Positions 1 through 60,713 of a DNA stretch of 60,713 nucleotides are shown in pieces (within the stretch, counting starts at the first letter, position 1; each line of letters starts with the position of its first letter). Made by a program: the position numbers and the translations under genes. Where the stretch lies: positions 1 through 60,713 of the forward strand of contig JAUVJU010000001.1 of assembly GCA_030592285.1 (NCBI GenBank), given 5' to 3'. The notes under the pieces are model-generated. The model did no database searches. It saw only the letters and a program-made list of their open reading frames with translations, and had not been told where the DNA came from. Source of the DNA: a candidate division WOR-3 bacterium (GTDB taxonomy: Bacteria; Hydrothermota; 32-111).

Positions 1-2283
<2,283 letters not shown>

Positions 2284-2300
2284 TTGTTTGTTCCTCCTGT

Positions 2301-3149
2301 TTATATTTTTTTTAAATAATTCTTAACATTTTCAATTATCCAGTCCGGCGTTGATGCTCCTGCAGCAATACCTATCACCTTGGTAGAATCACTTATTATT
2401 GAAACATCAATGTTTTTTTCAGTTTCTATATGATACGTTCTTGAGTGAATTCTTTTACATAATTCATAAAGTCGTTTAGTGTTAGCACTATTATATCCGC
2501 CAATAATGAACATTACATCAACTTTTTTTGCAAGTTCAACAGCGGATTTTTGTATTTGTGATGTTGCATTGCAAATAGTATTAAATATTCTAATTTCCTT
2601 ATAATAATCAAAGATCATCATAACCATTTCCTTATAATGTGCCAAATCCTGCGTTGTTTGCGAAATAACTCCAATCTTTGTATTCTTTGATTTTTCAATA
2701 TTTTTCAAATCACTCTCATTCTGAATAACAGTTACATTGTTTTTTGCCTGACTTTTTAATGCTTTAACCTCTGGATGATTCTTTTCACCTATTACAAAAA
2801 CAGGGTATCCTTCCTTATGCAATTTCACAACATATTCTTGTGCCCTTCTCACAAATGGACAAGTTGCATCAATTACTGTAATTTCCTTGTTTTCCAATTT
2901 ATGCATAAGATTCTTTTCAACCCCATGAGTTCTAAGTATTATTACACCTTTATCAATTTCATTAATATTCTCAATCACATTTATTCCACTATTTCTTAGT
3001 TTTTCAACTGCTTGCGGATTATGAATTATGGGACCCAATGTACATATAGGCATATTCTTATACTCTGTTGATACATCGCTTATCATATTCATTGCTCGTT
3101 TAACACCAAAGCAGAATCCGGAATGTTCTGCAATTACAATTTTGCGCAT
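2301..3149 (-). CDS. ispH: 4-hydroxy-3-methylbut-2-enyl diphosphate reductase
   Basis: Motifs GFCFGVKRA, LGPIIHNP, SQTT, NTICNATS and GGYNSANTKRL. Confidence 0.92.
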   Translation of the reverse strand: MRKIVIAEHSGFCFGVKRAMNMISDVSTEYKNMPICTLGPIIHNPQAVEKLRNSGINVIENINEIDKGVIILRTHGVEKNLMHKLENKEITVIDATCPFVRRAQEYVVKLHKEGYPVFVIGEKNHPEVKALKSQAKNNVTVIQNESDLKNIEKSKNTKIGVISQTTQDLAHYKEMVMMIFDYYKEIRIFNTICNATSQIQKSAVELAKKVDVMFIIGGYNSANTKRLYELCKRIHSRTYHIETEKNIDVSIISDSTKVIGIAAGASTPDWIIENVKNYLKKI

Positions 3150-3823
3150 TTCTTTTTTAAATCTCCTATTTCATTCATCATAATTTGAGTTATAATTCTT
3201 GCATTTTTTGAATTCGGTTTAATATTTTTAAAAAATCTTACCTCACCAATCATTATTATTAATCGTTTTTTTCCAAATAATAATCTCAATAAATTCATAT
3301 TTGCATTTTTTATGAAAAAAGTAATAAATGGTGTTTTTGATTTCAATGCAATATAACCGGCTCCTGCCTTTCCTTTTAACATTCTATGGGTTTTATTTCT
3401 GGTACCCTCCGGAAAAACAACAAGATTCCCACCATTCTCAAGAATCTGAATTCCTGATTTAAGTGTACTCATATCAAGACCCGACCGTCTTAAAGGAATT
3501 GCCTTTAAGGCACTTATCAAAAATGCAAAATATGAATTAAAATTAAAAAGTTCTTCCTTTGCAAAAAAGTAAGTATTTATACTACCTGTCAATCTATACA
3601 TTGTATAACCGATAATGGGTGGATCAGCAAATGATATATGATTTGACACTATAACTAAAGATTTATATCCCTTAGGGATTGTTCCTATAATTCTAGCTCT
3701 AAAAATTTGAGAAACCACAAAATGGATTACTTTAATTACTAAAATGTAAATTTTTTCTAACTGTCTTTGCTTTCTCAATGACAAACTTGATCTGGTCCTC
3801 CTTGGACAATTTTGTAGTATCAA
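3134..3823 (-). CDS. plsC: 1-acyl-sn-glycerol-3-phosphate acyltransferase family protein (start uncertain)
   Basis: Acyltransferase motifs NHISFAD (HX4D) and FPEGTR. The longest ORF overlaps the cmk 3' end by 92 nt, and no ATG/GTG/TTG alternative is visible after the cmk stop. Confidence 0.75.
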   Translation of the reverse strand: MILQNCPRRTRSSLSLRKQRQLEKIYILVIKVIHFVVSQIFRARIIGTIPKGYKSLVIVSNHISFADPPIIGYTMYRLTGSINTYFFAKEELFNFNSYFAFLISALKAIPLRRSGLDMSTLKSGIQILENGGNLVVFPEGTRNKTHRMLKGKAGAGYIALKSKTPFITFFIKNANMNLLRLLFGKKRLIIMIGEVRFFKNIKPNSKNARIITQIMMNEIGDLKKKCAKL

Positions 3824-4409
3824 TCAGAATAGCATTTTCTGCCATTCTCAAAGGTGCATACTTACGGGTCTTATCACGGTTGTCTCTTATTTCAATTTCA
3901 TCTTTAATATTATCAATTTCAACATCAATTCTATTTTGAAGATATTCATTGTAGCGTCTTTTTGCTCTCTCGTCAATAGAACATTCAATATAAAATTTTA
4001 AAGCTGCATTTGGAAAAACCACTGTGCCCATATCTCTTCCTTCTGCAACAATATCACATTTATTCCCTATATCACGCTGAAGAGATACAAGAAAATCCCT
4101 TACACATTTTAAAGTTGATATTTTTGATGCTGCCTGAGATATTTCTTCATTTCTAATTTCTTTTGAAACATTCTCATTATTTAAGAAAATATTCCTATCT
4201 TTATCAAATGTAATATTTATATTATCTAAATGTTTTTTAACATTATTCTTATTCATTACATCAATATTATTTTTAATCATATATAGTGCTGCTGCTCTAT
4301 ACATAGCACCAGTATCAAGATAGATCATTCCCAGCTTTTCAGCACTTCCCTTTGCAGTTGTTGTCTTTCCCGAACCTGCAGGTCCATCTATTGTTATTAT
4401 AAATGTCAT
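3732..4409 (-). CDS. cmk: cytidylate kinase
   Basis: P-loop ITIDGPAGSGKTTTAK, 225 aa, in the classical cmk-rpsA neighbourhood. Confidence 0.92.
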   Translation of the reverse strand: MTFIITIDGPAGSGKTTTAKGSAEKLGMIYLDTGAMYRAAALYMIKNNIDVMNKNNVKKHLDNINITFDKDRNIFLNNENVSKEIRNEEISQAASKISTLKCVRDFLVSLQRDIGNKCDIVAEGRDMGTVVFPNAALKFYIECSIDERAKRRYNEYLQNRIDVEIDNIKDEIEIRDNRDKTRKYAPLRMAENAILIDTTKLSKEDQIKFVIEKAKTVRKNLHFSN

Positions 4410-4414
4410 ATCAC

Positions 4415-5818
4415 TTAAAAATACAATTCAAATTCATAAGGATGCGGTCTTTTATTTATACTTCTAATTTCATTTCTCTTATATTTTATATATGCCTTAA
4501 TAATATCGGCTGAGAATACATTGCCAATTGTTAGAAATTTATAATCATTTTCCAGAGCATCTAATGCCTCATCAAGAGATGAAGGGCAGCATCTAATATT
4601 ATTCTTTATTGAATTAGATGCTTTTTCCATATTCATATCATAGGGACCAAAATGATTGTTTTTAAGAGATATTTTATTTTTAATTCCATCAAGTCCGGCA
4701 AGTAGCATTGCTGAACAAGCAAGATATGGATTACTCGTTGCATCTGGCGGTCTGAATTCAATTCGTTTTTCATTCTTATCGGTTGCATATTTTGGGATTC
4801 TGATTGCAGATGAACGATTTGCCAAAGAATAAAACAATTTAACAGGTGCTTCAAATCCCGGAACCAGTCTCTTATATGAATTGGTTGATGGATTTGTAAA
4901 GGCAAGTAATGCCCGTCCATGCATTAATAGTCCTGCAATATAATATTCAGCATTTTTGGAAAGCCCTCCATAACCCCTTTTATCATAAAAAATATTTTTT
5001 CCCTTTTTAAATAAATGCTGATGAAAGTGCATGCCTGAGCCAGGCATATTATACATGGGTTTAGGCATAAATGTTGCAGACACATTATTATTAATTGCAA
5101 CTGTTTTTATTATATTTTTAATTGTTTGAGTATATTCAGCAGCATTTAGTATGGGATATCTGATTATTTCAATTTCATTCTGTCCGGCTCCAACTTCATG
5201 ATGATGATAAATAACCTCGATTCCCAGTGCCATAAGTATTTCCGAAATTTGATTTCTTATACTTAATGATTGGTCTTTAGGACATACAGAATGGTATCCA
5301 TTATGTTTACCTAAAAATTCTCCGGTATCATTAATATTCTCATCATAAGACATATTGCCTTCAAATAGATCAATCATTGCAAATGTAATATTTTTTTCGT
5401 TTTTCACTTCAACTCTGTCAAAAAGATAAAATTCAAATTCAGGTCCGAACATTGCTTTGTCGGCAATACCGGTTTTCTTCATATATTTTTCTGCTCTTCT
5501 TGTAATACTACGCGGATCTCTTTCATAATCATTTTTTGTATCTGCTTCTCTAATATCACAGAAAAAACAAATAGTTGAATCATCATTATAACTAATATGA
5601 ATGGTATTTAAATCGGGCAGCAAAATCATATCACCGCCTTCCAAACTTTTAAAACCAGCACAAGATGAAGAATCAAAGCCCACACCATGCTTCATAATAT
5701 GATCAAATCGTGCCTGCGGTAAAGTAAGCCTGTGGAGATTTCCCATTAGATCGGTAAATTTTAATTCAATCCATTTGTATTTCTTTATCTGTTTTTTATT
5801 AAATTTCTCAACTGTCAA
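4415..5818 (-). CDS. glnA: glutamine synthetase, type I-like
   Basis: Motifs GSGMHFHQHL and NPSTNSYKRLVPGFEAP, 467 aa. AGGAGG lies upstream of the start. Confidence 0.9.
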   Translation of the reverse strand: MTVEKFNKKQIKKYKWIELKFTDLMGNLHRLTLPQARFDHIMKHGVGFDSSSCAGFKSLEGGDMILLPDLNTIHISYNDDSTICFFCDIREADTKNDYERDPRSITRRAEKYMKKTGIADKAMFGPEFEFYLFDRVEVKNEKNITFAMIDLFEGNMSYDENINDTGEFLGKHNGYHSVCPKDQSLSIRNQISEILMALGIEVIYHHHEVGAGQNEIEIIRYPILNAAEYTQTIKNIIKTVAINNNVSATFMPKPMYNMPGSGMHFHQHLFKKGKNIFYDKRGYGGLSKNAEYYIAGLLMHGRALLAFTNPSTNSYKRLVPGFEAPVKLFYSLANRSSAIRIPKYATDKNEKRIEFRPPDATSNPYLACSAMLLAGLDGIKNKISLKNNHFGPYDMNMEKASNSIKNNIRCCPSSLDEALDALENDYKFLTIGNVFSADIIKAYIKYKRNEIRSINKRPHPYEFELYF

Positions 5819-5841
5819 TTGACCTCCTTTTAAGTACTAAT

Positions 5842-5869
5842 ATTATATGAAAATGATGATTAAATTCAA
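5842..5869 (-). promoter_or_regulatory. candidate sigma-70 promoter for glnA (TTGAAT-16-TATAAT)
   Basis: The minus strand reads TTGAAT (5869-5864), a 16-nt spacer, then TATAAT (5847-5842), about 25 nt upstream of the glnA start. Confidence 0.4.
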
Positions 5870-5909
5870 GTCAGACGTTATCCGCTAGAAAGAAACATAA
5901 GGTCGGGCC

Positions 5910-5938
5910 TTGACATTTTGACAATTGTTTTATATACT
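5910..5938 (+). promoter_or_regulatory. candidate promoter for the RAYT gene; its -35 box lies inside the left inverted repeat
   Basis: TTGACA (5910-5915), 17-nt spacer, TATACT (5933-5938), followed by AGGAGG at 5951-5956. Confidence 0.4.
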
Positions 5939-5960
5939 ATATACAAAACAAGGAGGCGTT

Positions 5961-6848
5961 TTGGGTAAACCTAGAATCAAATTAACAAACCATTTCTATC
6001 ATGTAATGAACAGAGGTGATAAGGGAGAATATATCTTTGATGATGATCAAATGAAACGGTTGTTTTTAAAGGAATTGAGTTTCTTCAAGAATAAGTATCT
6101 TATTAAAATCTCAGCATTCTGTATTATGGACAATCATTTCCATTTGATTATCAAGGACAAAGAAGGTTGGATAAGTGAATTTATGCACGATTTAGAAACA
6201 GTATTTGCTATGAAATACCGAAAAGAAAAAGGTGGTAAAGGATATGTTTTTCAGAATCGTTTTAAATCACAGATAATACATTATGAAAAATATATGCAAA
6301 ATGCAATAATTTATGTTCTCAATAATCCATGCAGAAAACATCTTGTAAATGATCCTTTAGATTATCATTGGTCTAGTGCTGCTCTACATTTCAATAAAAG
6401 TGTAAACTTTTTAGACAAAAAAATCACCAAAGATTTGTTTGGTTCAAAAAAGAATTTTCTGTATTGTCTTAATAGTAAGATTGATATATCAAAGCATATC
6501 ATTGAAACACCTATTGGACAAATATTAGGTGATCAATGGTATGCAAGTAGTATTTTAGGTAGGTATAATAGACGAATTAAAAACTCCTACTCCACTGGTA
6601 AAAGAAAAGATGACAATGTGGACATATCTATACAATCTGCTTTAATGCTATTTGAATATAGAAAGAAAATATATCTTAAAGAAACTGATTTTGATTCAAA
6701 GTATGGTAGAATAATAAGAAATAAATTGTTGGTATTTCTAAAGGATGAGTGTCAAATGAGATATCCTGAAATTAAATGTGCTTATCCATTTTTTAATATG
6801 AAATATAATGCATTAGCAAAAACGTACTCCAGGTGTAAGCAAATATAG
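5961..6848 (+). CDS. REP-associated tyrosine transposase-like protein (IS200-like Y1 HUH domain with a C-terminal DnaA-C-like HTH region)
   Basis: HUH motif MDNHFHLII, catalytic-Tyr region IIYVLNNPCRKHLV and DYHWSS. I place the start at TTG 5961 after AGGAGG (giving MGKPRIKLTNHFYHVMNRG). The ORF-track start at 5925 would lie upstream of the predicted promoter -10 box. Confidence 0.8.
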   Translation: MGKPRIKLTNHFYHVMNRGDKGEYIFDDDQMKRLFLKELSFFKNKYLIKISAFCIMDNHFHLIIKDKEGWISEFMHDLETVFAMKYRKEKGGKGYVFQNRFKSQIIHYEKYMQNAIIYVLNNPCRKHLVNDPLDYHWSSAALHFNKSVNFLDKKITKDLFGSKKNFLYCLNSKIDISKHIIETPIGQILGDQWYASSILGRYNRRIKNSYSTGKRKDDNVDISIQSALMLFEYRKKIYLKETDFDSKYGRIIRNKLLVFLKDECQMRYPEIKCAYPFFNMKYNALAKTYSRCKQI

Positions 6849-6915
6849 TCGATTTTTTCTAAAAATGTCAAAATGTCAAGGCCCGACCTTATATCATATT
6901 TTATTCTTGATATTA

Positions 6916-8274
6916 TTAAAATCTATAATCAAGATCAATATGGATTCTACCTTCGGTTATCATAGATTTATAGGGAATACCATAAAATAATCCTAATTCT
7001 AATTTATTGTTTTTCATTATAAAACCGGTTCCATAGGAGAGAAGATATTTCTTAAAAAGATAGGGTAAGCCAGTATCAGAATAGAAACATATATCAGAAA
7101 ACAATAGTATTGATAGGTTTTTTGAAAAATTGTAACCAGGGTCAAAAGAAAGTTCAAGTAAATCAGAACATTTTAAAATATTTTCTCCATATCCCCTAAC
7201 ACTATTTGTCCCTCCTATTCCTGTTTTCATATATTCCATTACTGAATCAACAAAAATCAATGATACTTCCTTTATACGATTTCTGAAAAAGAAATTATAT
7301 TTATTTATAATATAATCAAAATCAATATCAATTTTGCTATAATCAATATCCCCAATAAAATATTCATATAGTGAATTAAATTCAAAATGTTCACTATTTA
7401 AATAATCAAAACTGGTGCCCACCTTTGTATATGAGATTTGTTCACTATTCCCCATTCTACCAAATATCCATTTTTTTCCTGCAATAAATCCAATCTTTGA
7501 TTTTTCATACAATATCTTTAATGCAATCTCACCATCAGCATTTGTAAATAATGAATCAATATCATTATAGCCCCCATTAAGTCCAATAGATAATGGAAAT
7601 CCAAAAATAAATGGGAAAGAAGCAAATAAATTAAGCATTGACATATTATTGGGACTTCTCTCATAATACAAATGATATTTTCTTCTATAGCCATGAGGAG
7701 AATTTATATTAAAATGTATAAATCCATAAATATCATTTTTAAGAAATCCTGTTGCAAAAACCCCTGATATATTTGAAACTGCATTATCATTAATATCGGA
7801 AATTATAATAACAGAATCATTATTATAAATAACAGGATAATAAAAAATATCATTTATTTCAATATTTAGAATTCTTCCCAAATCATTAATTGATCCTTTT
7901 ATTTTTGATTCCGAGTATGTATATCCTCTCAATTTTATAATACTATTTATGAGTGAGGTGCTTATATTTCCATTATTAACAATGCTTCTTATATAGTATT
8001 TTCCATTTTCAATAATATTCAAATATACAATTGTTTTATTACCAATTGTAATTGCAGAATCCGTAATGATTTCAGTAAATGGAAATCCATTTTCACTATA
8101 CAGAGATAGAATATCATTGATTGGCGTTTTTCTACCTTCAATTATTGAATCAATAGTATATGTTGAAATATAATTATTTCCATAAAATTTAAGTTCCACA
8201 TCTGCAAAAACAGATATGGAACTTAATATTATAACAATTAGTAGTATTTTACATTTTAGAAATAAGTTCATCAA
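6916..8274 (-). CDS. Omp85/BamA-TamA-like outer-membrane beta-barrel protein with a POTRA-like N-terminus
   Basis: Signal peptide, a POTRA-like segment (ENGFPFTEI...VYLNIIENGKYYIRSI), alternating beta-strand pattern, and a C-terminal ...DLDYRF ending in Phe. Confidence 0.55.
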   Translation of the reverse strand: MMNLFLKCKILLIVIILSSISVFADVELKFYGNNYISTYTIDSIIEGRKTPINDILSLYSENGFPFTEIITDSAITIGNKTIVYLNIIENGKYYIRSIVNNGNISTSLINSIIKLRGYTYSESKIKGSINDLGRILNIEINDIFYYPVIYNNDSVIIISDINDNAVSNISGVFATGFLKNDIYGFIHFNINSPHGYRRKYHLYYERSPNNMSMLNLFASFPFIFGFPLSIGLNGGYNDIDSLFTNADGEIALKILYEKSKIGFIAGKKWIFGRMGNSEQISYTKVGTSFDYLNSEHFEFNSLYEYFIGDIDYSKIDIDFDYIINKYNFFFRNRIKEVSLIFVDSVMEYMKTGIGGTNSVRGYGENILKCSDLLELSFDPGYNFSKNLSILLFSDICFYSDTGLPYLFKKYLLSYGTGFIMKNNKLELGLFYGIPYKSMITEGRIHIDLDYRF

Positions 8275-8605
8275 CCTCTTTATTTAAATAAAAATATTTG
8301 CTAATAAAGGGTATTCCAACAGAATCAGTATATGCAAATTTAACCCTGATCTGATTGTTCTTTGGTTTTACAATAGATATATCTGAATATTCGATATAGA
8401 TATTTTGTGTTTCTAAATAATCAAGAGCTTTTTCAGTGATCTCATACTCATCAGATCTTATCTCACCAAAAAGCATTTCCTTCATTTTACCTTTAACATT
8501 GGTATATTTAATTTCAACTGAAATAAATTGCCATCCAATATTTAATATAAGGTAAATAATCAGAAGAATTACTGCAAATTTAAGATACTTGAGGAATTTT
8601 TCCAT
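8249..8605 (-). CDS. hypothetical membrane-anchored protein
   Basis: 118-aa ORF with one N-terminal TM helix (FAVILLIIYLILNIGW), tightly spaced within the operon. Confidence 0.5.
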   Translation of the reverse strand: MEKFLKYLKFAVILLIIYLILNIGWQFISVEIKYTNVKGKMKEMLFGEIRSDEYEITEKALDYLETQNIYIEYSDISIVKPKNNQIRVKFAYTDSVGIPFISKYFYLNKEVDELISKM

Positions 8606-8608
8606 TTA

Positions 8609-9772
8609 TTACCACCTCGTTTGATCAAGGTCTTTTCTCCATTGTTTAACATTCTTAATTCCTTTTTCAGCATCACTAATATATTTTCCACCAAGAGAAA
8701 TAATTTTCTTAAAGTATGATTCTGCAGTGTCAAGCATACTATTAGCATATTCTCGTTTCTCATCTGTTGTTGCCTTTTTAGGATCGCCCTTATAAAAATA
8801 TGCCTGCCCAAGAAGAAGTAAAGCTCTTTTTTCATTCTTATCAATACAAATTGCTGTTTTTAGGTATTTTATTGCACTATCATAATATTTGATATTCATA
8901 TACATTTGTCCAAGATATAGATACGGGATTACCGATCCTTTCTTGAATTTGGCAAGTTCAAGATATGATTTTTTGGCACTTTCATAATCCTTTAATCCCT
9001 GATATGAACGGGCAAGTCCCAGATATGCATTAACAATAGTCGGATCTAATTCAATTGTTCTATTAAAAGCTGTAATTGCATGTTTATAATCACCCGCTTC
9101 AAGATATGCTTCGGCAAGATTTGAGATTGGTCCAACAATATTTGGATGATCAGCAACTACCTGTTCAAGGAATACCTGTGCTTGTTTGAATTTCTCCAGA
9201 TCTAAAAGTGCTTTCCCATATTTATAAGCAATAGTTAAGTCCTCAGGATTATATTTACATGCATGTTCATAACAAATAATTGCTTTTTCAATTCCATCTT
9301 TACCAAATTTCTTCTCATAAACCTTACCAAGACCAAAGTATGCATTCGCATTTTTGGAATTTATTTCAAGTGCTACATTGAAATAATTTTCTGCTTTATC
9401 ATATTCTTTAAGTTTTATAAACAAATATCCCAAAGCAATTTTCCCAGCAGGGTCACTTGGGATTCTATCGGATAATACATTGTATAATGATTCTGCTTTG
9501 TCAAAATAAAATTTATTTTCATAAGCATTTCCAAGTCCAATAAAAGCATCTCTGTATATTGCCGAGTCCTCAATTGCTTTAACAAAATTCTTAATTGCAG
9601 AATCATACTGTTTGTTTTTAAGATACTCTTTTCCAAAATCATAATATTTAACAGCATCACTTATGGTTTCTTTTGTAATATCACTATTTACCTGTTTTTC
9701 ATTACTACTGGTTGTTTCACATCCAATTAGTAACAGCATTCCGATAATAATCAGCACTAACAGTTTCTTCAT
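8609..9772 (-). CDS. TPR-repeat lipoprotein
   Basis: Lipobox LLLIGC, followed by about 9 TPR-like repeats (A...Y..A..L.P....A...LG). Confidence 0.8.
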   Translation of the reverse strand: MKKLLVLIIIGMLLLIGCETTSSNEKQVNSDITKETISDAVKYYDFGKEYLKNKQYDSAIKNFVKAIEDSAIYRDAFIGLGNAYENKFYFDKAESLYNVLSDRIPSDPAGKIALGYLFIKLKEYDKAENYFNVALEINSKNANAYFGLGKVYEKKFGKDGIEKAIICYEHACKYNPEDLTIAYKYGKALLDLEKFKQAQVFLEQVVADHPNIVGPISNLAEAYLEAGDYKHAITAFNRTIELDPTIVNAYLGLARSYQGLKDYESAKKSYLELAKFKKGSVIPYLYLGQMYMNIKYYDSAIKYLKTAICIDKNEKRALLLLGQAYFYKGDPKKATTDEKREYANSMLDTAESYFKKIISLGGKYISDAEKGIKNVKQWRKDLDQTRW

Positions 9773-9775
9773 TAT

Positions 9776-10189
9776 CTACTCCTTTTTTTCACTCTCTTCA
9801 TGAGGTAAAGCGGGTCTGCAAAATACAATGGTATTATCACTGTCTTTTGCCCTTCCTGTGATAAAATAAGTTACTTTCGGATCTAATGTTTCATAATGCA
9901 AAACACCATCAACAAAAACCTCTTCAACCATATCAATCCATTGATCAATAGGTTCATTATCCCTATTGTATGAAATGAAGTATGGTCTCATATCCTCTTT
10001 AAATGTTTCGTTTGATAATGGATAAGCACCATTTTCAACATAATATTGTTCCATTAGATTTGTTAGTTTTACCATTGTTCTTTCAGCATTTTTTACAGAG
10101 GCAAAATCCATAAAGGAGCCTTTGTTTTTCGTACATCCTGTTATAAGCATTACTGATATAATCATCAGTAATATAATAAGTTTTTTCAT
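9776..10189 (-). CDS. hypothetical lipoprotein
   Basis: Lipobox MLITGC, 137 aa, AGGAGG upstream. Confidence 0.6.
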   Translation of the reverse strand: MKKLIILLMIISVMLITGCTKNKGSFMDFASVKNAERTMVKLTNLMEQYYVENGAYPLSNETFKEDMRPYFISYNRDNEPIDQWIDMVEEVFVDGVLHYETLDPKVTYFITGRAKDSDNTIVFCRPALPHEESEKKE

Positions 10190-10209
10190 TTATCCTCCTT
10201 ACTTTAAAA

Positions 10210-10282
10210 TGGAGCTAACGGGGCTCGAACCCGTGACCTTTTGACTGCCAGTCAAACGCGCTCCCAGCTGCGCCATAGCCCC
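10210..10282 (-). tRNA. tRNA-Ala (anticodon GGC)
   Basis: The minus strand folds as a cloverleaf: GGGGCTA TG GCGC-AGCTGGGA-GCGC G TTTGA-CTGGCAG-TCAAA AGGTC ACGGG-TTCGAGC-CCCGT TAGCTCC A. The G3:U70 alanine identity pair is present. CCA is not encoded. Confidence 0.93.
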
Positions 10283-10293
10283 ATTCTTTTGCC

Positions 10294-10322
10294 ATTATAG
10301 TTTCACAGTCCATTATTGTCAA
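10294..10322 (-). promoter_or_regulatory. consensus sigma-70 promoter for tRNA-Ala (TTGACA-17-TATAAT)
   Basis: The minus strand reads TTGACA (10322-10317), a 17-nt spacer, then TATAAT (10299-10294), 11 nt before the tRNA 5' end. Confidence 0.6.
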
Positions 10323-10397
10323 GTCAATCTATTTTAAAAGAACCAAAATAAATAATAATATCGCTACGCTTATCTTATTATAAGCATAAGAAAACAA

Positions 10398-10838
10398 TCA
10401 ATTATTTTCAATTTCATTAATTTTATCAATTCTTCTCTGATGTCTACCTTTATCAAAACTGCATTTAATAAATGTTTCTATTGTTTTACAAATTTCATCT
10501 TTTTCAATTGTAATCACACCCAAAACAAGAATATTTGCATCATTATGCCTTCTGGCACTTTCTGCTGTAAATGGATTCACCACATAAGCAGCACGAATAC
10601 CTTTAATCTTATTTGCTGCTATTGTCATACCTATTCCCGTATTACATACAAGAATACCCAATTGCGATTCATCGCTATTTACATCTTCAGCTACCTTTTC
10701 TGCAAAATCAGGATAATCCACTGATTTTTCGGATATTGTTCCTCTATCAATATATTGAATGGATAAATTATTCAAACATTCAATTATTGTATTTTTCAGT
10801 ACAACACCTCTATGATCAAAACCCAATGAAATTTTCAT
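10398..10838 (-). CDS. rpiB: ribose-5-phosphate isomerase B
   Basis: Motif LVCNTGIGMTIAANKIKGIRAA, 146 aa. Confidence 0.9.
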   Translation of the reverse strand: MKISLGFDHRGVVLKNTIIECLNNLSIQYIDRGTISEKSVDYPDFAEKVAEDVNSDESQLGILVCNTGIGMTIAANKIKGIRAAYVVNPFTAESARRHNDANILVLGVITIEKDEICKTIETFIKCSFDKGRHQRRIDKINEIENN

Positions 10839-10845
10839 GTTTTCC

Positions 10846-11742
10846 TCACAATGTCATTAAAGCTAATAAGAGTGAACTATATTTAATTTCTGCCGTATCT
10901 CCCCTTGAAGTTAATACAACAGGTGCCTTTGTTCCTGAAAGAATTGCAGCAAGTTCAGAATCGGTTAATTTTGTTAATGTCTTATATAATACATTCCCTG
11001 CATCAATATTTGGAGCAATTAATATGTCAGCATCACCACCAACAGTAGAATCAAATTTTTTCTCCTTGCATGATTCCTTTGATACCGCAAGGTCTAAAGC
11101 CATTGGACCTTCAACTATTGCATTTCCAAAAACACCTCTATCGCCCATTTTTGAAATAATAGCAGCATCTACAGAAGATGGCATTTTCATATTAACGGTT
11201 TCAGCCGCAGAAAGCATTGCTACCTTAGGAGTATCAATATCAAGTTTTTTTGCAAGTTCAATTGCATTTTTTGTAATTTTAACCTTCTCATTCAAATCAG
11301 GTGTAATATTAACTGCAACATCCGATACAATGAGAAATTTATGATACTTATTTACTGCAAAAACAGATATATGAGATACTAATGCACCCTTTTTTACAAT
11401 TCCATTCTCTTTATGAAGAATTGGTCTCAAAAAATTTGATGTAGCAATAGATCCTTTTAATATTACATCAGCCTTATTATCATTTACAAGTTCAACTGCC
11501 TTTTTTCCTGCTTCCTTTTCATTATTAGTATGAATGATTTCATACTCAAAATTATGTTTACCTTTTTTCAGCAATTCCTTAATTGCTTTTTCATCTCCAA
11601 TTAAAATTGGTTTTACAAATCCCTTTTCAGCAGCAATAACAGCTGCTTCAACAGCAGATTCAATAATTGGATTTACTACTGCTACTGTTGCTAATGTTTT
11701 TCTTTCCTTTAATTTTTTCTCAAAAATATTAAACTTACTCAT
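10846..11742 (-). CDS. ptb: phosphate butyryl/acetyl-transferase family protein
   Basis: 298 aa with features typical of Ptb-type phosphotransacylases (PILIGDEKAI, VLTSRGDTAEIKYSSLLLA). Confidence 0.75.
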   Translation of the reverse strand: MSKFNIFEKKLKERKTLATVAVVNPIIESAVEAAVIAAEKGFVKPILIGDEKAIKELLKKGKHNFEYEIIHTNNEKEAGKKAVELVNDNKADVILKGSIATSNFLRPILHKENGIVKKGALVSHISVFAVNKYHKFLIVSDVAVNITPDLNEKVKITKNAIELAKKLDIDTPKVAMLSAAETVNMKMPSSVDAAIISKMGDRGVFGNAIVEGPMALDLAVSKESCKEKKFDSTVGGDADILIAPNIDAGNVLYKTLTKLTDSELAAILSGTKAPVVLTSRGDTAEIKYSSLLLALMTL

Positions 11743-11744
11743 TG

Positions 11745-12158
11745 TTACTCCTCTTTATCTTCAACAAATTCCATTAAAATACCATCCGATGATTTAGGAT
11801 GCATAAAGATTATTGGTTTACCTTCGGCTCCTATTCTCGGTTTATCTCCTATCATTCTATATCCAAGTTCAGAATACTCTTTTATTGTTTTCTCAATATC
11901 ATTAACAGAATAAGCAATATGATGAATTGCATTACCCCTGCTGTTAATAAATTTTGCAATGGGATTTTCAAGGTCAAGCGGCTGAATAAGTTCAAGTAGT
12001 ACACCCTTAATATCAAATATTGCTACCTTTACTCCCTGTTCTTTAACAGTAAGAATCTCTTTTACTTTTTTCCCTGTAATAACTTCATATATCGGTATGC
12101 TCTTTTCAATATCAGAGACCGCAATGGCAATATGATTGAATTTTTTAATCATTGTCAA
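11745..12158 (-). CDS. mce: methylmalonyl-CoA epimerase (VOC/glyoxalase fold)
   Basis: FNHIAIAVSDIEKS and AIHHIAYSV, 137 aa, immediately downstream of the mutase. Confidence 0.82.
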   Translation of the reverse strand: MTMIKKFNHIAIAVSDIEKSIPIYEVITGKKVKEILTVKEQGVKVAIFDIKGVLLELIQPLDLENPIAKFINSRGNAIHHIAYSVNDIEKTIKEYSELGYRMIGDKPRIGAEGKPIIFMHPKSSDGILMEFVEDKEE

Positions 12159-13716
12159 ATTCCCCCCATTTTGATTTTAATACATTAGTAATCTCACCAA
12201 GTGTTACACCATTTTCAACTGCATCAAGAACTGTTTCAAATAAATTTTCATCTGTTTCAGATAATGTTTCAATCTTTTTAAGTAATTTATTTACTTTTTT
12301 ACTATCTCTCTCATCCTTGAATTTTTTTAATTTCTCTAATCTATTCTTTCCTATATTTTCATCTATCTTCATTCTTTTTGGTTTACTTGTTTCATCTGTT
12401 TTGAATTTATTTAAACCAATAATGATATTTTCATTATTCTCAACATCTTTCTGATACTGATATGCAGCATTTTCAATTTCGGTTTTGAAATATCCATTTT
12501 CTACGCATGCAACTGCACCTCCCATATCTTTTATTTTTTCTAAATATTCAAATACCCGTTTTTCAATCTCATTTGTAAGATTTTCAATATAGTATGAGCC
12601 TCCAAGTGGATCAGTTACATCACTAATGCCACTTTCATAGGCAATTATCTGTTGGGTTCTAAGTGCAATATTAACAGATTCTTCTGAAGGGAGAGATAAT
12701 GCTTCATCATATGAATTGGTGTGAAGGGATTGTGTCCCTCCAAGAGCAGCCGATAATGCCTGTAAGGCAACTCTTACAATGTTATTTCTTGGCTGCTGTG
12801 CGGTTAGCATAGAACCAGCGGTTTGAGTATGAAATCTTAATTTCATACTTTTTTCACTTTTTGCATTAAATTGTTCTTTTACAATTTTTGCCCAGATGCG
12901 TCTTGCTGCACGAAATTTAGCAATTTCTTCAAAGAAATTATTATGTGCATTAAAAAAGAAAGATAATCGCGGTGCGAACTTATCAATATCCAATCCCTTT
13001 TTTACAGCATATTCCGTATATGCAATAGCATCAGCAAATGTAAAAGCTAATTCCTGAACAGCGGTTGATCCTGCTTCTCTTATATGATATCCTGAAATAG
13101 ATATTGTATTCCATTTTGGGAGATTGTTTGAACAATACTCAAATATATCAGCAGTAAGCCGCATTGATGGTTCAGGTGGAAAAACATAATTGCCTCTTGC
13201 AATATATTCTTTTAAAATATCATTCTGCACTGTTCCGGATAATTTGGAAATATCTGCTCCCTGTCTCTTTGCAACTGCTACATACATAGCAAGTATGACA
13301 ATTGTTGGAGCATTAATTGTCATTGATGTGGATACCTTATCAAGAGGTATCCCATTAAAAAGTTCTTCCATATCCTTAATTGTTGATATTGCAACACCAA
13401 CCTTTCCCACTTCACCATATGCCAATGTATCATCGCTATCAAGTCCTAATTGAGTTGGGAGATCAAATGCAACAGAAAGTCCTGTTTGACCATTTTTAAG
13501 TAGATATTTAAATCGTTCATTGGTTTCCTTTGCACTGCCAAAACCGGCATACTGTCTCATTGTCCAATGCCTTGTTCTATACATTGTTGGATAAACACCT
13601 CTTACAAAGGGAAATTTACCAGGTTCTCCAATATTATTCTGCTTTTCAATATCATTTTCATCATAAAAAATCTTTAATTCTATACCTGATGGATTAATCT
13701 TTTTTTCATCAGCCAA
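12145..13716 (-). CDS. methylmalonyl-CoA mutase, catalytic (N-terminal) subunit without a B12-binding domain
   Basis: Motifs FVRGVYPTMYRTRHWTMRQYAGFG and GQTGLSVAFDLPTQLG. TTG start preceded by GGAAGG. Confidence 0.88.
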   Translation of the reverse strand: MADEKKINPSGIELKIFYDENDIEKQNNIGEPGKFPFVRGVYPTMYRTRHWTMRQYAGFGSAKETNERFKYLLKNGQTGLSVAFDLPTQLGLDSDDTLAYGEVGKVGVAISTIKDMEELFNGIPLDKVSTSMTINAPTIVILAMYVAVAKRQGADISKLSGTVQNDILKEYIARGNYVFPPEPSMRLTADIFEYCSNNLPKWNTISISGYHIREAGSTAVQELAFTFADAIAYTEYAVKKGLDIDKFAPRLSFFFNAHNNFFEEIAKFRAARRIWAKIVKEQFNAKSEKSMKLRFHTQTAGSMLTAQQPRNNIVRVALQALSAALGGTQSLHTNSYDEALSLPSEESVNIALRTQQIIAYESGISDVTDPLGGSYYIENLTNEIEKRVFEYLEKIKDMGGAVACVENGYFKTEIENAAYQYQKDVENNENIIIGLNKFKTDETSKPKRMKIDENIGKNRLEKLKKFKDERDSKKVNKLLKKIETLSETDENLFETVLDAVENGVTLGEITNVLKSKWGEFDND

Positions 13717-13748
13717 AATACCTTCCTTATTAATATATTTAGTTTTTT

Positions 13749-13777
13749 ATTTTATAATTTTATTATCTTAATGTCAA
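13749..13777 (-). promoter_or_regulatory. candidate promoter for the mcm operon (TTGACA-17-TAAAAT)
   Basis: The minus strand reads TTGACA (13777-13772), a 17-nt spacer, then TAAAAT (13754-13749). Confidence 0.45.
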
Positions 13778-14070
13778 TAGAATTATTGATTTTTGTTTTA
13801 AAATGGAAAAGAAAAGAATATATAATCATGATGTAAAGACTCACACAATTACTCTGAATATATCTTTTCTGCGGAGAAAGACCCTTCGATTAACTCAGGG
13901 CAGGACAAGAAAAAAGAGCAATATATCCCTCAAATTATTTTTAACAAAAGCGGACGAAGACAACCAATATAATCAATATATTCTTCAAATTATTCAGAAT
14001 CAACATATTCCTCAGATTATTCGGAATATGCAACTGCGAATAATAATTTTTATCAATGTATTTCTTGTAA

Positions 14071-14090
14071 GGGCATGGCGTGACATGCCC
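14071..14090. repeat. GC-rich REP-like hairpin (GGGCATG-GCGTGA-CATGCCC)
   Basis: Perfect 7-bp stem, GC-rich against an AT-rich background, 7 nt away from a second hairpin. Confidence 0.7.
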
Positions 14091-14097
14091 TAATAAT

Positions 14098-14123
14098 GGG
14101 CGAACACGCAGGTTCGCCCCTAC
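14098..14123 (-). repeat. REP-like element: GTAG + GGGCGAAC-loop-GTTCGCCC hairpin (minus-strand reading)
   Basis: The minus strand reads GTAG GGGCGAAC CTGCGT GTTCGCCC: an 8-bp perfect stem and a 6-nt loop. Confidence 0.7.
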
Positions 14124-14203
14124 ATTTATTTGGTTGTGTGAGGTAGCATGCCATAGGCATGCCAGGAAAAGATAGTATTTAAAATCAAAATCACAAATTA
14201 ATT

Positions 14204-15538
14204 TTAAAGCATCTCCGCAATCATTTCACTTAATGTAGGGTGTATGTGAACAGTGTTTATAATTGCATCTATTTTACATTTATTATATATTAATGGTAGA
14301 ACTTCATGTATAATCAAATCACTTTCCTTTCCGGATACTGTAATACCAAGAATCTGCTTATCTTTACTAATAATCATTTTAACAAAGCCCATTCTTGCAC
14401 CATAGGCAGCAGCTCTGCCATTATGGGCATAAGAGAATTCCTTTACATTATAATCCTTTCCTCTTTCTATACATATTTCCTCTGTTAAACCTGCATGTGA
14501 CACCGGAGGAACTGTAAAAATCGCATATGGAATATTTGTATAATCTTTATCATAACCATTCCCAATAATATCATTCTTAATGATCATTGCATCATAATAT
14601 GCTTTATGTGCAAGCATTGGGCCGGTTGTTACATCCCCTGCTGCATATATATTATTAATATTAGTTCTATTTCTTTTATCGGTTATTATAAATCCATTAT
14701 TATCCATTTTAATACCAATTTCCTTTATTGATTTATGTATGATAGGATATCTTCCTGTTGCAACAAGAATTTTATCGGATTTAATTTCCTCACCTGATTC
14801 TAATATAATTTTTCGACCTTTTTCATCTGCTTTAATCACACTTTTATTAAGCATTACATTTATACCTGATAATTTTAATGTTTTTTCAACTGAAGATGAC
14901 ACAACACTATTATTTAATGTTGGTAAAACACTATTTAAATATTCAATAATTGTTACCTTGCTACCCAAATTTGAAAAGATAAATGCCAGTTCAATACCAA
15001 TAACACCGGCACCAATAACAGAAAGATTTTCAGGTATAGAATTAAGAGACAGCATATCCTTTGAATTAAGAATAAACTCCCCATCCCTTTTTACTGCTTT
15101 AATATCCTTATCCAATGAACCTGTTGCAATAATAATATGATCTGCTTCAAATGTTTTATTATTCACTTTAATAGTATATTCATTTACAAATTCCGCAATA
15201 CCATTAATAATTGCAATTCCCGCACTATTTAATGTTTTAAGTAATCCCATATTAAGCATTTTAACTGTTCTATCTTTTCTTGCAAGAATTTTGTTCATAT
15301 CCGGCTTAATAGTATAATCAATATCAAGTCCCAGTTTACCGGCATTCTTTATATGTTCAATTGTTTCAATAACTGCAATATATGCTTTGGTTGGTATACA
15401 TCCATAATTAAGGCATACACCTCCAATTGATTGTTCCTTTTCAATTATTAATACCTGTTTCCCTGCATTTGCTAATAATTCTGCTGATCTGTATCCACCA
15501 CTGCCTCCGCCAATTATTATTATATCATATTTAAGCAT
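14204..15538 (-). CDS. lpdA: dihydrolipoyl dehydrogenase
   Basis: Motifs IIIIGGGSGGY, redox centre GGVCLNYGCIPTK and HIHPTLSE. I place the start at ATG 15538, preceded by AGGAGG (the ORF track extends to 15589). Confidence 0.88.
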   Translation of the reverse strand: MLKYDIIIIGGGSGGYRSAELLANAGKQVLIIEKEQSIGGVCLNYGCIPTKAYIAVIETIEHIKNAGKLGLDIDYTIKPDMNKILARKDRTVKMLNMGLLKTLNSAGIAIINGIAEFVNEYTIKVNNKTFEADHIIIATGSLDKDIKAVKRDGEFILNSKDMLSLNSIPENLSVIGAGVIGIELAFIFSNLGSKVTIIEYLNSVLPTLNNSVVSSSVEKTLKLSGINVMLNKSVIKADEKGRKIILESGEEIKSDKILVATGRYPIIHKSIKEIGIKMDNNGFIITDKRNRTNINNIYAAGDVTTGPMLAHKAYYDAMIIKNDIIGNGYDKDYTNIPYAIFTVPPVSHAGLTEEICIERGKDYNVKEFSYAHNGRAAAYGARMGFVKMIISKDKQILGITVSGKESDLIIHEVLPLIYNKCKIDAIINTVHIHPTLSEMIAEML

Positions 15539-15661
15539 TAAATGCCTCCTATTTGATTTCAATGTATCATATTTTAAATGTAAAATCAATACTATATTAT
15601 GTGCAATTATTGCATATTTGCATTTTCATTAAAGCGATTTATATAACTTTTTTTGGCATAA

Positions 15662-17671
15662 GTGATACAATATATGGTATTTAATAGAAAAAATGATAAT
15701 AACACTATCACCAATTTTGGTAATGACAATGGTGTTGCTAATCCGGATGAAATGTTTGACCTTACTATTGCACTTTTAAATGTTGGCAGTAATGCCAATA
15801 CAGTTACATGTGTGTTGACAAGGACTAATGGTAAATCAACTGTTTCTAATGCTAATGGTGCATGGGGAACCATCAATACAAATGCTGCTGTTGAAAATAC
15901 AGGAAATGCATTTAGGGTAAAACTTAATTCTGGTTTTGAAGCAGGAGAATATGTTAGATTTAATCTTGCTGTTAGCTCAAGCAATGGAAATAATAATGTA
16001 GAAATTGCATTATTAATAAATAATGTTAATATTGTTCAGCATTTTAATCTTGGTGACATCAGCGGTGATCTGGTTGACCCATTAGGACTTGATGTTCTTT
16101 ATTATCCTGCATTTGGATGGCTTATGTTTGCTTCAGGAACAGGATTTGGTAATGCATTAGGACAGACAGGAGCAAATAGATTGTATATGTTTAACCTGGC
16201 AACAATGGGTACAGATCTATTGGATTTCATGGGTATTGTTGGAACCTCTTATATAGTTGGACTTTACCATGATAATACTAATAATTATATATGGTATGCA
16301 AATAGCGATCAATGTTACTGTTTTGATATATCAGCTGGACTTTCAGGTGCAGTAGAAATTGGTCATATGACATGGCATAATACTACATGGGGCGGCACAC
16401 CAATGAAAAGAGTAAGAGGTCTTACATTTAATAATGTTGATTCACTTTATGCTTATTGGCAGGTTTATGATACCTCATTTGTTGAATCATTATTTGGCGA
16501 AACCAAGAATCTTGGTGGAACTGCCTCAGAATTTGCAGGTTGGCTCCTTAATGATGGTGAAAGTTATGGTGGACATTGGAATAATGGCAGAGGGCTTGAA
16601 TGGGATGGGACATGCTTCTGGACAATAAATATCTATATTCCTACGCTATACAGAAGAGACCCTGTTACATTTGAATATTTCTACAAAACACTAATTCCAT
16701 CTGTATTTGATTCTTATCCATCCTATGATATTGCATGGTCAGCAGAAGGTCCTATCGGTATTGATGATATTACTCCATTTAAACCTGGTAATAGATACTA
16801 TATGTGGACAGTGAATATGGATAATGCTGATGTTTATAAATTGGAAGTAACAAGTGCTGTCTTACCTACTGCTGTTGAACTTGATATTGTAGCATCTACA
16901 GCCAGCGGCTCGCAGACAGATCTTGTATGGCATCCAAATATTACTCCTGAAATGGTAAGTCATTATATTGTTTATAGATCAACTAATCCCAATTTCTATG
17001 CTTCTAATACTAACTCCATTGGCATAACAATTGATACAACATATACTGATTATCCGCCAATTAGTAAAGCAGATATTTTCTATTATTCAATAAGAGCAGT
17101 TAATTATCATGGTTATTCTGAAAACACATCTTTTGATGTCTTTGAATCCGATTTTGGAACTGCAATGAAAACAATTAATATGAATGCAATACAGATTGAT
17201 AATAATGTTGTATTAAGCTGGAGACCTGAAAATATTGAAGGCATTAAATGGAATATTTTGAGAAAGAGCAAAACCGATGCTGAATATAAAACAATTGGTT
17301 CTATTAATATAAATAAGGAATTCCTTGTTAATGAGTTTAAATATGTAGATGAATCCATTACAGATAATGGTATCTATAATTATAAACTTGAACTTGTAAC
17401 AAGTACTGGTAATAAGATACAGTTTAATGAGATATCATGCAAACATTTCAATGAACTTGTATTTGGTATTAAACCTATTGGCAAGAATCCTGTTAAGGGA
17501 GATATTGTACTTAATTATGGTATTGATAGAGATGGAGACATTTTACTCAATATTTATAATATTACAGGTGCTCTTGTTAATTTATTGTTGCAATCTTTTC
17601 CAATCTATTCATTGAATGTATTTCCAAAAATCCCTTTCTTATATTATTATTCTCTTCAATCCTTATATTAA
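15662..17671 (+). CDS. cell-surface protein fragment with FN3-like modules and a truncated T9SS-type tail (possible pseudogene)
   Basis: No signal peptide; the ORF opens (GTG, directly after a TAA) in the middle of a CARDB-like module. FN3-like DLVWHPN...YYSIRAVNYHGYSE. The tail starts NPVKGDIVLNYG..LLNIYNITGALV and then runs into the convergent rng gene. Confidence 0.5.
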   Translation: MIQYMVFNRKNDNNTITNFGNDNGVANPDEMFDLTIALLNVGSNANTVTCVLTRTNGKSTVSNANGAWGTINTNAAVENTGNAFRVKLNSGFEAGEYVRFNLAVSSSNGNNNVEIALLINNVNIVQHFNLGDISGDLVDPLGLDVLYYPAFGWLMFASGTGFGNALGQTGANRLYMFNLATMGTDLLDFMGIVGTSYIVGLYHDNTNNYIWYANSDQCYCFDISAGLSGAVEIGHMTWHNTTWGGTPMKRVRGLTFNNVDSLYAYWQVYDTSFVESLFGETKNLGGTASEFAGWLLNDGESYGGHWNNGRGLEWDGTCFWTINIYIPTLYRRDPVTFEYFYKTLIPSVFDSYPSYDIAWSAEGPIGIDDITPFKPGNRYYMWTVNMDNADVYKLEVTSAVLPTAVELDIVASTASGSQTDLVWHPNITPEMVSHYIVYRSTNPNFYASNTNSIGITIDTTYTDYPPISKADIFYYSIRAVNYHGYSENTSFDVFESDFGTAMKTINMNAIQIDNNVVLSWRPENIEGIKWNILRKSKTDAEYKTIGSININKEFLVNEFKYVDESITDNGIYNYKLELVTSTGNKIQFNEISCKHFNELVFGIKPIGKNPVKGDIVLNYGIDRDGDILLNIYNITGALVNLLLQSFPIYSLNVFPKIPFLYYYSLQSLY

Positions 17672-19067
17672 CCTGCCAGTCCTTCATTATATCTATAAGA
17701 TAATTATTGAGATTATTCTTTATTTCATTAATAATATCTGTTGATGCATTTACAATAAGTGTATCTTTCCTGAAGTTCTTACCATTATCCTTTACCCATC
17801 TCAAAAATTTTAAAGCAGTATATACAGGTTTTGGTGTATATCCCCTACTCTTACAATGTTCACATTCTTCAACAAAATGATCAACCATTGATGGACCTAC
17901 CCGTTTCCTTGTCATTTCAACAAGTCCAAATCTTGAAATTCTCTGTACCTTTGTGGTTGAGCGATCACTTTTCAAATGTTTTTTAAATTCACTAACAACC
18001 TTTCTTCTACTGAACTCATCCTTCATATCAATGAAATCAATTACAATAATACCGCCAATATCCCTTAGACGCAATTGTTTGGCAATTTCTTCTGCTGCCA
18101 TTAAATTAATAGTTGTAATTAGATTGTTTTTGTCCGCACTTTTAGACATTCTCCCGCTATTTACATCAATAGTTGTAAGTGCTTCTGTCTGCTCAATAAT
18201 GATATATGCACCATGCTTCAAATACACATTGGGATTAAACATCTGCTCCATTTCCTTGTCAATATCATAATATGAAAGCATTGGAACAGCAAATTGATAT
18301 AATTGAACCTTTTTTTTCATGCGTGGACTCACAAGAGAAAAATATCTCATTATATCATTATAGATATCCTTTGAATCAATAATAATCTCATCCAAACCCT
18401 TTTTCAAAATATCTCTAACTGTTTTAATAATAAAACTGCTCTCCTTATAAAGAAGTGCCGGGGTTTCAATCTTATCTGTTTTCTTGATAATATGTTTCCA
18501 CATATTAACCAATTCCTTATATTCTTTCTTTATTCTTGGTTTACTTGCATCATAGGCGGCTGTTCTGATTATGACGCCCATATCCTGCTCAATGAATTTG
18601 TACATATACTGCTTTATCTCAGATCTGAATTTCCTATCCATGACCTTTTTAGATACACCTACAAAATGAATGTCCGGCATAAATACCATGAAATTACCGG
18701 GTATTGTTATATATGATGTGAGACGAGCTCCCTTTGTACTTATTTCATTTCTTTCAACCTGAACAAGTATTTCATCATCAACATGAACAACTCTCTCTGA
18801 CTGAACTTCTTCTTCAAATTCATTTCCCAAATTAAAACTGATTTTACCATCAGCACTATTTAATGGTAAAAATCCCTTCTTTTTTTCTCCATAATCAACA
18901 AATGCAGCATTAAGACCCGCCGATATGGCAATAACCTTTGCTTTATAAATATTACCTACAATGGATTGATTCTTATCATTCTCCACCATAATCTCAACAA
19001 GGTTTCCATTGCTTCTATATGCAATAATAATATCATTGTGTAATCTTGTTATATACAATGAATTCAT
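17577..19067 (-). CDS. rng: ribonuclease G/E family protein
   Basis: N-terminal S1 domain (GNIYKAKVIAISAGLNAAFVDYG), TTIDVNSG and RISRFGLVEMTRKR. Confidence 0.88.
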   Translation of the reverse strand: MNSLYITRLHNDIIIAYRSNGNLVEIMVENDKNQSIVGNIYKAKVIAISAGLNAAFVDYGEKKKGFLPLNSADGKISFNLGNEFEEEVQSERVVHVDDEILVQVERNEISTKGARLTSYITIPGNFMVFMPDIHFVGVSKKVMDRKFRSEIKQYMYKFIEQDMGVIIRTAAYDASKPRIKKEYKELVNMWKHIIKKTDKIETPALLYKESSFIIKTVRDILKKGLDEIIIDSKDIYNDIMRYFSLVSPRMKKKVQLYQFAVPMLSYYDIDKEMEQMFNPNVYLKHGAYIIIEQTEALTTIDVNSGRMSKSADKNNLITTINLMAAEEIAKQLRLRDIGGIIVIDFIDMKDEFSRRKVVSEFKKHLKSDRSTTKVQRISRFGLVEMTRKRVGPSMVDHFVEECEHCKSRGYTPKPVYTALKFLRWVKDNGKNFRKDTLIVNASTDIINEIKNNLNNYLIDIMKDWQVNIRIEENNNIRKGFLEIHSMNRLEKIATIN

Positions 19068-21544
19068 AGATCTTCTACTTTAATAATCATATTCTCTTCT
19101 TTTTTATAAAAATTTTCTCTGTAAATTTCAATATCTTCTGTTCCTTTTAATCCAATCACACTTTTCATTATTTCATCAAATTTGATATTTCCTTCAGTAT
19201 TATATTTTAGTATTACTCTTATAAGAGTATCTCTTATTTCAATATTGTCAATATAATTCCTTATATTGACTTCCGTGATCTTTCCATCTTTTTCTCTTTT
19301 AATAATAAAGTCATTTGCTAATAAAAATTTTTCAATGCTATTTTCAATGGTATTTGAAATAGGTAATTTAAATACCATATTTAATCTATTTAATTGTTTT
19401 ATAATTGACATTCTGTCACTCAATAATTCTTTCATATAATAGAACTGTATATCCTTTGGCATAACTTTATTTAGTAAATTAAGAGTATTATCATCAGGTT
19501 TTGATGAAACAAATGTTTCCATGATCTCCATATTTGAGTATACACCAACCGGTTTTGGAGGTCCATAAACCGATTTGATCTTAGGATTAAATCCCTGTGT
19601 ATATACAAAGTCAATTCCACTTCTCCTCATTCCATAATTCATTAAGTTAATAATTCTTAAATGAGAAAGATACTGATAGTCCCTTGTAACAGTATATGCA
19701 AAAAATAATTTAATGCGTCTTGTTATTGAATTACTTACTACTTTTTTTTGTCTCTTCTTAAAAGCAGATTCTGCCTTTTCAATCTTAATTTTTCTTTTCT
19801 TTACTCCTGCAATTTTGCCATCACATGCATTACATCCTGTACATTCATCTTCTCTACAATCAATTGTATATTTAAGCTTTTCAGCAGCAAGATACTCTCT
19901 TTCAAGAAAACCCCTTGAAACCTTTGTATGAATGAAATCCCATGGTAAGTCTTCATCAGGTCTTTTCCCCTTTAAAAAATCAAATAGATCTATTTCTGCA
20001 TTTTCGGCAGCTTCTTTCCAAATTGAAAAATCAAAATGCTCACTCCACTCATCAAGCCGTGCACCTTTATTATATGCATTAAGGATCATTTGATTAAGCT
20101 GCTCATCACCTCTAGCAAATACTCCTTCCAAAAAGGTTATTTCCTTTTCACGAAAAGACATTTCTACATTTCTCCCAAATACACCTTTCTGTATTTTTTT
20201 AATCCGCTTTTCTAATTCATCAGGACTAATCTGTTCACACCATTGGAATGGAGTAAATGTCCTTGGTACAAAAGGAGATACCGATACATTAAATCTAATA
20301 TTTCTAAATTTACCTGTTATTCTATTAATAAGTTCACTAATTGCATCAATATCCTCATCTGTTTCAAATGGTAAACCAATCATAAAATAAAGTTTAAATT
20401 TTTTCCATCCATATTTGATCCCTAATTTTATTGTTTCAATAATTTCTTCTTCTGAAATATTTTTATTGATTATTGCTTTCATTTTAGATGATGCGGTCTC
20501 AATAGCAATGGTTATTCCTGATTTTCGTATTTTTGATACACATTCATATATGGACTCATCAACTGATCCAATCCTCAGTGATGGTAAAGATACGGATGCA
20601 TGTTTAATAGCAAGTTTATTTGATAATGTTCTTAATAATGTTTCAATTTCAATATAGTCGCCGGCAGATAATGATAATAATGTTATTTCCTTATAGCCCG
20701 TTTTATCTATACGATTTAAAGCATTTTCAATAATATGCTTAACGGGCACTTCACGAACAGGTCTATATATCATTCCTGCCTGACAGAATCTACACCCTTT
20801 TGTGCAGCCCCTGCTTATTTCTACAATATCTCTATCATGTACAATATTTACATTTGGTACTAATGGCTTTTTAAAATATTTATATGAATCAATATTATCA
20901 TTAATAATTTGATATACCTCCTTTTCAGCTCCTGAATTTCTTGGCACATAAGTATAGGATAATTCATCAAATCTTTGTATTGCTTCTCCCCTTGATAATT
21001 CACCTGATTTCCTTTTTCTTAATATATTTACTATATCATCACTCATTGCTTCTGCTTCACCAATAAAAAATACATCAATAAAGTCATTTATGGGAAAAGG
21101 ATTATATATTGCTGTTCCACCTGCACATATTATAGGATCATCTTCTTTCCTTTTCTCTGCCTTGATTGATATTCCGGATAGGTCAAGAATTGCAAGCATA
21201 TTCGTATATGTCAATTCATATTCAAGTGTAAATCCAAGCATATCAAATTCTTTTATAGGAGTAGCTGATTCAAGTGATAATAAAGATATCTGCTTTTCTC
21301 TTAGCATCTTTTCCATATCTGGCTCTACAGCGTAAACGCGTTCTGCATAAACATCAAAATAGGTATTAAACATCTGGTAAATTAGTCTATGACCAAATGA
21401 TGACATTCCAATAGAATAAAGATCTGGAAAAGACAAACAAATCCTAATTTTATCTTCACAATTCTTTTCAATAATATTATATTCATTGCCTATATATTGG
21501 GCAGGATTCATTACATTTCTAAGAATACTGTCAGGATATCTCAT
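19064..21544 (-). CDS. radical SAM protein (B12-binding-like N-terminus + radical SAM core + DUF2344-like C-terminus)
   Basis: CX3CX2C in EISRGCTKGCRFCQAGMIYRPVRE. 826 aa in the common fused architecture found upstream of rng. Confidence 0.82.
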   Translation of the reverse strand: MRYPDSILRNVMNPAQYIGNEYNIIEKNCEDKIRICLSFPDLYSIGMSSFGHRLIYQMFNTYFDVYAERVYAVEPDMEKMLREKQISLLSLESATPIKEFDMLGFTLEYELTYTNMLAILDLSGISIKAEKRKEDDPIICAGGTAIYNPFPINDFIDVFFIGEAEAMSDDIVNILRKRKSGELSRGEAIQRFDELSYTYVPRNSGAEKEVYQIINDNIDSYKYFKKPLVPNVNIVHDRDIVEISRGCTKGCRFCQAGMIYRPVREVPVKHIIENALNRIDKTGYKEITLLSLSAGDYIEIETLLRTLSNKLAIKHASVSLPSLRIGSVDESIYECVSKIRKSGITIAIETASSKMKAIINKNISEEEIIETIKLGIKYGWKKFKLYFMIGLPFETDEDIDAISELINRITGKFRNIRFNVSVSPFVPRTFTPFQWCEQISPDELEKRIKKIQKGVFGRNVEMSFREKEITFLEGVFARGDEQLNQMILNAYNKGARLDEWSEHFDFSIWKEAAENAEIDLFDFLKGKRPDEDLPWDFIHTKVSRGFLEREYLAAEKLKYTIDCREDECTGCNACDGKIAGVKKRKIKIEKAESAFKKRQKKVVSNSITRRIKLFFAYTVTRDYQYLSHLRIINLMNYGMRRSGIDFVYTQGFNPKIKSVYGPPKPVGVYSNMEIMETFVSSKPDDNTLNLLNKVMPKDIQFYYMKELLSDRMSIIKQLNRLNMVFKLPISNTIENSIEKFLLANDFIIKREKDGKITEVNIRNYIDNIEIRDTLIRVILKYNTEGNIKFDEIMKSVIGLKGTEDIEIYRENFYKKEENMIIKVEDL

Positions 21545-22421
21545 TGCCTGTTAATTCCTTAAAAATATTTCTATATATAATGGATGTTTCCTGAATAATA
21601 CTATCAGGAATATCCGGAGGAGAGGACTCAATATCCCAATTTGATTCAAGTAAATAATTTCTTATAAACTGCTTATCATAACTTTCCTGTTTTCTTCCTT
21701 TTTCATACCTATTCTTATTCCAGAATCTTGATGAATCAGGTGTTAATAGTTCATCTATAATAATAAGTTCATTATCTAATAATCCAAATTCCATTTTAGT
21801 ATCGGCAATTATAATATTTTTTTCTAATGCAAAATCACTGCACTTAGTAAATATCTGTTCTGTTTTTTCCTTTAATAGATTTGCCAATCCAGGATCCACT
21901 ATTTTCTTCATATCATCAAAAGAAATATTTTCATCATGCCCATGCTCTGCCTTTGTTGATGGAGTAAAAAGTGGTTTATTAAATTTCTCCGATTCAATAA
22001 GTTCCTCATTTATGAACATACCGCCAATTGAGTGCTCTTTGCTATATTCTTTCCAGCCAGAGCCAGTGATATAGCCCCTCATAATACATTCAATTGGTAA
22101 TGGTTTTGCTTTTTCTGCAATAATAAATCTTCCTTTTAGATAATCATACTTTTTTAAAAAATCAGGAAGTAATTCAAAATCATCATGTATAATATGATTA
22201 TCAATAATATCCTCTGTCATTTGAAAGAAAAAGAGTGATATTTTATTAAGTACAATGCCTTTATATGGTATTGTTTGATTAAGAATATGGTCAAATGCAG
22301 AGACTCTGTCTGTTGTGATTATAAGTAAATTATTTTCAAAATCATAAATATCCCTTATTTTACCCCTTGATAAAAGCTTTAATTCCTTAATCTCACTTTT
22401 TCTTAACATCCTGTCTTCCAT
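21531..22421 (-). CDS. purC: phosphoribosylaminoimidazole-succinocarboxamide synthase
   Basis: Motifs SRGKIRDIYD, TDRVSAFD and ADTKMEFG. Confidence 0.92.
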   Translation of the reverse strand: MEDRMLRKSEIKELKLLSRGKIRDIYDFENNLLIITTDRVSAFDHILNQTIPYKGIVLNKISLFFFQMTEDIIDNHIIHDDFELLPDFLKKYDYLKGRFIIAEKAKPLPIECIMRGYITGSGWKEYSKEHSIGGMFINEELIESEKFNKPLFTPSTKAEHGHDENISFDDMKKIVDPGLANLLKEKTEQIFTKCSDFALEKNIIIADTKMEFGLLDNELIIIDELLTPDSSRFWNKNRYEKGRKQESYDKQFIRNYLLESNWDIESSPPDIPDSIIQETSIIYRNIFKELTGNEIS

Positions 22422-22869
22422 TGTTTATCAATTTGTTAAGTTCTTCCATAAATTCCTTCATATCCTTAAACTGTCTATAAACAGAAGCAAATCTGATATA
22501 GGATACCTCATCTGCTTTCTTTAATAAATCCATTATAAGATTTCCAATATCAGATGATTCTAATTCACCACTTTCCTGCGAAAAAATAAATTTCTCAACT
22601 GTTTGAACAATTTCATCAATCTTTTCCACCGGAACAGGTCTTTTCTTGCAGGCAAGAGCAATGCCCTCAACAATCTTCTGTCTATTATATGGCTCTCTTC
22701 TTCCATCCCTTTTTATAATTAATACTGGAACCTTTTCAATATATTCATAGGTTGTAAATCGCCTATTACATTCAACACATTCCCTTCTTCTTCTTACAGA
22801 AAGACCCTCTTTACTTGTTCTTGAGTCAATTACTCTGTTTTCTTCAAAACCACAAAAAGGACACTTCAT
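22393..22869 (-). CDS. nrdR: transcriptional repressor NrdR
   Basis: Zinc ribbon MKCPFCG...CVECNRRFTTYE plus an ATP-cone. Confidence 0.93.
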   Translation of the reverse strand: MKCPFCGFEENRVIDSRTSKEGLSVRRRRECVECNRRFTTYEYIEKVPVLIIKRDGRREPYNRQKIVEGIALACKKRPVPVEKIDEIVQTVEKFIFSQESGELESSDIGNLIMDLLKKADEVSYIRFASVYRQFKDMKEFMEELNKLINNGRQDVKKK

Positions 22870-23345
22870 TTTTTCAATGTATTGTTAATAAGTTCAATAG
22901 TATCTGAGCATGATACTGTCATACCATTTTCATCCTGTCCATAATATGTTTCAACAAATTTACCTTCAGTATAATTTGTTGTGGAAAAAGAAGCATTGTA
23001 TGATATACTGCTGCTTCCATTTATCTCTGCCGTGCCAAACCATTCTTCAATATCTCCCTTATAATATTTTCTTGTAGAGACAACATTATTATCAGCAGTA
23101 AGAAAAACCGATATGCAGGCAACATTATCAGGTCCATAATTACCTATAGTTACATCAACATCCTCTGTTTCTCTTATTCTAATAGTAATGTCCCATGTCC
23201 AGCCATTTGTACTTGTATAATATGGATCAGCTGCAGGATTTGGAGAATATGTTAATGATAATTTTGCAGTTGGAACAAATGGTATAAGCTCACATCCTGC
23301 AAAGACCAAAATTAAAACAATTGATAAAACTAAATATTTTTTCAT
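22866..23345 (-). CDS. hypothetical lipoprotein
   Basis: Lipobox VFAGC, 159 aa, AGGAG upstream. Its stop overlaps the nrdR start (ATGA). Confidence 0.6.
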   Translation of the reverse strand: MKKYLVLSIVLILVFAGCELIPFVPTAKLSLTYSPNPAADPYYTSTNGWTWDITIRIRETEDVDVTIGNYGPDNVACISVFLTADNNVVSTRKYYKGDIEEWFGTAEINGSSSISYNASFSTTNYTEGKFVETYYGQDENGMTVSCSDTIELINNTLKK

Positions 23346-23547
23346 ATATACTCCTTATAAAAAGATATTAATATTATAAAACATACACGTTATTACTAAA
23401 AATAAATCTCATTTTTATATTACTCATCTTCTCCTATGTTGTCATTCCTGCGTTGTAAATCTACTGTGGTGGAAGGGCAGGAATCCATCTTAGATATTTG
23501 ATTCATAAACACCGCTCGTAATTTTGCCTTTTTCATTTTACTATATT

Positions 23548-23576
23548 ATATTATTGTATTCATAGGGATAGGTCAA
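23548..23576 (-). promoter_or_regulatory. candidate promoter (TTGACC-17-TAATAT) inside a conserved 30-nt motif
   Basis: The minus strand reads TTGACC (23576-23571), a 17-nt spacer, then TAATAT (23553-23548). It points toward the lipoprotein-nrdR-purC string. Confidence 0.35.
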
Positions 23577-23748
23577 TACCTGTTCTTAATATTCTTCCCT
23601 ATTTTTCTGTTTACATATGCCAAGATTTCTATGTGTAATATCTGTGAAAACCGATTAATTGTTATAGAAAATACCATATTTTTCTGCTTTTATTTTATAC
23701 GAAATATTTTTTGATTTCATTGTAGAAAAAATACAATCATGCTTTTTC

Positions 23749-23787
23749 CGTGATTCGCGATTCGCGAATCGCGAATCGCGAATCACG
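23749..23787. repeat. perfect 39-nt hairpin (18-bp stem, AAT loop) built from GATTCGC/GCGAATC heptads
   Basis: CGTGATTCGCGATTCGCG-AAT-CGCGAATCGCGAATCACG. Every stem position pairs (checked base by base). Confidence 0.9.
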
Positions 23788-23889
23788 AATATGCCTATTG
23801 TAAATATTATAATTGTTGCAAAAAGAAAATGTTGGATACCAAATTAGATTTGGAATAATATCAAGAAAGAAATTAAAAGGAAGATAGGG

Positions 23890-23915
23890 AAAAAAGGGGA
23901 GAAAAGATTCTCCCC
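23890..23915 (-). terminator. rho-independent terminator after the aldehyde dehydrogenase gene
   Basis: The minus strand reads GGGGAGAA-TCTT-TTCTCCCC followed by TTTTTT, starting 5 nt after the TAG stop. Confidence 0.65.
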
Positions 23916-23920
23916 TTTTT

Positions 23921-25417
23921 CTATTTTTCAATACTTGTATCAATTTGTGCTTTTTGAAGTTTTCCGGAATAATCAATATATACCGTTTTCTGTTCAGTAT
24001 ATATTTCATAAACAGTCCATCCGCCTTCTCTATGTCCATTACCTGTTGATTTAACTCCACCAAAAGGCATATGACATTCCGCACCAATAGTTGGACCATT
24101 AATATAGGTAATACCTGAATCAATATCCTCAACAGCATGCATTGCATTATTAATGTTTTTTGTGTATATGCATGAAGATAAACCATATTGAACATCATTA
24201 ATAACCTCAATTGCTTCATCAAATGATTTTACTTTAATAATTGAAAGAACAGGACCAAATATCTCTTCCTGTTCAAGTCGTGAAAATGGTTTTACATTTG
24301 TAAATATTGTAGGTCTATAGAACCATCCACCTGCACATTCACCCTCTTTATACTGCTCGCCGCCTGTAATTAATGTTGCACCCTCTTTCTTTCCAATTTC
24401 CGTATAGGAATGTATCTTTTTCAAGGCAGATTCATTAATAACCGGTCCAAGATCAGTATCTTCATTCCATGGCATTCCTATTTTCATTTTCTCTGCTCTG
24501 TTTTTTAATTTTTCAACAAATTCATCATGAACGGCTTCATGAATAATTATTCTTGAAGTTGCAGTACATCTTTGACCTGCTGTTCCAAATGCACCAAATA
24601 ATGCTCCATCAACTGCAAGATCAATATCCGCATCATCCATAACAATTTGTGCATTTTTACCACCAAGTTCCAATGATACCTTTTTCAAACTCTGTCCTGC
24701 AACTGATGCAATATGCTTGCCTACCTCTGATGAACCGGTAAATGAAATAACTCCAATATCAGGATTTTCCAAAATCGCATTCCCAACAGCAGAACCTGGA
24801 CCATTAACCAAATTAATTACTCCATCAGGAATACCTGCTTCAATCATTATATCAAATAGTTTGGCTACCATTAATGGTGTATCTGATGCAGGTTTAATAA
24901 CAAGTGTGTTTCCTGAAAGTAATGCAGGAAACATTTTCCATGTTGGAATTGCAACGGGAAAATTCCAAGGACATATCATTCCTGCAACACCTATTGGTCT
25001 TAAAAATGTCATATTTATTTTATTGGGCAATTCTGATGGGGATGTTTTTCCAAAGAATCTTCTACCTTCACCAAATGCATAATAGGCAGTATCTATACCT
25101 TCCTGAACATCGCCTCTTGATTCACTAATGATCTTACCCATTTCTTTTGCCATTAATTGTGCAAGTTCCTCTTTCCTTTCAACCATTATGTCCCCTACTT
25201 TTCCAAGTAGTTCTCCTCTCTTTGCTACAGGGACCTTTTTCCATTTTTTAAATGCTTTTTTCGCTGCTTTTACTGCTTCATCAACATCTTCCTTGTCTGA
25301 TTTTGCAACTACTGCTAATACTTCATTCCACTTTGCCGGCATACGGGTCTCAAATGTATCACCACTTTTTGCATCAACCCATTTTCCATTAATAAAATTC
25401 TTTATTGTTTCTGCCAT
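23921..25417 (-). CDS. NAD(P)-dependent aldehyde dehydrogenase family protein
   Basis: Motifs SLELGGKNAQIV, catalytic Cys in GQRCTATSR and EEIFGPV. 498 aa. Confidence 0.9.
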   Translation of the reverse strand: MAETIKNFINGKWVDAKSGDTFETRMPAKWNEVLAVVAKSDKEDVDEAVKAAKKAFKKWKKVPVAKRGELLGKVGDIMVERKEELAQLMAKEMGKIISESRGDVQEGIDTAYYAFGEGRRFFGKTSPSELPNKINMTFLRPIGVAGMICPWNFPVAIPTWKMFPALLSGNTLVIKPASDTPLMVAKLFDIMIEAGIPDGVINLVNGPGSAVGNAILENPDIGVISFTGSSEVGKHIASVAGQSLKKVSLELGGKNAQIVMDDADIDLAVDGALFGAFGTAGQRCTATSRIIIHEAVHDEFVEKLKNRAEKMKIGMPWNEDTDLGPVINESALKKIHSYTEIGKKEGATLITGGEQYKEGECAGGWFYRPTIFTNVKPFSRLEQEEIFGPVLSIIKVKSFDEAIEVINDVQYGLSSCIYTKNINNAMHAVEDIDSGITYINGPTIGAECHMPFGGVKSTGNGHREGGWTVYEIYTEQKTVYIDYSGKLQKAQIDTSIEK

Positions 25418-25433
25418 AATGCCTCCTCCTGGC

Positions 25434-26354
25434 TTACTTAAATGTTTTTAATAGTTTTTCCATATTCAGATCTGGAGGAAATGCTTCCTCAAATAATGTT
25501 ACTGATTCCGAAGTATATGATCTAATATTACTAATATCATCAAGTGTAAGTACAATTTTCTCATAGGATGATAATTCTCCATAACCCTTAAATACTATTG
25601 TATGATTCCCGGGTGATTCTACTGCCTTTCTCATTCCTTTTCCATCATATCCACCCAAAATAATATCTATGCCCTCTATCTTATCAGCCAATGAAAAATC
25701 ATGATCCAAACCAATTGATGTTAATCCTATAATAATATCACATTTATTCTGTTTTAATATATTAACAAGTGCCTCTGCTGTTTTAATTTCCTTTTCAATT
25801 TTAACTGTTTTTAATATATGTTTTCTTAGATCAAAAACAGAATATTCCGTTGTAAGTCCAAATATCCCAATCTTAACACCCTTTTCTTCAATAATAATAT
25901 AATCCTTAAGCCCAATATCACTATCAATGAAATCAATGTTTGACATAAGAACAGGCATATTGAAATTAGCAAAATTCTTTTCAATAAATTTTGCTCCTGA
26001 TGATATCTCATCAATACCAAGATTCACAGCATCATATTTTAATTCATTAAAAACCGTAATTGCCCTACTTAATGAAACAGAATCATGTTCAATATGTTTA
26101 ATTGCAAAATTACCGGAATCAAAGAGAAGTAAAATATTTCCATCTTTCTGTGCCTCTTCTCTTTCCCATTTAATTGCCGTAGCAAATGAATACACTCCAC
26201 CAAGCATTGGAGGGAAATCCGGATTTATAAAGGTTGCACCCCTTGATTGAAAAACATCCTTTATATCATTTGTATGCAAAATTATAACTTTCATTGAAAA
26301 AACAGGTATTACTATTGAAATCATTAATATTATTACAAATATTCTCTTAATCAT
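25434..26354 (-). CDS. secreted calcineurin-like metallophosphatase / 5'-nucleotidase N-domain homologue with degenerate metal-binding motifs
   Basis: Signal peptide. ILHTNDIKDV, LLFDSGNF and NLGIDEIS align to the UshA-type motifs HTND.HG, D.GD and GNHEF but lack the second His, the bridging Asp and the Asn-His. Confidence 0.55.
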   Translation of the reverse strand: MIKRIFVIILMISIVIPVFSMKVIILHTNDIKDVFQSRGATFINPDFPPMLGGVYSFATAIKWEREEAQKDGNILLLFDSGNFAIKHIEHDSVSLSRAITVFNELKYDAVNLGIDEISSGAKFIEKNFANFNMPVLMSNIDFIDSDIGLKDYIIIEEKGVKIGIFGLTTEYSVFDLRKHILKTVKIEKEIKTAEALVNILKQNKCDIIIGLTSIGLDHDFSLADKIEGIDIILGGYDGKGMRKAVESPGNHTIVFKGYGELSSYEKIVLTLDDISNIRSYTSESVTLFEEAFPPDLNMEKLLKTFK

Positions 26355-26363
26355 AAAAAACTC

Positions 26364-26951
26364 CTATTTAATAACTGTTATTTTTGAAAATGATTTTGAC
26401 ATAATATAATCAAAATATTTTTCATATTCAAGAGCAATACCAATAGACCTAATTATTACTGAACATTCATTGTTCTTATCCAAAGCCCAATAACTCCAGT
26501 TGGTAGAGCCGACAATGGTGTAAAGAGAATCAATGATAAGTGTTTTACTATGTACAGTCTCATCAGGATCATCATAATAGACATCAATGCCGCCGCTTCT
26601 TAAAAATTCACCAAGTGCAAGATTTCCATATGATTGACCAGGATTATAGCCCGCCTGATCAAGTACTATTTGAACCTCAACACCTCTATTAACTGCATCA
26701 AATAACACTTGATACATTTGTCTATTAACACCGCTGGGATAATTGGGATAATAACCGCCTGACAGCATAAATATATGGATTGTCTTTTCAGCATTTCTAA
26801 AGAGTTTTATTGCATTAGGTGTGTAATCCCTGTTATTAATCGGATAAACACCATCAGCATCCATATATTCAATATCATTTTCAATGGTTATATCTGCAAA
26901 TAATATAACTGCTAATAATGAAATAATTGAAATTATTATTATCTTTTTCAT
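26364..26951 (-). CDS. secreted single-HKD phospholipase D superfamily protein (Nuc-like)
   Basis: Signal peptide, and one intact HxK(x)4D(x)6GSxN motif: HSKTLIIDSLYTIVGSTN. About 195 aa. Confidence 0.8.
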   Translation of the reverse strand: MKKIIIISIISLLAVILFADITIENDIEYMDADGVYPINNRDYTPNAIKLFRNAEKTIHIFMLSGGYYPNYPSGVNRQMYQVLFDAVNRGVEVQIVLDQAGYNPGQSYGNLALGEFLRSGGIDVYYDDPDETVHSKTLIIDSLYTIVGSTNWSYWALDKNNECSVIIRSIGIALEYEKYFDYIMSKSFSKITVIK

Positions 26952-26961
26952 ATGTTTCTCC

Positions 26962-27540
26962 TTACCTTGGGATAGTCAATTCTACAGTAGAAAATTCAAG
27001 AAGACGATGAAAATAATCAACATAATCAAGAGCAAGCTTTTCAGATTTTACAATAACTGCGGATTCATTGTTTTTCTCAAATGCATAAAAACTCCAATTA
27101 GTTGAACCAATAACAGTATAAAGAGAATCCACAATAACAACCTTTGTATGCGTTGTTTTATCTGCCGGGTCAAAATATACTTCAACACCATTTGCTTTCA
27201 TATATTCGGCAAATTGTTCATTTTTCAGTGTTGATGATACATTCCATGATGATTGATCTACAATGATCTGCACCTTTACATCCCTTTCGGCTGCTCTAAT
27301 CAATGCTTTATACATTTGCCTATTAACACCATCAGGGTATTTTTCATAATACCTTACCTGATAGATCATTGCCTGAATACTATTTTCTGCACTATCAAAG
27401 AGTTTTATCATATTAGGCACATAATCCGTTTTATTAATCACAGCAATACCTTCGGTATCATAAAAAGGAACAATATCCTCGCATATAATTAATGTAAATG
27501 CACCTAAGAGAAGTATAATTATGAACAATGGTTTTTTCAT
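26962..27540 (-). CDS. secreted single-HKD phospholipase D superfamily protein (Nuc-like), paralogue of 26364..26951
   Basis: HTKVVIVDSLYTVIGSTN. Shares blocks with its neighbour along the full length (YP.GVNRQMY, V.VQI..DQ, VDSLYT..GSTNWS). Confidence 0.8.
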   Translation of the reverse strand: MKKPLFIIILLLGAFTLIICEDIVPFYDTEGIAVINKTDYVPNMIKLFDSAENSIQAMIYQVRYYEKYPDGVNRQMYKALIRAAERDVKVQIIVDQSSWNVSSTLKNEQFAEYMKANGVEVYFDPADKTTHTKVVIVDSLYTVIGSTNWSFYAFEKNNESAVIVKSEKLALDYVDYFHRLLEFSTVELTIPR

Positions 27541-27554
27541 ATTTACCTCCCTTG

Positions 27555-28718
27555 TTAAAATGTCATTGAAACATCAAAATTCATTTTTATATATCTATTT
27601 TTATATATAATACTATTATTTTCATATTCATTCTGAATATATTGAGTAGATAAAACAAAATCAATATTATTAATCTCATATACTGCACCTGCTGTAAAAC
27701 CAGCATCCACAACATGATTGTTTTTCCTATATGGTTCATATATGACTCCATATAATGTAGTGAAATCCTTTGTCATTTTATGTTCAATACCTATATGATA
27801 CTTAATAACATCATTATATTCCATATATTCACCATTAAGTTCCGACCATCTTTCATAAATTGCTTCAGCAAGTAATGAAACAGGTCTTAGATTAATAGGG
27901 GTATATTTAATACCCAATCCAAATATGGAAGGTATAAAACCATCCTGCCTATCTGCTGTAGAGATCGTATCAGATGCAATTATATCAATAGATCTTTCGC
28001 TTATCACAATTGTAGGTAAATGGTAAAAGACAGTTGCACTTAATCTATCAATATAATTATAAGATAAAGCAAAACCGCCTTTTAAACCCGAGTACTGTTC
28101 ACTAATACTCAGCATTGAATCTGTTTCTGATGGATCAACATATACAATATTGGATTTTGTTGAGGCATCTCCTTGAAGAATAGAAAAATTGCCGCCCAAG
28201 GTAAAACCCATTAAATTAAATGATGCAGAAATAAAATATGAATTTATATTCCCTTCAATGGAATAATTATCAGTATAAAGTGTTACATAGTAAGCATCCC
28301 TGAATATTTTATTATAATTGTAGTCCCTGCTATACAAATTTTCATATCCAATATATACACCAAAATTTGAGAGAGGTATATATGCACCAATAAAATATGG
28401 TTCTCCATAATAATATGAATTATCATATAATGTTTTTTCCCCAATATTATTATCATAAGAATCAAATATATATTGAGATCTTGATTCCCTGTAGTTCATT
28501 GCTCCAAATCCAATTCTGATATTATATTGCCCTCCATATAATTGCAGAGAAGGATTTATAATCGGATCTGCAATAAAGCACACATTCCCCATTCCTCCGG
28601 AATATGCACTTATTGGAGATACTATGTCACCAATTATCTCCTCTGAATTCATAAAGCCATAACTAAATACAAAAAGAGCCATTATTAAAGTTAATGCAAT
28701 GAAAAAAAGTTTTTTCAT
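27555..28718 (-). CDS. outer-membrane beta-barrel protein (PorV/FadL-like?)
   Basis: Signal peptide MKKLFFIALTLIMALFVFS, with ATG 28718 preceded by GGAGGA. Tyr/Gly-rich alternating strands, C-terminal ...DVSMTF. N-terminal GGMGNVCFIADPIINPS motif. Confidence 0.55.
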   Translation of the reverse strand: MKKLFFIALTLIMALFVFSYGFMNSEEIIGDIVSPISAYSGGMGNVCFIADPIINPSLQLYGGQYNIRIGFGAMNYRESRSQYIFDSYDNNIGEKTLYDNSYYYGEPYFIGAYIPLSNFGVYIGYENLYSRDYNYNKIFRDAYYVTLYTDNYSIEGNINSYFISASFNLMGFTLGGNFSILQGDASTKSNIVYVDPSETDSMLSISEQYSGLKGGFALSYNYIDRLSATVFYHLPTIVISERSIDIIASDTISTADRQDGFIPSIFGLGIKYTPINLRPVSLLAEAIYERWSELNGEYMEYNDVIKYHIGIEHKMTKDFTTLYGVIYEPYRKNNHVVDAGFTAGAVYEINNIDFVLSTQYIQNEYENNSIIYKNRYIKMNFDVSMTF

Positions 28719-28726
28719 TTTTCCTC

Positions 28727-31144
28727 CTACCATCTTATATCAAGCTGCATTGACAGATTGAATATTTGTTTATAATCAGCAAAATCTCTTATTAACATAA
28801 AATCACCGTTTTCATATCTATATTCACTTTCAGGATTATAGATCCCATACATTGGTATATCCTGATTTTTCATAGATGCTTTTGCTCTAATAGAAACATT
28901 TTTGGAAACACGGTCTATCATTGTAATGTAATATTTTAAGCCATCTCCATAGAGAAAGTCAATTCCAGTATCTTCAAATATCCATTGACTCATTCCATCC
29001 GTTTTCCATGCTGCTATACCACCCAAAACCGAGAAGTAATCAGTAATTCTATGTTCAAATGAACCATTTACATATGTTCCATCAATAATATTATCTTCTT
29101 TAAATTTTAGTGATGTTGTTAAATTAACCCTGCCATACCGAGCTTCAAAATTAAGATAATTATTATTACTTAATATGGTAAATATCCTTAGCGTTGTTTC
29201 ATTAGTAAAAGAATGTGTAGAGACCACACTTTTATACAGATTTTTCTCCTGAATTTTCTGTTTCAATCTAATTCTTATAGGAAATACAGGTCTATATTCA
29301 ATTTCTCCCTGAAATCTATAATTGTGTAAATTATAATCCATTGTTTTCCATATATCAATATATGCTTTTGTAATTGTTAATTTCTCAGAAATACGAAAAC
29401 GAGTTTCACAATATATACCCTCTTCGGGTTTTGGTCTTGGATCATCGGTAATCATTGTCAAAATAGGATCAATCAATCTATATTCTTTTTCAAAAGCAGT
29501 ATCATCAAATCTATTCTGTTCCGATAATGGTCTTGCATAAGGATTATCAAATCCTACATCATAATGCCTGAATATTGTTTTAAGATAAAAATTATTAAAT
29601 ATCATATCAGACCGTAGAATATAAGCATAAGCATTATTTTGTTTTGCTATTTCTCCTTCAAAAGATATATTCCTGAAATCTGTTCTGAAATCACAACTAA
29701 AAACATCTCTTACATTACCTGTAAAACCATCAGTATAGACCGGTGTAGAAATATTATCTTTATCATATGGAATATCTAGTACAAGTGTATCTCTAATAAT
29801 ATGCTTATCATAAGCAGATCTAAAACCACTAACTCCAATTTCCGTTGATAAAGGTAAGCCAAAAACATTTCCAAGATCAAATGCTAATCTTCCACCAAAT
29901 AATCGTTCATTCACATTCTCCGAAAATTCTTCAATAAATGTGTTTTGTAGAAGAAGAATATTGACCGAACCATCAGGATTCAAGATTGCATTTCTATTAT
30001 CAGAGCTTCCAAAGGCAAGGAAATTCATTCTTCCAATATTTCCATTAAAGGATAAACCCGTTAATTTAGTACTATAATTTTGTGTTACATCAGGAAATAA
30101 ACCCTTAATAATATCAAATCTTCTTGCTCTATATTCATTAGAGTTGTCCATTAATAATCCCTGTCCAATACTAACTCTATAATTTCCAAAAAAGATATTT
30201 TCAATAAAACCCAGATTTGTGAAATTAACATATCCCTTATATTTGTATTCTTCCTTACCTGCAAATTTTGTTAAGACACCGCCTGCATTAATATAATTCC
30301 CAAATCTGAAGCGTAATTTACTGGAAATATCACCATCCTTTTCCAAGCTGTCAAGCTGCAGAACCTCACTTAACATTCTCAATCTTATATTTCCAATATC
30401 CTGCTCACTCATTCCAGCATCAAGAAGTAGATCCCTGGTATTTGAGGTTCCCGGTGGAGCAATTTCTAATTCATCTACTGCACTTATAATAGAATATTTA
30501 AGACCTGTATAAGATATATAATTATAAGTATCATCATTTGACATATCAAGATTTGTTCTAAAATAACCTGAGAATTTCCAATCATCATTATCATTATATG
30601 CAATATAATTTCTTAATCTTGTCCAAGAATAATGTGTTAATCCGGGTGAGCGTCTTATTTGATTATCATATGAAAAATCCCCAAGAAGATTTCTACTATT
30701 TAATATTGCAACTGCATCTGTTATATTTACACCCTGTATTAATAAAAGATCATTTATTGTTGCATTATTTATATTCATTTTATTGATAAGCATATCTTCC
30801 CATACATCCATAGCACCCTGTGTTGGTGATTCTTCAGATGCTAATCGTTCTTGCAGCCGTACAATATATATTGAGGTTTTGTCAAGAGTAGTATCGGGAT
30901 AAATTGAAATTTTTCGTTTTAGAATATCAAATATTTCCGCATCAACTCCCTCTATTTTATTAAGTTCGTAAATACTCTTTAATTCCCCATGTTCAAAAAC
31001 ATACTGTTTTATGTTTTTTATAACTTCATCAGGAATCATTAGAGTATCAATAGCATCAAGAGACATATTATTAATATCAATCTTTTCTGCAAATACAGGT
31101 AATAAAAGTATTAATAATATGAAAACTGTTAATATTCTCTTCAT
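28727..31144 (-). CDS. envelope protein: two ComEA-type helix-hairpin-helix modules fused to a large beta-barrel-like region
   Basis: Signal peptide. HhH module 1: IDINNMSLDAIDTLMIPDEVIKNIKQYVFEHGELKSIYELNKIEGVDAEIFDILKRKI. HhH module 2: MNINNATINDLLLIQGVNITDAVAILNSRNLLGDF. The remaining ~600 aa are rich in alternating aromatic strands and end LDIRW. Confidence 0.6.
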   Translation of the reverse strand: MKRILTVFILLILLLPVFAEKIDINNMSLDAIDTLMIPDEVIKNIKQYVFEHGELKSIYELNKIEGVDAEIFDILKRKISIYPDTTLDKTSIYIVRLQERLASEESPTQGAMDVWEDMLINKMNINNATINDLLLIQGVNITDAVAILNSRNLLGDFSYDNQIRRSPGLTHYSWTRLRNYIAYNDNDDWKFSGYFRTNLDMSNDDTYNYISYTGLKYSIISAVDELEIAPPGTSNTRDLLLDAGMSEQDIGNIRLRMLSEVLQLDSLEKDGDISSKLRFRFGNYINAGGVLTKFAGKEEYKYKGYVNFTNLGFIENIFFGNYRVSIGQGLLMDNSNEYRARRFDIIKGLFPDVTQNYSTKLTGLSFNGNIGRMNFLAFGSSDNRNAILNPDGSVNILLLQNTFIEEFSENVNERLFGGRLAFDLGNVFGLPLSTEIGVSGFRSAYDKHIIRDTLVLDIPYDKDNISTPVYTDGFTGNVRDVFSCDFRTDFRNISFEGEIAKQNNAYAYILRSDMIFNNFYLKTIFRHYDVGFDNPYARPLSEQNRFDDTAFEKEYRLIDPILTMITDDPRPKPEEGIYCETRFRISEKLTITKAYIDIWKTMDYNLHNYRFQGEIEYRPVFPIRIRLKQKIQEKNLYKSVVSTHSFTNETTLRIFTILSNNNYLNFEARYGRVNLTTSLKFKEDNIIDGTYVNGSFEHRITDYFSVLGGIAAWKTDGMSQWIFEDTGIDFLYGDGLKYYITMIDRVSKNVSIRAKASMKNQDIPMYGIYNPESEYRYENGDFMLIRDFADYKQIFNLSMQLDIRW

Positions 31145-31152
31145 AAATCACC

Positions 31153-32016
31153 TCAGAAGTTATAATTTAATTGTATTAAATGTATGCCATTTACATATTG
31201 ATTTGCAGAGTATCCATAATCAATTGAAAATTTATTCAATATAATCTCAAACCCGCCGGAATATTCTATTGGGAATGATCTTACTCCACATCTTACAATG
31301 AAAACATCCTCCACAATTTCATAATTCACCGCACTGCCAAATGAAGTTGGCCAGCCAGCACTTTTAGAAACATCAAAAGATGTAATAAAATTATCATATG
31401 GTTCAAATGATATGCCTGCATTAACCACTCTCTCAATGTAATATCTATTTGAAGTCATAATTCCTGCAATATACGAGTTTGTAATATTTTTTACTGCAAT
31501 CCCCAAATTCCATCTTTTATAAATTGTTCCAATAAGCCCCATATCTACTGTATAGTAAATATTACTTCCATTATCAATCTGCTCTAAGTACAAAAGATTA
31601 ATATTGGTTCCGAAACTTAAAACATTTGCAAGTGGAATGCCGTATGTTATATTAACTATTCTCTCTGTATGCATCCTTGTTCCTGTTGAGATAATTGAAT
31701 CACTATTAGCATAATCACCAAGAACAAAATACTCGCTGAATTTTGCTCCCATAACGCCATACTGTGTCATATACGAGCCAGATAAGGCAAATGAATGTGT
31801 AAATCCATAAAGATTTTCATAGGATAATGATATATCTGAAATATTTGTTGCAGTTATTGATGCCGGATTGATCATTGCATTTTCAATTCCCATTAATAGT
31901 GAACTTGTGCAATACCTCATTGATTTTACTTTCACATTACCGGGTATATATTCAAATGCTGCAAATGACAATAAGGCAAAAAGAATAAGTGTGATAGTTA
32001 TTATATTTTTTTTCAT
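31153..32016 (-). CDS. outer-membrane beta-barrel protein (PorQ/PorP-like?)
   Basis: Signal peptide, LLMGIENAMINPASI motif, alternating strands, C-terminal ...QLNYNF. Confidence 0.5.
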   Translation of the reverse strand: MKKNIITITLILFALLSFAAFEYIPGNVKVKSMRYCTSSLLMGIENAMINPASITATNISDISLSYENLYGFTHSFALSGSYMTQYGVMGAKFSEYFVLGDYANSDSIISTGTRMHTERIVNITYGIPLANVLSFGTNINLLYLEQIDNGSNIYYTVDMGLIGTIYKRWNLGIAVKNITNSYIAGIMTSNRYYIERVVNAGISFEPYDNFITSFDVSKSAGWPTSFGSAVNYEIVEDVFIVRCGVRSFPIEYSGGFEIILNKFSIDYGYSANQYVNGIHLIQLNYNF

Positions 32017-32028
32017 ATTTGACCCCTA

Positions 32029-34020
32029 TCAGTTCAAAACAGTTGTAACAATAATTGGTTTTATTATTCTGATTACTTTTCCACCAAAAGTAATCTTCTC
32101 AACAACAAGTATATAGGAAGCAATATTCACAGGTGCACCGGCATGATTTTTCCCATCCCAGATAATTGTAGTTGAACCCGGAACATTTTCAGCAATGACC
32201 TTTATTAATCTCCCATTCATATCAAATATTCTTGCTGTTATTCGTTCATTATTAAGACATTCAATTTCAATTCTTGCTGTCTCTCCTCTTTCAAATGATA
32301 CTGGATTTGGAAAAACAGCCACAGATAATGTTGAGTCCTCCTCATTCTCTACAAGTTCAATGTCTTCCATAAAACGAACAAGTAATTGATAACCTGATGA
32401 GTATGGTTCCTCAGTATCATACTGTCCTCCAATACCTATTACATTAATAAGTAAACCTGGCTTTATTGTCTTCATTAGATTACTATTAAAAAGATCTGTT
32501 TTTTCATCTGCTCTTACATCAATAATTGTCTGCCCATTAAGTATCTGGAAGTTTTTGCCGCTTCCCAAAGTAACGGGAGCAGTTATTACCTTTCCATACT
32601 GCACTTCAAGCAGAGAACCCTCATTAAGTTCATTAACACCCTGCGAATTTATCAAGACCTTTGGTTCAACAATAGCTAAAGTGTCATTAATGATCATAAT
32701 ATCTGTTTCAGGTGAAGAGTATTTAACCTCGGTTAAACCATTATACTCTTCAACCGTACCTGTTATTAGTAATTCCATACCCAATTTGAAATTACTATTC
32801 ATTGCATCATTACCAGAATATATATTCACTCCTCCTGTTCCATCCTGAATATAAAATCCCGTTGAAGTTGATGTTGGAGAAAATATAGAGGATGGTCCTG
32901 TTACAATACCCTTAATTGTTACACTTTCATTTAAATAAATTGATTTATATCCATCAGTTGTTTTCTGCACCTCTTCTATATTTGTAATTTCAATATCCGG
33001 CATTATATTAATTATTGGAAATTCATTAATATATGCAAAATATGAAGGCGACAAGCCCGTGTAAACAGTAAATGTATCAGGTCCATCAAAATATAGTTTT
33101 TCAACATATACTGATATTGTATCAATTAAATGAGCATCATAAATATCAAATGTGATTCTGCTATTTAAAGAATCCTTATTAATAATCATAGAATCAACAT
33201 TACTGATAATATTTACCGAATCCATTAACGAATCAACATCAAATCTTACCCTGACAAAATCTATCACACCATAAGTACTGTCAACAGTTGGAAAAATATC
33301 AATACGGAAATTAACAAGTTCATTATTATCACAATACTTAGGATTTATTCTTGCTCCTCCACTGCCATCAAGGGATTTGAGAATGTCTTTATCACTAGAT
33401 GGCATGATCTTAAAATCACCATAATCATAGTCCACCACTCCTGTAAGAAAAATCAAACTATCTCCAATTACAGGTGTATAGGAATATTCTGCATAATCGC
33501 TTTCAGTTGCCCAGCATTCACCACTGCCATCATCAATTTCCCAATCCCCATATCTATCCTGAGTTGATACAACTCCTACATTTTCTACAATTACAAGAAC
33601 ACCTTCATATTTTTCTTTGGCAGTGTCAGGTACACTTTCACCCAAAGCAGCAGTGCTTATATTTATAGGAGCAGGCAGAATGTTATTTGAGGAATGAACA
33701 GTATAGTCCGATATATCCTTTATTTCCGTTTTATTATAGTACTCAGTAACAAGTCCTGTTACTGTTATATAATCACCTTCATTAAATCCACTGCCAAGAC
33801 TAAATAACTGTATTCCACTCCATTCAAATATGCCGAATGTATCCTGAATAAAAACATCTGTCCCATAAACCCGGGTTATAATCCCCGATACAGTTACTGT
33901 TTGATCAATATACGGAGAATCACCTGATGAGTCCTCTGTATATTGTATATCTCTTATAGTTAATGAAAAAAGAGATAATGCAGTTAGAAATATCAATGTT
34001 GTTATAACAATTGATTTCAT
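32029..34020 (-). CDS. surface protein with two ExeM/NucH-type OB-fold modules, no nuclease domain, and a T9SS/FlgD-Ig-like C-terminal tail
   Basis: OB module 1: TIRDIQYTEDSSGDSPYIDQTVTVSGIITRVYGTDVFIQD...GDYITVTGLVTEYYNKTEI. OB module 2: SVTIKGIVTG...GFYIQDGTGGVNIYS...LLITGTVEEYNGLTEV. Tail: VFPNPVSFERGE...ARIFDMNGRLIKVI...WDGKNHAG. The start overlaps the rpoN stop (ATGA). Confidence 0.7.
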   Translation of the reverse strand: MKSIVITTLIFLTALSLFSLTIRDIQYTEDSSGDSPYIDQTVTVSGIITRVYGTDVFIQDTFGIFEWSGIQLFSLGSGFNEGDYITVTGLVTEYYNKTEIKDISDYTVHSSNNILPAPINISTAALGESVPDTAKEKYEGVLVIVENVGVVSTQDRYGDWEIDDGSGECWATESDYAEYSYTPVIGDSLIFLTGVVDYDYGDFKIMPSSDKDILKSLDGSGGARINPKYCDNNELVNFRIDIFPTVDSTYGVIDFVRVRFDVDSLMDSVNIISNVDSMIINKDSLNSRITFDIYDAHLIDTISVYVEKLYFDGPDTFTVYTGLSPSYFAYINEFPIINIMPDIEITNIEEVQKTTDGYKSIYLNESVTIKGIVTGPSSIFSPTSTSTGFYIQDGTGGVNIYSGNDAMNSNFKLGMELLITGTVEEYNGLTEVKYSSPETDIMIINDTLAIVEPKVLINSQGVNELNEGSLLEVQYGKVITAPVTLGSGKNFQILNGQTIIDVRADEKTDLFNSNLMKTIKPGLLINVIGIGGQYDTEEPYSSGYQLLVRFMEDIELVENEEDSTLSVAVFPNPVSFERGETARIEIECLNNERITARIFDMNGRLIKVIAENVPGSTTIIWDGKNHAGAPVNIASYILVVEKITFGGKVIRIIKPIIVTTVLN

Positions 34021-35459
34021 TCTACCTCCTTAAAGTATTTTTTTCTCTTACTTGCAGGCAATATATCCATTATTTCGCGATATTTTGCCACTGTTCTTCT
34101 TGCAATCATAATTTTATATTGATCTTTTAGAATATCTACAATTCTCTGATCAGTCAATGGTGTTCTTTGATTTTCTTTTTCAATCACCTTTTTAATTATA
34201 TCCTTAACATTTGTTGATGATGTATTACCTTCTTCTGTTAATATTGAGCGGGAAAAGAAAAACTTGAATGGGAATATACCCTTTGCCGTATCAATGTATT
34301 TTCTATAAGTTGCTCTTGAAACCGTTGATTCATGAATCCCCAAATAGTTAGAAATGTCCTGTAATACCATAGGTTTTAAGGCGGAAATACCAAAATGAAA
34401 AAATTCCTTTTGAAGCATAATTATCCGTTCAGAAATATTAAGTAATGTTTTATTCCTTTTATTAATACCAGAAACAAGAAAAATTGCACTATTTAAGCGT
34501 TTTTTAAGAAATTTTTCTTCCTTTTTGGTCAATTTATTCTTCCCCTGCAATATATCAAGGTATCTTTTATTTAAATGAACCTCTGGAAAATAATTGCTGT
34601 TTATTTCAGGAATAAATTCATCTCCCTGCTTTCTCACTAAAATATCCGGTACAATATAATTAGATGACTTGCCCCATTCACCGTTTGCCGGTTTAGGATT
34701 AAGTTTCTTTATATCCTCAATTGCAATTTTAAATTCATCATTGCTAATATCTATTTTATTCGAAATTCTATACATTTTATTTTTAAGAAAATCATCATAA
34801 AAATCATTGATAATTGTAAATGCAAAAGTATCTGTCATTTTTTTATATTTAAGTTGTGTTAGAAAACATTCTCTAACATTCCTGCTCCCTACTCCTATAG
34901 GGTCTAATAATCTGATTCTATCCAAAATATTTTCAAAATTTTTATGAGTAATATTAAATGTCTTAATAATTACATTTTCAATGTTTTCCTCTTCATTTTC
35001 ATGATCTACTTTCAGAAAACCATCATCTGAAAGGGATGTTACAATAAATTCGGCAACTTCCATTTCAAGATGATTTCCAAATTTTATATGAACCTGTGTT
35101 AATAAATGCTGCTTAAAACTTATTGGCTCGGAATATATATCAACAGGATTAAAGTTTTCATGTTCTTTTTTCTTTTTTGAAAAATCAATGCCAGGTTTTT
35201 TCCAATCATCATGGTAAAAATATTCAAAATCAATTTCATCCTTTTTATCTGATTTAGATTCCTCTTTCTCCTTGATTGTAGTTTCAGATTCATCATCATC
35301 TTCAGACATTTCTTCTTCAAGAAATGGATTCTGTTCAATTTCATGCCTGATTAATTGTTGCAGTTCAAGACGCGGCATTTGCAAGATTTTCAACAATTCT
35401 AATAATTGCGGGCTAAGTATCTGCTCCAATTTGTTTTGTAATGACTGTGAGTGCTTCAT
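34017..35459 (-). CDS. rpoN: RNA polymerase sigma-54 factor
   Basis: RpoN box ARRTVAKYRE, HTH LGIHESTVSRA, acidic region II. Confidence 0.92.
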   Translation of the reverse strand: MKHSQSLQNKLEQILSPQLLELLKILQMPRLELQQLIRHEIEQNPFLEEEMSEDDDESETTIKEKEESKSDKKDEIDFEYFYHDDWKKPGIDFSKKKKEHENFNPVDIYSEPISFKQHLLTQVHIKFGNHLEMEVAEFIVTSLSDDGFLKVDHENEEENIENVIIKTFNITHKNFENILDRIRLLDPIGVGSRNVRECFLTQLKYKKMTDTFAFTIINDFYDDFLKNKMYRISNKIDISNDEFKIAIEDIKKLNPKPANGEWGKSSNYIVPDILVRKQGDEFIPEINSNYFPEVHLNKRYLDILQGKNKLTKKEEKFLKKRLNSAIFLVSGINKRNKTLLNISERIIMLQKEFFHFGISALKPMVLQDISNYLGIHESTVSRATYRKYIDTAKGIFPFKFFFSRSILTEEGNTSSTNVKDIIKKVIEKENQRTPLTDQRIVDILKDQYKIMIARRTVAKYREIMDILPASKRKKYFKEVE

Positions 35460-36175
35460 ATTCTAAATTTGTCTCCAAGATATAATTCTCTTGCTTTATC
35501 GCTTTTTATAAGTTCTTCGGCAGTTCCTGTTATAAGCAAATTGCCTTCATATATTATATGGGCAATATCAATTATTTCAAGGGTTTCCCTTACATTATGA
35601 TCTGTTATAATTACTCCAATATTATCTGATGCAAGTTCTCTTATAATACCCTGAATATCCTGTCTAACTTTTGGATCAATTCCTGTAAATGGTTCATCCA
35701 AAAGAAGAAAGGAAGGATTCACTGTTAATGCACGGGCAATTTCAACTCTTCTTCGTTCACCTCCTGATAATTTTGATGATTTTCTTTTCCTTAAATGCCC
35801 TATTTTCAATCTTTCAAGAAGAGATTCTTCTCTCCTTTTTTGTTCTTTCTCTGAAATACCAATCATTTGCAATATTGCCATTAAATTATCTTCAACACTT
35901 AAATTCCTGAAAACAGATGATTCTTGAGGTAAATATCCAATTCCTCTTCTTGATCTTTTGTACATTGGTTCATTTGTTATATTAATATCATCAAAATAAA
36001 TATTCCCGCCATCTGAATTTATCATACCTGTTATCATGTAAAATGTTGTTGTCTTTCCTGCTCCATTTGGACCCAATAAGCCCACTACTGAACCTGTTTC
36101 AACAACTATATTCAGGTCATTTACTACTTTTTTATTCCCATAACTTTTACTCAGATTATCTGCTTTTAATTTCAT
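35456..36175 (-). CDS. lptB: LPS export ABC transporter ATP-binding protein
   Basis: Walker A GPNGAGKTT, signature LSGGERRRVEIAR, Walker B LLLDEP. Lies directly upstream of rpoN. Confidence 0.9.
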   Translation of the reverse strand: MKLKADNLSKSYGNKKVVNDLNIVVETGSVVGLLGPNGAGKTTTFYMITGMINSDGGNIYFDDINITNEPMYKRSRRGIGYLPQESSVFRNLSVEDNLMAILQMIGISEKEQKRREESLLERLKIGHLRKRKSSKLSGGERRRVEIARALTVNPSFLLLDEPFTGIDPKVRQDIQGIIRELASDNIGVIITDHNVRETLEIIDIAHIIYEGNLLITGTAEELIKSDKARELYLGDKFRI

Positions 36176-36221
36176 CTTCTTTTCCTTTTATCTTATTGAC
36201 AATTTAAATTGTTATAAATAT

Positions 36222-36410
36222 CCGCGGAGAAGGAGCATTCTACAAGCTCATGACAAACAAGAAAGAAAATCAATGTATTCTTCAAATTATTCAGAATATA
36301 TCTTTTCTGCGGAGAAGGACAAGAAAAAGGATGAGCATCTGCGATTGACCGATTTGTATGCTTGCAATTCGCAGCAGTTCATCCGTTTACTTGTGTGACG
36401 GAGCAAGAAA
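36222..36410. repeat. mosaic intergenic repeat island 3 (between lptA-like and lptB)
   Basis: Contains two GCGGAGAAGGA units, the hairpin TATTCT-TCAAATTATTC-AGAATA (36276-36298) and a diverged M4 module (36351-36400 vs 40902-40951). Confidence 0.8.
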
Positions 36411-36431
36411 AGATAATAACAATAATTATCA

Positions 36432-37349
36432 CTATTCAACATTTTTTTCAATATCATCTTCTTCTTTTCCTTTTATTATTAATTTTGCATTATTAATCTC
36501 TTTAAATTGTATTTCATTGATTTTTCCATTATCAAAAGTAATTATCATCTCATTACATGAAAGTTCATTTGTTCTATCATCATTTTCTCCAAAAAATACA
36601 ATATTTTCAAACATATTTGCTGATACCAATGAATCATTACGGATATATGCATATAGGGTATCTCCGTTAATATTGTAATCCGTGCTAACAATTGTATTAT
36701 TAAAAGGTGATATCATATAATCAAGATTGGTATAATTAGCAATTGAATCAGTATAAAGAACAAACTCATCTCCTTCTATAGTAACAGAATCAATGAAAAA
36801 TTCAAATGAATCAGGATTATTTCTTACAAACAATCCGGCATTTATGGTAAAATCACCATTAATACTAATCAAATTTACATTATTTATTGCTTTCAAATAA
36901 TCTTCTCTTCTGTCAATTATTAAAGTATCAGATTTCAATTCCTCTCCTCCATTAAAATTTGCTGTTAGATTATTATAGAAAATATGTAAACTATCCTTAA
37001 CAAATATTTCTGCAATATCAGAATATATAATTGATGCATCAGTTTCTGTTTTTTGATTATTTAAAATAAAATGTTTTTCTTTAATACTATAGTATCCTTT
37101 CTCTGCATTTACTTTAAGAGAATCTCCACTTGTCAGAATAAATTCTACAGGCATTATAACAATTGAATCATTTCTTAGCATATATGCTGAATCAATTATC
37201 AGATGATATGAACCACTTTTCAAACTTACTCCTTCATACATAAATACACTATCACCCTTTATCACTGTCCTATTTGATTCCAATACATAACCATTAATTA
37301 AAACAGGTATTATTAATATGCATAATAAGAAATATTGTATTTTATTCAT
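36432..37349 (-). CDS. OstA/LptA-like periplasmic protein (tentative)
   Basis: Signal peptide, beta-rich repetitive sequence, positioned between the LptC-like gene and lptB. Confidence 0.4.
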   Translation of the reverse strand: MNKIQYFLLCILIIPVLINGYVLESNRTVIKGDSVFMYEGVSLKSGSYHLIIDSAYMLRNDSIVIMPVEFILTSGDSLKVNAEKGYYSIKEKHFILNNQKTETDASIIYSDIAEIFVKDSLHIFYNNLTANFNGGEELKSDTLIIDRREDYLKAINNVNLISINGDFTINAGLFVRNNPDSFEFFIDSVTIEGDEFVLYTDSIANYTNLDYMISPFNNTIVSTDYNINGDTLYAYIRNDSLVSANMFENIVFFGENDDRTNELSCNEMIITFDNGKINEIQFKEINNAKLIIKGKEEDDIEKNVE

Positions 37350-37839
37350 TATACATAATTAGCGGGTTTATAAATTCAATCTTAAGAAAATCCATATCAC
37401 TAATAAATCCTTTTGTTTTCATTATATCATTTAACTTTTTAATTAGCAATGAATCATAACATTGCACAATATTACTATCAGGATATAAATAGAGTCGTGC
37501 AGTATATAGAATCATTGAATCCTCCATATGCACTCTTACATTTCCGGAAAATATCAAAGTATTATTGATTTTGATCAAAGAATCTGATAAAAGCCGTATA
37601 TCTGTACTATCATTCTGCCGTATATAATCTATTCCCATCATAATTAAGGAATCATCAAATACAATTATAGTATCCGCATTTAAGGAATAATCAGGAATGG
37701 AGTCCCTGAATGCATCAATTTCTGCATTAATAATTATATCTCTTTTTTGCTCATTTCCTGCTTTATCGGTAAATCCCGAACATGATATTAGAAATAAACT
37801 AAATAGAAATATCTTTCCATATTTTATTATAAAAGTCAT
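37342..37839 (-). CDS. LptC-like protein (tentative; has a lipobox LISC)
   Basis: 165 aa with an N-terminal anchor. Assigned from its position upstream of the LptA-like gene; no strong motif. Confidence 0.3.
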   Translation of the reverse strand: MTFIIKYGKIFLFSLFLISCSGFTDKAGNEQKRDIIINAEIDAFRDSIPDYSLNADTIIVFDDSLIMMGIDYIRQNDSTDIRLLSDSLIKINNTLIFSGNVRVHMEDSMILYTARLYLYPDSNIVQCYDSLLIKKLNDIMKTKGFISDMDFLKIEFINPLIMYNE

Positions 37840-38599
37840 ATTGGTAAATATCCTTTCTTATAATTTTGTCAATATTACTATAGTAATCTTCAAATCTATA
37901 TTTTGATGAATCAATAAAATAAAGGTGATATTTTGATTTTTTATAAATTGAATAACAAAAAATCGGAATTGCTTTTGATACCCTTAATAATTTATACCAT
38001 CCAGAAGGTACTGCTTTTGAAATATTCAGAAATTTCACTGTTTTGAGTGCAAGATTATCAGATTGTTGATCAATAAAGACAATTAAAACTTCTCCTCTAC
38101 TTAGTATTTCTAAGAATATTTTTACAGGAGAATCTCGATTAATTAATATTGTATTATATTTTTTTCTTAATTTGTCAAGGTACTCATATATCCATTCTTT
38201 CTTGTTTTCATAAATGACATTGATTAGATATCCATATTTTGCCAGCAATTGTCCGGAAACATCCCATCCACCATAGTGAAATGAAAGCAGCATAACGCCT
38301 TTACCCGATTTCACTGCTTCATTAAATAACTCAATATTATGCAGTTCAAATATATTCTCATCAAGTTCATTTGATAATAGGTAAATATTCTCACATAGAA
38401 AATGAGCAAAATTCAAATATAATCTTATTGAAAATTTGATATGATTATGTTTCAGATTTTCTTTCATAATGGATTTGCTCTTTATTCCGAATGCGTAATA
38501 TATAAGTGAAATCATTTTTCCAACAAGAATAAATTTCCTTCTGCTTAATCTGTTTGTTAAAAACAAAACAATTTTATAAATCAATTGTCTTCTAAACAT
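37799..38599 (-). CDS. lipid A biosynthesis (LpxL/HtrB-type) lysophospholipid acyltransferase family protein
   Basis: LLSFHYGGWD matches the H.G.WE/D motif of late acyltransferases. Size and N-terminal TM helix fit. Confidence 0.65.
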   Translation of the reverse strand: MFRRQLIYKIVLFLTNRLSRRKFILVGKMISLIYYAFGIKSKSIMKENLKHNHIKFSIRLYLNFAHFLCENIYLLSNELDENIFELHNIELFNEAVKSGKGVMLLSFHYGGWDVSGQLLAKYGYLINVIYENKKEWIYEYLDKLRKKYNTILINRDSPVKIFLEILSRGEVLIVFIDQQSDNLALKTVKFLNISKAVPSGWYKLLRVSKAIPIFCYSIYKKSKYHLYFIDSSKYRFEDYYSNIDKIIRKDIYQYDFYNKIWKDISI

Positions 38600-39677
38600 T
38601 AAATACCTTTTCTATAAATCCTTTTTTTAAAGGAATGCTATCATAAGGGCAAACCTCAATACAACAGAAACATGCAATGCATTTTCTTTGTCTTACAAAA
38701 GGAAAATCATTCTTAATGATTATTGCATTTTCCGGACATATATTATAACAATTCATACATTTTCTACATGTGCTATTCCTGATTTGCGGATAACTTATTA
38801 CAAGCTTTTTAATAAATTTATTATCCGCTACCCTTTTAATCAGTTCAAATCTGTTTGAACTGGGTAATTCATAAGGAAACTTATTATAATCCTTTTCAAT
38901 TTTATATGAACCCAAGTAATATCCTTTTTCAATAGCAAATTTTAAATATCGGATCTTTTCAATTGAAATGTCAGTAAAATCACAAAGAAAATGATCCAAT
39001 GCAAAACCATTATCCGAGACAGCGATAATCCCAGGTTCTACAATTCTTCCATTTGAAGGACCATTCCCATCCATTCCAATAATTCCATCTACAATGTTGA
39101 ACTGTGGACATACTGCTTTGAATATCTTTACAGTAAATTCTGAAAAGGATTTAGGATCTGAATGTTGTGAATGATAAAGAATTTTGTATTTGGAAGGAAC
39201 AAGACCATATAAATTTTTTACTGATAATGTCATTGTAGTCAGCATATGTGTTTTCAATTTCGCAATATTGAAAATGAATGGCTTTTTCTTTAATAATGAT
39301 GTTAATTTTATACCATTGATTTCCATATGTTTATCCGTATTAAAATTCCTTAATTCAATATTATTTCTATTAGCAATATCATCATAACCCGTTTCTATAA
39401 ATATTTTTTTCATATCAAGATACGATGCTGCTGCTCCATCACCAATAATGATTTTGCCTTTGTAATATGGTTTAAGAGCATCAATAATAATTTCAGCTAT
39501 AAGTGGATGTGATGTTACTGCTTCCTGTTTATCTGATATTGAAAGTAAATTTGGTTTAATAAGAATAATTGAGTGATTTTTTATTTTATTATAAATATTA
39601 TACTGTTTAAATACTTCAAGAATAAAGTTAGAAATTTCTTTCCGATTATAAGTTGTAATCCGTTCAAATAGTATCAT
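38592..39677 (-). CDS. DUF362 domain protein with a C-terminal 2x[4Fe-4S] ferredoxin domain
   Basis: IILIKPNLL (DUF362 signature), plus CRKCMNCYNICP and CIACFCCIEVCP. Confidence 0.78.
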   Translation of the reverse strand: MILFERITTYNRKEISNFILEVFKQYNIYNKIKNHSIILIKPNLLSISDKQEAVTSHPLIAEIIIDALKPYYKGKIIIGDGAAASYLDMKKIFIETGYDDIANRNNIELRNFNTDKHMEINGIKLTSLLKKKPFIFNIAKLKTHMLTTMTLSVKNLYGLVPSKYKILYHSQHSDPKSFSEFTVKIFKAVCPQFNIVDGIIGMDGNGPSNGRIVEPGIIAVSDNGFALDHFLCDFTDISIEKIRYLKFAIEKGYYLGSYKIEKDYNKFPYELPSSNRFELIKRVADNKFIKKLVISYPQIRNSTCRKCMNCYNICPENAIIIKNDFPFVRQRKCIACFCCIEVCPYDSIPLKKGFIEKVFNV

Positions 39678-40147
39678 TACTTAATAAAATAAATTAAAGT
39701 TTCAAATCCGAAAATTTTACTTTTGCAGGGATATTTTTGTGTTTTTATAATTTCTTTCGGTTCATCACAAATTTCTTCAATAACCCTTTCATCATAAATA
39801 ATCACATACTTAGGTTGAATAATTAATAATTCCTCTTTAAGAAATTTTTTGCAATTTTTCTTTCCTTCATCTCTCATTTTTCCATGAATTTGAAGAGAAC
39901 ATCTGTATAAATATGTAATATAGGCACCATATTTGATTTCTTTTTCATATAATGTTAACAAACTGGATGTCTTTGCTATAAGTTCAGAACTAATATGAAC
40001 ATTATGACTTTCAGGTTCATATCCGATAATCATCATTTCCTGCATATGATTACCAGAAAAAACAGGAGAACCAAAATTTCTCATCTCACATCCCATACAA
40101 TCTTCAAGTTTCCTCAAAAAATTAAAATACTTCTTTTCTTTATCCAC
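39677..40147 (-). CDS. uracil-DNA glycosylase superfamily (family 4-like) protein, divergent
   Basis: CMGCEMRNFGSPVFSGN...MMIIGYEPES aligns to C..C.L...VfG.G...+++GEAPG, and YLYRCS...NCKKFLKEELLIIQPKYVI to the N.vkCrP...C..+L...i.l+.P block. Confidence 0.5.
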   Translation of the reverse strand: MDKEKKYFNFLRKLEDCMGCEMRNFGSPVFSGNHMQEMMIIGYEPESHNVHISSELIAKTSSLLTLYEKEIKYGAYITYLYRCSLQIHGKMRDEGKKNCKKFLKEELLIIQPKYVIIYDERVIEEICDEPKEIIKTQKYPCKSKIFGFETLIYFIK

Positions 40148-40679
40148 TTTTTCTCCTTGAAAATTTACATCCGCAATAATTCTGCCTGTATAAATTCAAT
40201 TCATTTGATATAGTGATTGATCTCTTAAATCCATTGTTTTTTCTCAGAATTGTCTCAATATATTCAATATCGTATTTTTGAGATAATTCCTGCCCTAAAA
40301 TATTAATTTTCTCGGCTAATTTGTGAGGGCTAATTGTAAGCGTTGTTGAAAAGCAATCCATATCCAATTTTTTTGCTATTAATGCAGTCTGTTTCAAATT
40401 TAGTTTATGGCAAATTATACATCGCTCTGACCTTTCTTCATAATTCTCATAACCCTCTACCGCCTTATCAAACATTAATGTTTGATATTCACCTTTTATT
40501 AAAGCAAAATTATAATGCTTTGATACAATTAATGCCTGTTCATATCTTTTTTCAAATTCATTTTCTGTATCAATATTTGAATTATAGAAATATCCTGTAA
40601 CAGCATAATTCCTTTTAAAATACTCATAAGCATAAGTTGAATCGGGACCACAACAAATATGCATTAACATCTTTTTCAT
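40140..40679 (-). CDS. queH: epoxyqueuosine reductase QueH (DUF208)
   Basis: Motifs HICCGPDSTY, RCIICHKLNL and NYCGCKFS. Confidence 0.85.
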   Translation of the reverse strand: MKKMLMHICCGPDSTYAYEYFKRNYAVTGYFYNSNIDTENEFEKRYEQALIVSKHYNFALIKGEYQTLMFDKAVEGYENYEERSERCIICHKLNLKQTALIAKKLDMDCFSTTLTISPHKLAEKINILGQELSQKYDIEYIETILRKNNGFKRSITISNELNLYRQNYCGCKFSRRKSG

Positions 40680-40749
40680 AATTATTAATTATAATAGAAA
40701 TATATAGTAATTCAAGCATAATAATATGGAATGTGTGATTACCAAAAAC

Positions 40750-41073
40750 AATGTCCCCTCTATTACACATAAGAATACGAATAGCGGAGGAGGACCCTTC
40801 GATTAACTCAGGGCAGGACAAGAAAGAAGATGAATATATTCTTCAAATTACAATGCGTAATACATTCCTCAATTTATTCGGAATGTACATCATTGATAAC
40901 CGCTTTGTATGCTTACTACTCGCAGCAGTTCATTTATTTGGTTGTGTGAGGTAACATGCCATAGGCATGTCAGGAAGAAATAAAAGTTCTTTGTAACATA
41001 TTCCTCGAATTACTCCTGCTCAATACATTCCTCAAATTATTCGGAATATGCTCCTACAATTGATGGGGACATT
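40750..41073. repeat. mosaic intergenic repeat island 4
   Basis: Collinear with island 1 (33-mer, hairpin modules, 46-mer). Bounded by the 9-bp inverted repeat AATGTCCCC (40750-40758) / GGGGACATT (41065-41073). Confidence 0.8.
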
Positions 41074-41075
41074 TA

Positions 41076-42398
41076 TTACAATATTGAGATCAATGTAAAT
41101 AGAATAAATGCAATACAGGCAATATATAGAAAAATATGTTCAATATTGCGGGAAGGATGTTCATATTCAGCAGAATAACTATAATCATTATTATTAATAA
41201 TATCACTTCTATATGCAAGTAAAGAATTTTCATATATATGCTCATTATAATCACTTATAAGTATATCAAATAGAATAACTGTTTCCGGCAAAAGGAATAA
41301 ATTACTAAGTCCCGTATCTGCAGGTATATTAATGTAAAACCTATTATCATCATTGCTTATTATACATTCCCCAAATGATGACATTATAACTGGGTTACCT
41401 TTATTTATTGTGATTTTCTTAAACTTCAAGTGAGAAAATTCTAAATCTATTGGAATGTTATTATTTACTGATAAAAAACTCCTATCTCCCTTTTTAACAT
41501 ATGTATCACCATACTGTGAGATCACAATACCTTTTTTAATGTCATCCTCATATGATATTGTAATTTCCCCATTTTTTGAATGTTTATAGCCAAGCACCTT
41601 TAGAATTTTTCTAATGAAATTATTATTTGTTTTATCATTTACCATAATTGATTGTAATTGTATTTTTTCAGGTATAATCAAAGTATCATAATGAGCAATG
41701 ATTTTATTGAAAAATCCTTCATAGGATACAGTTATGCTGTTTATACCTTTATTAAGTTCAACATATTTTTTAAAAACCTGAGCATTATGCAGAAACAATT
41801 CAAAATTAATAATTGTATCTATTTTAGAATAAACAGTTATTATATTCTTTATATCAGTAATCATAATCTCGGGAAAATTTGATTTTGTCTTAATCAGAGA
41901 AAAACAATTATTATTATATTCTCTATCTGATATCAAGAATAGCTCTCCACTATATTGATCTCTTGCTTCAAATATCTGTTCAATAATCCTTTGTTTTTTC
42001 AGTAATTCATTCTTTGATGAACAAATCTCTTTAACAAGAAAATTATTATATTTTCCCTGTGACATCAAACTATCTGTAATCCTCTCTATAAGCACATTGT
42101 TAATTTCTATATAGGGGGTTTTATCAATAATAATTATTGCATATTCATTTTGTTTTGACAAAATATTGGGTTTTAGAAAATATATTAGCAATGAAACAAG
42201 AAAAATTATAAAGAAAATGAATTTCAAAATTTCTTTGATCATTCCGGGAATATTCCCTTGTCTTGTTTTACTGCCTTTGAAATAACGAATTGATGGGTAA
42301 TAAACTACTTTACCGGTTAAGAGATTTCTTACTATTAAAAAAATTGCAATACATAATATTGCGATTAGGGGAAAAAGATTTTCAATAGCAATATTCAC
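41076..42398 (-). CDS. membrane protein with a BatA-type N-terminal double-TM anchor (hypothetical)
   Basis: N-terminal IENLFPLIAILCIAIFLIVRN, a second TM helix, and a C-terminal TM helix. Follows the DUF58 gene as in Bat operons. Confidence 0.4.
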   Translation of the reverse strand: MNIAIENLFPLIAILCIAIFLIVRNLLTGKVVYYPSIRYFKGSKTRQGNIPGMIKEILKFIFFIIFLVSLLIYFLKPNILSKQNEYAIIIIDKTPYIEINNVLIERITDSLMSQGKYNNFLVKEICSSKNELLKKQRIIEQIFEARDQYSGELFLISDREYNNNCFSLIKTKSNFPEIMITDIKNIITVYSKIDTIINFELFLHNAQVFKKYVELNKGINSITVSYEGFFNKIIAHYDTLIIPEKIQLQSIMVNDKTNNNFIRKILKVLGYKHSKNGEITISYEDDIKKGIVISQYGDTYVKKGDRSFLSVNNNIPIDLEFSHLKFKKITINKGNPVIMSSFGECIISNDDNRFYINIPADTGLSNLFLLPETVILFDILISDYNEHIYENSLLAYRSDIINNNDYSYSAEYEHPSRNIEHIFLYIACIAFILFTLISIL

Positions 42399-43243
42399 TG
42401 TTTTCTCCTCTTAAAAAACTTTTCAAGAGCTATATTAGGCTGTTCATTCGTGAACAAATGAATATAATCATAGCCACCATCAAGTGCATCCTTTTTTATG
42501 GACTCTGTAAAAGCATTAAAATCACTTAACCTTGAATTTAGATTGTCGCTTGATACTATATTATCTGTCTCAATATCTTTAAGACGAGTATTTTTTAAAA
42601 CATTTTCATCTTTCTCCAAAAAATCATTTACATGGAATAGTATTACATCACATCCTCTTACTTTTAAAGATTTTAGTGTTAGAGAAATATTTTTTCTATC
42701 ATCTGCACAGTCAGAAATTAAAATGATAATTGAATTTTTTTTAATCTTATCTGCTTTATAATGAATTGAATTCTTAATATCTGTTTTTCCTTTGAATTTT
42801 ATTTTATTTAAATCGATGATTAATTTTGTAAGAAGAGTTCTTTTTCTTGTTGGCTTTTTAAAAAAATGCATTTTATTTGAAAAAAAACCATAACCGCAGT
42901 TATCCAATTGATGAAATGCTATATATGCCATTAAAAAAAAGAGCGTTTTAGAATACTCTGGTTTAATGTTATATGACATTGAACCGCTGATATCCAAAAA
43001 AAGATAAATATCAGCATTTATCTCATTTTCTGATTCCTTTATAAAAAATTTTTCTGTTCTTAGAAAAACCTTGAAATCCAAACGGCTAAAATCATCACCC
43101 TGAACATATTCCCTATACTGTGAAAATTCTGCTGATATACCTTTATATGGAACTCGATGAATACCAGCAAGATATCCCCTTAAAAGAAGTTTTGATCTCA
43201 AGTACATATCTGATATTTTTAGTATCTCTTCAATATTATACAT
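42395..43243 (-). CDS. DUF58 domain protein
   Basis: FSQYREYVQGDDFSRLDFKV matches the DUF58 signature (.YR.Y..GD..R.IDW). Confidence 0.8.
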   Translation of the reverse strand: MYNIEEILKISDMYLRSKLLLRGYLAGIHRVPYKGISAEFSQYREYVQGDDFSRLDFKVFLRTEKFFIKESENEINADIYLFLDISGSMSYNIKPEYSKTLFFLMAYIAFHQLDNCGYGFFSNKMHFFKKPTRKRTLLTKLIIDLNKIKFKGKTDIKNSIHYKADKIKKNSIIILISDCADDRKNISLTLKSLKVRGCDVILFHVNDFLEKDENVLKNTRLKDIETDNIVSSDNLNSRLSDFNAFTESIKKDALDGGYDYIHLFTNEQPNIALEKFFKRRKQ

Positions 43244-43320
43244 ACTATCATTATAAATCCAATCATATCTAAATCAATAGGATTGACATTTCACTAAAAT
43301 CATTTTATTATATATCTATT

Positions 43321-44472
43321 ATGGTTGAAGTAAATAAAATTAGATTTGACACATATTCAGAAAAACTTATTTGGCTTATAAAATTGCGTTTCATTCTTAT
43401 TGTAATTGTTAGTTTTTTGGTTATAATAGCTACTTTTAAGCCAGTACTCATAAATTTCCCGCTCCAGAACATACCAATACTTATTGTAATTAATCTTTCT
43501 GCACTTTGTATTAATCTCATTTTTCTCATATTTCATAAATATATCATTCTAAAAAGAAAATTAACTGTAGATGAAAATTACTTTAATTATCTTTCTTTTA
43601 TTCATATAGATTTTGATATTTTATATATTGTTTTTTTAATTGCACTTACCGGCGGCATTAGAAGCCACTTCCACTTTTTACTAATTTATAATATTGTTAC
43701 TACAACTTTTATAGTTTCAGGTATGAAATCATACTTTTATTCTTTTATTGTTTTATTTTTATTATTTGTTTCTTCCATTAAGTATTCAATTATCAACACT
43801 TTTCCATATATATATCTTGAACCCATTAATCCTATGCCCGAAATGGCTTTCATAATTATAATATACATTTTTGCTGTATATATATCAAAATATGTAAGTA
43901 ATAAGATTTATGAAAAACAGGAAGAGCTTAATCTTCTTTATGAGAAGGCATACTATCTATCCATTACAGACAGATTAACAGGTCTTTACGATCAAACATA
44001 TTTCAGAATTGCAGCATCAGATGCCATAGAGATTGCAAAGGAAAATCACAATGAACTTGCCATTATTATGATGGATTTGGATAATTTTAAGGAATTTAAT
44101 GACTCAAATGGTCACCTTCTTGGTTCAAGTGCATTACAGCATATTGCTGAAATTATTCGTTCATCATTTAGAAAAACAGATATTCTTGCTAAATACGGGG
44201 GAGATGAGTTTATAATTTTAATGAGAGATATTGATGAAGAATATATTATTCCTACTTTTCATAGATTGCAAGAAAAGCTTTTAACTCATGATTTTAATCC
44301 AATAAATCCTTCTAATAATAAAATAACAGCATCATTAGGAATTTCATTATTTCCTGGAGATGGTAATAATATTTCTGAACTTATTGGAAAGGCAGATAAA
44401 GCATTGTATTATGTAAAAAATAAGGGTAAGAACAATTTAATGCTTTATAACAAGATCAAAGAAAATCTTTAA
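43321..44472 (+). CDS. membrane-anchored diguanylate cyclase (GGDEF) with an I-site
   Basis: About 5 TM helices, then RLTGLYDQ..., DLDNFKEFND and RKTDILAKYGGDEFIIL (RxxD lies 5 residues before GGDEF). Confidence 0.88.
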   Translation: MVEVNKIRFDTYSEKLIWLIKLRFILIVIVSFLVIIATFKPVLINFPLQNIPILIVINLSALCINLIFLIFHKYIILKRKLTVDENYFNYLSFIHIDFDILYIVFLIALTGGIRSHFHFLLIYNIVTTTFIVSGMKSYFYSFIVLFLLFVSSIKYSIINTFPYIYLEPINPMPEMAFIIIIYIFAVYISKYVSNKIYEKQEELNLLYEKAYYLSITDRLTGLYDQTYFRIAASDAIEIAKENHNELAIIMMDLDNFKEFNDSNGHLLGSSALQHIAEIIRSSFRKTDILAKYGGDEFIILMRDIDEEYIIPTFHRLQEKLLTHDFNPINPSNNKITASLGISLFPGDGNNISELIGKADKALYYVKNKGKNNLMLYNKIKENL

Positions 44473-45939
44473 TATTTCAGGATCATATTCTTTGCCGGTA
44501 TTTTTTTCCATATAATTAATAATGTCAGAATTGTTCATTTTAAACATATTTTTAAAAGCCAAAAAATCCCCTACAATTCTTAGTATTCTTGATGGTAGCA
44601 TTATTTTATTGCCCTTTTTCCCTGATGGAATACCACTTCCATCATAATTTTCGAATAATTCCTCAATAATAATTTTCGCATCTTCCATGAATACTAGTGG
44701 TGTTAGTATTTGAGAACCTTCCAAAATAGCATTTTTGATCTCAATTCCATTTTCCTTATTAAAGTAATTTGCTGCTGTCATTTCTGATTTTGGAATTTTA
44801 ATAAGACCTATAAGATGTAGTAATCCTGCATATTGCAAATTCCTAATCTCCAATTCATTAAGATTCATTGCTTTAGCAACCTTCACACAAATAGAAGCAA
44901 CTGTTTCAGAGTGTTTCTTTATTCCCTTATGAATCTTTTCCTCAAGAAGCAAAAATGCAACTAATGATTCAAGATAACTTCTTCTGCTATCTTCAAGAAA
45001 TCTTGAATTAAGCATAGATATAGTCAGCATATATCTCAAAATCTCATAAAACACTTCCATTCCTTCTTCATACTCGCTTTTATTAATATCCATTATTATA
45101 AGACCCAATATCATTTTCCCGGTTTCCAATGGTAAAATAATTGTTGTTAGGTTTTCGTTCTTGCTTAAATTTGCTTCAACAGATACCCCTTTATTGCCAA
45201 AATATTTCTTAAATACTGAATAATCAATTTGTGTTCCAATTGGAAAACTAGATGTATTATTTTTTTCCATTTTCACATTTAATTTTTTTGTTTTCTTTTC
45301 ATATAACATAAAAACAAATGATACAGGTTTATATATCTCATTGATTTTCTCGGAAATTATCTTTAGATTTGTTTCAAATGATTTTACGCGTCCTGTTTCA
45401 ATAGAAATACTCTTCATTTTATCAAGTGCTGATATCATATTCTTTAAGTAATTATCTAACTGATCCTTTTGCTGTGTGATTAATTTATTTGCATCTGAGA
45501 ATTGATCATTAACAGAGGTTAAATCCTTATTCAATTCCTCCTTTTCCATTAGAAGCTGTCGCTTCTCAAGAGCATTCTTTACAACAAGCATAATAGTTTC
45601 GGATGAAAATGGCTTTGAAATAAAATCATAAGAACCACTTCTAATTGCTGACATTGCAATATTAACATCAATACTTGCCGAAATAGCGATTATTTGAGTA
45701 AATGGATTTTCAGAAGAGAATTTTGAAATAAAATCAGTAACTTTTTGATTTTCAAAAGACAGATCAATGATTATTAATGAATACATATTTTTTGATAATA
45801 ATGTATTGAAGGTTTTGGTATCATTCGCTATATCAACTTCAGCATTATTGGATTTATCAAATTCTACAATTTTCTTAAGAAAAACACTTACAGTTGTTTC
45901 ATTATCGGCTATAAGAATCTTATTCTTCGCCATTTTCAT
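44437..45939 (-). CDS. response regulator: receiver + central domain + degenerate HD-GYP-like domain
   Basis: REC domain (KILIADNE...LIIIDL). C-terminal HSETVA...LLHLIGLIKIP...FENYDGSGIPSG aligns to HS.RV...LHDIGK...HHE..DGSGYP with the metal ligands replaced. Confidence 0.78.
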   Translation of the reverse strand: MKMAKNKILIADNETTVSVFLKKIVEFDKSNNAEVDIANDTKTFNTLLSKNMYSLIIIDLSFENQKVTDFISKFSSENPFTQIIAISASIDVNIAMSAIRSGSYDFISKPFSSETIMLVVKNALEKRQLLMEKEELNKDLTSVNDQFSDANKLITQQKDQLDNYLKNMISALDKMKSISIETGRVKSFETNLKIISEKINEIYKPVSFVFMLYEKKTKKLNVKMEKNNTSSFPIGTQIDYSVFKKYFGNKGVSVEANLSKNENLTTIILPLETGKMILGLIIMDINKSEYEEGMEVFYEILRYMLTISMLNSRFLEDSRRSYLESLVAFLLLEEKIHKGIKKHSETVASICVKVAKAMNLNELEIRNLQYAGLLHLIGLIKIPKSEMTAANYFNKENGIEIKNAILEGSQILTPLVFMEDAKIIIEELFENYDGSGIPSGKKGNKIMLPSRILRIVGDFLAFKNMFKMNNSDIINYMEKNTGKEYDPEILKIFFDLVIKH

Positions 45940-48900
45940 CTGCCTTTATGGGTAATACAATTCTAAATATTACTCCACCTTTTACATTCTCTACTTCAAA
46001 GTGGCCCGAATGCTCTTTAATGATATTATATGATATTGATAATCCTAAGCCCGTTCCTCCACTTTTTGTAGTAAAAAATGGAGTGAAAATATTTTCAATA
46101 ATATTTGATGGTATAAGGGGACCATTGTTGAATACTTCTATTTTACACAATTTACTATTTTGTGTTACCGTAACTTTTATTTTTCCTTTATCTTTTATTG
46201 CTTGATTTGCATTGAGAATAATATTTATAAAGACCTCAAGAATCTGCTCTTCATCTATCTCAATTTTCCTTATTTTATCAGGATAATTCAGATCAATAGT
46301 TATTTCTCTTGTTCTAAATTTATCTTTTGTGAGTTCAATTGCTCTTTCTATTACATGATCAATACACACCATTGAAAGTATTTTTATTTTGGATTTAGCA
46401 AAAGATGTCATATCATTCACTAATCTATCTAATCTTTTCACTTCTTTTATCACCAATTCAATGGATTGCTTTTTAATATCATCTTCTTCATTTAACTTCA
46501 TATGAAGAAATTCAAGTCCTGTTAATATTCCTGCAAGTGGATTCTTTATTTCATGAGCCATACCTGCTGCCATTTGTCCAAGTAATGCCAAATTTTCCTT
46601 TTCCTTTAATTCATGCTGCATTTTCTTGATCTCGCTTAAATCCTGAATAATACAAACAATATCAAATATCTTATCCCACTTAACAGGAGTTATGCTTATG
46701 CCACATGGAATACTATCCCTATTTTTCTTTATTAAAGTAATTTCCTGTCGCATCATAGATTTTGGTGCTTTAAGAACTTCAGATATCAATTTCCTATTAT
46801 CCTCAAATACTTCACTATATGATATATTAAAAACATCATTGTGTTCATATCCAGATATATTGGTAAATCCTTTGTTTATATGCTGAATTATACCACTTTT
46901 ATTAATATAAATAATTCCACTGGGAATATTATCCAAAATAATATCAGAAAGTTTTTTCCCAATCTCAATATCCATAAAATGCTCAAGAGCAATAATTGTG
47001 CTATTGGTAAGTATTTTCATAAGATTAACATCATTTTCATCAAATTCACCGTCAATCTTATTGTCAGCACAAAGTACTCCGATTACATTCCCCTTATAAA
47101 TCAATGGTATATTTACCAAACTCCTTACCTCATAAATACTGCTAATATCAAGCTTTTTGAAATACTTATTTTTATTTACATTATTTGCAATAACAGGTTT
47201 CCCTGAATTAACAACATGACCTGCAACACCTTCTCCAATAGCAATAGAACTACTTTGAAGCATACTTAGATTAATTCCTGCAAATGCCTTAAATACAAGA
47301 CGCTTATTCTCTACAAATAGCAAGGATGCATATTCTGTGTTAATAAGTTCCTTTGCAGCATTAACAATATAATGATAATATTCATCAAGATTTTTTATAT
47401 TTAATTGTGCTAATTTTTTTGTAATTGCACTTATACTGCTAAACTGTTTAAGCCGTTTTTCATTTTCATCAAATAATACAGCATTCTCAAGAGAAATGGA
47501 TAATTCGTTAATTATTGCAAGAAATGTTTCATCCGAGATTTTCAGATTCATTTCATTTTTATAAACAAGCATTATAATAATTTTTTCTTTTGAATTACTT
47601 ATCCTTAATCCTTTTATGAATTGAATATCATTAAAATATTTTTTTACAAATCTATGTTCTTCATTCATTTCAAATATTGTGTTTCCTGCATATTTTGGAA
47701 TCATTTTTTCTGGAATGATTTTACTATTTATAATCTTTCCACGCATTTCAATAGAATTATAAAATTCATTCTCAATACTATAATTATTATTTATCTTTTT
47801 AAAAAATAATACAGCATCTGCCTTTGAAATACTACCTAATGAACTTACTATGGCTCGTTTAAGGAATGTATAATTAATAATAGGTTTTATGCTTGTTGAC
47901 ATTTTATAAAGAGTAGATAATTGTGCTATTTTACCTTCCATTTGCATTTGTAAATGAAGATTTTTTATATATGTTGAAGAACTTGCTGCAATGATTTTAA
48001 CCATATCATAATTTTCCTGTGAAAATGAATTGGCACCACTCTTTGAAAATGTAAAAACACCCAATATCTCATTCTTGAATTTAACTGGAACACAAATAAC
48101 TGATTTTCTTTTAGCACCGAATATCTTTTTTAAATATGGATATTTCAATCCATATTTAAGAGAATCCTCAATAAATATTGTATCTTCACCAATGTTCTTG
48201 AAAAATGTATTATCAATATTGAAATCCATTTTCTTAAGCTTATCAACCCTTTTGCCTTTTACTGCAATAGATCTAAAAGTTTCGTAATCAAGATCCCTAA
48301 CAAACATAATGCTATTATCGGCATTAATTTCATTATCAATTATATTAAGCAGCCCTTGAAATGTTTTACTGAAATCTTTTGATTGAGATGTTAATCTTGA
48401 TATTTTCAGTGTAAGTTCAAGTTTTAGAAGATTTGCCTTCTTTTCTTCATAAATAACCGATTTATCAATGATATGTCCTGAATAATCTGCAATATCATTA
48501 ATAAATCCCTTAATATCTTTCTTTTTTAATGCTTTTTTCGATTCAAGAATAAAAAATCCCAATTTATTATTACCGGAAAAAATAGGAATAAATACAATCT
48601 CTTTTATACTTCTCTTTCCTAAAATATCATAGATAATACTCTTATCTTTAATAATAACAGGTTCATTTATTCCAATTTTACTAATTTTATTTATTATCCG
48701 TTTTGAATTCACAATAGAAATAGAATTAATTTTATTTGTTGCTGTTATTGAATATTTAATTATATTATTTTTAAAAGAATTATATGCAATGATATTTGAT
48801 AGATCAAGAGATTTTAAAATATACTTACATATTGATTCAATGACAAAATTTAATTCAAGGCTTTCAGATAATACAGAATTTAATTTATTTATTATTTTAT

Positions 48901-49933
48901 TTTTTCTCTGTGATGATTGAAAATCATCCTCAAGCTTTGTCTTTTCTGTTAAATCCTCAAGTAGAATAACAACACCAATTGGTTTTTGATTTTCAATAAG
49001 TGGATAACCAGTAAAATTTTGAACATATTCCTTGTTTATTCTTCTTGAATGTCTTCTTACTCCCAAAATCCTCTTTATTCTCTTTTTCTCAATAATATCC
49101 ACAAATGCCTTGTCCATTCCCAATTCTTTCAAATCCGGAAATATTTCAAACATATTCTTACCAATCAAATCTTTGGTAAATCGATATTTGTAACCCATAA
49201 ATTCATTAAATTGAATTAATTCAGCCTGCTTATTTAATACAACAATTCCCTGTCCAATTGAATCAAAAATAAGTTTTTGCATTTTCTTCAAACCATCAAT
49301 TTCTCTATTGTATGATTCTAACTCTCTTTTATCCTCAATTATTATAAGGTGCTTATTGTTCCATTTAATCAGTTTCATTGAAACAGGGAATGTATCACCT
49401 TTAGGGTTGTACATTTCCACATTCAAATAATCAGATTTATTCTTTTTAATCCCTTTTACTATAAGTTCAAGATATTCAGGAGGAAATAATTCAGTTAATA
49501 ATGCCTCCATGATATCTTCATGGGAATATCCATATCTTGAAAGAAAAACATTATTTACATAATCAATACTAAGATTATCATTAATGATCAGAATGGATTC
49601 TTTTATAGTATTTATCATATTTCCAAATATAAATAAATAATTTGCAAAACCTTCTGACATAGATTTATTATCTATGAATATATATCTGCTATTCTGCTCA
49701 AATATGAATACTGAAATTTCCGGTGAATAAATAATATTATTATTGATTTGATTATTTTTAATGATTAATTCTAAACTATTACTATTCTTTTCTGACAATA
49801 TATTCTTTTTAAATGCTTTTTGAGATAGAATATTGAATTTTAAATCAGTAATTATATAATTTGTATTTTCAATATTTAAGATGGAAAAGAATTCTTCAAA
49901 ATTATTTTTCAAAACATCCTCTTTAATTACCAA
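45920..49933 (-). CDS. multi-sensor (PAS/GAF) histidine kinase
   Basis: H-box MAAGMAHEIKNPL and G2 box GGTGLGLSISYNII. Several PAS- and GAF-like segments. 1337 aa. Confidence 0.88.
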   Translation of the reverse strand: MVIKEDVLKNNFEEFFSILNIENTNYIITDLKFNILSQKAFKKNILSEKNSNSLELIIKNNQINNNIIYSPEISVFIFEQNSRYIFIDNKSMSEGFANYLFIFGNMINTIKESILIINDNLSIDYVNNVFLSRYGYSHEDIMEALLTELFPPEYLELIVKGIKKNKSDYLNVEMYNPKGDTFPVSMKLIKWNNKHLIIIEDKRELESYNREIDGLKKMQKLIFDSIGQGIVVLNKQAELIQFNEFMGYKYRFTKDLIGKNMFEIFPDLKELGMDKAFVDIIEKKRIKRILGVRRHSRRINKEYVQNFTGYPLIENQKPIGVVILLEDLTEKTKLEDDFQSSQRKNKIINKLNSVLSESLELNFVIESICKYILKSLDLSNIIAYNSFKNNIIKYSITATNKINSISIVNSKRIINKISKIGINEPVIIKDKSIIYDILGKRSIKEIVFIPIFSGNNKLGFFILESKKALKKKDIKGFINDIADYSGHIIDKSVIYEEKKANLLKLELTLKISRLTSQSKDFSKTFQGLLNIIDNEINADNSIMFVRDLDYETFRSIAVKGKRVDKLKKMDFNIDNTFFKNIGEDTIFIEDSLKYGLKYPYLKKIFGAKRKSVICVPVKFKNEILGVFTFSKSGANSFSQENYDMVKIIAASSSTYIKNLHLQMQMEGKIAQLSTLYKMSTSIKPIINYTFLKRAIVSSLGSISKADAVLFFKKINNNYSIENEFYNSIEMRGKIINSKIIPEKMIPKYAGNTIFEMNEEHRFVKKYFNDIQFIKGLRISNSKEKIIIMLVYKNEMNLKISDETFLAIINELSISLENAVLFDENEKRLKQFSSISAITKKLAQLNIKNLDEYYHYIVNAAKELINTEYASLLFVENKRLVFKAFAGINLSMLQSSSIAIGEGVAGHVVNSGKPVIANNVNKNKYFKKLDISSIYEVRSLVNIPLIYKGNVIGVLCADNKIDGEFDENDVNLMKILTNSTIIALEHFMDIEIGKKLSDIILDNIPSGIIYINKSGIIQHINKGFTNISGYEHNDVFNISYSEVFEDNRKLISEVLKAPKSMMRQEITLIKKNRDSIPCGISITPVKWDKIFDIVCIIQDLSEIKKMQHELKEKENLALLGQMAAGMAHEIKNPLAGILTGLEFLHMKLNEEDDIKKQSIELVIKEVKRLDRLVNDMTSFAKSKIKILSMVCIDHVIERAIELTKDKFRTREITIDLNYPDKIRKIEIDEEQILEVFINIILNANQAIKDKGKIKVTVTQNSKLCKIEVFNNGPLIPSNIIENIFTPFFTTKSGGTGLGLSISYNIIKEHSGHFEVENVKGGVIFRIVLPIKADENGEE

Positions 49934-50180
49934 TTATCTGTTTTAAATGTGCATCAGCTAAAGTAAAAGATTTATCAAGTTTAAGTACTTTCTCAAAACA
50001 TTGTTTTGCATTATCAAGATCATTAATACTTTCATACACAATACCTAGATTGAAAAATAATTCAGCATCATTAGGATAATGCTTTATTCCTTCCAAATAG
50101 ATCTCAATTGCCTTATCATATTTTTGATTAAGGAAATAAAATTTAGCGGTTTCTAATACAGATTCTTTTTTTTCTTCCAT
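49923..50180 (-). CDS. small TPR protein
   Basis: 85 aa with two TPR-like repeats (AIEIYLEGIKHYPNDAELFFNLGIVYE..). Confidence 0.55.
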   Translation of the reverse strand: MEEKKESVLETAKFYFLNQKYDKAIEIYLEGIKHYPNDAELFFNLGIVYESINDLDNAKQCFEKVLKLDKSFTLADAHLKQIIGN

Positions 50181-50192
50181 TTTACTATTGTA

Positions 50193-50891
50193 TTACAATT
50201 TCCTTATAATTTCAAGATTTTTCTTTTCTCCAATAATTATTAAAATATCACCTTTAATAATAATTTCTTCCGGCTTTGGTGATATTATTGTTTTTTCATT
50301 AAAAGAAGAAAGGCTGTTTTCAGATATTGTCGGGGTTTTTCTCTTTAAAGCAATAACATTTATATTGTATTTTTTTCTAAGATCCAGCTCTGCTAATGTT
50401 TTTTCTACAAATATGTCAGGAGTTCTTATTTCCATTAAAGAATGTGTTTCTGAAAAATCAATTATATCAAAAATATTCTTTGAAACAAGTCTTTCAGCTA
50501 ATCTCTTGCCTGATTCCCTTTCAGGATAAATTACTGAATCTACAGATAATTTGCTTAATACAGCCCCATGTCTTGTATCTATTGCTTTTGCAATAACTCT
50601 TTCAATCTTTAGATCATTTTTAAGATATGAACAGATAAGGATACTTGATGCAATATCTTCCCCTACTGCAACAACAGCAATTTCTACATCCTGCATTCCA
50701 ATTTCTCTTAAACTGGATTCATTAGTTGCATTAAGCTGCACTGCATGGTTAACTATATTAGATATTTCATTCACTCTATCTTCATCCTTATCTATTGCAA
50801 TAACATCCATTCCCATTTCAGCTAATTTTTCGGCAACGGACTGCCCAAATCTTCCAAGGCCAATAACCGCAAATAATGGATTGGGTTTCAT
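50193..50891 (-). CDS. trkA: K+ uptake system NAD-binding subunit (TrkA/KtrA)
   Basis: Rossmann motif VIGLGRFGQSVA, and an RCK C-terminal domain. Confidence 0.88.
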   Translation of the reverse strand: MKPNPLFAVIGLGRFGQSVAEKLAEMGMDVIAIDKDEDRVNEISNIVNHAVQLNATNESSLREIGMQDVEIAVVAVGEDIASSILICSYLKNDLKIERVIAKAIDTRHGAVLSKLSVDSVIYPERESGKRLAERLVSKNIFDIIDFSETHSLMEIRTPDIFVEKTLAELDLRKKYNINVIALKRKTPTISENSLSSFNEKTIISPKPEEIIIKGDILIIIGEKKNLEIIRKL

Positions 50892-50899
50892 TTTTCCTC

Positions 50900-52252
50900 C
50901 TATCCTACTATAATTTTAGTTTTAGGATATTTAACAGTTTCTTTTCTTGTTTTTAATATAAAAGCATTTGCAGCAGTCATAATACCAACTCGTCCTGTAA
51001 ACATTATAATTATTATAATTATTTTACCTAAGTTTGTAAAGTCGCCTGACAAACTGTAATTATTTCCAGTTCCTGATCCAAAAGATAAGCCCACAGTGCC
51101 GTATGCTGAAAACACTTCAAACATTATACTGAAAAATGATTTACTTTCTGATAACAGCAGTAAAAATACACCAAAGAAAATAACAATTATTGAAAGTGAA
51201 AATATAAAAAATGATTTTAAAATAACAATATCAGATATTCGTTTAAAGAATATATTGACATTGTTTTTCCCTCTGATTTTCTCAAACATACTGTACATAA
51301 CTGTAAATATTGTAGTTGTTTTTACACCACCAGCAGTTCCACCAGGTGATCCGCCAATAAACATTAAAATCATAAAAAGGAAAAGGGTTGGAAGTTGTAG
51401 TCCGGAAATATTCAGTGTATTAAATCCTGCTGTTCTTGGTGTTACAATTTGAAAAAATGAAGTAGCCAATTTATCAATTAATGATAAATTCTGAAGTGCA
51501 TTATTCCTTTCAATGAAAATAAATAGTATAAAAGGAATTATAATTAAACATAATGTAACTATTCCAACAATTTTTGTATGTACGGAAAGACCATCCTTTC
51601 CACGGGTTTTCACGTATCTATGAATACTGCCTAAGGCAATAAATCCAAATCCGCCAATAATTATCATTAATGCAATAACAATATTTACATATACATCTTC
51701 TTTAAATACTATCAAATTCTGTGAAAAAATACTAAAGCCGGCATTACAAAAAGCACTTACAGAATGAAAGATAGAAAACCAAAGTGATTTCCAAAAATCA
51801 TTGAAAAGTGCATTCATTTTTGGGAAAAGTAAAATAGCTCCAATTAATTCAGAAGTTAATGTAAATATTATGATCTTAATAACAAAACTTTTTATATCCT
51901 TTATTGTAAATCTTTGAAATTCATCCTGAGATGCATATCTCTCAAAACCCGATAACTTTTTATTGATCAGAACCATAAGAGCAGTACTTATTGTCATGTA
52001 ACCCAATCCTCCCAGCTGCAGTAGAAAAAGAATAATCAATTTTCCAAAGGGAGAAAATGCAAATTGTGTATCCGTAACAATAAGACCTGTTACACATACT
52101 GCAGAGGTAGATGTAAATAAGGCATCAATGAATGATATATTCACTGAACCACTAGTTGCTATTGGTAAAGTAAGGAATAAAGTACCAATAAGTATAATTG
52201 TTAAATAACCAACAAGGATTATTTTTTCCGGATGAGAATAATCTTTTAACAT
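50900..52252 (-). CDS. trkH: K+ transporter TrkH/KtrB family
   Basis: Polytopic membrane protein, RTAGFNT motif. I prefer ATG 52252; the TTG-started ORF to 52288 would overlap lon by 32 nt. Confidence 0.85.
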   Translation of the reverse strand: MLKDYSHPEKIILVGYLTIILIGTLFLTLPIATSGSVNISFIDALFTSTSAVCVTGLIVTDTQFAFSPFGKLIILFLLQLGGLGYMTISTALMVLINKKLSGFERYASQDEFQRFTIKDIKSFVIKIIIFTLTSELIGAILLFPKMNALFNDFWKSLWFSIFHSVSAFCNAGFSIFSQNLIVFKEDVYVNIVIALMIIIGGFGFIALGSIHRYVKTRGKDGLSVHTKIVGIVTLCLIIIPFILFIFIERNNALQNLSLIDKLATSFFQIVTPRTAGFNTLNISGLQLPTLFLFMILMFIGGSPGGTAGGVKTTTIFTVMYSMFEKIRGKNNVNIFFKRISDIVILKSFFIFSLSIIVIFFGVFLLLLSESKSFFSIMFEVFSAYGTVGLSFGSGTGNNYSLSGDFTNLGKIIIIIIMFTGRVGIMTAANAFILKTRKETVKYPKTKIIVG

Positions 52253-52256
52253 AATA

Positions 52257-54560
52257 TTAATTAAATAATAATTTGACTGCGTCGTCAATAGTTTTAATAA
52301 AGAAAATTTTTATTTTTTTCTTTGATTCTTTTGGAAGATGATCATATAAGGGCTTATTATCATAAGGAATTATTACATTTTCTATGCCCATTGACTGAGC
52401 TGCAACAATCTTTTCTGCTAATCCGCCAATTGGTAAAATAATCCCATTAAGAGATATTTCTCCTGTCATTGCAAAACTCCTTTTAACAGATTTCTTAAGT
52501 AATGATGAGTAAAGCGAGACCGCAATTGTTATTCCGGCAGAAGGACCATCTTTTGGTATTGCTCCTTCAAGTAAGTGAATGTGAATATCACTTTTTTTGT
52601 GAAAATCTGGATCAATCTTATACTTATCAGCGAATTTTCTGATATATGAAATCGCTGTTTTTGCGGATTCCTTTAATACATCTCCCAATTGCCCTGTTAG
52701 ATGAATCTTTCCTGTTCCTGGAACTATCAATGTTTCTACTGTAAGTACAGTACCCCCAAACTGAGTCCAGGCAAGACCATTAACAAGTCCTGGAATATTC
52801 TTTTTATTTTTCAATCCTCCTCGTTTTATTGAAGGACCAAGATATGAAGAAAGATTTTTTCCATTAATAATTCTTTTTCTTTTCAATTTTCCACTTGCTT
52901 TTCCTTTTGCTACTTTTCTCATTATCTTATTAATACTTTTTTCTAGATTCCTCACTCCTGCTTCCAGTACATAATCTCTTAAAATCACTTTAATTGCTTC
53001 ATCTTTTATTTCAATATCTTTTCTTATTAATCCTGTATTTTTAAGACTTTTCGGAATTAAAAATTTCTTAGATATCTTTTGTTTTTCATAATCCGGATAA
53101 CCGGGTAAATTAATAATCTCCATTCTATCTCTAAGTGCAGGTGGAATAGTATGGATTATATTTGCAGTACAGATAAATAGTACATCGGATAAATTGTATT
53201 CTACTTCAAGATAATGATCCATAAAACTATGATTGAGTTGCGGATCCAAGACCTCAAGAAGAGCACTGGCTGGATCCCCTTTAAAATCAGAGCCCAATTT
53301 ATCCACTTCATCCAGCATAAATACCGGATTGATCACATTTGCTCTTCTCATCATTTGAATGATTTTTCCGGGAAGCGAACCAATATATGTTTTTCTATGC
53401 CCCCTGATTTCTGCTTCATCGCGTATACCACCAAGAGAAATCCTAACAAATTCCCTTCCCATTGATTCAGCTATTGATTGTCCAAGTGATGTTTTTCCTA
53501 CTCCTGGAGGACCAACAAAACAAATGATCTGTCCTTTTATCTTTCCTGTTAATTTCATTACAGAAAGAAATTCTAATACCCGTTCCTTTATTGTATTTAA
53601 ACCATAATGATTTCTATGCAATATTTTTTCAGCAAGATTAATATTGAGATTGTCGCTTGTTGTTTTATACCATGGAATATTGATGATCCAATCAAGGTAA
53701 TTTCTTATAACTGTTGACTCAGGAGAGGTTGGTGCCATTGTTGATAATTTATTTAGTTCGCGCAATGCTTTTTCTTGTGCATATTCGGGAAGATTTGCTT
53801 CTTCTATCTTTTCTTTCAATGCTTCGCTTTCATCAATTACATTATTTGAATAACCAATTTCTCTTTTTATAACTTTTAATTGTTCATTCAAAAAATAATT
53901 TTTCTGATTTTTAGCAATACTTTTTTGTACTTCTAAGGCAATTTTTTCCTTTTCACGCATAATTAATAAACAACTTTCAGCCAATTTAATTACTTGGTTT
54001 ATTCGCTTATCTATATTCATCATTACCATTATGCTCAATTTATCCTTATTATCTGCAGGAAGAACAGATAATAATAATTCAGATAAATTAAATGGATTAT
54101 CCATAATATTCATTGCCATTATAAATTCAACGGGGATATCTCCTTTTAAATATTTAATAATTTCTTTCCCCTTTTTCCTCATAATTTCAATAAAAGCTTT
54201 CTCTCTTATTTGTTTGGAAATACTGCCAAATTCAATTAGATTTACTTTAACTCTATAATAACCATGATAATCAATTTCCTTTTTGATCTTAATATATCTA
54301 AGCGGAAATAATACTAATTTTGCGGTATCTTCTCCTAATATATCAATATTCTCAACTTTGCATACAAATCCATCAATTAATTTTGAATCAATGAATTTTA
54401 CTACAATATGGTCTCCTGCCTTTAATTGGGCTTTTTTGAATGGAAAAAACTGCTTAGTTAAAATAATAGTGTTTAATGTGGATGGAATTATTATATTAAC
54501 ATCAGGACTATTTTTAATATCAATAAGAATATGCAGTTTATTTATGTTTATTGTTTCCAT
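52257..54560 (-). CDS. lon: ATP-dependent Lon protease
   Basis: Walker A GPPGVGKTS and catalytic PKDGPSAG. 767 aa. Confidence 0.93.
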   Translation of the reverse strand: METININKLHILIDIKNSPDVNIIIPSTLNTIILTKQFFPFKKAQLKAGDHIVVKFIDSKLIDGFVCKVENIDILGEDTAKLVLFPLRYIKIKKEIDYHGYYRVKVNLIEFGSISKQIREKAFIEIMRKKGKEIIKYLKGDIPVEFIMAMNIMDNPFNLSELLLSVLPADNKDKLSIMVMMNIDKRINQVIKLAESCLLIMREKEKIALEVQKSIAKNQKNYFLNEQLKVIKREIGYSNNVIDESEALKEKIEEANLPEYAQEKALRELNKLSTMAPTSPESTVIRNYLDWIINIPWYKTTSDNLNINLAEKILHRNHYGLNTIKERVLEFLSVMKLTGKIKGQIICFVGPPGVGKTSLGQSIAESMGREFVRISLGGIRDEAEIRGHRKTYIGSLPGKIIQMMRRANVINPVFMLDEVDKLGSDFKGDPASALLEVLDPQLNHSFMDHYLEVEYNLSDVLFICTANIIHTIPPALRDRMEIINLPGYPDYEKQKISKKFLIPKSLKNTGLIRKDIEIKDEAIKVILRDYVLEAGVRNLEKSINKIMRKVAKGKASGKLKRKRIINGKNLSSYLGPSIKRGGLKNKKNIPGLVNGLAWTQFGGTVLTVETLIVPGTGKIHLTGQLGDVLKESAKTAISYIRKFADKYKIDPDFHKKSDIHIHLLEGAIPKDGPSAGITIAVSLYSSLLKKSVKRSFAMTGEISLNGIILPIGGLAEKIVAAQSMGIENVIIPYDNKPLYDHLPKESKKKIKIFFIKTIDDAVKLLFN

Positions 54561-54561
54561 T

Positions 54562-55755
54562 TTATTCCTCTTCTATTACAGGCTTATTGCCTTTTTCAAA
54601 TGATTTTCTATTAATAGTTACTTTCCTTACTCTCTTATTATCAGGCAATTCAAACATTAGATCATTCATATAATTCTCTAAAAGAGTTCTCAGTCCCCTT
54701 GCACCTGTTTTCATTTTTATTGCCTCTTCAGCAATAAAATCAATACAATCATCTTTAAAATTCAATTCAACACCATCAATTTTTAATAATTCCTTATACT
54801 GCTTTAAAATTGCATTCTCTGGTTCAGTTAAAATTCTTTTTAATTCATCCTTTTTTAGTTCAGATAATGGAGCAAAAACATGCATTCTTCCTACAAATTC
54901 AGGGATCAAACCATAATGAACAAAATCCCTTGGTCTTGCTTTTTTAAACATTTCCTTTGTTTTCTTCTCATTGTTTCCATTAAAGCCAATGTTTTTCTTT
55001 CCCGTTCTTCTCATAATGATCTCTTCTAATCCATTAAAGGCACCACCTGCAATAAAAAGAATATTTTTTGTATTTAATTGAGTGTATTTCTGTTCAGGAT
55101 GCTTGCGTCCCCCCTGAGGAGGAATATTCGCAACTGTACCTTCTAATATTTTAAGAAGTGCCTGCTGCACTCCCTCTCCAGACACATCCCTTGTGATTGA
55201 TGGATTATCAGCATTTTTATTGCCGATTTTATCAATTTCATCAATATATACTATTCCCATTTCGGCTTTCTTTTTATCACCATTAGCTGCAATTATTAAT
55301 CTTAGAAGAATATTTTCCACATCTTCTCCAACATAACCCGCTTCTGTAAGAGATGTAGCATCGGAAATTGAAAAAGGCACATGAAGGATCTTTGCAAGTG
55401 TTACTGCAATTAATGTTTTACCAACACCAGTAGGACCATAAAGCAGAATATTGGATTTTTCAAGTATTTCTGATGTGGAATATTTCACTCTTTTATAATG
55501 ATTATACACACCAACAGAAACAATCTTCTTTGCATATTCCTGTCCAATAATATATTTATCAAGTTCCTTCTTCATTTGTGAAGGTGTAGGGATCTCATTT
55601 AAAATATTTTCATTATCTTTTTCTAAATCATTTTTTCCATCTACAGCCATAAAATCCATTAATTTAATTGCACATTTTTCACATAATACCTTATTATTAA
55701 TAGGAAGATTAGGAATTTTTACTCTTTCTCCGCAAAAAAAGCACTTATTTTGCAT
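54562..55755 (-). CDS. clpX: ATP-dependent Clp protease ATP-binding subunit ClpX
   Basis: Zinc ribbon CFFCGE...CEKC, Walker [15 protein letters not shown]. Confidence 0.95.
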
Positions 55756-56341
55756 TCTTTTTCCCAGCAGTGATCACGGAATCAATTAATCCATATTTTA
55801 TTGATTCTTTTGCATTCATCCAGAAATCCCTGTCAGAATCCAAAGCAATTTTTTCTCTTGTTTGACCAGTATGTTTTGAAAGAATATCTATTAAGGTTTC
55901 ACGCGTTTTAAGGATTTCCTTTGCCTGTATCTCAATATCAGATGCCTGCCCCTGTGCACCACCCATTGGTTGATGAAGAAGCGTTTTTGCATGTGGAAGA
56001 GTAAATCTTTTGCCTTTTTCCCCTGCAGTAAGAATTACTGCAGCCATTGATGCAGCCATACCCATACAAATAGTTGATATGGGACATTTAATATACTGCA
56101 TTGTATCATAAATTGCCAAGCCGCCTGTTACACTGCCACCGGGGGAATTGATATACAAATTGATTTCCTTTTCAGCATCTTCTGCCTCCAAAAACAACAT
56201 TTGTGCAATTATAAGATTTGCAATTTCATCATTAATAGGACTTCCAAGAAATATAATTCTATCTACCAGTAATCTGGAATATATATCATATCCTCTTTCA
56301 CCCCTTCCTGTTTTTTCAACTACCATTGGTATCAGAGGCAT
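55745..56341 (-). CDS. clpP: ATP-dependent Clp protease proteolytic subunit
   Basis: [25 protein letters not shown] and GMAASMAA (catalytic Ser). Confidence 0.95.
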
Positions 56342-57602
56342 TTTTATCTCCTTTATTTTCAGTATTTGCTTTTATCGTAACTTTTTCAGAAAGAAAATTC
56401 ATTGCTTTATCATACAATCTATTAATTTTCACATTATCCTTAATATCTTCTTTTTCTGCATAATCCCTAACTTTCTTATCAGGATGCTTTTTCATTTTTT
56501 TAATCTCTTCTTCAATTTCCTTATCATCAACTAATATCTTTTCCTGCTTTATCAGTGTATTTAATATGATCTCTCTTTTTGCTCTCCATTCTGCATATGG
56601 TTTATATATTGCTTTCATTTTATCATCCAGCTTATTTTCATCCTTTCCGCCCATTCCCGTAACAATAGATTTCATATGTGCATTAACAAGCGATGCAGGA
56701 ACATTGAATTTATTTTTCTCAATTAGATCATTAAAAAGATTTTCTTCCTTTTTCGCCTTAAAATCCCTGTCAAATTCATTTTGTAGATTATTCTTCACTG
56801 CTGTTTTCACCTGTTCCATGTTTTTCATACCAAAATTAGTGGCAAATTCATCATTCATTTCTGGAAGAGTTCTTGTAAATGTCTTTTTTATAAGCAAATT
56901 GAATCTTACTTTTTTATTCCTTAATTTTTCATCCTGAAAATCATCTGCATATGTGTAATCAACATTAATAATATCTTCATTCTTTTTGCCAATTAAAGCA
57001 TTGGTAATCTCAGGATAAACAACCTTACCATTCAATTCAACTGAATAATCATTAATACTTAATTCCTCCATCTCTTTATCTTTATCATCAAACACCTTGA
57101 AATCTACTAATGCAACATCATTTTCCATTAATTCATCTTTCTTTTCATCCATTTTTGCATAATTCTTTCTAACTTTTTCAATTTCAGTATTCAACATGTC
57201 ATCATTAACTTCCTTTTTCTCTACATCAAGTTCAATTGAATCATAACCCTTTATTTCAATCTTTGGCATGGAATCAAATATTATTGTGATTATAACTTCA
57301 TCATTTTCTTTTTTAACATCAGTAACCATTGGCTGAGTTATTGGATGCAGTTCTTCATTTTCCTTTAAGATCTCTGAATACTTTTCTGGTAATATTCTGC
57401 TGATTGTTTCACTTTCAACATCATGTGAATATTTCTTTTCTATTAAGGATTTTGGGGCTTTACCAGGTCTAAAACCGGGAATATTTGATTGTTTCCTGAA
57501 AAGATTCATTACTTGGCTGTACTCTGTATCAAATTTCTTTTTATCAATATTCATGACTAAGGTTGTATTCCAATGTTCATTTGTTTTAATATCATACTTC
57601 AT
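56316..57602 (-). CDS. tig: trigger factor
   Basis: [10 protein letters not shown] ribosome-binding motif, 428 aa, upstream of clpP-clpX-lon. Confidence 0.9.
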
Positions 57603-57623
57603 TAACTACTCCTTTATTGTTTA

Positions 57624-57705
57624 TGCGAAAGGGGGGACTCGAACCCCCACGGGATTAACCACCGGATCCTAAATCCGACGCGTCTGCCAATTCCGCCACT
57701 CTCGC
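57624..57705 (-). tRNA. tRNA-Leu (anticodon UAG), class II with a long variable arm
   Basis: The minus strand folds as GCGAGAG TG GCGG..CGC G TCGGA-TTTAGGA-TCCGG TGGTTAATCCCGTG GGGGG-TTCGAGT-CCCCC CTTTCGC A. 82 nt. Confidence 0.9.
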
Positions 57706-57716
57706 TTGAATTCTTT

Positions 57717-57744
57717 ATATTATATTATATTGTATTTATGTCAA
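57717..57744 (-). promoter_or_regulatory. candidate promoter for tRNA-Leu/tig (TTGACA-16-TAATAT)
   Basis: The minus strand reads TTGACA (57744-57739), a 16-nt spacer, then TAATAT (57722-57717), about 12 nt before the tRNA 5' end. The TA-repeat context makes the -10 register ambiguous. Confidence 0.35.
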
Positions 57745-57838
57745 CACTTAATAGCAAAGTATTTAATCACTAATAAAAAATGTCCTTTTATTGGTATAGG
57801 TCAAAACCTGTTCTTAATATTCCCACATTTTTTTGTAT

Positions 57839-57858
57839 GGGCGGTTCGTGAACCGCCC
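57839..57858. repeat. GC-rich hairpin GGGCGGTT-CGTG-AACCGCCC
   Basis: Perfect 8-bp stem with the same GGGC...GCCC ends as the hairpins at 14098 and 59830, but no CTAC tail. Confidence 0.65.
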
Positions 57859-58056
57859 TCTGCTCTTGACACGAACAATCTCCTTATCTGCATTCATTCT
57901 CATCTTGTTCTTACTCTTTCTTTCTCCTCCAGCATACTCAGCGTACCAGTCACCAGTGAACTCCTCCATCTTTTTTCTACTCTTTCTAATCACCCTATTC
58001 ACTTTCTATCACCACTTCTCCGGAGGGGACACCCAACATAATTTGTTTATAACCTG

Positions 58057-59505
58057 TTACTTCATTAACAGCATCTTCTTTGTGCTTATAAAGTCATCTA
58101 TCTCTAAACAGTAGAAGTAGATTCCATTGCTAATGCTACCCCCTGAATCATCCCTTCCTTTCCAAATGACGGTATGAGTTCCAGCACACTTCTTTCCCTT
58201 TACTAGTGTTCGCACAAGCTGACCTGAGATATTATATATAGCAAGTTGCACAAAATAATTTTTTGGAAGAACATATTGTATAGAAGTAGTAGAATTAAAC
58301 GGATTAGGTGCATTCTGCTGTAAAATGAGATCTGTTATCACCGGTCCATTATTCTTATTTTCTTCTACACCGGATTGCGAAATGAACATTCCATAAACAT
58401 CACCATTAGTAAAATTAGAATCTAGCCTGGAACCGACAACCAAAAAATAGTCACCCAAGAATGCATGTCCCCCGATGGGCACTTTATCATTTAGTGAATT
58501 AAAAATTACAAATGGTTCACCCAATGGAATACCCGATGGAGTCCAGAACCTTCCCATAAGTGTTGAATTGGAAAATTGTGTCCAGGTTATCAAATAATTA
58601 TTATTGTCGAAACTAACACTAGGACAGAATGGCTGCATTGTAGAATCACAGATAGTTATTGTCTCTTCAATTGTTCCCGATGTAGTAATAAAGCGTCCCA
58701 ATATACTAGTTTGGGAATCATTGGACTCGGGATAACAGAGCAAATATCTTGAATTTGTGCTATCAAAAGCAAGTCCTGCCGGATTGTCGCTGAAATATGG
58801 TCCCCCATCAATTAAAAAGTTACTGCCAACTAATGAACCTGTATTACTAACAAACTGTCCGTAAATATCTTTATCTCTTTCAGTAATCCGTTTAACCCAT
58901 ACCACCAGATAGTTTGTGCCGTCATATGCAAGGGAAATTTCGCGGGCATAATTACTGCTGATCTGTATTTGACCACCTAAAAGATCTCCACTCTTGTTCA
59001 TCCGCTGTCCGTAAAGATAACCATCGACTTTAACAAAAACCACCAAATAAGTGGTATCGACAAAACACAGATTATATAGTCCTGGACTCTCTATAGAGGC
59101 ATTTGTACCAATGGTAAAATATGTCCCTACTAAGTTGCCTAAGGTGCTGATGAATTGTCCATTAATATCGCCATTGGATTCTCTCCAAATCAGAAAATAG
59201 TTTGTTTCATCAAATGCAACTATAGGTCCTGGGAAAGTTCCCTGCCTTCCAACAGAGATTCTGTTCCCAATCAAGCTATCCGGGTAACCGATTAATTGTG
59301 CAGTAATATTGTATTGACTAAGTGTATCTCCTAATATAACTACTATACCATTTTCCCCGCCAAAGACCGCACCCGCACTAAATGTACTGTCTGGTCCATC
59401 GGCAATCGGGAATTCTACAGATTTTGTGTTTGTCTGGGCTTTGATAGTTGTTACTGTCAAACTGAAAATAATCATTATTGTCAGAATAAAAAATACTTTT
59501 TTCAT
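58057..59505 (-). CDS. secreted repeat (propeller-like, about 7 units) protein with a T9SS C-terminal sorting domain
   Basis: Signal peptide. Repeating units of the form (A/S)FD.TNYL+VW....DIYGQ.+...G.L+G..F.I. Canonical tail: PNPFNSTTSIQYVL...LAIYNISGQLVRTLV...WKGRDDSGGSISNGIYFYCLEI...KKMLLMK. Confidence 0.75.
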   Translation of the reverse strand: MKKVFFILTIMIIFSLTVTTIKAQTNTKSVEFPIADGPDSTFSAGAVFGGENGIVVILGDTLSQYNITAQLIGYPDSLIGNRISVGRQGTFPGPIVAFDETNYFLIWRESNGDINGQFISTLGNLVGTYFTIGTNASIESPGLYNLCFVDTTYLVVFVKVDGYLYGQRMNKSGDLLGGQIQISSNYAREISLAYDGTNYLVVWVKRITERDKDIYGQFVSNTGSLVGSNFLIDGGPYFSDNPAGLAFDSTNSRYLLCYPESNDSQTSILGRFITTSGTIEETITICDSTMQPFCPSVSFDNNNYLITWTQFSNSTLMGRFWTPSGIPLGEPFVIFNSLNDKVPIGGHAFLGDYFLVVGSRLDSNFTNGDVYGMFISQSGVEENKNNGPVITDLILQQNAPNPFNSTTSIQYVLPKNYFVQLAIYNISGQLVRTLVKGKKCAGTHTVIWKGRDDSGGSISNGIYFYCLEIDDFISTKKMLLMK

Positions 59506-59567
59506 TTTTCATCCTCCTTTTATAATTTGATTATTCTTTACCTAAATATAACGATTCTTATATTTAA

Positions 59568-59596
59568 ATTTTAGCATTTTCTTAGAAATTCGTCAA
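59568..59596 (-). promoter_or_regulatory. candidate promoter for 58057..59505 (TTGACG-17-TAAAAT)
   Basis: The minus strand reads TTGACG (59596-59591), a 17-nt spacer, then TAAAAT (59573-59568). AAAGGAGG precedes the ATG. Confidence 0.4.
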
Positions 59597-59829
59597 GTCT
59601 AATTTGAAAAATAACAAAAAATATCAAACACAAATTGCTATAGATGCATTTTTCTAAGAAATATATCAACATTGAATGAAATCCTATCTTTTTTCCGATT
59701 TTTTTTTACCCCATCCCATTAAGAATTTAATTTAATTGCATATTTGCATTTCACCTCACCTCGGCGAGTCCACGACACTGCGAACTTTAAATCCCTATTA
59801 CAGGAGCGAATTCACAATAACAGAATGGA

Positions 59830-59855
59830 GGGCAGACACATCGGTCTGCCCCTAC
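59830..59855 (-). repeat. REP-like element: GTAG + GGGCAGAC-loop-GTCTGCCC hairpin (minus-strand reading)
   Basis: The minus strand reads GTAG GGGCAGAC CGATGT GTCTGCCC. Architecture matches 14098-14123, with four stem positions changed on both arms. Confidence 0.7.
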
Positions 59856-59886
59856 AATATTCATCGTAATGATGCGGAAAAAGTAA

Positions 59887-60195
59887 TCAAGATTGAATTG
59901 TAGATTTTGCTGAACAAACTGGGATTTTTTCAATAATTTCATTTATTTTTTTTCTACATTCCTCTAAATCATAATCTATCTGTAAACCCATCCAAAATTT
60001 TGCTGAATTTCCAAAGTATTTGGATAATCTTAATGCTGTATCTGCTGTAATTGCTCTTTTACCTCGTACAATTTCCGATATTTTTGTTTGTGATACATTT
60101 ATTTCCTTTGCTAATCTGTAATTGCTAATATTGCTTGGCTTCAAAAATTCTTCAAGTAATACTTCGCCGGGATGAATATTTGGTAATTTATTCAT
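59887..60195 (-). CDS. higA: HigA-type antitoxin (XRE-family HTH)
   Basis: IHPGEVLLEEFL...LAKEINVSQTKISEIVRGKRAITADTALRLSKYFGNSAKFWMGLQ. AAAGGAG upstream. Confidence 0.88.
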   Translation of the reverse strand: MNKLPNIHPGEVLLEEFLKPSNISNYRLAKEINVSQTKISEIVRGKRAITADTALRLSKYFGNSAKFWMGLQIDYDLEECRKKINEIIEKIPVCSAKSTIQS

Positions 60196-60206
60196 AATTA
60201 CTCCTT

Positions 60207-60488
60207 TTAATGGTAATCAGTAATACAAACATTATATGCATTACTGCTTTTCTATTTAAAACAAATTCTCCATTTATTGTTTATTCTTATACTGTGATAC
60301 TTTTTTCTTTTTCCTTTTAATTGTTCCAATTTATTTCCGGGTGGAACATTTAAATCATTAATATTCTGGGAATTGCTTATCATTCTTAATTTTCTTCTTG
60401 CAATTTTCTGTATATGCACATCAAAGCCTTTTACTGTTTCACCATTATATATTTTCTCTGTTTTATTATTGCCAAATGTTTTTATCAC
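60207..60488 (-). pseudogene. higB: HigB-type toxin gene interrupted by an in-frame TAG (60252-60254), 14 codons before the conserved ...DYH end
   Basis: The ORF 60252..60488 ends ...HSIRINNKWRICFK-TAG. The same frame continues KSSNAYNVCITDYH-TAA (stop 60207-60209), matching the usual ...W.I.FR(W/F)..G.AY.V.I.DYH terminus. Confidence 0.7.
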
Positions 60489-60494
60489 AACATA

Positions 60495-60523
60495 ATACTA
60501 TCATGACTCATTACTATTGTCAA
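60495..60523 (-). promoter_or_regulatory. candidate higBA promoter (TTGACA-17-TAGTAT)
   Basis: The minus strand reads TTGACA (60523-60518), a 17-nt spacer containing the palindromic TCATGACTCA, then TAGTAT (60500-60495). The GTG start lies only 6 nt downstream, which suggests a possibly leaderless transcript. Confidence 0.45.
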
Positions 60524-60625
60524 GGGGGAGCATTCAGGTGACATTTTTTAATGGTAACTACACCCCTCTTCTTCCTGCTTGAATTTTCACCCAAATATGC
60601 TATTATGACAAAAAAGGAGATACTA

Positions 60626-60713
60626 ATGAAAAAACTATTTATTCTGATAATCGTATTAATTATGCTGCTCTTAGTGGGATGTGGCAATAATAAGGACGAA
60701 AGTGGAATTACAA
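60626..60713 (+). CDS. lipoprotein, N-terminal fragment (runs off the window end)
   Basis: AAGGAGA then ATG. MKKLFILIIVLIMLLLVGCGNNK contains the lipobox LVGC. Confidence 0.6.
   Translation, partial: MKKLFILIIVLIMLLLVGCGNNKDESGIT

Follow-up and report, generated by a model that had tools for sequence, protein, structure and literature searches.

What kind of element is the 1-kb unit that stands between the glnA promoter and the next gene of this stretch, and do the repeats around its own gene belong to a REP system? The whole stretch analysed here, a window of 60,713 nucleotides, is contig C92 of a 2.14-Mb, 30% GC WOR-3 MAG, and labels such as C204 and C3 denote other contigs of the same MAG. 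A protein 86% identical to the one studied here is likewise named as coming from candidate division WOR-3. An earlier note, made from the letters of the window alone, took the gene for a RAYT-like HUH tyrosine transposase bracketed by perfect inverted repeats, which it likened to the inversely oriented REPs of RAYT genes.

We find this interpretation partly right, being right for the RAYT-like protein and wrong for the REPs. The feature is very probably a TIRtron encoding a TIRYT, a RAYT-like HUH/Y1 protein with a DnaA-domain-IV-like HTH, bounded by 27-nt terminal inverted repeats (TIRs). Its mechanism is one that we infer.

The unit, its ends and its promoter-like sites

The whole TIRtron unit covers 5890–6913 of the plus strand (1,024 bp), as delimited by alignments with a copy on contig C204 and with the copy in the sister genome G001. 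The homology among them begins with the letters AAGAAACATAAGG and ends with TTCTTGATAT, 2 nt short of the stop codon of the neighbouring gene at 6916–8274. Within the unit, 5897–5923 (ATAAGGTCGGGCCTTGACATTTTGACA) is the exact reverse complement of 6866–6892, so the perfect 27-bp inverted repeat claimed by the earlier note stands. When the window was shuffled 100 times with its dinucleotides preserved, no match to the repeat pair arose. The arms can be stretched to 30 nt with one mismatch, at 97% complementarity.

The left TIR (5897–5923, plus strand) is built of a GC head, AAGGTCGGGCC (5899–5909), and the tandem hexamers TTGACAtt-TTGACA (5910–5923). The right TIR (6866–6892, minus strand) repeats it exactly in reverse complement and is followed outwards by a 21-nt right-end extension, ATATCATATTTTATTCTTGATAT (6893–6913, plus strand), that is defined by the same alignments. 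The TIRs lie 37 nt upstream of the start codon and 17 nt downstream of the stop, and no second ORF is found inside the unit.

The folding energies of single TIR arms are 0 to −2 kcal/mol, no better than those of shuffles, and neither a GTAG nor a CGTC tag is present in or beside the arms. Because the single arms form no hairpin and lack GTAG, the repeats are TIRs and not REPs, to which the earlier note had likened them. A hairpin of the head itself, with a covarying stem suggested by seemingly compensatory AAGGYC-G-GRCCTT variants, was also considered and rejected, as the pairing is lost in the most frequent subtype, AGTCGGGGG, and the head folds no better than shuffles. Searches of Rfam and of the PLSDB plasmids returned no relevant match.

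The TIRYT gene occupies 5961–6848 on the plus strand and encodes 295 amino acids plus the stop. Its TTG start at 5961 was set by the homologue alignment, the RBS and the same TTG in the two paralogous copies. The RBS, AAGGAGG (5950–5956, plus strand), is 4 nt upstream of the TTG and is kept in all copies.

A sigma-70-type promoter-like site, TTGACA-17-TATACT (5910–5938, plus strand), agrees with the consensus at 11 of 12 positions, and its −35 hexamer (5910–5915) is inside the left TIR while its −10 hexamer is at 5933–5938. The −10 recurs at equal spacing in five homologous units, as TATACT in those of C92, C204, C3 and G001 and as TATAAT in that of G002. With the −35/−10 pair kept in all five, the proposal of the earlier note that the left TIR probably also serves as the −35 box for the gene is well supported by conservation.

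From the right TIR, another promoter-like site points inward (6842–6871, minus strand; TTGACA-18-TATATT, 11/12). It is a consensus match only and lies antisense to the 3′ end of the gene.

Outside the unit, the likely glnA core promoter (5842–5869, minus strand; TTGAAT-16-TATAAT, 10/12 positions) is intact at 20 nt from the left boundary. The unit was said to sit between this promoter and an Omp85-like gene; Pfam confirms glnA (4415–5818, minus strand), but the 'Omp85-like' label of the 6916–8274 gene has no Pfam or NCBIfam match behind it. Of the 47 long ORFs in the window, three lie on the plus strand, against the four plus-strand genes counted by the earlier note.

The nuclease core and the C-terminal domain

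The motifs NHFHLII, YVLNNPCRKHL and YHWSS, from which the earlier note recognised the protein, are all present in the ORF. Its HUH/Y1 core (residues 1–147 or so) comprises H59-F-H61, the catalytic Y118 and Y135-x-W-S-S139. It matches Pfam Y1_Tnp (PF01797) with 30.1 bits against a cut-off of 23, as also do all the 33 aligned homologues, so the family assignment is borne out. H59, H61, Y118, W137, S138 and S139, and the Y-x-W-S-S block as a whole, are invariant across the 33 homologues. With its catalytic residues so invariant, the nuclease should be active, to judge by sequence.

A profile of the 33 homologues searched against the PDB finds E. coli TnpA-REP, 4ER8, first (E=3e-4) and ISDra2 TnpA next, with Y118 aligned to the tyrosine of YIYINP in 4ER8. 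The AlphaFold model of the protein (pLDDT 85) is matched by Foldseek to 4ER8 as the best (E=1.5e-7, TM 0.68), to ISDra2 TnpA and to IS608 TnpA. In the NCBIfam equivalog model of RAYTs, NF047646 (REP_Tyr_transpos), the protein reaches 74 bits, under the cut-off of 80, and its paralogues 57–66 bits. Hence the RAYT-like character holds by sequence and fold against the PDB but not at the equivalog level.

The C-terminal residues 219–295 (6615–6845, plus strand) make a four-helix HTH domain of 77 residues in the AF2 model (pLDDT 94). Its top four Foldseek matches are all DnaA DNA-binding domains, 1J1V, 8BTG, 2HCB and 3PVP, with TM of 0.57–0.69 over 75–79 columns and weak E-values (0.3–2). Sigma-factor region 4 comes next.

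At the sequence level, Pfam Bac_DnaA_C (PF08299) matches no TIRYT in the protein, the 33 homologues or the six-frame translation of the whole genome. A PDB profile search with the alignment of the C-termini gave no match. With the tail of the DnaA encoded in this genome, hhalign pairs the expected helix at a probability of 0.8%, and the paralogue C148 has weak HTH_23/HTH_28 matches. Since the relation is undetectable in sequence, the term DnaA-like HTH is valid for the fold only. As modelled, the C-terminus is DnaA-domain-IV-like in fold; the resemblance pointed out by the earlier note is upheld to this extent and not by Pfam.

The protein might instead be that of a classical REPtron, the type known from Escherichia and Pseudomonas, in which a domesticated single-copy RAYT (TnpA-REP) flanked by REP hairpins keeps up the REP/REPIN populations. 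Its closest solved structure is indeed TnpA-REP, and JGI labels the homologues 'REP element-mobilizing transposase RayT'. The repeats also form REPIN-like inverted doublets, and the unit is at the equal locus in the sister species, both as described below.

A REPtron is nevertheless unlikely. The single arms are non-palindromic, as their energies of 0 to −2 kcal/mol tell, and have no GTAG or CGTC tag; the NF047646 score stays under its cut-off; and the protein is longer by about 150 residues, which include an HTH. Three intact copies and eight or more paralogues share one 2.1-Mb genome. Moreover, the literature sets exactly such genes apart as TIRYTs (PMC3733652).

The repeat families in the genome and in relatives

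The TIR core occurs in 51 copies in the genome, compared with one for the reversed control. The earlier note had named a unique 27-mer pair as a point against its reading, and this point fails because the repeat belongs to a genome-wide family. The core copies sort into three 1-kb gene-carrying units, 21 inverted doublets and three singles, two of which lie <100 nt from a contig end.

The gene-carrying units are those of C92, C204 (87% amino-acid identity) and C3 (74%), all intact, so the gene is not single-copy. A candidate pseudogene in the C3 copy was dismissed, its 'TGA' being its own stop codon placed two codons earlier. The C92 and C204 copies of the 1,024-bp unit are at unrelated loci with equal boundaries. 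Their first 550 nt or so are 94–100% identical and the remainder 80–86%, a mosaic that indicates probable gene conversion between the two.

The doublets are about 165–175 bp long, with 128–150 nt from core to core and a conserved 110-nt interior. All 21 lie between genes, with one end ≤12 nt from a stop codon in nine of them. Folded over its full length, a doublet gives a single long hairpin (−30.8 kcal/mol, z = −8.1). In the alignment, read by eye, the doublets have no −10 box at the right spacing.

The first 11 nt or so of the right-end outer extension of the unit recur at the 'A-end' of the doublets. We considered and rejected that the doublets are internal deletions of the 1-kb unit, as nothing links them to it apart from the TIRs, some 5 nt inside these and the outer extension of the right end.

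Three subtypes of the GC head can be told apart, GGYCGGGCC (a), RGYCGGGGG (b) and GCCCGGGGC (c), and as a rule both arms of an element belong to the same one. Two heads of the same element differ by 1.96 mismatches and heads of different elements by 3.51 (permutation p<1e-4). The gene copies represent one subtype each, a in C92, b in C204 and c in C3. Such a pattern agrees with three master copies that each have a set of non-autonomous doublets.

Beyond the three copies, the genome has eight or more distant paralogues of 27–38% identity, each flanked by its own TIRs, which are also dispersed. The TIR of the C91 family is GGGGACGGAGT-TTGGATTT-TTGGATTT (16 copies) and that of the C84 family ends in GG-ATGCAAAT-ATGCAAT (10 copies). 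The C81 family has GGGGTCGGAGG plus TTGGAATT, TTGTAAAT or TTGCAATT, each of them twice (about 14 copies). The C148 family has TAGGGACGGTCG-TCCATTTTGTCCA (about 30 copies), the C147 family ends in TTGAAAAAGTGGAAAAAGT (about 29 copies) and the C54/C9 family in GTGTGTTT-ATGTGTTT (about 5 copies).

In every family, the TIR is a G-rich head followed by two tandem 8–9-mers, and in the C81 family both 8-mers change in step. In total, there are seven TIRYT/TIR families with about 150 TIR copies in 2.14 Mb, 51 of them of the TTGACA type. A tree for linking the TGACA-type TIRs with one protein clade had an unresolved backbone and gave no support either way.

In the sister genome G001, the unit is at the equal locus in the order OMP-unit-glnA-cmk. 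The empty site between glnA and the OMP gene, for which the earlier note proposed a search in relatives, is not found in a clean form in G001, G002, G003 or G006. The last three offer no comparable junction, because in them a 31%-identical OMP homologue is convergent with glnA.

Six doublet sites were compared with G001: two are orthologous, three have no doublet there and one is too poorly aligned. The doublet-less sites of G001 are not seamless and hold unrelated sequence or solo heads, two of them carrying a solo head-like sequence. In the MAG itself, a solo head-like sequence is also seen at the paralogous site C127:627. As the doublet-less sites are not seamless, insertion and deletion are indistinguishable at them, and their solo heads may be either targets or scars.

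The gene lies between TIRs in all the 11 related WOR-3 loci examined, down to 33% protein identity, and in a twelfth, G002:C5. The TIRs of these WOR-3 relatives read GGGGACGG[TG]G and continue with two TGACA-containing 8-mers. At least two copies of the TIR motif are found in 13 of the 30 relatives that have the gene versus none of the 11 that do not (p=0.007).

Among species-representative genomes there are >575 relatives of the gene. In other phyla, 48 of the 71 complete relatives have flanking inverted repeats, 39 of which begin with GGGG[AT][CG], mostly as GGGGTCAGGTC. Many of the cross-phylum TIRs end in a TTGACA- or TTGCAT-like hexamer, 17–38 nt upstream of the start codon. As a separate observation, co-oriented single TIRs in a related genus separate accessory and defence genes.

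Having TIRs and a conserved 110-nt interior, the doublets are MITE-like and might be MITEs of an unrelated DDE-type insertion sequence, with the Y1 gene caught fortuitously between two of them or carried along as a passenger. This is highly improbable, as neither the three long units nor the aligned doublets nor the sites compared with G001 show a target-site duplication. The TIR-gene-TIR order at fixed distances in the 12 WOR-3 loci and in 48/71 relatives of other phyla also speaks against it, as do the seven paralogues each with a matching TIR family and the absence of the motif from 11/11 gene-less relatives. No clean target consensus was found, the left flanks TAGA, TATT and GTAT being unlike one another.

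Another alternative is that the protein is a host-domesticated DNA-binding regulator and the TTGACA repeats are its dispersed operator/promoter modules (Correia-like), no longer mobile. Every repeat does carry two −35 hexamers, promoter-like sites point inward from both TIRs, the C-terminal fold is also like sigma region 4 bound to −35 DNA, and synteny of the unit is kept in the sister species.

Such a regulator is very unlikely, though, with HUH and Tyr catalytic residues invariant across the 33 homologues, the unit found at unrelated loci with equal boundaries and the presence of doublets differing between the sister genomes. In addition, the 8-mers of the paralogous families are non-promoter sequences, for example TTGGATTT and ATGCAAAT, and the doublets come without a properly spaced −10. 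The TIRtron with its dispersed, largely non-autonomous TIR elements remains the reading that we prefer.

Proposed mechanism and known systems

DnaA domain IV reads 9-mers. In the TIRtron, the HTH tail may dock likewise on the two tandem TTGACA 8-mers of each TIR, and two copies of one reader are suggested because the two identical half-sites change in concert. This docking would place the HUH core near the GC head, where it could nick and rejoin the DNA through Y118. The predicted outcome is that the whole unit is moved and that doublets of the matching head type are moved in trans, both without target-site duplication.

The protein bound at the left TIR would at the same time repress its own synthesis. 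This autorepression is proposed because the left TIR supplies the gene's own −35 box. Transposases with a promoter inside a TIR commonly repress themselves in this way.

More broadly, we suggest tentatively that the genome has seven orthogonal TIRYT/TIR pairs, in which a two-part address sets the pairing of enzyme and repeat: a GGGG(A/T)CGG-like head for the HUH core and tandem 8–9-mers for the HTH. Where the address is TTGACA, it would equal a −35 box, leading to autorepression and to some 50 portable −35 elements in the intergenic DNA. Several observations further hint that the heads themselves are insertion targets or the scars of excision, and that gene cassettes may be shuffled by solo ends: each gene copy has a doublet subfamily of matching head subtype, solo heads stand at doublet-less sites, and the single TIRs between accessory and defence genes are co-oriented.

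A large part of the Y1 nucleases of bacteria are TIRYTs, and the literature that we searched contained no biochemical study of any of them. With its seven cognate enzyme/TIR families, the genome provides a compact and natural set for tests. It also offers three very close enzyme copies, the TIR heads of which vary together with their doublets, and presence/absence differences with the sister. It makes testable which DNA is read by the DnaA-like tail, where the nuclease cuts and whether doublets move in trans.

Among the known systems, the IS200/IS605 elements have subterminal hairpins and no TIRs, and their TnpA is a protein of about 130–150 aa without an HTH, often accompanied by tnpB. The unit shares with IS608 and ISDra2 the HUH/Y1 fold, the lack of target-site duplication and asymmetric ends, with conserved sequence beyond the recognised repeat on one side. 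Unlike them, it has TIRs, hairpin-less arms and a 295-aa protein with an HTH, and no tnpB.

REPs are imperfect palindromes of 20–40 nt that form hairpins and carry a GTAG tag, and the RAYT is typically a domesticated gene with one copy per genome. The REPtron, that is RAYT or TnpA-REP with REPs and REPINs, has reportedly been treated by Nunvar 2010, Bertels & Rainey 2011 and Messing 2012, the last for PDB 4ER8. The likeness lies in the homologous nuclease core, with 4ER8 as its best structural match, in the inverted copies of a dispersed repeat that flank the gene, in the non-coding inverted doublets that make long hairpins and in the vertical inheritance of the unit at one locus between sister species. 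The repeats here are, in contrast, not self-complementary and without GTAG, the protein has the extra HTH domain, the gene-carrying unit is multi-copy and the NCBIfam equivalog cut-off is not reached.

The TIRtron/TIRYT class was defined by Di Nocera, De Gregorio & Rocco (2013) for RAYT-like genes with TIRs in place of REPs, and their paper gives the TIR motif as GGGGWSAS and describes TIR families as singles, dimers and groups (PMC3733652). In the classification of Quentin et al. (2018), TIRYTs are TnpA-Y1 subclass 2.1, with tails like Bac_DnaA_C, HTH_23 or HTH_28, and are found in about 15% of the surveyed strains (PMC6006769). [quoted passage not shown] The short serine motif of the 2.1 type is present here as Y135-x-W137-S138-S139, after Y118. 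In the published survey of the class, TIRYTs are described as poorly productive.

Some features here differ from those of this class. The head of the unit's lineage has drifted from GGGGWSAS, AAGGTCGG in the window scoring 5/8 and GGGGACGG in the WOR-3 orthologues 7/8, while in other phyla GGGGTCAG scores 8/8 in most of the 39 head-bearing loci. The TIR load, about 150 in 2.14 Mb, is also unusually high for a small genome. The paralogue-specific module of tandem 8–9-mers has no mention in the accessible text of PMC3733652 and PMC6006769.

In its main characters, the unit is like the known TIRtrons: its RAYT-like Y1 gene encodes about 300 aa that end in an HTH, and it has non-palindromic TIRs with a G-rich outer motif at short, fixed distances. 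As in that class, TIRs are found elsewhere in the genome as singles, dimers and groups, and several distinct TIRYT genes with TIRs of their own reside within one genome. The proper annotation is a TIRtron, which is ordinary as an annotation, and the unit belongs neither under the RAYT/REP systems nor among the IS200-family insertion sequences.

Mosaic structure and the right repeat

When aligned with the gene-carrying unit on contig C204 of the source genome (C204:8799-9822), the TIRtron unit of the window (5890-6913) is a mosaic, its initial ~550 nt being 94–100% identical and the remainder 80–86%. At the glnA locus of the sister genome G001, the unit has the GC-head subtype b, as in C204, while the window unit is of subtype a. 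The mosaic identity and the sister's head subtype together point to gene conversion or replacement between the unit copies.

The right TIR supplies an inward promoter-like site, TTGACA-18-TATATT (6842-6871, minus strand), which agrees with the consensus at 11 of 12 positions and runs antisense to the TIRYT gene at the gene's 3′ end. Its TAnnTT is retained in both other gene-carrying copies, those on C204 and C3. Many homologues among the search matches come from assembled contigs of 960–1,050 nt, which is one unit's size and is expected if dispersed TIRs break assemblies.

Heads and single TIRs away from the units

Solo GC heads without TTGACA repeats occur as AAGTCGGGGGT, TAAGGTCAGGTCTTGC and GAGGTCGGGGTATAT (C127:627 in the source genome G000; loci L052 on C42 and L054 on C90 in G001). 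A full doublet is present at the paralogous or orthologous counterpart of each position, and the solo heads could be targets or scars. The TIR head GGTCGGGGGTT has the same letters as the T-arm start (GGTCGGGGGTTCAA...) of two tRNA genes (G000 C3:16732 and C88:658), possibly by coincidence. Another short repeat of G000, ATATACYCGGGGGYTATCAKTCTTATCAGTTT (C13:3023, C172:226 and C190:7302), bears no relation to the TIR families.

Single TIRs GGGGACGGTGCTTGACTTTTTGACATTTTT of uniform orientation fill nearly all the gene gaps of an accessory island found in a related genus (G013:C1:1280500-1292000, locus L032; G009:C3:272500-280500, locus L034). The TIR-studded island encodes an AbiJ-like Abi protein, DUF2130, two AAA_14/DUF4143 ATPases and an LVIVD/T9SS protein. 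What lies between the TIRs is unlike in the two genomes, so the layout is cassette-like.

Neighbouring genes and a TIRYT paralogue beside glnA

The 452-aa product of the gene next to the unit (6916-8274, minus strand) has no Pfam or NCBIfam match, and the Omp85-like label given to it in the earlier note thus finds no backing there. Its homologues in other genera are just 31–32% identical, while the glnA of those genomes (G002, G003 and G006) reaches 67–75%. The long non-overlapping ORFs of the window lie mostly on the minus strand (44 of 47), and the TIRYT gene is among the three on the plus strand.

Three genomes from another genus (G005:C63:11891-14356, G008:C56:11030-13478 and G010:C22:9868-11817) have a TIRYT paralogue of 30% identity directly beside glnA and on its strand. 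In all three it is downstream of glnA, whereas the unit of the window is upstream.

Follow-up and report, generated by a model that had tools for sequence, protein, structure and literature searches.

The closest described counterparts of the repeats analysed here are the REP, BIME and REPIN-RAYT systems of Proteobacteria, which consist of short (20-40 nt) imperfect palindromes present in high copy number between genes, in mosaics with other short motifs (PMC3116915, PMC3337134, PMC5581495). For REPINs, compensatory changes in the mobile hairpin repeats have been documented (PMC3116915). The NIMEs of Neisseria are arrays of short inverted repeats (dRS3) flanking variable, interchangeable RS modules; they too are intergenic and, as modules are gained, lost and exchanged, they are hypervariable from one strain to another (PMC1797815). 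The BOX elements of Streptococcus pneumoniae (boxA, boxB(n), boxC) are modular and intergenic as well, with a predicted fold and a middle module that varies in tandem number.

We studied a stretch of 60,713 nucleotides from a candidate division WOR-3 bacterium, referred to below as the window, which contains three intergenic islands that share traits with each of these systems. A preliminary description took the islands to be a modular mosaic repeat family, and our analysis supports this. The family would comprise M1, M2, M3, a central nested hairpin, M4 and GC-rich REP-like hairpins. We consider it probable, at roughly 0.75, that the islands are local pile-ups of such lineage-specific short non-coding hairpin repeats, forming a nested mosaic of the REP/BIME/NIME/BOX kind. 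They represent a known kind of bacterial repeat, of which they are a new example, and not a new RNA gene.

The resemblance to REP, BIME and REPIN-RAYT systems extends to compensatory changes in the stem of M3, as in REPINs; to GTAG-tagged GC-rich hairpins nested in island 1, as in REPs; and to the presence in the lineage of a low-copy, vertically inherited IS200-like Y1 gene with inverted repeats, as in RAYT systems. However, the tag is confined to one pair of hairpins (14070-14119) and is lacking in M3, M4 and the central hairpin. The copies within an island are unidirectional, without the inverted doublets of REPINs or the alternation of BIMEs, and the modules are collinear with one orientation per island. 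The repeats flanking the Y1 gene are unrelated to the dispersed modules, M3 forms tandem half units with a period of 27 nt, which is unlike REPs, and the host belongs to a very AT-rich uncultured lineage; in sequence, the modules are unrelated to known REPs. The likeness to NIMEs, in which a 20-bp dRS3-type repeat serves as a recombinase target, is one of architecture; the sequences are unrelated, and the modules described here are themselves covarying hairpins. M3 half units vary in number, which may correspond to the variable middle module of BOX elements. A fixed A...C frame with complementary ends is not evident, the only complementarity between ends being 9 nt in island 1, and compared with BOX elements the islands have many more module types, nested inserts and unrelated sequence.

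Extent and module content of the islands

Sequence comparison within the window confirmed that the three islands contain common collinear modules, all on the plus strand, and that minus-strand genes flank each island on both sides. A repeat search of the window found no module copies outside them. The islands are larger than the preliminary description indicated. On the plus strand, the variable part of island 1 covers 13782-14203, between a conserved promoter-proximal stretch and the upstream gene's stop codon (14204-14206). Island 2 (36192-36449) is an insertion that is missing from the sister species, and at the site of island 3 (40726-41073) the sister species has an unrelated island of 480 nt.

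The modules are arranged cyclically, as M1, (M2), a purine-rich tract, an M3 array, M1, the central hairpin, M4, an AT-rich tract and M3. Two of the units, M2 and the hairpin of M4, are optional and sit inside other modules, which corrects the earlier account. Chance is ruled out as the source of the matches, as a 20-mer from M2 is expected to give 0 matches (100 shuffles); dozens of further module copies in a related genome likewise speak against chance. Terminal inverted repeats are absent from islands 2 and 3, and the ends of island 1 show an inverted match of only 9 nt (CTCACACAA at 13840 and TTGTGTGAG at 14134). Because module content differs among the islands, they do not represent a single element with fixed ends.

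M1, of the TGAATATATCTTTTCTGCGGAGAAAGAC type, was located at 13853-13879 on the plus strand by repeat comparison and metagenome depth. The region 13847-13882 is 92% identical to 36285-36320, and the TTTTCTGCGGAGGAAGAC motif of M1 is also repeated in the metagenome-assembled genome (MAG) of the sister species (CBDUZN01). M2 (13880-13912, plus strand) sits within M1 with GGAC on either side; it is indeed identical over its 33 nt to 40793-40825, as first reported. In island 3 the M1 core (GCGGAGGAGGAC) and its M2 insert occupy 40784-40825 on the plus strand, whereas M1 in island 2 is uninterrupted and reads GCGGAGAAGGAC-AAGAAA from 36311 onward. The sister-species MAG carries M2-related CCTTCG...CTCAGG inserts. 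The exact 33-mer has no match in the genome-contig collection, so that collection does not include the window's own genome, and three matches of M1 in viral contigs are likely due to chance.

M4 occupies 14123-14168 in island 1 (core CATTTATTTGGTTGTGTGAGG, with a 7-bp hairpin inserted at 14146-14162) and 40931-40976 in island 3 (hairpin at 40954-40970), both on the plus strand. These 46-mers differ only at 14146/40954 (G/A) and 14162/40970 (C/T), as had been claimed; in the predicted fold these positions form the outermost pair of the hairpin, which is thus A-T in island 3. The M4 core without the hairpin insert (TTACTTGTGTGACGGAGCAAGAAAAG) was found by repeat comparison in island 2 (36380-36410, plus strand), and also occurs in strain L111 and in the MAG. 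The central nested hairpin (36330-36383, plus strand) is predicted to have an outer stem GATGAGC/GTTCATC and an inner stem CTGCGATTG/CAATTCGCAG; its inner stems vary in the MAG yet remain complementary, for example as CTGTGCATT/AATGCACAG and CTGCTC/GAGCAG. In island 1 this module is replaced by the two GC-rich REP-like hairpins (14070-14091 and 14098-14119), which GTAG adjoins on the minus strand and which together have a predicted folding energy of -25 kcal/mol (z -4.2). A 94% copy of this block is present in MAG locus L092, and strain L111 has it in inverted form.

Structure and covariation of M3

The window contains five complete M3 hairpins (13980-14000, 14007-14027, 36277-36297, 40864-40884 and 41027-41047) and three half units consisting of left arm and loop only (13925-13945, 40838-40858 and 41000-41020). 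All eight are nhmmer copies, as are 87 more in the 28 MAG loci examined. The module has an 8-bp stem around an 11-nt interior, and is flanked on its 5' side by CGTAA or CTCAA and on its 3' side by a sequence ending in C. Half units without a right arm, such as the one at 13925-13945 (plus strand, E=0.022), are common. Within island 1, nhmmer and fold predictions identify a T-A subtype at 13980-14000 and a C-G subtype at 14007-14027, both on the plus strand; the stem of the latter is extended to CATATTCC/GGAATATG, and it has the highest metagenome depth in the island. The plus-strand copy at 36277-36297 is directly followed by M1 (36292-36320). The stems of M3 have little stability (-2 to -7 kcal/mol in predicted folds), with the plus-strand copy at 40864-40884 (TACATTCC/GGAATGTA) at -7 kcal/mol (z -3.6). 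At 41000-41047 (plus strand; nhmmer, fold) a half unit (41000-41020) is followed by a complete M3 (41027-41047), and the best partner of the right arm in the fold is the distal left arm.

That pairing in M3 is kept through compensatory changes had been proposed from the few copies in the window. A covariation check on 60 distinct complete copies from the window and the sister-species MAG gave a strong signal in its favour. The share of paired cells is 96.3%, compared with 86.8% after shuffling, and 84 cells are doubly changed where 33 are expected; none of 500 shuffles (0 of 500) reached 84. Pairing falls to 21-58% once the register is slid. Pairs 6-32, 8-30, 13-25 and 16-22 each alternate between two Watson-Crick types, and seven of the eight possible combinations of the last three were found. 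The internal loop T14 C15 / T23 C24 is invariant or nearly so, and the invariant positions T14, C15, T19, T20 and C24 have dyad arms around them. The variable columns track the symmetry of the stem rather than a 3-nt period. We note that the covariation could partly mirror a few copied subfamilies rather than many independent events.

Unpaired intermediates are divided between about 11 of the T-G type and 12 of the C-A type. As this is symmetric, there is no sign of tolerance of G-U on one strand, and with 11 against 12 intermediates G-U tolerance is uninformative as a means of telling RNA from DNA. An IHF site (TCAA-N4-TT) in the M3 loop was considered and dropped, as TCAA is changed to TCGA or TCGG in a third of copies.

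Copy number and turnover

Copy number was assessed from the sister-species MAG and from summed contig depth in four cold-seep and marine-sediment metagenomes. In the cold-seep metagenomes, modules reach 40-170 times the depth of the flanking genes (65-170 times for M3 alone): depth is 280-850 over M3, 268-392 over M1 (measured at its second copy) and 220-280 over 14103-14139 (which takes in the second of the REP-like hairpins and the beginning of M4), compared to 4-7 in the flanking genes (4-5 for those of island 1). Metagenome contigs break within the islands, where modules are joined to many alternative neighbours. The M3 pattern occurs in 28 stretches on 27 contigs of the MAG, and the same loci also hold M1, M2-like, central-hairpin and M4 modules in differing orders. 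It is not matched in viral contigs, and in JGI metagenome contigs it finds just four solitary, unrelated palindromes. Island 1 has no match in plasmid and phage collections.

Of the 37 tabulated island groups, 35 have all their M3 copies in the same direction, and only L093 and L110 are mixed. Relative to the flanking genes, module orientation is variable and both orientations occur. In the sister species, M3 runs with gene and GC-skew direction at 15 loci and against it at 3; all three islands of the window have the orientation that is the minority there. This bias could mark a strand-specific function or mechanism.

Comparison of orthologous sites indicates rapid change. At the site of island 2, positions 1-2070 of sister-species locus L199rc correspond to window positions 34122-36191, and positions 2051-4647 to 36457-39054, with nothing between them; the flanking genes there are 88-90% identical to those of the window and overlap. 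The target is single-copy in the sister species, while in the window a 24/27-bp duplication brackets the island. The left copy (36168-36191, AATTTCATCTTCTTTTCCTTTTAT) contains the ribosome-binding site and start codon of the minus-strand ABC ATPase gene, and the right copy (36450-36476, AATATCATCTTCTTCTTTTCCTTTTAT) the last codons of the upstream gene. On this alignment, the duplication restores both gene ends after the overlapping pair was split. A strain of about 95% identity has island 2 but lacks 36304-36385. At the site of island 3, L198rc positions 1-1736 and 2217-3756 correspond to window positions 38990-40725 and 41074-42613, and the stretch between is unalignable. Strain L111, whose mutase is 98% identical, has a 123-nt block of island 1 inverted; 13717-13781 is 97% identical between L111 and the window, and homology stops at 13781. 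Judging from these alignments, islands appear, disappear, give way to others or become inverted within the time in which strains and sister species diverge.

One candidate for a mobilising enzyme in this lineage is an IS200/RAYT-like Y1 transposase (Pfam Y1_Tnp, E=6e-7), encoded on the plus strand at 5925-6848 within a unit bounded by 27-bp inverted repeats (5897-6892). The sister species carries the gene at the orthologous position (82% amino acid identity), and metagenomes contain two to four variants of it. Its 27-bp repeats (core TGTCAAAATGTCAA) were found only next to copies of the gene itself. A link between these repeats and the modules was rejected, as the repeats are unrelated to M1-M4.

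Explanations for the islands

In the explanation that we favour, the modules would act as separate units that insert beside and within each other, as with M2 in M1, the 17-nt hairpin in M4 and the REP-like hairpins that stand in for the central hairpin. They would accumulate in the permissive stretch that separates a gene's end from the promoter of the following gene. As the stems stay paired via compensatory changes, we infer that the form recognised during copying is a folded single strand, most likely DNA, which would be bound by an enzyme that recognises hairpins, for instance a Y1 (HUH) transposase; template switching at the replication fork would be an alternative route. Any effect on neighbouring genes would be a by-product. 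Several observations count against this explanation: no enzyme is linked to the modules, given that the repeats of the one Y1 gene observed are unrelated; M3 has no GTAG-type tag and no inverted doublets; in the sister species, M3 copies favour one orientation; and the 24/27-bp target duplication is, to our knowledge, not a typical product of either Y1 or ordinary DDE transposases. A more specific proposal, which we regard as a long shot, is that M3 is a minimal hairpin replicator of a new type, read as a folded single strand by a putative enzyme of the lineage and generating target duplications of about 24 bp and tandem half units, with its orientation bias marking the strand used. M3 combines an 8-bp covarying stem with an internal loop of invariant TC/TC and one further pair, also covarying, that closes a loop of 5 nt. 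In this proposal it would be copied without cut-and-paste, for instance by synthesis primed from the hairpin or by a template switch at the fork.

One option raised in the preliminary description was structured RNA, such as processing sites, within operon mRNAs. RNA elements that function in 3' untranslated regions or in the spacers of cistrons, whether by protecting against 3' exonucleases, as sites of RNase processing or as weak terminators, and whose spread would be secondary, would explain the strong covariation of M3 and the central hairpin by selection on the RNA fold, and would agree with islands that start directly after the upstream stop codon, with the bias of 15 to 3 loci in the orientation of M3, and with GC-rich hairpins that fold strongly and appear in two metatranscriptome contigs. 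REP and BOX elements influence mRNA stability, which provides a precedent. Nevertheless, islands can be missing, exchanged for others or inverted at orthologous sites whose flanking genes are retained, they have no fixed orientation to those genes, and in the window they are oriented opposite to the sister-species majority; M3 stems are weak and their intermediates symmetric. No intrinsic terminator (GC-rich stem with T run) was found on either strand of the three islands, and no Rfam family matches them at gathering or permissive thresholds (best scores of 16-25 bits against thresholds of 42-89; the window as a whole matches two tRNAs only). Islands 1 and 3 also lie upstream of conserved -35/-10-like sites and would therefore be outside the downstream gene's mRNA. 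These minus-strand sites lie between island and gene, at 13749-13777 for the mutase gene (TTGACA, 17 nt, TAAAAT; 11/12 matches), inside the stretch conserved with strain L111, and at 40688-40715 for queH (TTGAAT, 16 nt, TATAAT; 10/12 matches), inside the stretch conserved with the sister species. The islands are consequently not supported as conserved cis-acting RNA elements, and we regard a primary RNA function as unlikely. In metatranscriptomes from the same study, sequence of this organism is nearly absent: the flanking gene is missing, and only the two contigs mentioned touch a GC-rich hairpin.

The immediate proximity of islands 1 and 3 to conserved -35 boxes, together with M3 invariant positions within dyad arms, might instead suggest arrays of sites for a host DNA-binding protein, such as a nucleoid-associated protein or an insulator upstream of promoters, with palindromic M3 as the site, in the way that BIMEs bind IHF and gyrase. 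A site read as duplex would be expected to conserve its sequence, yet four pairs of M3 covary; half units without the right arm are common, the islands are dispensable at orthologous sites, and no candidate protein is at hand, which makes this reading highly improbable. The further suggestion of decayed MITE-like mobile elements comes close to the evidence. Classical MITEs, mobilised by a DDE transposase encoded elsewhere and having terminal inverted repeats and target-site duplications, are nonetheless very unlikely: the direct duplication around island 2 and the inverted match at the ends of island 1 are in their favour, but that duplication is far above the usual length and comes from the sole comparison of an empty with a filled site, islands 2 and 3 lack terminal inverted repeats, and the differing module content gives no element with fixed ends. 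Terminal repeats bound by a transposase would also be expected to keep one sequence, rather than covary, and plasmid, phage and viral collections contain no match. Finally, small plus-strand genes or their decayed remains can be set aside almost entirely. Island 3 has an open frame of 68 codons from 40751 to a TAA at 40953-40955 in M4, followed by the hairpin, the G/A difference in M4 preserves a stop codon (TAG versus TAA), and the M3 period of 27 nt is divisible by three. Against this, the identical M2 33-mer is in different frames of the two longest plus-strand ORFs, in islands 1 and 3 (ATG offsets 77 and 42), the frames of the shared central and M4 parts differ between islands 2 and 3, M3 variation mirrors stem symmetry, and modules occur in both orientations and many orders. 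We therefore rejected these ORFs as genes on the basis of their inconsistent frames and the lack of any Pfam match to plus-strand island ORFs, and the small-gene reading is largely refuted already.

The repeats provide a clean natural example, from a deep, uncultured and very AT-rich lineage, of several independent hairpin modules that nest within each other. Useful features are that the stems covary in nearly all combinations, that an orthologous empty site exists, and that the insertion split an overlapping gene pair whose ends were both repaired by a long target duplication. This combination could help to show how repeats copy without an evident cognate REP-RAYT pair. The value is practical and modestly scientific, and no new kind of system is opened up. 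On the practical side, such repeats create spurious ORFs and can pass for RNA genes: 10 M3 copies lie inside crudely called ORFs, mostly spurious frames opened by the repeat arrays. They also break assemblies of this cold-seep lineage, and in three relatives the contig ends fall in one and the same gap.

Setting and anatomy of the islands

Repeat finding and all-against-window BLAST consistently showed islands 1, 2, and 3 (variable parts approximately 13782–14203, 36192–36449 and 40726–41073) to share collinear blocks, all on the plus strand, with no further module copies in the window outside them. A 20-mer of M2 had no match in 100 shuffles. The flanking genes are all on the minus strand: island 1 lies between the genes for an acyl-CoA mutase catalytic subunit (12145–13716) and a pyridine-nucleotide disulphide oxidoreductase (14204–15589), island 2 between those for an ABC ATPase (35456–36175) and a 305-aa protein of unknown kind, and island 3 between queH (40140–40679) and the gene for a 440-aa protein of unknown kind. 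The preliminary description of shared collinear modules in one orientation between minus-strand genes thus holds.

The modules follow a cyclic order: M1, a purine-rich tract, at least one unit of the short hairpin M3, M1, a central nested hairpin, M4, an AT-rich tract and M3. M1 reads TTTTCTGCGGAGRAGGAC and M4 reads …TTGTGTGAGG…AAAAG. M2, a 33-mer whose copies at 13880 and 40793 are identical, as previously described, is an optional insert within M1 with GGAC on each side; the form of M1 without it, GCGGAGAAGGAC-AAGAAA, is found in island 2. The M4 hairpin is likewise an optional insert, with AGG on each side, and hairpin-free M4 occurs in island 2, in a near-identical strain (contig L111) and in several copies in the metagenome-assembled genome (MAG) CBDUZN01. 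Island 1 has a pair of GC-rich REP-like hairpins (14070–14119) instead of the central hairpin. M3 takes two forms, the complete hairpin and a half unit (left arm plus loop), with a period of 27 nt. The left edge of island 2 carries a near-perfect palindrome, TTGACAATTTAAATTGTTAT (36195–36214), outside the shared modules.

Promoter-like sites are located between island and downstream gene on the mutase gene side of island 1 (TTGACA-17-TAAAAT, 13777–13749) and on the queH side of island 3 (TTGAAT-16-TATAAT, 40715–40688), both within stretches conserved in relatives. Islands 1 and 3 therefore fill the slot between the end of a transcription unit and the next promoter. No terminator-like sites were found in the three islands, and the Rfam search named in the preliminary description gave no match. 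The only part of island 1 present in a metatranscriptome of the same study is a GC-rich REP-like hairpin (14086–14129), matched at 90–95% by two contigs that are probably from other copies.

Plus-strand ORFs run across islands 1 and 3. A coding reading was rejected because the identical M2 falls in different frames of two plus-strand ORFs, the common part of islands 2 and 3 is likewise read in different frames, M3 variation tracks stem symmetry with no 3-nt period, and the ORFs have no Pfam match.

Covariation of the hairpin stems

The preliminary description had proposed a mosaic family of modular repeats whose hairpins covary. An M3 profile, built from pattern hits in which the Y and R positions were left free, gave 95 copies from the window and the MAG loci, and the 60 distinct complete copies were tested against a single structure, in which columns 6–13 pair with 25–32 and column 16 with 22. 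Standard pairs occupy 96.3% of cells, compared to 86.8% in shuffles, and 84 cells are altered on both sides where 33 are expected; none of 500 shuffles attained the observed value for either pairing or double changes. Sliding the partners by 1–3 columns reduces pairing to 21–58%. Four pairs each alternate between two Watson–Crick types: 6–32 (UA 29, CG 23), 8–30 (UA 38, CG 15), 13–25 (CG 35, UA 22) and 16–22 (AU 38, GC 21). Taken jointly, the last three show 7 of the 8 combinations, and the signal is therefore more than that of two subfamilies. The earlier observation is confirmed, and this reading of it is right.

The internal loop of M3, T14 C15 / T23 C24, is invariant or almost so. Unpaired intermediates are symmetric (approximately 11 of T–G type and 12 of C–A type). 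One-strand G–U tolerance is not visible in the M3 copies, and these data therefore do not tell RNA folding from DNA folding. The inner stems of the central hairpin also differ and stay complementary (CTGCGATTG/CAATTCGCAG, CTGTGCATT/AATGCACAG and CTGCTC/GAGCAG). The two 46-mers of M4 differ, as had been noted, only at 14146/40954 and 14162/40970, which folding identifies as the outermost pair of a 7-bp hairpin; this compensatory change is one event only.

Copy number, distribution and turnover

Of eighteen cold-seep or marine-sediment runs listed for island 1, 14 contain part of it; the other four entered only as members of the same studies. In four of the 14 the summed contig depth is 4–7 for the flanking genes and 280–850 for M3. 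In these four runs the stretch 14103–14139, which spans the second REP-like hairpin and runs into M4, has a depth of 220–280, and M1 has 268–392. The module sums may count related organisms and are therefore upper bounds; they still place the copy number of the family on the order of one hundred. Metagenome contigs stop inside the islands, and many joints connect each module with different neighbours.

Searching the species-representative genome collection with a degenerate M3 pattern gave 30 stretches, 28 of them from CBDUZN01; the other two lie in apparent coding sequence of unrelated bacteria, with an unpaired C...A combination. CBDUZN01 is a sister species: its counterparts of the genes flanking islands 2 and 3 have 81–90% DNA identity to the window, and it has the IS200-like gene described below at the same site. 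Its loci carry M1, M2-like inserts, the central hairpin and M4 in different orders, together with additional hairpin modules. M3 is oriented with genes and GC skew at 15 sister-species loci and against them at 3, while all three window islands run opposite to this majority; the bias is real, yet not a rule. Mutase homologues at 76% identity carry the label candidate division WOR-3, no more than a hint of the taxon. Nothing related turned up in the JGI metagenome contigs or in the viral, plasmid and phage collections.

A second hairpin family, ACTGGATTCC-GCATCAAGTGC-GGAATGACA, whose stems are highly variable yet complementary, is present in many MAG islands and in a further relative (L113). Four loci (L084, L100, L107 and L108) have an M3 unit within the 5′ arm of this hairpin, which clearly shows nesting of modules.

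The suggestion that the islands are conserved RNA elements of operons is not supported, since at orthologous sites they are absent, replaced or inverted. Island 2 is absent in the sister species, where locus L199 aligns to window 34122–36191 and then directly to 36457–39054, and where the upstream gene (305 aa) shares approximately 29 nt with the ABC ATPase gene. In the window, island 2 (36192–36449) sits between two copies of a duplicated target, AATTTCATCTTCTTTTCCTTTTAT at 36168 and AATATCATCTTCTTCTTTTCCTTTTAT at 36450, and insertion and duplication part the two genes. The left copy retains the ribosome-binding site and ATG of the ABC ATPase gene; the right copy retains the 3′ end of the upstream gene, with its last residues changed (36432–36476; …KGKEEDDIEKNVE in the window versus …KGKEDEIKSRESE in the sister species). 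A strain of approximately 95% identity has island 2 without 36304–36385, and the island 3 site in the sister species holds a different island of 480 nt. In L111 (mutase identity 98%), the 65 nt immediately upstream of the mutase gene match the window at 97%, after which homology ends and a 123-nt block follows that corresponds to window 14148–14026, inverted, at 87% identity, with M4 lacking its hairpin. Contigs of two more relatives (82% mutase) end in the same gap and carry other repeats. The contigs with orthologous mutase (L111, L112 and L113, from three assemblies) all stop in the gap upstream of the mutase gene, represented by the first 250–480 nt of these contigs. Filled with repeats, this gap therefore breaks assemblies throughout the lineage.

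Relation to known repeats and to the Y1 transposase gene

The islands resemble REP/BIME, NIME and BOX repeats in consisting of short hairpins and exchangeable modules in intergenic DNA that are reshuffled at strain level, and share compensatory stem changes with REPINs, for which such changes have been described (PMC3116915). However, M3 and M4 lack the GTAG of REP; there are no inverted doublets as in REPINs, no alternating orientation as in BIMEs, no cognate RAYT repeat matching the modules as in REPIN–RAYT systems, no clear fixed A...C frame as in BOX, and none of the terminal inverted repeats that, in MITEs, accompany short duplications. Given this general likeness but these specific differences, we therefore class the modules as a new family among bacterial interspersed mosaic hairpin repeats, a known broad kind. 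How they spread is something that we infer. Four traits are unusual: the target duplication of island 2 is long, M3 has an invariant internal loop, half units stand in tandem, and M3 orientation is biased in the sister species.

The window also contains an IS200/RAYT-like Y1 transposase gene (5925–6848, or 5897–6892 with its repeats; Pfam Y1_Tnp), bordered by perfect 27-bp inverted repeats and encoding a 307-aa protein whose C-terminal extension is long. Its location next to glnA is shared with the sister species (L118 1477–2445; 82% amino-acid identity), and this orthologous position suggests vertical inheritance. A more distant relative has a 62% homologue with an identical repeat core, and metagenome depths point to two to four variants of the gene. 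The outer GC-rich part of the repeats (GGTCGGGCC, AGTCGGGGG, GGCCGGGCC) differs from the window in three comparable flanks of L118 and L119, where left and right copies remain complementary; in a second MAG copy (L121) it is GGTCGGGCC, as in the window. The inner core does not vary (TTGACATTTTGACA) and provides a −35 box. It is found only next to these genes and is unrelated to M1–M4, and therefore gives no support to a link between the Y1 gene and the modules; the GTAG-tagged GC-rich hairpins would be better candidate substrates for it. A third, truncated copy in the sister species (L092 2230–2550) consists of the last 68 or so codons and the right repeat only, with M3-like repeats and a GC-rich REP-like hairpin directly at its break. 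From this juxtaposition, the repeats appear to have destroyed one copy of the sole candidate mobilising gene.

What the first reader, a model, noticed from the sequence alone, without database searches (positions are those of the whole stretch)
25434..34020. rpoN-coupled envelope gene cluster combining DNA-binding modules, Nuc-type PLD nucleases and three beta-barrels: candidate extracellular-DNA capture/processing system
Seven minus-strand genes sit directly behind rpoN with only 8-16 nt spacers. The first starts in an ATGA overlap with the rpoN stop (34017-34020), and its AGGAGG lies inside the rpoN 3' end. The block is therefore probably co-transcribed with lptB-rpoN, in the place where hpf/ptsN-type genes usually follow. 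Its content is: (i) 32029..34020, a surface protein with two ExeM/NucH-type OB-fold modules, no nuclease domain and a T9SS-type tail; (ii) 31153..32016 and 27555..28718, beta-barrels with an N-terminal G.G...NP(A/S) motif reminiscent of PorV/PorQ/FadL proteins; (iii) 28727..31144, tandem ComEA-type HhH modules fused to a large barrel-like region; (iv) two secreted single-HKD Nuc-like PLD paralogues; (v) a secreted metallophosphatase homologue with degenerate metal ligands. Each part belongs to a known family, but I do not recognise a described system with this combination. DNA binding (OB, HhH), cleavage (HKD) and membrane transit (barrels) co-localise in one apparent operon. The function is inference only. 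An alternative reading is a T9SS cargo-attachment module next to unrelated lipid-active PLD enzymes.
Basis: partly seen in the sequence, partly recalled or inferred. Interest (0 to 1): 0.8.

Follow-up and report, generated by a model that had tools for sequence, protein, structure and literature searches.

The report
Candidate outer-membrane DNA uptake and degradation locus
Seven genes behind rpoN in an uncultured WOR-3-type bacterium look like an uncharacterised machine that catches DNA at the cell surface, passes it through a new kind of outer-membrane barrel and cuts it up. Its core is conserved across many uncultured phyla related to Bacteroidota, but no function has been tested.

Summary

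Comparative analysis changes the emphasis. The conserved unit is not "rpoN plus PLD". It is a core B-C-D-G, often preceded by A, found in about 70 loci labelled WOR-3, TA06, Edwardsbacteria, Cloacimonadota, Krumholzibacteriota, Gemmatimonadota, Eisenbacteria and Zixibacteriota.
- A is a surface protein with two HIN-like tandem-OB modules, one of which is DUF5689.
- B is a remote PorV/PorQ relative.
- C is a roughly 24-strand barrel of no known family, carrying two ComEA-type HhH modules that are inferred to be periplasmic.
- D is a remote BamG/FadL relative.
- G is an UshA-type 5'-nucleotidase.

Linkage to rpoN and to the aldehyde dehydrogenase exists only in the window's own clade.

PLD genes occur only where G is truncated and has lost its metal ligands. 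This suggests the PLD enzymes took over catalysis, in one or two evolutionary events.

The closest described systems are the Bacteroides ddbABCDEF DNA-utilisation locus and the Riemerella natural-transformation genes. Both use DUF5689, an outer-membrane barrel and (in Riemerella) a periplasmic HhH protein. Their barrel is TonB-dependent; this one is not.

Function remains inference. I rate it a new variant of a known kind, interest about 0.68.

The parts
35456..36175 (-). lptB (ABC ATPase). Upstream neighbour; overlaps rpoN by 4 nt.
   Evidence: ABC_tran 125 bits; 4-nt overlap. The same neighbour is present in the close clade only.
34017..35459 (-). rpoN (sigma-54). Its stop overlaps the start of gene A (ATGA).
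   Evidence: TIGR02395 381 bits; sequence at the junction.
32029..34020 (-). A: secreted 663-aa protein. It has two tandem-OB (HIN-like) modules at about residues 20-215 and 345-555 (the second is DUF5689), an Ig-like middle region, and a C-terminal Ig/T9SS-type tail. Inferred role: cell-surface dsDNA receptor.
   Evidence: PF01336 35.2 bits, DUF5689 31.7 bits, ExeM/NucH N-terminal region 59 bits. AF2 model pLDDT 85.5. Foldseek top hits are p204 HINab-dsDNA, p202 HIN1 and MNDA HIN-dsDNA. No nuclease domain in it or in 10 homologues.
31153..32016 (-). B: 287-aa outer-membrane barrel, a remote PorV/PorQ-family relative. Inferred role: docking platform for A through its C-terminal domain.
   Evidence: 17 of 18 family members hit NF033709 (best 7e-26). 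The family profile hits PorV 6h3i_F at 3.3e-8. Scores are 38-62 bits in the three members scanned with the cut-off shown (window protein 22.1 bits to PorQ only) against a cut-off of 90. B lies directly upstream of C in 58 loci.
28727..31144 (-). C: 805-aa protein and signature gene of the system. Signal peptide, two ComEA-type HhH modules, then a large barrel of no known family.
   Evidence: HHH_3 48.7 bits. AF2 model pLDDT 72, pTM 0.68. Foldseek gives only generic large barrels, TM 0.35 or less. 129 representatives at E<=1e-30 among 1.84 billion proteins.
30602..31093 (-). C residues about 18-181: tandem HhH (ComEA/EEPD1-like) non-specific DNA-binding modules. Inferred to be periplasmic.
   Evidence: The family profile hits EEPD1 9yi2 at 1.3e-13 and ComEA 8dfk/8dss; TIGR00426 34 bits. 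Orientation is inferred from the even strand count and the short turns after even-numbered strands.
28730..30574 (-). C residues about 191-805: roughly 24 beta-strands with a helical insert (212-265) after strand 1. Candidate outer-membrane conduit.
   Evidence: DSSP of the model. No Pfam, NCBIfam or PDB-sequence relative for this region.
27555..28718 (-). D: 387-aa FadL-type barrel, a paralogue of B and nearest to Bacteroidota BamG and TodX. Inferred role: scaffold or platform beside C.
   Evidence: The B-family HMM hits D proteins at 1e-7 to 1e-54. The D profile hits BamG chains 9hiv_F at 7.5e-16 and 9n2d_B at 1.9e-9. 10 of 16 members hit NF053685, at 54-86 bits against a cut-off of 250. The window protein itself has no hit.
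26962..27540 (-). E: secreted single-HKD PLD-superfamily phosphodiesterase (192 aa).
   Evidence: PLDc_2 87 bits. Best single-sequence PDB hit is Nuc 1byr, 2.5e-8. HxKxxxxD, GSxNW and the first Asn and the Glu of the NNE motif are invariant in 18 homologues.
26364..26951 (-). F: paralogue of E (43% identity), also with an intact HKD motif. A possible heterodimer partner.
   Evidence: PLDc_2 81 bits; alignment A6. Both copies are present in all 14 loci of the window's clade.
25434..26354 (-). G: 306-aa secreted remnant of an UshA/CD73-type 5'-nucleotidase. It keeps the N-domain only and has lost its metal ligands, but is conserved like its neighbours.
   Evidence: PDB 6xuq at 1.5e-11. Motifs read NDIKD, GN, GIDE, TS and GGY where the family has NDxHG, GD, GNHE, H and GGH. 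50-65% identity to orthologues, the same as the other cluster genes.
23921..25417 (-). Aldehyde dehydrogenase. Last co-oriented gene (16-nt gap). Linked only in the close clade and probably not part of the system.
   Evidence: Aldedh 585 bits; gap; distribution.
23898..23915 (-). Hairpin followed by a T-run. Likely end of the transcription unit.
   Evidence: Terminator scan, 7-bp stem then CCTTTTTTCC.

Best explanation
This is an envelope system for capturing, importing and degrading extracellular nucleic acid. It is the counterpart, in FCB candidate phyla, of the Bacteroidota DNA-utilisation (ddb) and Riemerella DNA-uptake genes.

Shown by computation:
- the domain identities;
- the conserved B-C-D-G(+A) order;
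- the degenerate G together with intact PLDs;
- the HIN-like fold of A.

Inferred mechanism:
1. A is exported (probably by the T9SS through its C-terminal domain) and held on the PorV-like barrel B. Its two HIN-like tandem-OB modules bind dsDNA at the cell surface.
2. DNA, or fragments of it, passes through the roughly 24-strand barrel C. D flanks C in the way BamG flanks BamA.
3. The two ComEA-type HhH modules at the periplasmic N-terminus of C grip the incoming DNA and bias its movement inward, acting as a tethered ratchet without TonB or a pilus.
4. Sec-exported phosphoesterases then degrade it. In most lineages this is an intact UshA-type 5'-nucleotidase (G).
5. In the window's lineage, Nuc-type PLD phosphodiesterases (E and F, possibly a heterodimer) do the hydrolysis. 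G survives as a non-catalytic subunit.
6. Products are imported for nutrition. Some lineages place a UgpB-like ABC importer next to the cluster.

Co-transcription with lptB-rpoN is a local gene-order feature.
For: - Four unrelated nucleic-acid-associated families sit in one tightly packed block.
- A carries DUF5689 above the Pfam cut-off. Its model matches HIN-dsDNA complexes best (5z7d at 2.6e-8, also 4l5q and 8i6k). This is the same likeness reported for DdbD.
- In Riemerella, a DUF5689 protein, an outer-membrane barrel and a periplasmic HhH protein are each essential for transformation. In B. thetaiotaomicron, the ddb locus is required for DNA depletion.
- C's HhH region matches ComEA and EEPD1.
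- The core order is conserved in about 70 loci from eight or more phylum labels, independent of rpoN.
- G is full-length with intact motifs in 30 of 32 PLD-less loci. It is short and ligand-dead in all 22 PLD-bearing loci.
- A UgpB-like ABC importer adjoins the cluster in 7 loci from 3 clades, either upstream or downstream.
- RecJ lies close downstream of G in 11 loci, directly after it in most.
- Relatives of A's OB module occur fused to EEP nuclease domains. Sources name them extracellular nucleases or YhcR.
Against: - Nothing here is experimental.
- The barrel of C matches no known transporter, and whether DNA could pass through it is unknown.
- In PLD-less loci the only adjacent enzyme is a nucleotidase, which cannot cut polymeric DNA. 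A nuclease would have to be encoded elsewhere.
- The PLD family's best PDB profile hit is labelled 'Phospholipase', and ClsB is the top NCBIfam hit for E.
- The PLD gain with G decay reflects only one or two evolutionary events.
- B and D fall well below curated family cut-offs.
- The window's A fails the T9SS tail cut-off.
- The adjacent ABC importer is of the sugar / glycerol-phosphate type, not a known nucleoside importer.
- All homologues come from metagenome bins; several bins carry taxon labels that look doubtful, and no named homologue or locus title comes from a cultured isolate.
Confidence: 0.55

Rival explanations
1. It is an outer-membrane DNA-uptake machine for natural transformation, as in Riemerella anatipestifer, rather than a feeding system. 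A binds DNA, C with its HhH modules brings dsDNA into the periplasm, and ComEC (encoded elsewhere) takes one strand into the cell. The hydrolases would trim or dispose of the other strand.
For: The three modules essential in Riemerella (a DUF5689 protein, an outer-membrane barrel and a periplasmic HhH protein) are all represented. RecJ lies close downstream of G in 11 loci. JGI names C-family proteins 'DNA uptake protein ComE-like'.
Against: Hydrolases are constant members of the cluster, either a nucleotidase or PLDs. An ABC importer is linked in several clades. No comEC, dprA or comF was seen in any flank. The two uses are not mutually exclusive, as the ddb authors note.
Confidence: 0.15
2. 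A with B (and D) is a T9SS cargo-attachment module. The PLDs and G are unrelated lipid- or nucleotide-active periplasmic enzymes that happen to sit in an LPS/envelope operon.
For: B is PorV/PorQ-like. A-family proteins carry T9SS C-terminal domains. The PLD profile's top PDB hit is a phospholipase, and ClsB is the top NCBIfam hit for E. The block follows a lipid A acyltransferase and lptB.
Against: The B-C-D-G order is conserved in phyla where no lpt or rpoN gene is nearby. This reading does not explain C's ComEA-type modules or A's HIN-like fold. It also does not explain why PLD presence tracks the decay of the nucleotidase. Single-HKD proteins of about 170 residues after signal-peptide cleavage have the Nuc/NucT/Zucchini architecture, not that of two-HKD lipid enzymes.
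Confidence: 0.1
3. It is a cell-surface eDNA adhesion or matrix-remodelling device, or a DNA exporter. A and C would tether the cell to an extracellular DNA matrix, and the hydrolases would remodel that matrix, with no import.
For: Non-specific DNA-binding modules are present in two envelope proteins. Extracellular nucleases of the ExeM/NucH type act in biofilm remodelling (my own knowledge, not tested here).
Against: The HhH modules are inferred to lie on the periplasmic side. The hydrolases carry plain Sec signals with no conserved lipobox or C-terminal sorting domain, which suggests the periplasm. An ABC importer is linked in several clades.
Confidence: 0.08
4. It is an outer-membrane biogenesis accessory. 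D would be a BamG-type subunit and B-C-D a barrel-assembly or lipid/LPS-handling complex encoded with lpt genes.
For: D's nearest solved relatives are BamG chains. BamG and BamH are reported across most FCB phyla. The window's cluster follows lptB and an acyltransferase.
Against: D scores 54-86 bits against a BamG cut-off of 250, and the window's D has no hit at all. No BamA, BamD or POTRA element lies in any flank. The lpt linkage exists only in one clade. The DNA-binding and nucleotidase modules have no role in such a model.
Confidence: 0.05

Closest known systems
Bacteroides thetaiotaomicron ddbABCDEF DNA-utilisation locus (bioRxiv 10.1101/2025.03.18.642099)
   Same: Both are PUL-like loci that combine a DUF5689 protein with a HIN/p202-like fold, an outer-membrane barrel and Sec/SPI-type secreted phosphodiesterases. 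The ddb locus is genetically required for depletion of exogenous DNA.
   Different: The ddb barrel (DdbC) is a TonB-dependent transporter. C has no TBDT, plug or CarboxypepD_reg signature, and instead carries fused ComEA-type modules. Ddb proteins are lipoproteins, while A has a T9SS-type tail. Ddb has no PorV/BamG-like barrels, no UshA-type enzyme and no PLD enzymes. Whether the Ddb nucleases are related to E/F was not tested, because no sequences were available.
Riemerella anatipestifer natural-transformation genes RA0C_RS04920, RS04915 and RS02645 (PMC8459023)
   Same: The same three functional modules are present: a surface DUF5689 protein, an outer-membrane barrel and a periplasmic HhH DNA-binding protein. 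Each is essential for transformation in Riemerella.
   Different: In Riemerella the HhH protein is a separate gene at another locus, and the barrel is TBDT-like. Here the HhH modules are fused to a barrel of a different, unknown family, and hydrolases are always present.
ComEA, the periplasmic DNA receptor and ratchet of competence systems
   Same: C residues 18-181 match HHH_3 and ComEA structures. They are inferred to be periplasmic.
   Different: ComEA is a small soluble or inner-membrane-anchored protein that works with a PilQ secretin and pilus. Here two such modules are part of an outer-membrane barrel. The TIGR01259 score is 36.7 bits against a cut-off of 152.
PorV/PorQ (T9SS) and BamG (Bacteroidota BAM): FadL-type 'platform' barrels
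   Same: B and D are 14-strand-class FadL-type barrels with the N-terminal NPA/NPS motif. Known members hold surface proteins: PorV holds cargo C-terminal domains and BamG holds BamH.
   Different: Both fall well below the curated cut-offs. Both are always paired with C, not with SprA or BamA.
Nuc (pKM101), NucT and Zucchini: single-HKD PLD-superfamily nucleases
   Same: E and F have one HKD motif, about 170 residues after signal-peptide cleavage, and a signal peptide. Their nearest solved relatives include Nuc, NucT and MitoPLD/Zucchini.
   Different: They are two diverged paralogues in tandem (43% identity). They score below all NucT equivalog cut-offs. Their substrate is untested, and a 'Phospholipase' entry (7e0m) scores marginally higher against the family profile.
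ExeM/NucH and YhcR extracellular nucleases
   Same: They share the N-terminal OB region (59-66 bits to NF033681) and, in homologues, LTD/Big domains. YhcR-type proteins combine OB folds with an UshA-type esterase (that last point is my own knowledge). JGI names A's relatives in this way.
   Different: Neither A nor any of 10 homologues examined contains a nuclease domain. Here the OB, nucleotidase and nuclease functions are separate genes.

Membership tests
Ddb-type / Riemerella-type outer-membrane DNA uptake system | Surface protein with a DUF5689 (HIN/p202-like) domain | tested here: met
   PF18942 scores 31.7 bits against a cut-off of 28.6 and covers 4-217 of 217 model positions. The Foldseek top hits are HIN-dsDNA complexes.
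Ddb-type / Riemerella-type outer-membrane DNA uptake system | TonB-dependent (SusC/TBDT-like) barrel adjacent to the DUF5689 gene | tested here: not met
   C has no TBDT, plug or CarboxypepD_reg hit in Pfam or NCBIfam. TM-scores to TBDTs are 0.34 or less, no better than to ushers. No TBDT gene lies in the cluster.
Ddb-type / Riemerella-type outer-membrane DNA uptake system | Periplasmic HhH DNA-binding component | tested here: met
   HHH_3 scores 48.7 bits and the region matches ComEA and EEPD1. It is present as a fusion to the barrel. Its periplasmic location is inferred, not shown.
Ddb-type / Riemerella-type outer-membrane DNA uptake system | Locus required for DNA depletion or transformation | not testable with these tools
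   This needs genetics or biochemistry. All carriers are uncultured.
ComEA | Curated comEA model (TIGR01259) and the architecture of a small stand-alone protein | tested here: not met
   36.7 bits against a cut-off of 152. The protein is 805 aa with a barrel of about 615 aa.
PorV/PorQ family (gene B) | NF033709 score above the curated cut-off | tested here: not met
   Homologues score 38-62 bits against a cut-off of 90. The window protein hits only PorQ, at 22 bits. Remote homology is nonetheless clear (17 of 18 members hit; PorV 6h3i_F at 3.3e-8).
BamG (gene D) | NF053685 score above the cut-off, and association with BamA/BamH | tested here: not met
   Homologues score 54-86 bits against a cut-off of 250, and the window protein has no hit. 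No bamA or bamH gene lies in any flank.
Nuc/NucT single-HKD nucleases (genes E, F) | Single HxKxxxxD motif, small secreted protein | tested here: met
   The motif is invariant in 18 homologues. The proteins are 192 and 195 aa with signal peptides.
Nuc/NucT single-HKD nucleases (genes E, F) | Curated NucT models; grouping with nucleases rather than lipid enzymes; nuclease activity | tested here: inconclusive
   NucT models score 31-49 bits against cut-offs of 211-351. Against the PDB, the family profile scores 'Phospholipase' 7e0m at 53.5, Nuc at 51.3, Zucchini at 43 and NucT at 42.6 bits. Activity cannot be tested here.
UshA/CD73 5'-nucleotidase (gene G) | Dimetal ligand motifs (NDxHG, GD, GNHE/D, H, GxH) and the C-terminal substrate-binding domain | tested here: not met
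   The window's G reads NDIKD, GN, GIDE, TS and GGY, and ends at 306 aa. Orthologues in PLD-less loci meet both features.
ExeM/NucH extracellular endonuclease (gene A) | Endonuclease/exonuclease/phosphatase catalytic domain; NF033681 above the cut-off | tested here: not met
   59 bits against a cut-off of 300, with only model positions 43-120 matched. No EEP domain is present.
T9SS type A cargo (gene A) | C-terminal sorting domain, TIGR04183 / PF18962 | tested here: inconclusive
   The window's A scores 16.4 bits against a cut-off of 23. Its homologue in L072 scores 39.4 bits, and many relatives carry PF18962. Whether the genome has T9SS core genes could not be checked.

The most novel reading that the evidence does not exclude
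C and its two FadL-type partner barrels would form a previously unknown class of outer-membrane nucleic-acid translocon. It would be independent of type IV pili/secretins and of TonB. Uptake would be driven by ComEA-type ratchet modules covalently tethered to the channel and by periplasmic hydrolysis. It would be used by many uncultured FCB-group phyla to feed on, or be transformed by, environmental DNA.
Probability: 0.3. Interest if true: 0.85.

Novelty: new variant of a known kind. Interest (0 to 1): 0.68.

Why it matters
- Extracellular DNA is a large pool of phosphorus, nitrogen and carbon in sediments and digesters. The phyla that carry this locus (WOR-3, Krumholzibacteriota, Cloacimonadota and others) live there but are uncultured.
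- How DNA crosses the outer membrane without a pilus or secretin became a tractable question only recently, with the Riemerella and Bacteroides ddb work. Both of those systems use TonB-dependent barrels.
- A conserved second solution would widen the known ways bacteria take up DNA. This one would use a new barrel family with built-in ComEA-type modules and PorV/BamG-like partner barrels.
- It would also give a genomic marker for DNA scavenging in these lineages.
- Finally, it may offer a natural example of one phosphoesterase family (PLD) displacing another (UshA-type) while the dead enzyme is kept as a subunit.

Tried and rejected
- **Sigma-54 promoter scan** (TGGCAC-N5-TTGC, up to 2 mismatches): 35 matches against 26.4 +/- 5.3 expected, and none well placed. 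There is no evidence for sigma-54 control.
- **Promoter and terminator scans inside the block:** no better than shuffles. Only the hairpin after the aldehyde dehydrogenase is convincing.
- **Anti-phage defence reading:** PADLOC gives only generic PLD-to-DrmC/Mko similarity for E and F and nothing for the other five proteins. All seven are secreted. Rejected.
- **E as a surface lipoprotein** (TLIIC|ED): the Cys is not conserved in any homologue outside the near-identical L003 copy. Dropped.
- **C as a known barrel class:** Foldseek and profile searches give only generic matches to AlgE, ushers, TBDTs and MtrB.
- **A as a nuclease:** no catalytic domain in 10 homologues.
- **Treating the PLD / dead-G correlation as 22 independent observations:** the C tree shows only one or two transitions.
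- **ClpX-like and RlmI-like genes downstream in some clades:** judged to be housekeeping neighbours.
- **Looking for a cultured carrier or a published description:** only metagenome bins and generic names were found.
It was redone with database homologues.

Full report
**1. The observation**

The window is AT-rich (about 30% GC), and nearly all its genes are on the minus strand. The gene order is lptB (35456-36175), rpoN (34017-35459), then seven ORFs at exactly the coordinates given.

- rpoN is unambiguous (TIGR02395, 381 bits).
- Its stop overlaps the start of gene A in ATGA, with AGGAGG 7 nt upstream.
- The next junctions are 12, 8, 8, 14, 10 and 9 nt, each with a Shine-Dalgarno-like motif.
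An aldehyde dehydrogenase (23921-25417) follows after 16 nt, and the only convincing hairpin plus T-run is at 23898-23915.
- Promoter-like and terminator-like hits inside the block are no more frequent than in shuffled sequence.

Co-transcription from lptB-rpoN to the dehydrogenase is therefore plausible but unproven.

**2. The seven proteins**

*A (663 aa).* It scores PF01336 OB 35.2 bits, DUF5689 31.7 bits (cut-off 28.6, full-length match) and ExeM/NucH N-terminal region 59 bits. Its FlgD_ig and T9SS-tail hits are weak.
- An AF2 model (pLDDT 85.5) shows two tandem-OB modules separated by Ig-like domains, with a C-terminal Ig-like domain.
- Its best PDB matches are HIN-200 domains bound to dsDNA: p204 HINab 5z7d (E = 2.6e-8), p202 HIN1, MNDA and p204 HINb.
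- Ten homologues add Big_5, lamin-tail or clear T9SS C-terminal domains. None has a nuclease domain.

*B (287 aa).* It belongs to a family in which 17 of 18 members hit the PorV/PorQ family model (best 7e-26). The family profile finds PorV 6h3i_F at 3.3e-8.

*D (387 aa).* It is a paralogue of B: the B-family HMM hits D proteins at 1e-7 to 1e-54. Its nearest solved relatives are Bacteroidota BamG chains and TodX. Both B and D are far below curated cut-offs, so they are remote relatives and not members.

*C (805 aa).* It has two HHH_3 modules (48.7 bits) that match ComEA and the tandem HhH of EEPD1.
- These are followed by about 24 predicted strands, with short turns after even-numbered strands and long loops after odd-numbered ones.
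- That is the usual outer-membrane topology. It places the N-terminal HhH modules in the periplasm. This orientation is an inference.
- The barrel has no sequence relative in Pfam, NCBIfam or the PDB. It shows only generic fold similarity (TM 0.35 or less) to AlgE, ushers, TBDTs and MtrB.

*E and F.* They are 43% identical single-HKD PLD-superfamily proteins. HxKxxxxD, GSxNW and the first Asn and the Glu of the NNE motif are invariant in all 18 homologues.

*G (306 aa).* It is the N-domain of a CD73/UshA-type 5'-nucleotidase (6xuq, 1.5e-11). Five metal-ligand positions are replaced, and the C-terminal domain is missing.

All seven proteins have Sec-type signal peptides. The one candidate lipobox, in E, is not conserved.

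**3. Comparative genomics**

Close homologues of C are named candidate division WOR-3. A scan of one genome per GTDB species returned 79 loci. I called ORFs in all loci and searched them with the window's proteins and with iterated family HMMs.

- *Full order.* The complete order lptB-rpoN-A-B-C-D-E-F-G-ALDH is found only in about 12 loci of the window's own clade (C identity 49-92%).
- *Core order.* B-C-D-G recurs in bins labelled WOR-3, TA06, Edwardsbacteria, Cloacimonadota, Krumholzibacteriota, Gemmatimonadota, Eisenbacteria, Zixibacteriota and 'Fibrobacteraceae'. An A-type gene lies directly upstream, or sometimes downstream, in many of them.
- *Labels.* Some taxon labels are evidently unreliable (section 8).
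- *Minimal forms.* One WOR-3 subclade keeps only B-C next to each other. The most distant locus (L002) keeps only A-B-C.
- *Family size.* An exhaustive HMMER search of 1.84 billion representative proteins finds only 129 at E<=1e-30, about 100 of which cover the barrel. The family is small but phylogenetically wide. It carries only generic names such as 'helix-hairpin-helix domain-containing protein' and 'DNA uptake protein ComE-like'.

**4. The PLD and nucleotidase pattern**

I compared 55 G homologues.
- All 22 loci with a PLD gene have a short G (274-308 aa where the ORF is complete) that lacks the dimetal motifs.
- 30 of 32 loci without a PLD gene have a G of 500-590 aa with intact NDxHG, GD, GNHD/E, H and GxH motifs. 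They give strong UshA/CpdB-type hits (176-225 bits).
- L026 and L027 are partly degenerate.

A neighbour-joining tree of C shows that PLD-bearing loci form one large clade plus one separate pair. The pattern therefore reflects one or two events, not 22.

The dead G is as conserved as rpoN and its neighbours (50-65% identity), so it is retained for a non-catalytic role. The simplest reading is that PLD phosphodiesterases displaced the catalytic role of the ancestral nucleotidase.

**5. Other recurrent neighbours**

- A UgpB-like ABC importer (two permeases plus a binding protein, sometimes a MalK-type ATPase) adjoins the cluster in seven loci from three clades. It lies either upstream of A or directly downstream of G.
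- RecJ, without a signal peptide, lies close downstream of G in 11 loci.
- ClpX-like and RlmI-like neighbours look like housekeeping genes.

**6. What is known**

- DUF5689 appears in only three papers of the held library.
- In B. thetaiotaomicron, DdbD (DUF5689) is the predicted DNA-binding partner of the TonB-dependent transporter DdbC. Its model resembles p202. The ddbABCDEF locus, with three active nucleases, is required for DNA depletion and nucleobase release.
- In Riemerella anatipestifer, a DUF5689 protein, its neighbouring outer-membrane barrel and a separate periplasmic HhH protein are each essential for natural transformation.
- The window's cluster has the same three functional modules. 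However, its barrel is of another, unknown family, and the HhH modules are fused to it.
- FadL-type barrels serve as platforms for surface proteins in the T9SS (PorV, PorQ) and in the Bacteroidota BAM complex, where BamG holds BamH beside BamA. This gives a precedent for the inferred roles of B and D.
- I found no description of this cluster.

**7. Interpretation**

The best-supported reading (confidence about 0.55) is a nucleic-acid capture, uptake and degradation system. Surface capture would be by A docked on B. Passage would be through C, flanked by D. The tethered ComEA-type modules would hold the DNA in the periplasm. Hydrolysis would be by G, or in this lineage by E/F, followed by import of the products.

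Shown: domain identities, folds, motif states and synteny. Inferred: localisation, complex formation, the substrate and the direction of transport.

Weak points:
- No enzyme able to cut polymeric DNA is adjacent in PLD-less loci.
- The PLD substrate is unresolved: the family profile scores 'Phospholipase' 7e0m at 53.5 bits and Nuc at 51.3 bits.
- The linked ABC importer is not of a known nucleoside type.
- Nothing is experimental.

The rivals are transformation rather than feeding, a T9SS attachment module with unrelated lipid enzymes, matrix adhesion or DNA export, and outer-membrane biogenesis. Each is weighed in its own section. The defence reading is rejected, and no sigma-54 promoter signal was found.

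**8. Verdict**

- The system's core is B-C-D-G(+A).
- Linkage to rpoN, and the PLD genes, are lineage-specific.
- A described analogue exists, but it has a different transporter.

I class it as a new variant of a known kind (outer-membrane DNA uptake/utilisation loci of the FCB group), with interest 0.68.

Caveat on labels: L004 ('Bacteroidales') and L012 ('Acetofilamentum') carry the full WOR-3-type arrangement. L074 ('Fibrobacter') is nearly identical to L078 ('Gemmatimonas'). Taxonomic breadth should therefore be read at the level of FCB-group candidate phyla.

Noticed in passing
window 36432-38599: Between the lipid A acyltransferase-like gene (37799-38599; Pfam hit seen on the L001 orthologue) and lptB lie two ORFs of 165 and 305 aa. 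This is where lptC and lptA usually sit, yet neither ORF has any Pfam hit. They may be very divergent LptC/LptA proteins in this lineage.
   Followed up: partly
window 15662-17671 (+): This 669-aa ORF is one of very few plus-strand genes in a window that is almost entirely minus-strand. It coincides with the only positive GC-skew bin (16001-18000) and has no Pfam hit.
   Followed up: partly
window 43321-49933: A signalling module is present. It comprises a 1337-aa PAS/GAF histidine kinase (45920-49933), a response regulator with an HD_5 (HD-GYP-like) domain (44437-45939), and a divergently oriented GGDEF diguanylate cyclase (43321-44472). This suggests cyclic-di-GMP control.
   Followed up: partly
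L021, L035, L046, L071, L080 (upstream of A); L028, L041 (downstream of G): A UgpB-like ABC importer (two permeases plus a binding protein) is linked to the cluster in three separate clades, in two different positions. Its substrate is unknown, and it is not of a known nucleoside-importer type.
   Followed up: partly
L021:17376-18923, L037:15040-16662 and nine other loci: A RecJ-type single-strand DNA exonuclease (TIGR00644, 238-332 bits; no signal peptide) lies close downstream of the nucleotidase gene in 11 loci (directly after it in the WOR-3 subclade; one or two genes further in L021, L035 and L046). It could be chance synteny or a cytoplasmic step in handling imported DNA.
   Followed up: partly
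L027:7693-9195 and L026:13500-15494: These two G orthologues are full-length but have partly degenerate metal-ligand motifs, and no PLD gene is adjacent. They could be intermediates in the loss of catalysis.
   Followed up: no
L004, L012, L074 vs L078 (record titles): The taxon labels of several metagenome bins look wrong. Bins labelled 'Bacteroidales' and 'Acetofilamentum' carry the full WOR-3-type arrangement. A 'Fibrobacter sp.' contig is nearly identical to a 'Gemmatimonas sp.' contig in the C tree.
   Followed up: partly
L021, L035, L046, L063 (downstream of G): The Edwardsbacteria-type loci carry a second, shorter A-like gene with a FlgD_ig/T9SS-type tail and, in most of them, a second PorV-like barrel gene (detected by the B-family HMM in all four; called as a gene in the curated maps of L021 and L035) right after G. 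This looks like a duplicated cargo-plus-platform pair.
   Followed up: no
window 28727-31144, C residues 212-265: In the model, a three-helix insert sits between the first and second barrel strands. It could be a plug or an extra DNA-binding element. It was not analysed further.
   Followed up: no

What the first reader, a model, noticed from the sequence alone, without database searches (positions are those of the whole stretch)
28727..31144. Two ComEA-type helix-hairpin-helix modules fused to a ~600-aa beta-barrel-like region
After a signal peptide, residues ~22-80 (IDINNMSLDAIDTLMIPDEVIKNIKQYVFEHGELKSIYELNKIEGVDAEIFDILKRKI) and ~122-180 (MNINNATINDLLLIQGVNITDAVAILNSRNLLGDFSYDNQIRRSPGLTHYSWTRLRNYI) both follow the ComEA pattern (i.iN.A....L..+.G+....A..I...R...G.F.s...L..+.G+). 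In competent bacteria ComEA is a soluble or anchored periplasmic DNA receptor. Here the DNA-binding modules are covalently joined to a long Tyr/Phe/Gly/Asn-rich region with alternating strands that ends in an aromatic residue (LDIRW), which is typical of an outer-membrane barrel. Such a fusion could be a DNA-specific outer-membrane conduit or anchor.
Basis: partly seen in the sequence, partly recalled or inferred. Interest (0 to 1): 0.7.

Follow-up and report, generated by a model that had tools for sequence, protein, structure and literature searches.

The report
Outer-membrane barrel with built-in DNA-receptor-like domains
This gene encodes a large outer-membrane pore-like barrel whose periplasmic end carries two ComEA-like helix-hairpin-helix modules. 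It sits in a conserved operon with a surface DNA-binding protein, two adaptor barrels, nucleases and a nucleotidase, so it is probably the membrane core of an uncharacterised apparatus for capturing or importing external DNA.

Summary
ORF 28727-31144 (minus strand, 805 aa) has a signal peptide, two HHH_3 modules (Pfam E 7.9e-13) and a 615-aa C-terminal region. AlphaFold2 models that region as about 24 long beta strands, and Foldseek matches it only to outer-membrane barrels. Loop lengths follow the usual outer-membrane pattern and place the HhH modules in the periplasm.

A barrel-only profile finds 1674 cluster representatives. Of the 99 that are full length, 94 carry one to three HhH modules, so the fusion defines an unnamed family. 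It occurs in WOR-3, Fermentibacteria, Cloacimonadota, KSB1, Calditrichaeota and Bacteroidota.

A PorV/PorQ-family barrel gene is adjacent in 81 of 85 loci. Outside Bacteroidota the operon adds:
- a surface protein with DUF5689 and a fold like HIN dsDNA-binding domains;
- a BamG/FadL-like barrel;
- a 5'-nucleotidase;
- in this clade, two secreted PLD nucleases.

The best reading is a nucleic-acid capture and import module analogous to Bacteroidales ddb loci, with a different membrane component.

Caveats: the residues ComEA uses to contact DNA are not conserved, so DNA binding is unproven. Passage of DNA through the barrel is also unproven. I found no publication on this family.

The parts
28727..31144 (-). 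Target gene: 805-aa protein made of a signal peptide, two (HhH)2 modules and an outer-membrane beta-barrel of about 24 strands
   Evidence: ORF; HHH_3; AF2 model; Foldseek matches only outer-membrane barrels
31088..31144 (-). Signal peptide, residues 1-19 (MKRILTVFILLILLLPVFA|EK)
   Evidence: Read from the translation. No signal-peptide predictor was available, so this is inferred from the pattern of basic N-terminus, hydrophobic core and VFA.
30905..31087 (-). HhH module 1 (residues 20-80). Acidic, with degenerate hairpins (MIPDEV / GVDAEI).
   Evidence: HHH_3 stretch 18-79; pI 4.6
30785..30904 (-). Acidic helical linker (residues 81-120) with the invariant A102-S103-E104 (motif LASEE) and invariant W115
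   Evidence: Invariant columns A102, S103, E104, W115; pI 4.1; low pLDDT
30599..30784 (-). HhH module 2 (residues 121-182). Basic, lies next to the barrel, and is the module retained in the single-module Bacteroidota relatives.
   Evidence: TIGR00426 match 122-181; pI 9.5; family scan
28730..30574 (-). Beta-barrel domain (residues 191-805), about 24 strands, with a C-terminal beta-signal ending in Trp
   Evidence: DSSP strands; loop-length pattern; Foldseek
30332..30538 (-). Helical insert between strands 1 and 2 (residues 203-271). Specific to this clade and absent in P0014. Candidate cap or plug.
   Evidence: Helices 212-225, 236-242 and 247-265; gap in P0014
29426..29560 (-). Long loop 7 (residues 529-573), dense in invariant residues (DNPYxRxxxEQxRxDDTxxExxYRLxDP). 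Candidate in-barrel constriction or binding site.
   Evidence: Invariant N534, Y536, R538, R545, E552, Y555, L557, D559; position between strands 13 and 14
32029..34020 (-). 663-aa secreted protein with two OB/HIN-like (DUF5689) modules and a C-terminal FlgD_ig / T9SS-tail-like domain. Putative cell-surface dsDNA receptor.
   Evidence: DUF5689 31.7 bits (cut-off 28.6), OB-fold, similarity to the ExeM/NucH N-terminus. AF2 pLDDT 87. Top Foldseek hits are HIN-dsDNA complexes 5z7d, 4jbm, 3rn5, 8i6k. Syntenic in 50 loci.
31153..32016 (-). 287-aa PorV/PorQ-family (FadL-like) outer-membrane barrel. It is the near-universal neighbour of the HhH-barrel gene.
   Evidence: NCBIfam PorV_fam matches 19 of 21 family members, best E 1e-18. 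The window copy itself matches only PorQ, at 22 bits. Found in 81 of 85 loci, directly upstream in all 13 Bacteroidota loci printed.
27555..28733 (-). 392-aa BamG/FadL-like outer-membrane barrel
   Evidence: NCBIfam BamG matches 12 of 18 family members, best E 1.9e-12. The window copy has no hit. hhalign to the PorV/Q-like family gives probability 98%. Syntenic in 51 loci.
26962..27540 (-). 192-aa secreted PLD-family (Nuc/NucT-like) nuclease with an intact HxK(x)4D motif. Its signal peptide ends LIIC|ED, a possible lipobox.
   Evidence: PLDc_2 E 1.2e-24; NucT models; motif read from the sequence
26364..26951 (-). 195-aa secreted PLD-family (Nuc/NucT-like) nuclease, a paralogue of the preceding gene
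   Evidence: PLDc_2 E 7.4e-23; signal peptide and HSK motif read from the sequence
25434..26354 (-). 306-aa secreted UshA-like metallophosphatase. In this clade it is truncated and its motifs are degenerate. In other lineages it is a full 5'-nucleotidase.
   Evidence: NCBIfam UshA-like and SoxB hits. The L021 orthologue has Metallophos and 5_nucleotid_C. HTNDIKD here against HTNDIHG elsewhere.
23891..23920 (.). Terminator-like hairpin, predicted on both strands, that closes the run of tightly packed minus-strand genes (after the aldehyde dehydrogenase gene at 23921-25417)
   Evidence: 13-bp stem followed by a T run. Gaps or overlaps between genes from rpoN to aldh are at most 16 nt.

Best explanation
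The protein is the central outer-membrane component of a conserved apparatus for capturing and importing nucleic acid, found in FCB-group bacteria.

Shown:
- It is a secreted protein of about 24 beta strands with outer-membrane-barrel topology.
- Its N-terminal tandem (HhH)2 modules lie on the periplasmic side.
- The fusion is the defining architecture of a large unnamed family.
- It is encoded almost always next to a PorV/PorQ-family barrel. In WOR-3 and Fermentibacteria it lies in the fixed gene order: surface HIN/DUF5689-like protein, PorV/Q-like barrel, HhH-barrel, BamG-like barrel, 5'-nucleotidase. The closest relatives, including this window, add secreted PLD nucleases.

Inferred mechanism:
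1. The surface protein captures double-stranded DNA. It is displayed through its T9SS-type C-terminal domain, which is probably held by the PorV/Q-like adaptor.
2. DNA or large fragments thread through the wide barrel.
3. The tethered periplasmic HhH modules, chiefly the basic module 2, grip the incoming polyanion at the pore exit.
4. Periplasmic Nuc-type nucleases and the 5'-nucleotidase degrade it. Breakdown makes entry irreversible and yields nucleosides and phosphate.

The primary role is therefore nutrient scavenging, functionally parallel to the Bacteroidales ddbABCDEF loci, with a TonB-independent barrel that has no plug domain in place of DdbC.
For: - Barrel and topology.
- HHH_3 modules.
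- Family-wide fusion: a barrel-only profile finds 1674, 305 and 93 representatives at E 1e-3, 1e-10 and 1e-30. Of 99 full-length representatives, 65 have two HhH modules, 28 have one and 1 has three.
- Synteny: of 85 loci, the PorV/Q-like gene is present in 81. By phmmer with the window's proteins, the surface OB/HIN protein is present in 50, the BamG-like barrel in 51 and the nucleotidase in 47.
- Surface protein: DUF5689 above the gathering score, 43 bits in L008. Top Foldseek hits are HIN domains bound to dsDNA, including 4JBM, the structure the ddb paper used for DdbD (PMC12478041).
- Enzymes: a full 5'-nucleotidase in the Fermentibacteria orthologous operon and Nuc/NucT-like PLD nucleases with signal peptides here. 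An adenosine deaminase gene lies directly upstream in L001.
- FadL-like barrels as adaptors that dock on a larger barrel and hold surface proteins: shown for BamG-BamA-BamH (PMC12611786).
Against: - The ComEA residues that contact DNA are not conserved. The position of V. cholerae K63 is a nearly invariant Asp, the second Gly of every hairpin is replaced, and module 1 and the linker are acidic.
- One tethered receptor per pore cannot act as the multi-copy ratchet proposed for ComEA.
- The model coordinates could not be inspected, so the lumen may be plugged by the helical insert (residues 203-271) or by loop 7.
- In Bacteroidota the two-gene unit has no nucleases or OB-fold protein nearby.
- In the window's own clade the nucleotidase is truncated and its catalytic motifs are degenerate.
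- No energy source for import is evident.
Confidence: 0.5

Rival explanations
1. Competence-type DNA uptake. The barrel, with its tethered HhH receptor, brings intact DNA into the periplasm and hands it to ComEC for natural transformation. It would replace both the PilQ secretin and soluble ComEA. This could coexist with scavenging.
For: - ComEA-like fold in the periplasm.
- DUF5689 surface proteins and an outer-membrane barrel are essential for transformation in Riemerella (PMC8459023).
- NucT-type PLD nucleases resemble the models named nuclease NucT. A role for NucT in H. pylori transformation is from my own knowledge.
- No type IV pilus genes lie in the locus, so a pilus-independent route would be needed.
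Against: - A periplasmic 5'-nucleotidase is the most conserved enzyme of the operon. It acts on mononucleotides, which points to breakdown.
- No ComEC, DprA or ComF is among the 45 ORFs of 156 aa or more that I scanned; three ORFs of 225-282 aa at 2301-4409 were not scanned.
- The Lys pair essential in ComEA is absent.
Confidence: 0.15
2. Platform rather than channel. The barrel is a scaffold that, with the two FadL-like adaptors, anchors the surface DNA-binding protein (and perhaps nucleases) on the cell. DNA is digested outside, and the products enter through other porins. The HhH modules tether the complex to a periplasmic partner or polymer.
For: - Both FadL-like neighbours belong to families whose characterised members are adaptors, not transporters.
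- The HhH hairpins are degenerate and partly acidic.
- PLD192 may be a lipoprotein with acidic residues after the Cys.
- The barrel has long, conserved loops that could fill the lumen.
Against: - Building a barrel of about 24 strands merely as an anchor is uneconomical.
- The nucleotidases and PLD195 have ordinary signal peptides with no lipobox Cys at the predicted cleavage site, which suggests a periplasmic location and therefore a need for imported substrate.
- The HhH fusion is conserved in 94 of 99 relatives.
Confidence: 0.2
3. Export or assembly device. Together with its PorV/PorQ-like partner, the barrel is a small T9SS-like translocon, or a BAM-type accessory, that secretes or assembles cargo carrying the C-terminal domain. 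It would have no direct role in moving DNA.
For: - The universal partner is of the PorV/PorQ family, and the second neighbour is BamG-like.
- The upstream cargo carries a FlgD_ig / Por_Secre_tail-like domain, and its model also matches PorU.
- Another protein with a FlgD_ig C-terminal domain is in the window at 58057-59505.
Against: - This does not explain the conserved periplasmic HhH modules or the co-conserved 5'-nucleotidase.
- Bacteroidota, which already have the SprA translocon (PMC12611786), also keep the pair.
- The model has no specific similarity to SprA, BamA or LptD among the top 50 Foldseek hits.
Confidence: 0.08
4. Anti-phage defence locus, suggested by the similarity of the PLD proteins to DISARM DrmC.
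For: The two PLD proteins match DrmC models at E 1e-13 to 1e-8.
Against: - No other locus protein matches PADLOC, and no DrmA, DrmB or methylase is present.
- Both PLD proteins have signal peptides.
- The scores are far below NCBIfam's DrmC cut-off (53.6 against 133).
- The PLD genes are absent from most orthologous operons.
Confidence: 0.01

Closest known systems
ComEA, the periplasmic DNA receptor of competent bacteria (V. cholerae ComEA; B. subtilis ComEA, PDB 8DFK), acting with the PilQ secretin
   Same: An (HhH)2 fold of the HHH_3 type located in the periplasm at the exit of an outer-membrane pore. The proposed role is to hold incoming DNA.
   Different: - Here the modules are duplicated and covalently fused to the pore, which is a beta-barrel and not a secretin.
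- The scores are below the ComEA-specific cut-offs.
- The GIG hairpin and the Lys pair essential in ComEA are not conserved.
- One tethered copy cannot coat DNA as free ComEA does.
Bacteroidales DNA-utilisation locus ddbABCDEF and the related Riemerella transformation genes RA0C_RS04915/RS04920 (PMC12478041, PMC8459023)
   Same: The locus logic is the same: a surface DUF5689 protein with a HIN-like dsDNA-binding fold, an adjacent outer-membrane barrel, and secreted nucleases.
   Different: - The membrane component is unrelated. It has no Plug, TonB_dep_Rec or CarboxypepD_reg domain and carries periplasmic HhH modules instead.
- Two FadL-like adaptor barrels and a 5'-nucleotidase are part of the unit.
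- The surface protein has a T9SS-type C-terminal domain, whereas most ddb surface proteins (DdbA, E, F) carry lipoprotein-type signal peptides.
- The nucleases here are PLD-family (Nuc/NucT-like); I did not check which families the ddb nucleases belong to.
FadL-like adaptor barrels of the FCB group: PorV/PorQ of the type IX secretion system, and BamG of the Bacteroidota BAM complex (PMC12611786)
   Same: The two small barrels flanking the target belong to these families at family level. In known systems such barrels dock on a large barrel (BamA for BamG, from the paper; SprA for PorV, from my own knowledge) and hold a surface protein.
   Different: The large partner here would be the HhH-barrel, which resembles neither SprA nor BamA. 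The window's own copies score weakly against the curated models. No physical interaction has been shown.
Scavenging of external DNA as a phosphorus source by secreted nucleases plus periplasmic UshA-type nucleotidases (Vibrio Xds/Dns; Shewanella ExeM). Recalled from my own knowledge.
   Same: An OB-fold DNA-binding module like the ExeM/NucH N-terminus, and a 5'-nucleotidase, are encoded together.
   Different: Those systems have no dedicated outer-membrane barrel with DNA-binding-type domains.
Large outer-membrane barrels of 24-26 strands (FimD/PapC ushers, MtrB)
   Same: Similar predicted strand number. These give the best TM-scores normalised by query length among the hits (0.31-0.33).
   Different: TM-scores are low, sequence identity is 6-9%, and there is no usher plug or N- and C-terminal domains. 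The resemblance is generic to barrels and is not evidence of homology.

Membership tests
ComEA (NCBIfam TIGR01259 / TIGR00426; Pfam HHH_3) | (HhH)2 domain scoring above the Pfam HHH_3 gathering threshold | tested here: met
   48.7 bits against 27, in two stretches
ComEA (NCBIfam TIGR01259 / TIGR00426; Pfam HHH_3) | Score above the curated ComEA-specific cut-offs | tested here: not met
   TIGR00426 34.3 bits against 53.1; TIGR01259 36.7 bits against 152.35
ComEA (NCBIfam TIGR01259 / TIGR00426; Pfam HHH_3) | GIG hairpin followed by the DNA-contacting Lys pair (V. cholerae G60, K62, K63) | tested here: not met
   In the alignment to B. subtilis ComEA, GVGPSK aligns with GVNITD. D143 is nearly invariant. 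Module 1 has MIPDEV. The requirement for these residues comes from PMC3879209.
ComEA (NCBIfam TIGR01259 / TIGR00426; Pfam HHH_3) | Small protein that is soluble in the periplasm or anchored in the inner membrane | tested here: not met
   805 aa, fused to a 615-aa barrel
ComEA (NCBIfam TIGR01259 / TIGR00426; Pfam HHH_3) | Binds dsDNA without sequence specificity | not testable with these tools
   Needs a gel-shift or anisotropy assay with residues 20-185
Outer-membrane beta-barrel protein (BAM substrate) | N-terminal signal peptide and a C-terminal beta-signal ending in an aromatic residue | tested here: met
   VFA|EK cleavage-like site. The C-terminus L-S-M-Q-L-D-I-R-W alternates hydrophobic and polar. 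The terminal residue is W or F in all 13 aligned sequences.
Outer-membrane beta-barrel protein (BAM substrate) | Even number of antiparallel strands, with short turns on one side and long loops on the other | tested here: met
   24 strands by DSSP. Turns average 3.5 residues and loops 22.4.
Outer-membrane beta-barrel protein (BAM substrate) | Predicted fold matches solved membrane barrels, not soluble beta folds | tested here: met
   All top 50 Foldseek PDB hits are outer-membrane barrels with probability 1.00, though TM-scores are only 0.13-0.33 normalised by query length
Outer-membrane beta-barrel protein (BAM substrate) | Open lumen wide enough for DNA | not testable with these tools
TonB-dependent transporter / DdbC type | Plug domain, TonB_dep_Rec barrel and CarboxypepD_reg N-terminal domain | tested here: not met
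   HHH_3 is the only Pfam hit at E up to 0.1
Secretin (PilQ) | Secretin domain and N0/N1 domains | tested here: not met
   No such Pfam or NCBIfam hit
ddb-like DNA-utilisation locus | Surface protein with DUF5689 and a HIN-like dsDNA-binding fold, encoded next to an outer-membrane barrel | tested here: met
   DUF5689 31.7 bits against 28.6. Foldseek matches HIN domains bound to dsDNA, including 4JBM. One gene separates it from the barrel.
ddb-like DNA-utilisation locus | Secreted nucleases in the locus | tested here: met
   Two PLD/Nuc-like proteins with signal peptides and an intact HKD motif. They are present only in the closest relatives, L002-L010.
ddb-like DNA-utilisation locus | Membrane transporter homologous to DdbC | tested here: not met
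   No TonB-dependent transporter domains
ddb-like DNA-utilisation locus | Locus-dependent depletion of external DNA | not testable with these tools
   Needs culture work or heterologous expression
PorV/PorQ family (gene 31153-32016) | Match to NCBIfam NF033709 / NF033711 | tested here: inconclusive
   19 of 21 family members match PorV_fam, best E 1e-18. The window copy matches only PorQ, at 22 bits against a cut-off of 220.
BamG family (gene 27555-28733) | Match to NCBIfam NF053685 | tested here: inconclusive
   12 of 18 family members match, best E 1.9e-12. The window copy has no hit. It is homologous to the PorV/Q-like family by hhalign at 98% probability.

The most novel reading that the evidence does not exclude
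The HhH-barrel, together with its PorV/PorQ-like partner, is a third and previously unrecognised kind of outer-membrane DNA translocon, alongside the PilQ secretin and the DdbC-type TonB-dependent barrels. It would need neither a pilus nor TonB, would carry its own periplasmic DNA receptor, and would be widespread across the FCB superphylum including cultured Bacteroidota.
Probability: 0.35. Interest if true: 0.8.

Novelty: new variant of a known kind. Interest (0 to 1): 0.66.

Why it matters
How DNA crosses the outer membrane is understood mainly for pilus and secretin systems. A TonB-type route in Bacteroidota was recognised only in 2021-2025.

A barrel with a built-in periplasmic receptor-like domain would be a further solution. 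It occurs in at least 1674 protein clusters, in phyla that are abundant in sediments, digesters and aquatic habitats, where external DNA is a major pool of phosphorus and nitrogen.

Three consequences follow:
- It gives a concrete, testable candidate for DNA foraging, or gene uptake, in uncultured WOR-3 and Fermentibacteria.
- It extends the emerging theme that FadL-like barrels (PorV, PorQ, BamG) act as adaptors around large barrels in FCB bacteria.

Because the two-gene core is present in cultured Bacteroidota (Pontibacter, Lishizhenia), the hypothesis can be tested genetically.

Tried and rejected
- Sequence search of the PDB with the whole protein gave only marginal HhH hits (EEPD1 E 0.12; ComEA E 0.39) and nothing for the barrel.
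- Pfam and NCBIfam found no family for the barrel.
- Foldseek found no specific structural relative, only generic barrels with TM-scores of at most 0.33 normalised by query length.
- LptD or BAM identity, suggested by the adjacent lptB-rpoN genes, was rejected. That adjacency holds only in the closest WOR-3 relatives, and LptD and BamA are not among the top 50 hits.
- The defence-system reading was rejected.
- The sigma-70 promoter scan was uninformative: 92 sites against 86.7 expected.
- The odd/even hydrophobicity test of the strands gave only weak support: 2.27 against 1.56 in the soluble control.
- Six literature searches found no paper on this family.
- I could not settle whether the Riemerella transformation protein RA0C_RS02645 belongs to this family. 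Its HhH domain at residues 236-301, its predicted periplasmic location and its homologues in Firmicutes and Actinobacteria suggest an ordinary ComEA. Its sequence and length were not available.
- Look-up of the contig encoding P0013 failed.


Full report
**Observation.** The ORF is exactly where the finding says, on the minus strand: 28727..31144, 805 aa. It begins with a typical signal peptide (MKRILTVFILLILLLPVFA|EK) and ends in ...QLDIRW. Pfam HHH_3 matches twice, at 48.7 bits against a gathering score of 27 (E 7.9e-13); the best stretch is residues 18-79. NCBIfam's ComEA HhH repeat model matches residues 122-181 at E 1.8e-8. No model in Pfam or NCBIfam matches the remaining roughly 620 residues.

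**Is the C-terminal region a membrane barrel?** AlphaFold2 on a 25-sequence alignment gives mean pLDDT 78.5 and pTM 0.76. The N-terminal 185 residues are helical. Residues 191-804 form 24 long strands averaging 12.75 residues.

- Foldseek against the PDB returns only outer-membrane barrels among the top 50, all with probability 1.00: AlgE, FadL, FimD/PapC, MtrB, TonB-dependent transporters, porins and SlpA. TM-scores normalised by query length are only 0.13-0.33. The fold class is therefore clear, but no specific relative exists.
- Connections alternate between short (3, 2, 2, 11, 2, 3, 4, 2, 4, 4, 2 residues) and long (69, 6, 34, 22, 26, 2, 45, 4, 6, 6, 18, 31). With an even strand number, this is the usual outer-membrane pattern of periplasmic turns and external loops. 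It places both termini, and hence the HhH modules, in the periplasm. That last step is an inference from the general rule.
- The C-terminus has the alternating hydrophobic pattern and terminal aromatic residue of a beta-signal.
- A simple odd/even hydrophobicity test was only weakly supportive.

**Is the fusion conserved?** Word-based searches found 14 close homologues, mostly labelled candidate division WOR-3, plus distant Bacteroidota proteins of about 690 aa.

- An exhaustive HMM search with a profile of the barrel alone (A3) found 1674 cluster representatives at E up to 1e-3, 305 at 1e-10 and 93 at 1e-30.
- I built an HMM from the window-type HhH modules and scanned the 99 listed representatives of at least 600 aa. 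Of these, 65 have two modules, 28 have one, 1 has three and 5 have none, and the modules always lie N-terminal to the barrel.
- The HhH-barrel fusion therefore defines a large family. [quoted passage not shown]
- A scan of one genome per GTDB species confirmed 195 relatives. The best 80 come from WOR-3, Fermentibacteria (Hyd24-12, Sabulitectum, Aegiribacteria), Cloacimonadota, KSB1, Calditrichaeota and Flavobacteriales/Crocinitomicaceae. The closest is 92% identical and unclassified. The window probably comes from a WOR-3 lineage; this is an inference.

**Neighbourhood.** All genes from lptB (36175) to an aldehyde dehydrogenase (23921) are on the minus strand, with gaps or overlaps of at most 16 nt. 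They end at a strong hairpin at 23891-23920. The order is as follows.

| Coordinates | Product |
|---|---|
| 35456-36175 | LptB-like ABC ATPase (named from its sequence and from the ABC_tran hit on its L002 orthologue) |
| 34017-35459 | RpoN (named from the Sigma54 domain hits on its L002 orthologue; its stop overlaps the next gene's start) |
| 32029-34020 | 663-aa secreted protein |
| 31153-32016 | 287-aa barrel |
| 28727-31144 | the target |
| 27555-28733 | 392-aa barrel |
| 26962-27540 | PLD protein, 192 aa |
| 26364-26951 | PLD protein, 195 aa |
| 25434-26354 | 306-aa phosphatase-like protein |
| 23921-25417 | aldehyde dehydrogenase |

I searched six-frame ORFs of 85 fetched loci with the window's proteins.

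- The order 663-aa protein, 287-aa barrel, HhH-barrel, 392-aa barrel, phosphatase recurs throughout WOR-3 and Fermentibacteria, in loci whose barrel is only 33-42% identical to the window's.
- A more distant group (24-29% identity) keeps the first three genes.
- The PLD genes occur only in the closest relatives, L002-L010.
- A profile of the 287-aa family finds a member in 81 of 85 loci. In all 13 Bacteroidota loci it lies directly upstream of the barrel gene.

**What the neighbours are.**

- *663-aa protein.* It has an OB fold, DUF5689 above its gathering score (31.7 against 28.6) and similarity to the N-terminus of ExeM/NucH nucleases. It ends in a weak FlgD_ig / T9SS-tail-like domain. Relatives score higher: DUF5689 reaches 43 bits, and FlgD_ig, Por_Secre_tail and CHU_C also match. 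Its AF2 model (pLDDT 87) matches HIN-200 dsDNA-binding domains best: the p204 HINab-dsDNA complex at E 1.4e-8, then p202 (4JBM), AIM2, IFI16 and MNDA, all with probability 1.00. It also matches PorU. 4JBM is the structure used to argue that DdbD, the DUF5689 protein of the Bacteroidales DNA-utilisation locus, binds DNA (PMC12478041).
- *287-aa family.* It matches NCBIfam 'PorV/PorQ family' in 19 of 21 members (best E 1e-18), although the window copy reaches only 22 bits on PorQ.
- *392-aa family.* It matches NCBIfam BamG in 12 of 18 members (best E 1.9e-12), and the window copy has no hit. The two small-barrel families are homologous (hhalign probability 98%). BamG is a FadL-like barrel that docks on BamA and holds the surface lipoprotein BamH (PMC12611786).
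- *PLD proteins.* Both have signal peptides and an intact HxK(x)4D motif, and they resemble Nuc/NucT nucleases.
- *Phosphatase.* In Fermentibacteria it is a full 5'-nucleotidase, with Metallophos and 5_nucleotid_C (E 3.5e-30) and the HTNDIHG motif. In the window's clade it is cut to about 305 aa and the motifs are degenerate (HTNDIKD; GIDE where UshA-type enzymes, from my own knowledge, have GNHE).
- *Other context.* L001 has an adenosine deaminase gene directly upstream of the module. Among the 45 window ORFs of 156 aa or more that I scanned, the rest are housekeeping or signalling genes or have no hit, with no ComEC, DprA, ComF or pilus genes; three ORFs of 225-282 aa at 2301-4409 were not scanned.

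**How ComEA-like are the modules?** The fold assignment is solid, but membership in ComEA is not.

- Both ComEA-specific NCBIfam models score below their cut-offs.
- In V. cholerae ComEA, G60, K62 and K63 of the first hairpin are required for DNA binding and uptake, and K63E abolishes transformation (PMC3879209).
- In the HMMER alignment to B. subtilis ComEA, GVGPSK aligns with GVNITD of module 2. The Asp at the K63 position (D143) is nearly invariant in the family.
- Module 1 has MIPDEV at that site. The second hairpins are GVDAEI and PGLTHY.
- Module 1 (pI 4.2-4.8 in the window and its nine closest homologues) and the linker (pI 4.1-4.7, with the invariant A102-S103-E104 and W115) are acidic. 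Module 2 is basic (pI 9.4-10.1 in the window and its ten closest homologues) and keeps a conserved Arg pair just before its second hairpin.
- DNA binding is therefore plausible for module 2 but unproven. If it occurs, it does not use ComEA's mapped contacts.

**Best explanation (confidence about 0.5).** The protein is the large-barrel core of an outer-membrane apparatus for nucleic-acid capture and import. The HIN-like surface protein binds external DNA and is held by the PorV/Q-like adaptor through its C-terminal domain. DNA or fragments pass through the barrel. The tethered periplasmic HhH modules grip the incoming polymer. Periplasmic nucleases and the 5'-nucleotidase then degrade it, which makes entry irreversible. 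The conserved nucleotidase, and in one locus a deaminase, point to scavenging rather than transformation.

- Shown: the domain architecture, the topology pattern, the extent of the family, the synteny, and the fold classes of the partners.
- Inferred: complex formation, passage of DNA, binding by the HhH modules, and the physiological role.

**Rivals.**
- Transformation-type uptake (0.15).
- A non-conducting platform that anchors surface DNA-binding and nuclease proteins (0.2).
- A T9SS- or BAM-like export or assembly device (0.08).
- A defence locus (0.01). PADLOC matches only the generic PLD fold, and the PLD proteins are secreted.

**Comparison with known systems.** In function the locus is closest to the ddbABCDEF loci and the Riemerella RS04915/RS04920 system. 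It shares a DUF5689 surface receptor, a membrane barrel and nucleases. The barrel, however, has no TonB-dependent-transporter domains, so it is not a member of that transporter family. It works like ComEA plus PilQ only in outline. It fails ComEA's specific tests and has no secretin domain.

**Novelty.** Six full-text searches found no paper on an HhH-barrel fusion. I rate it a new variant of a known kind of system (a DNA-utilisation or uptake locus) built around an uncharacterised protein family. There is about a one-in-three chance that it is a distinct type of outer-membrane DNA translocon.

**Limits.** No multimer prediction was possible. Whole genomes of carriers could not be screened for ComEC. 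I could not check whether Riemerella RA0C_RS02645 belongs to the family; its published description suggests an ordinary ComEA.

Noticed in passing
window 25434-26354 (-): The UshA-like phosphatase of this operon is cut to 306 aa. It has no 5_nucleotid_C domain and its metallophosphatase motifs are degenerate (HTNDIKD instead of HTNDIHG; GIDE where UshA-type enzymes, from my own knowledge, have GNHE). Orthologues in other WOR-3 clades and in Fermentibacteria are full-length (500-590 aa) with intact motifs. The truncation is found in the same clade that has the PLD nuclease genes (one in L008/L010, two in the closer relatives). It may be an inactive or repurposed enzyme.
   Followed up: partly
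window 26962-27540 (-): The signal peptide of the first PLD nuclease ends ...TLIIC|EDIV. This may be a lipobox, with acidic residues after the Cys that recall the Bacteroidota signal for exporting lipoproteins to the cell surface. Its paralogue (26364-26951) has an ordinary signal peptide. The two may sit in different compartments or form a heterodimer.
   Followed up: no
window 30785-30904 (-), residues 81-120 of the target: The linker between the two HhH modules is strongly acidic (pI 4.1) and includes three consecutive invariant residues (A102-S103-E104 in LASEE) plus invariant W115, more conserved than HhH module 1. Its pLDDT is low. Single-module Bacteroidota relatives also have an acidic helix before their module. 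It might mimic DNA as an autoinhibitor, or it might be a docking motif.
   Followed up: no
window 34017-34020: The rpoN stop codon overlaps the start codon of the 663-aa surface-protein gene. The DNA-related operon may therefore be co-transcribed with lptB-rpoN. This adjacency is kept in L002 and L004-L006 but not in more distant relatives.
   Followed up: partly
window 23891-23920: A strong terminator-like hairpin predicted on both strands (13-bp stem with T runs on both strands) lies immediately after the aldehyde dehydrogenase gene. It marks the end of the long minus-strand gene run. The aldehyde dehydrogenase is syntenic only in the closest relatives, and a link to deoxyribose breakdown is speculative.
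   Followed up: no
window 58057-59505 (-): A second secreted protein (482 aa) carries a C-terminal FlgD_ig domain (39 bits). This suggests that the genome uses this domain as a general sorting tag, probably of the T9SS type.
   Followed up: no
window 15662-17671 (+): A 669-aa ORF with a GTG start and no Pfam hit is one of the few large plus-strand ORFs in a window that is otherwise almost entirely minus-strand. GC skew turns locally positive here, in the 16001-18000 window.
   Followed up: no
L050 and L071 (both from MAG CAZNFQ01, binchicken_co42_201): One genome bin carries two divergent copies of the module (34% and 27% identity to the window protein). Each has its own OB/HIN protein and PorV/Q-like gene, so paralogous systems may coexist.
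   Followed up: no
L001 1107-2177 (+): An adenosine deaminase gene lies directly upstream of the OB/HIN protein, PorV/Q-like barrel and HhH-barrel trio in this distant relative. This fits purine salvage from imported nucleic acid.
   Followed up: no
P0073 (1251 aa): One family member has an extra N-terminal region of about 430 aa before the two HhH modules (437-498 and 543-603) and the barrel. Its content was not examined.
   Followed up: no
L083 6476-7167 (+) and L084 150-602 (+): In a Bacteroidota locus, one or two small genes (80 and 150 aa) with no Pfam hits lie directly upstream of the PorV/Q-like and HhH-barrel pair on the same strand. They may be further components of the unit.
   Followed up: no
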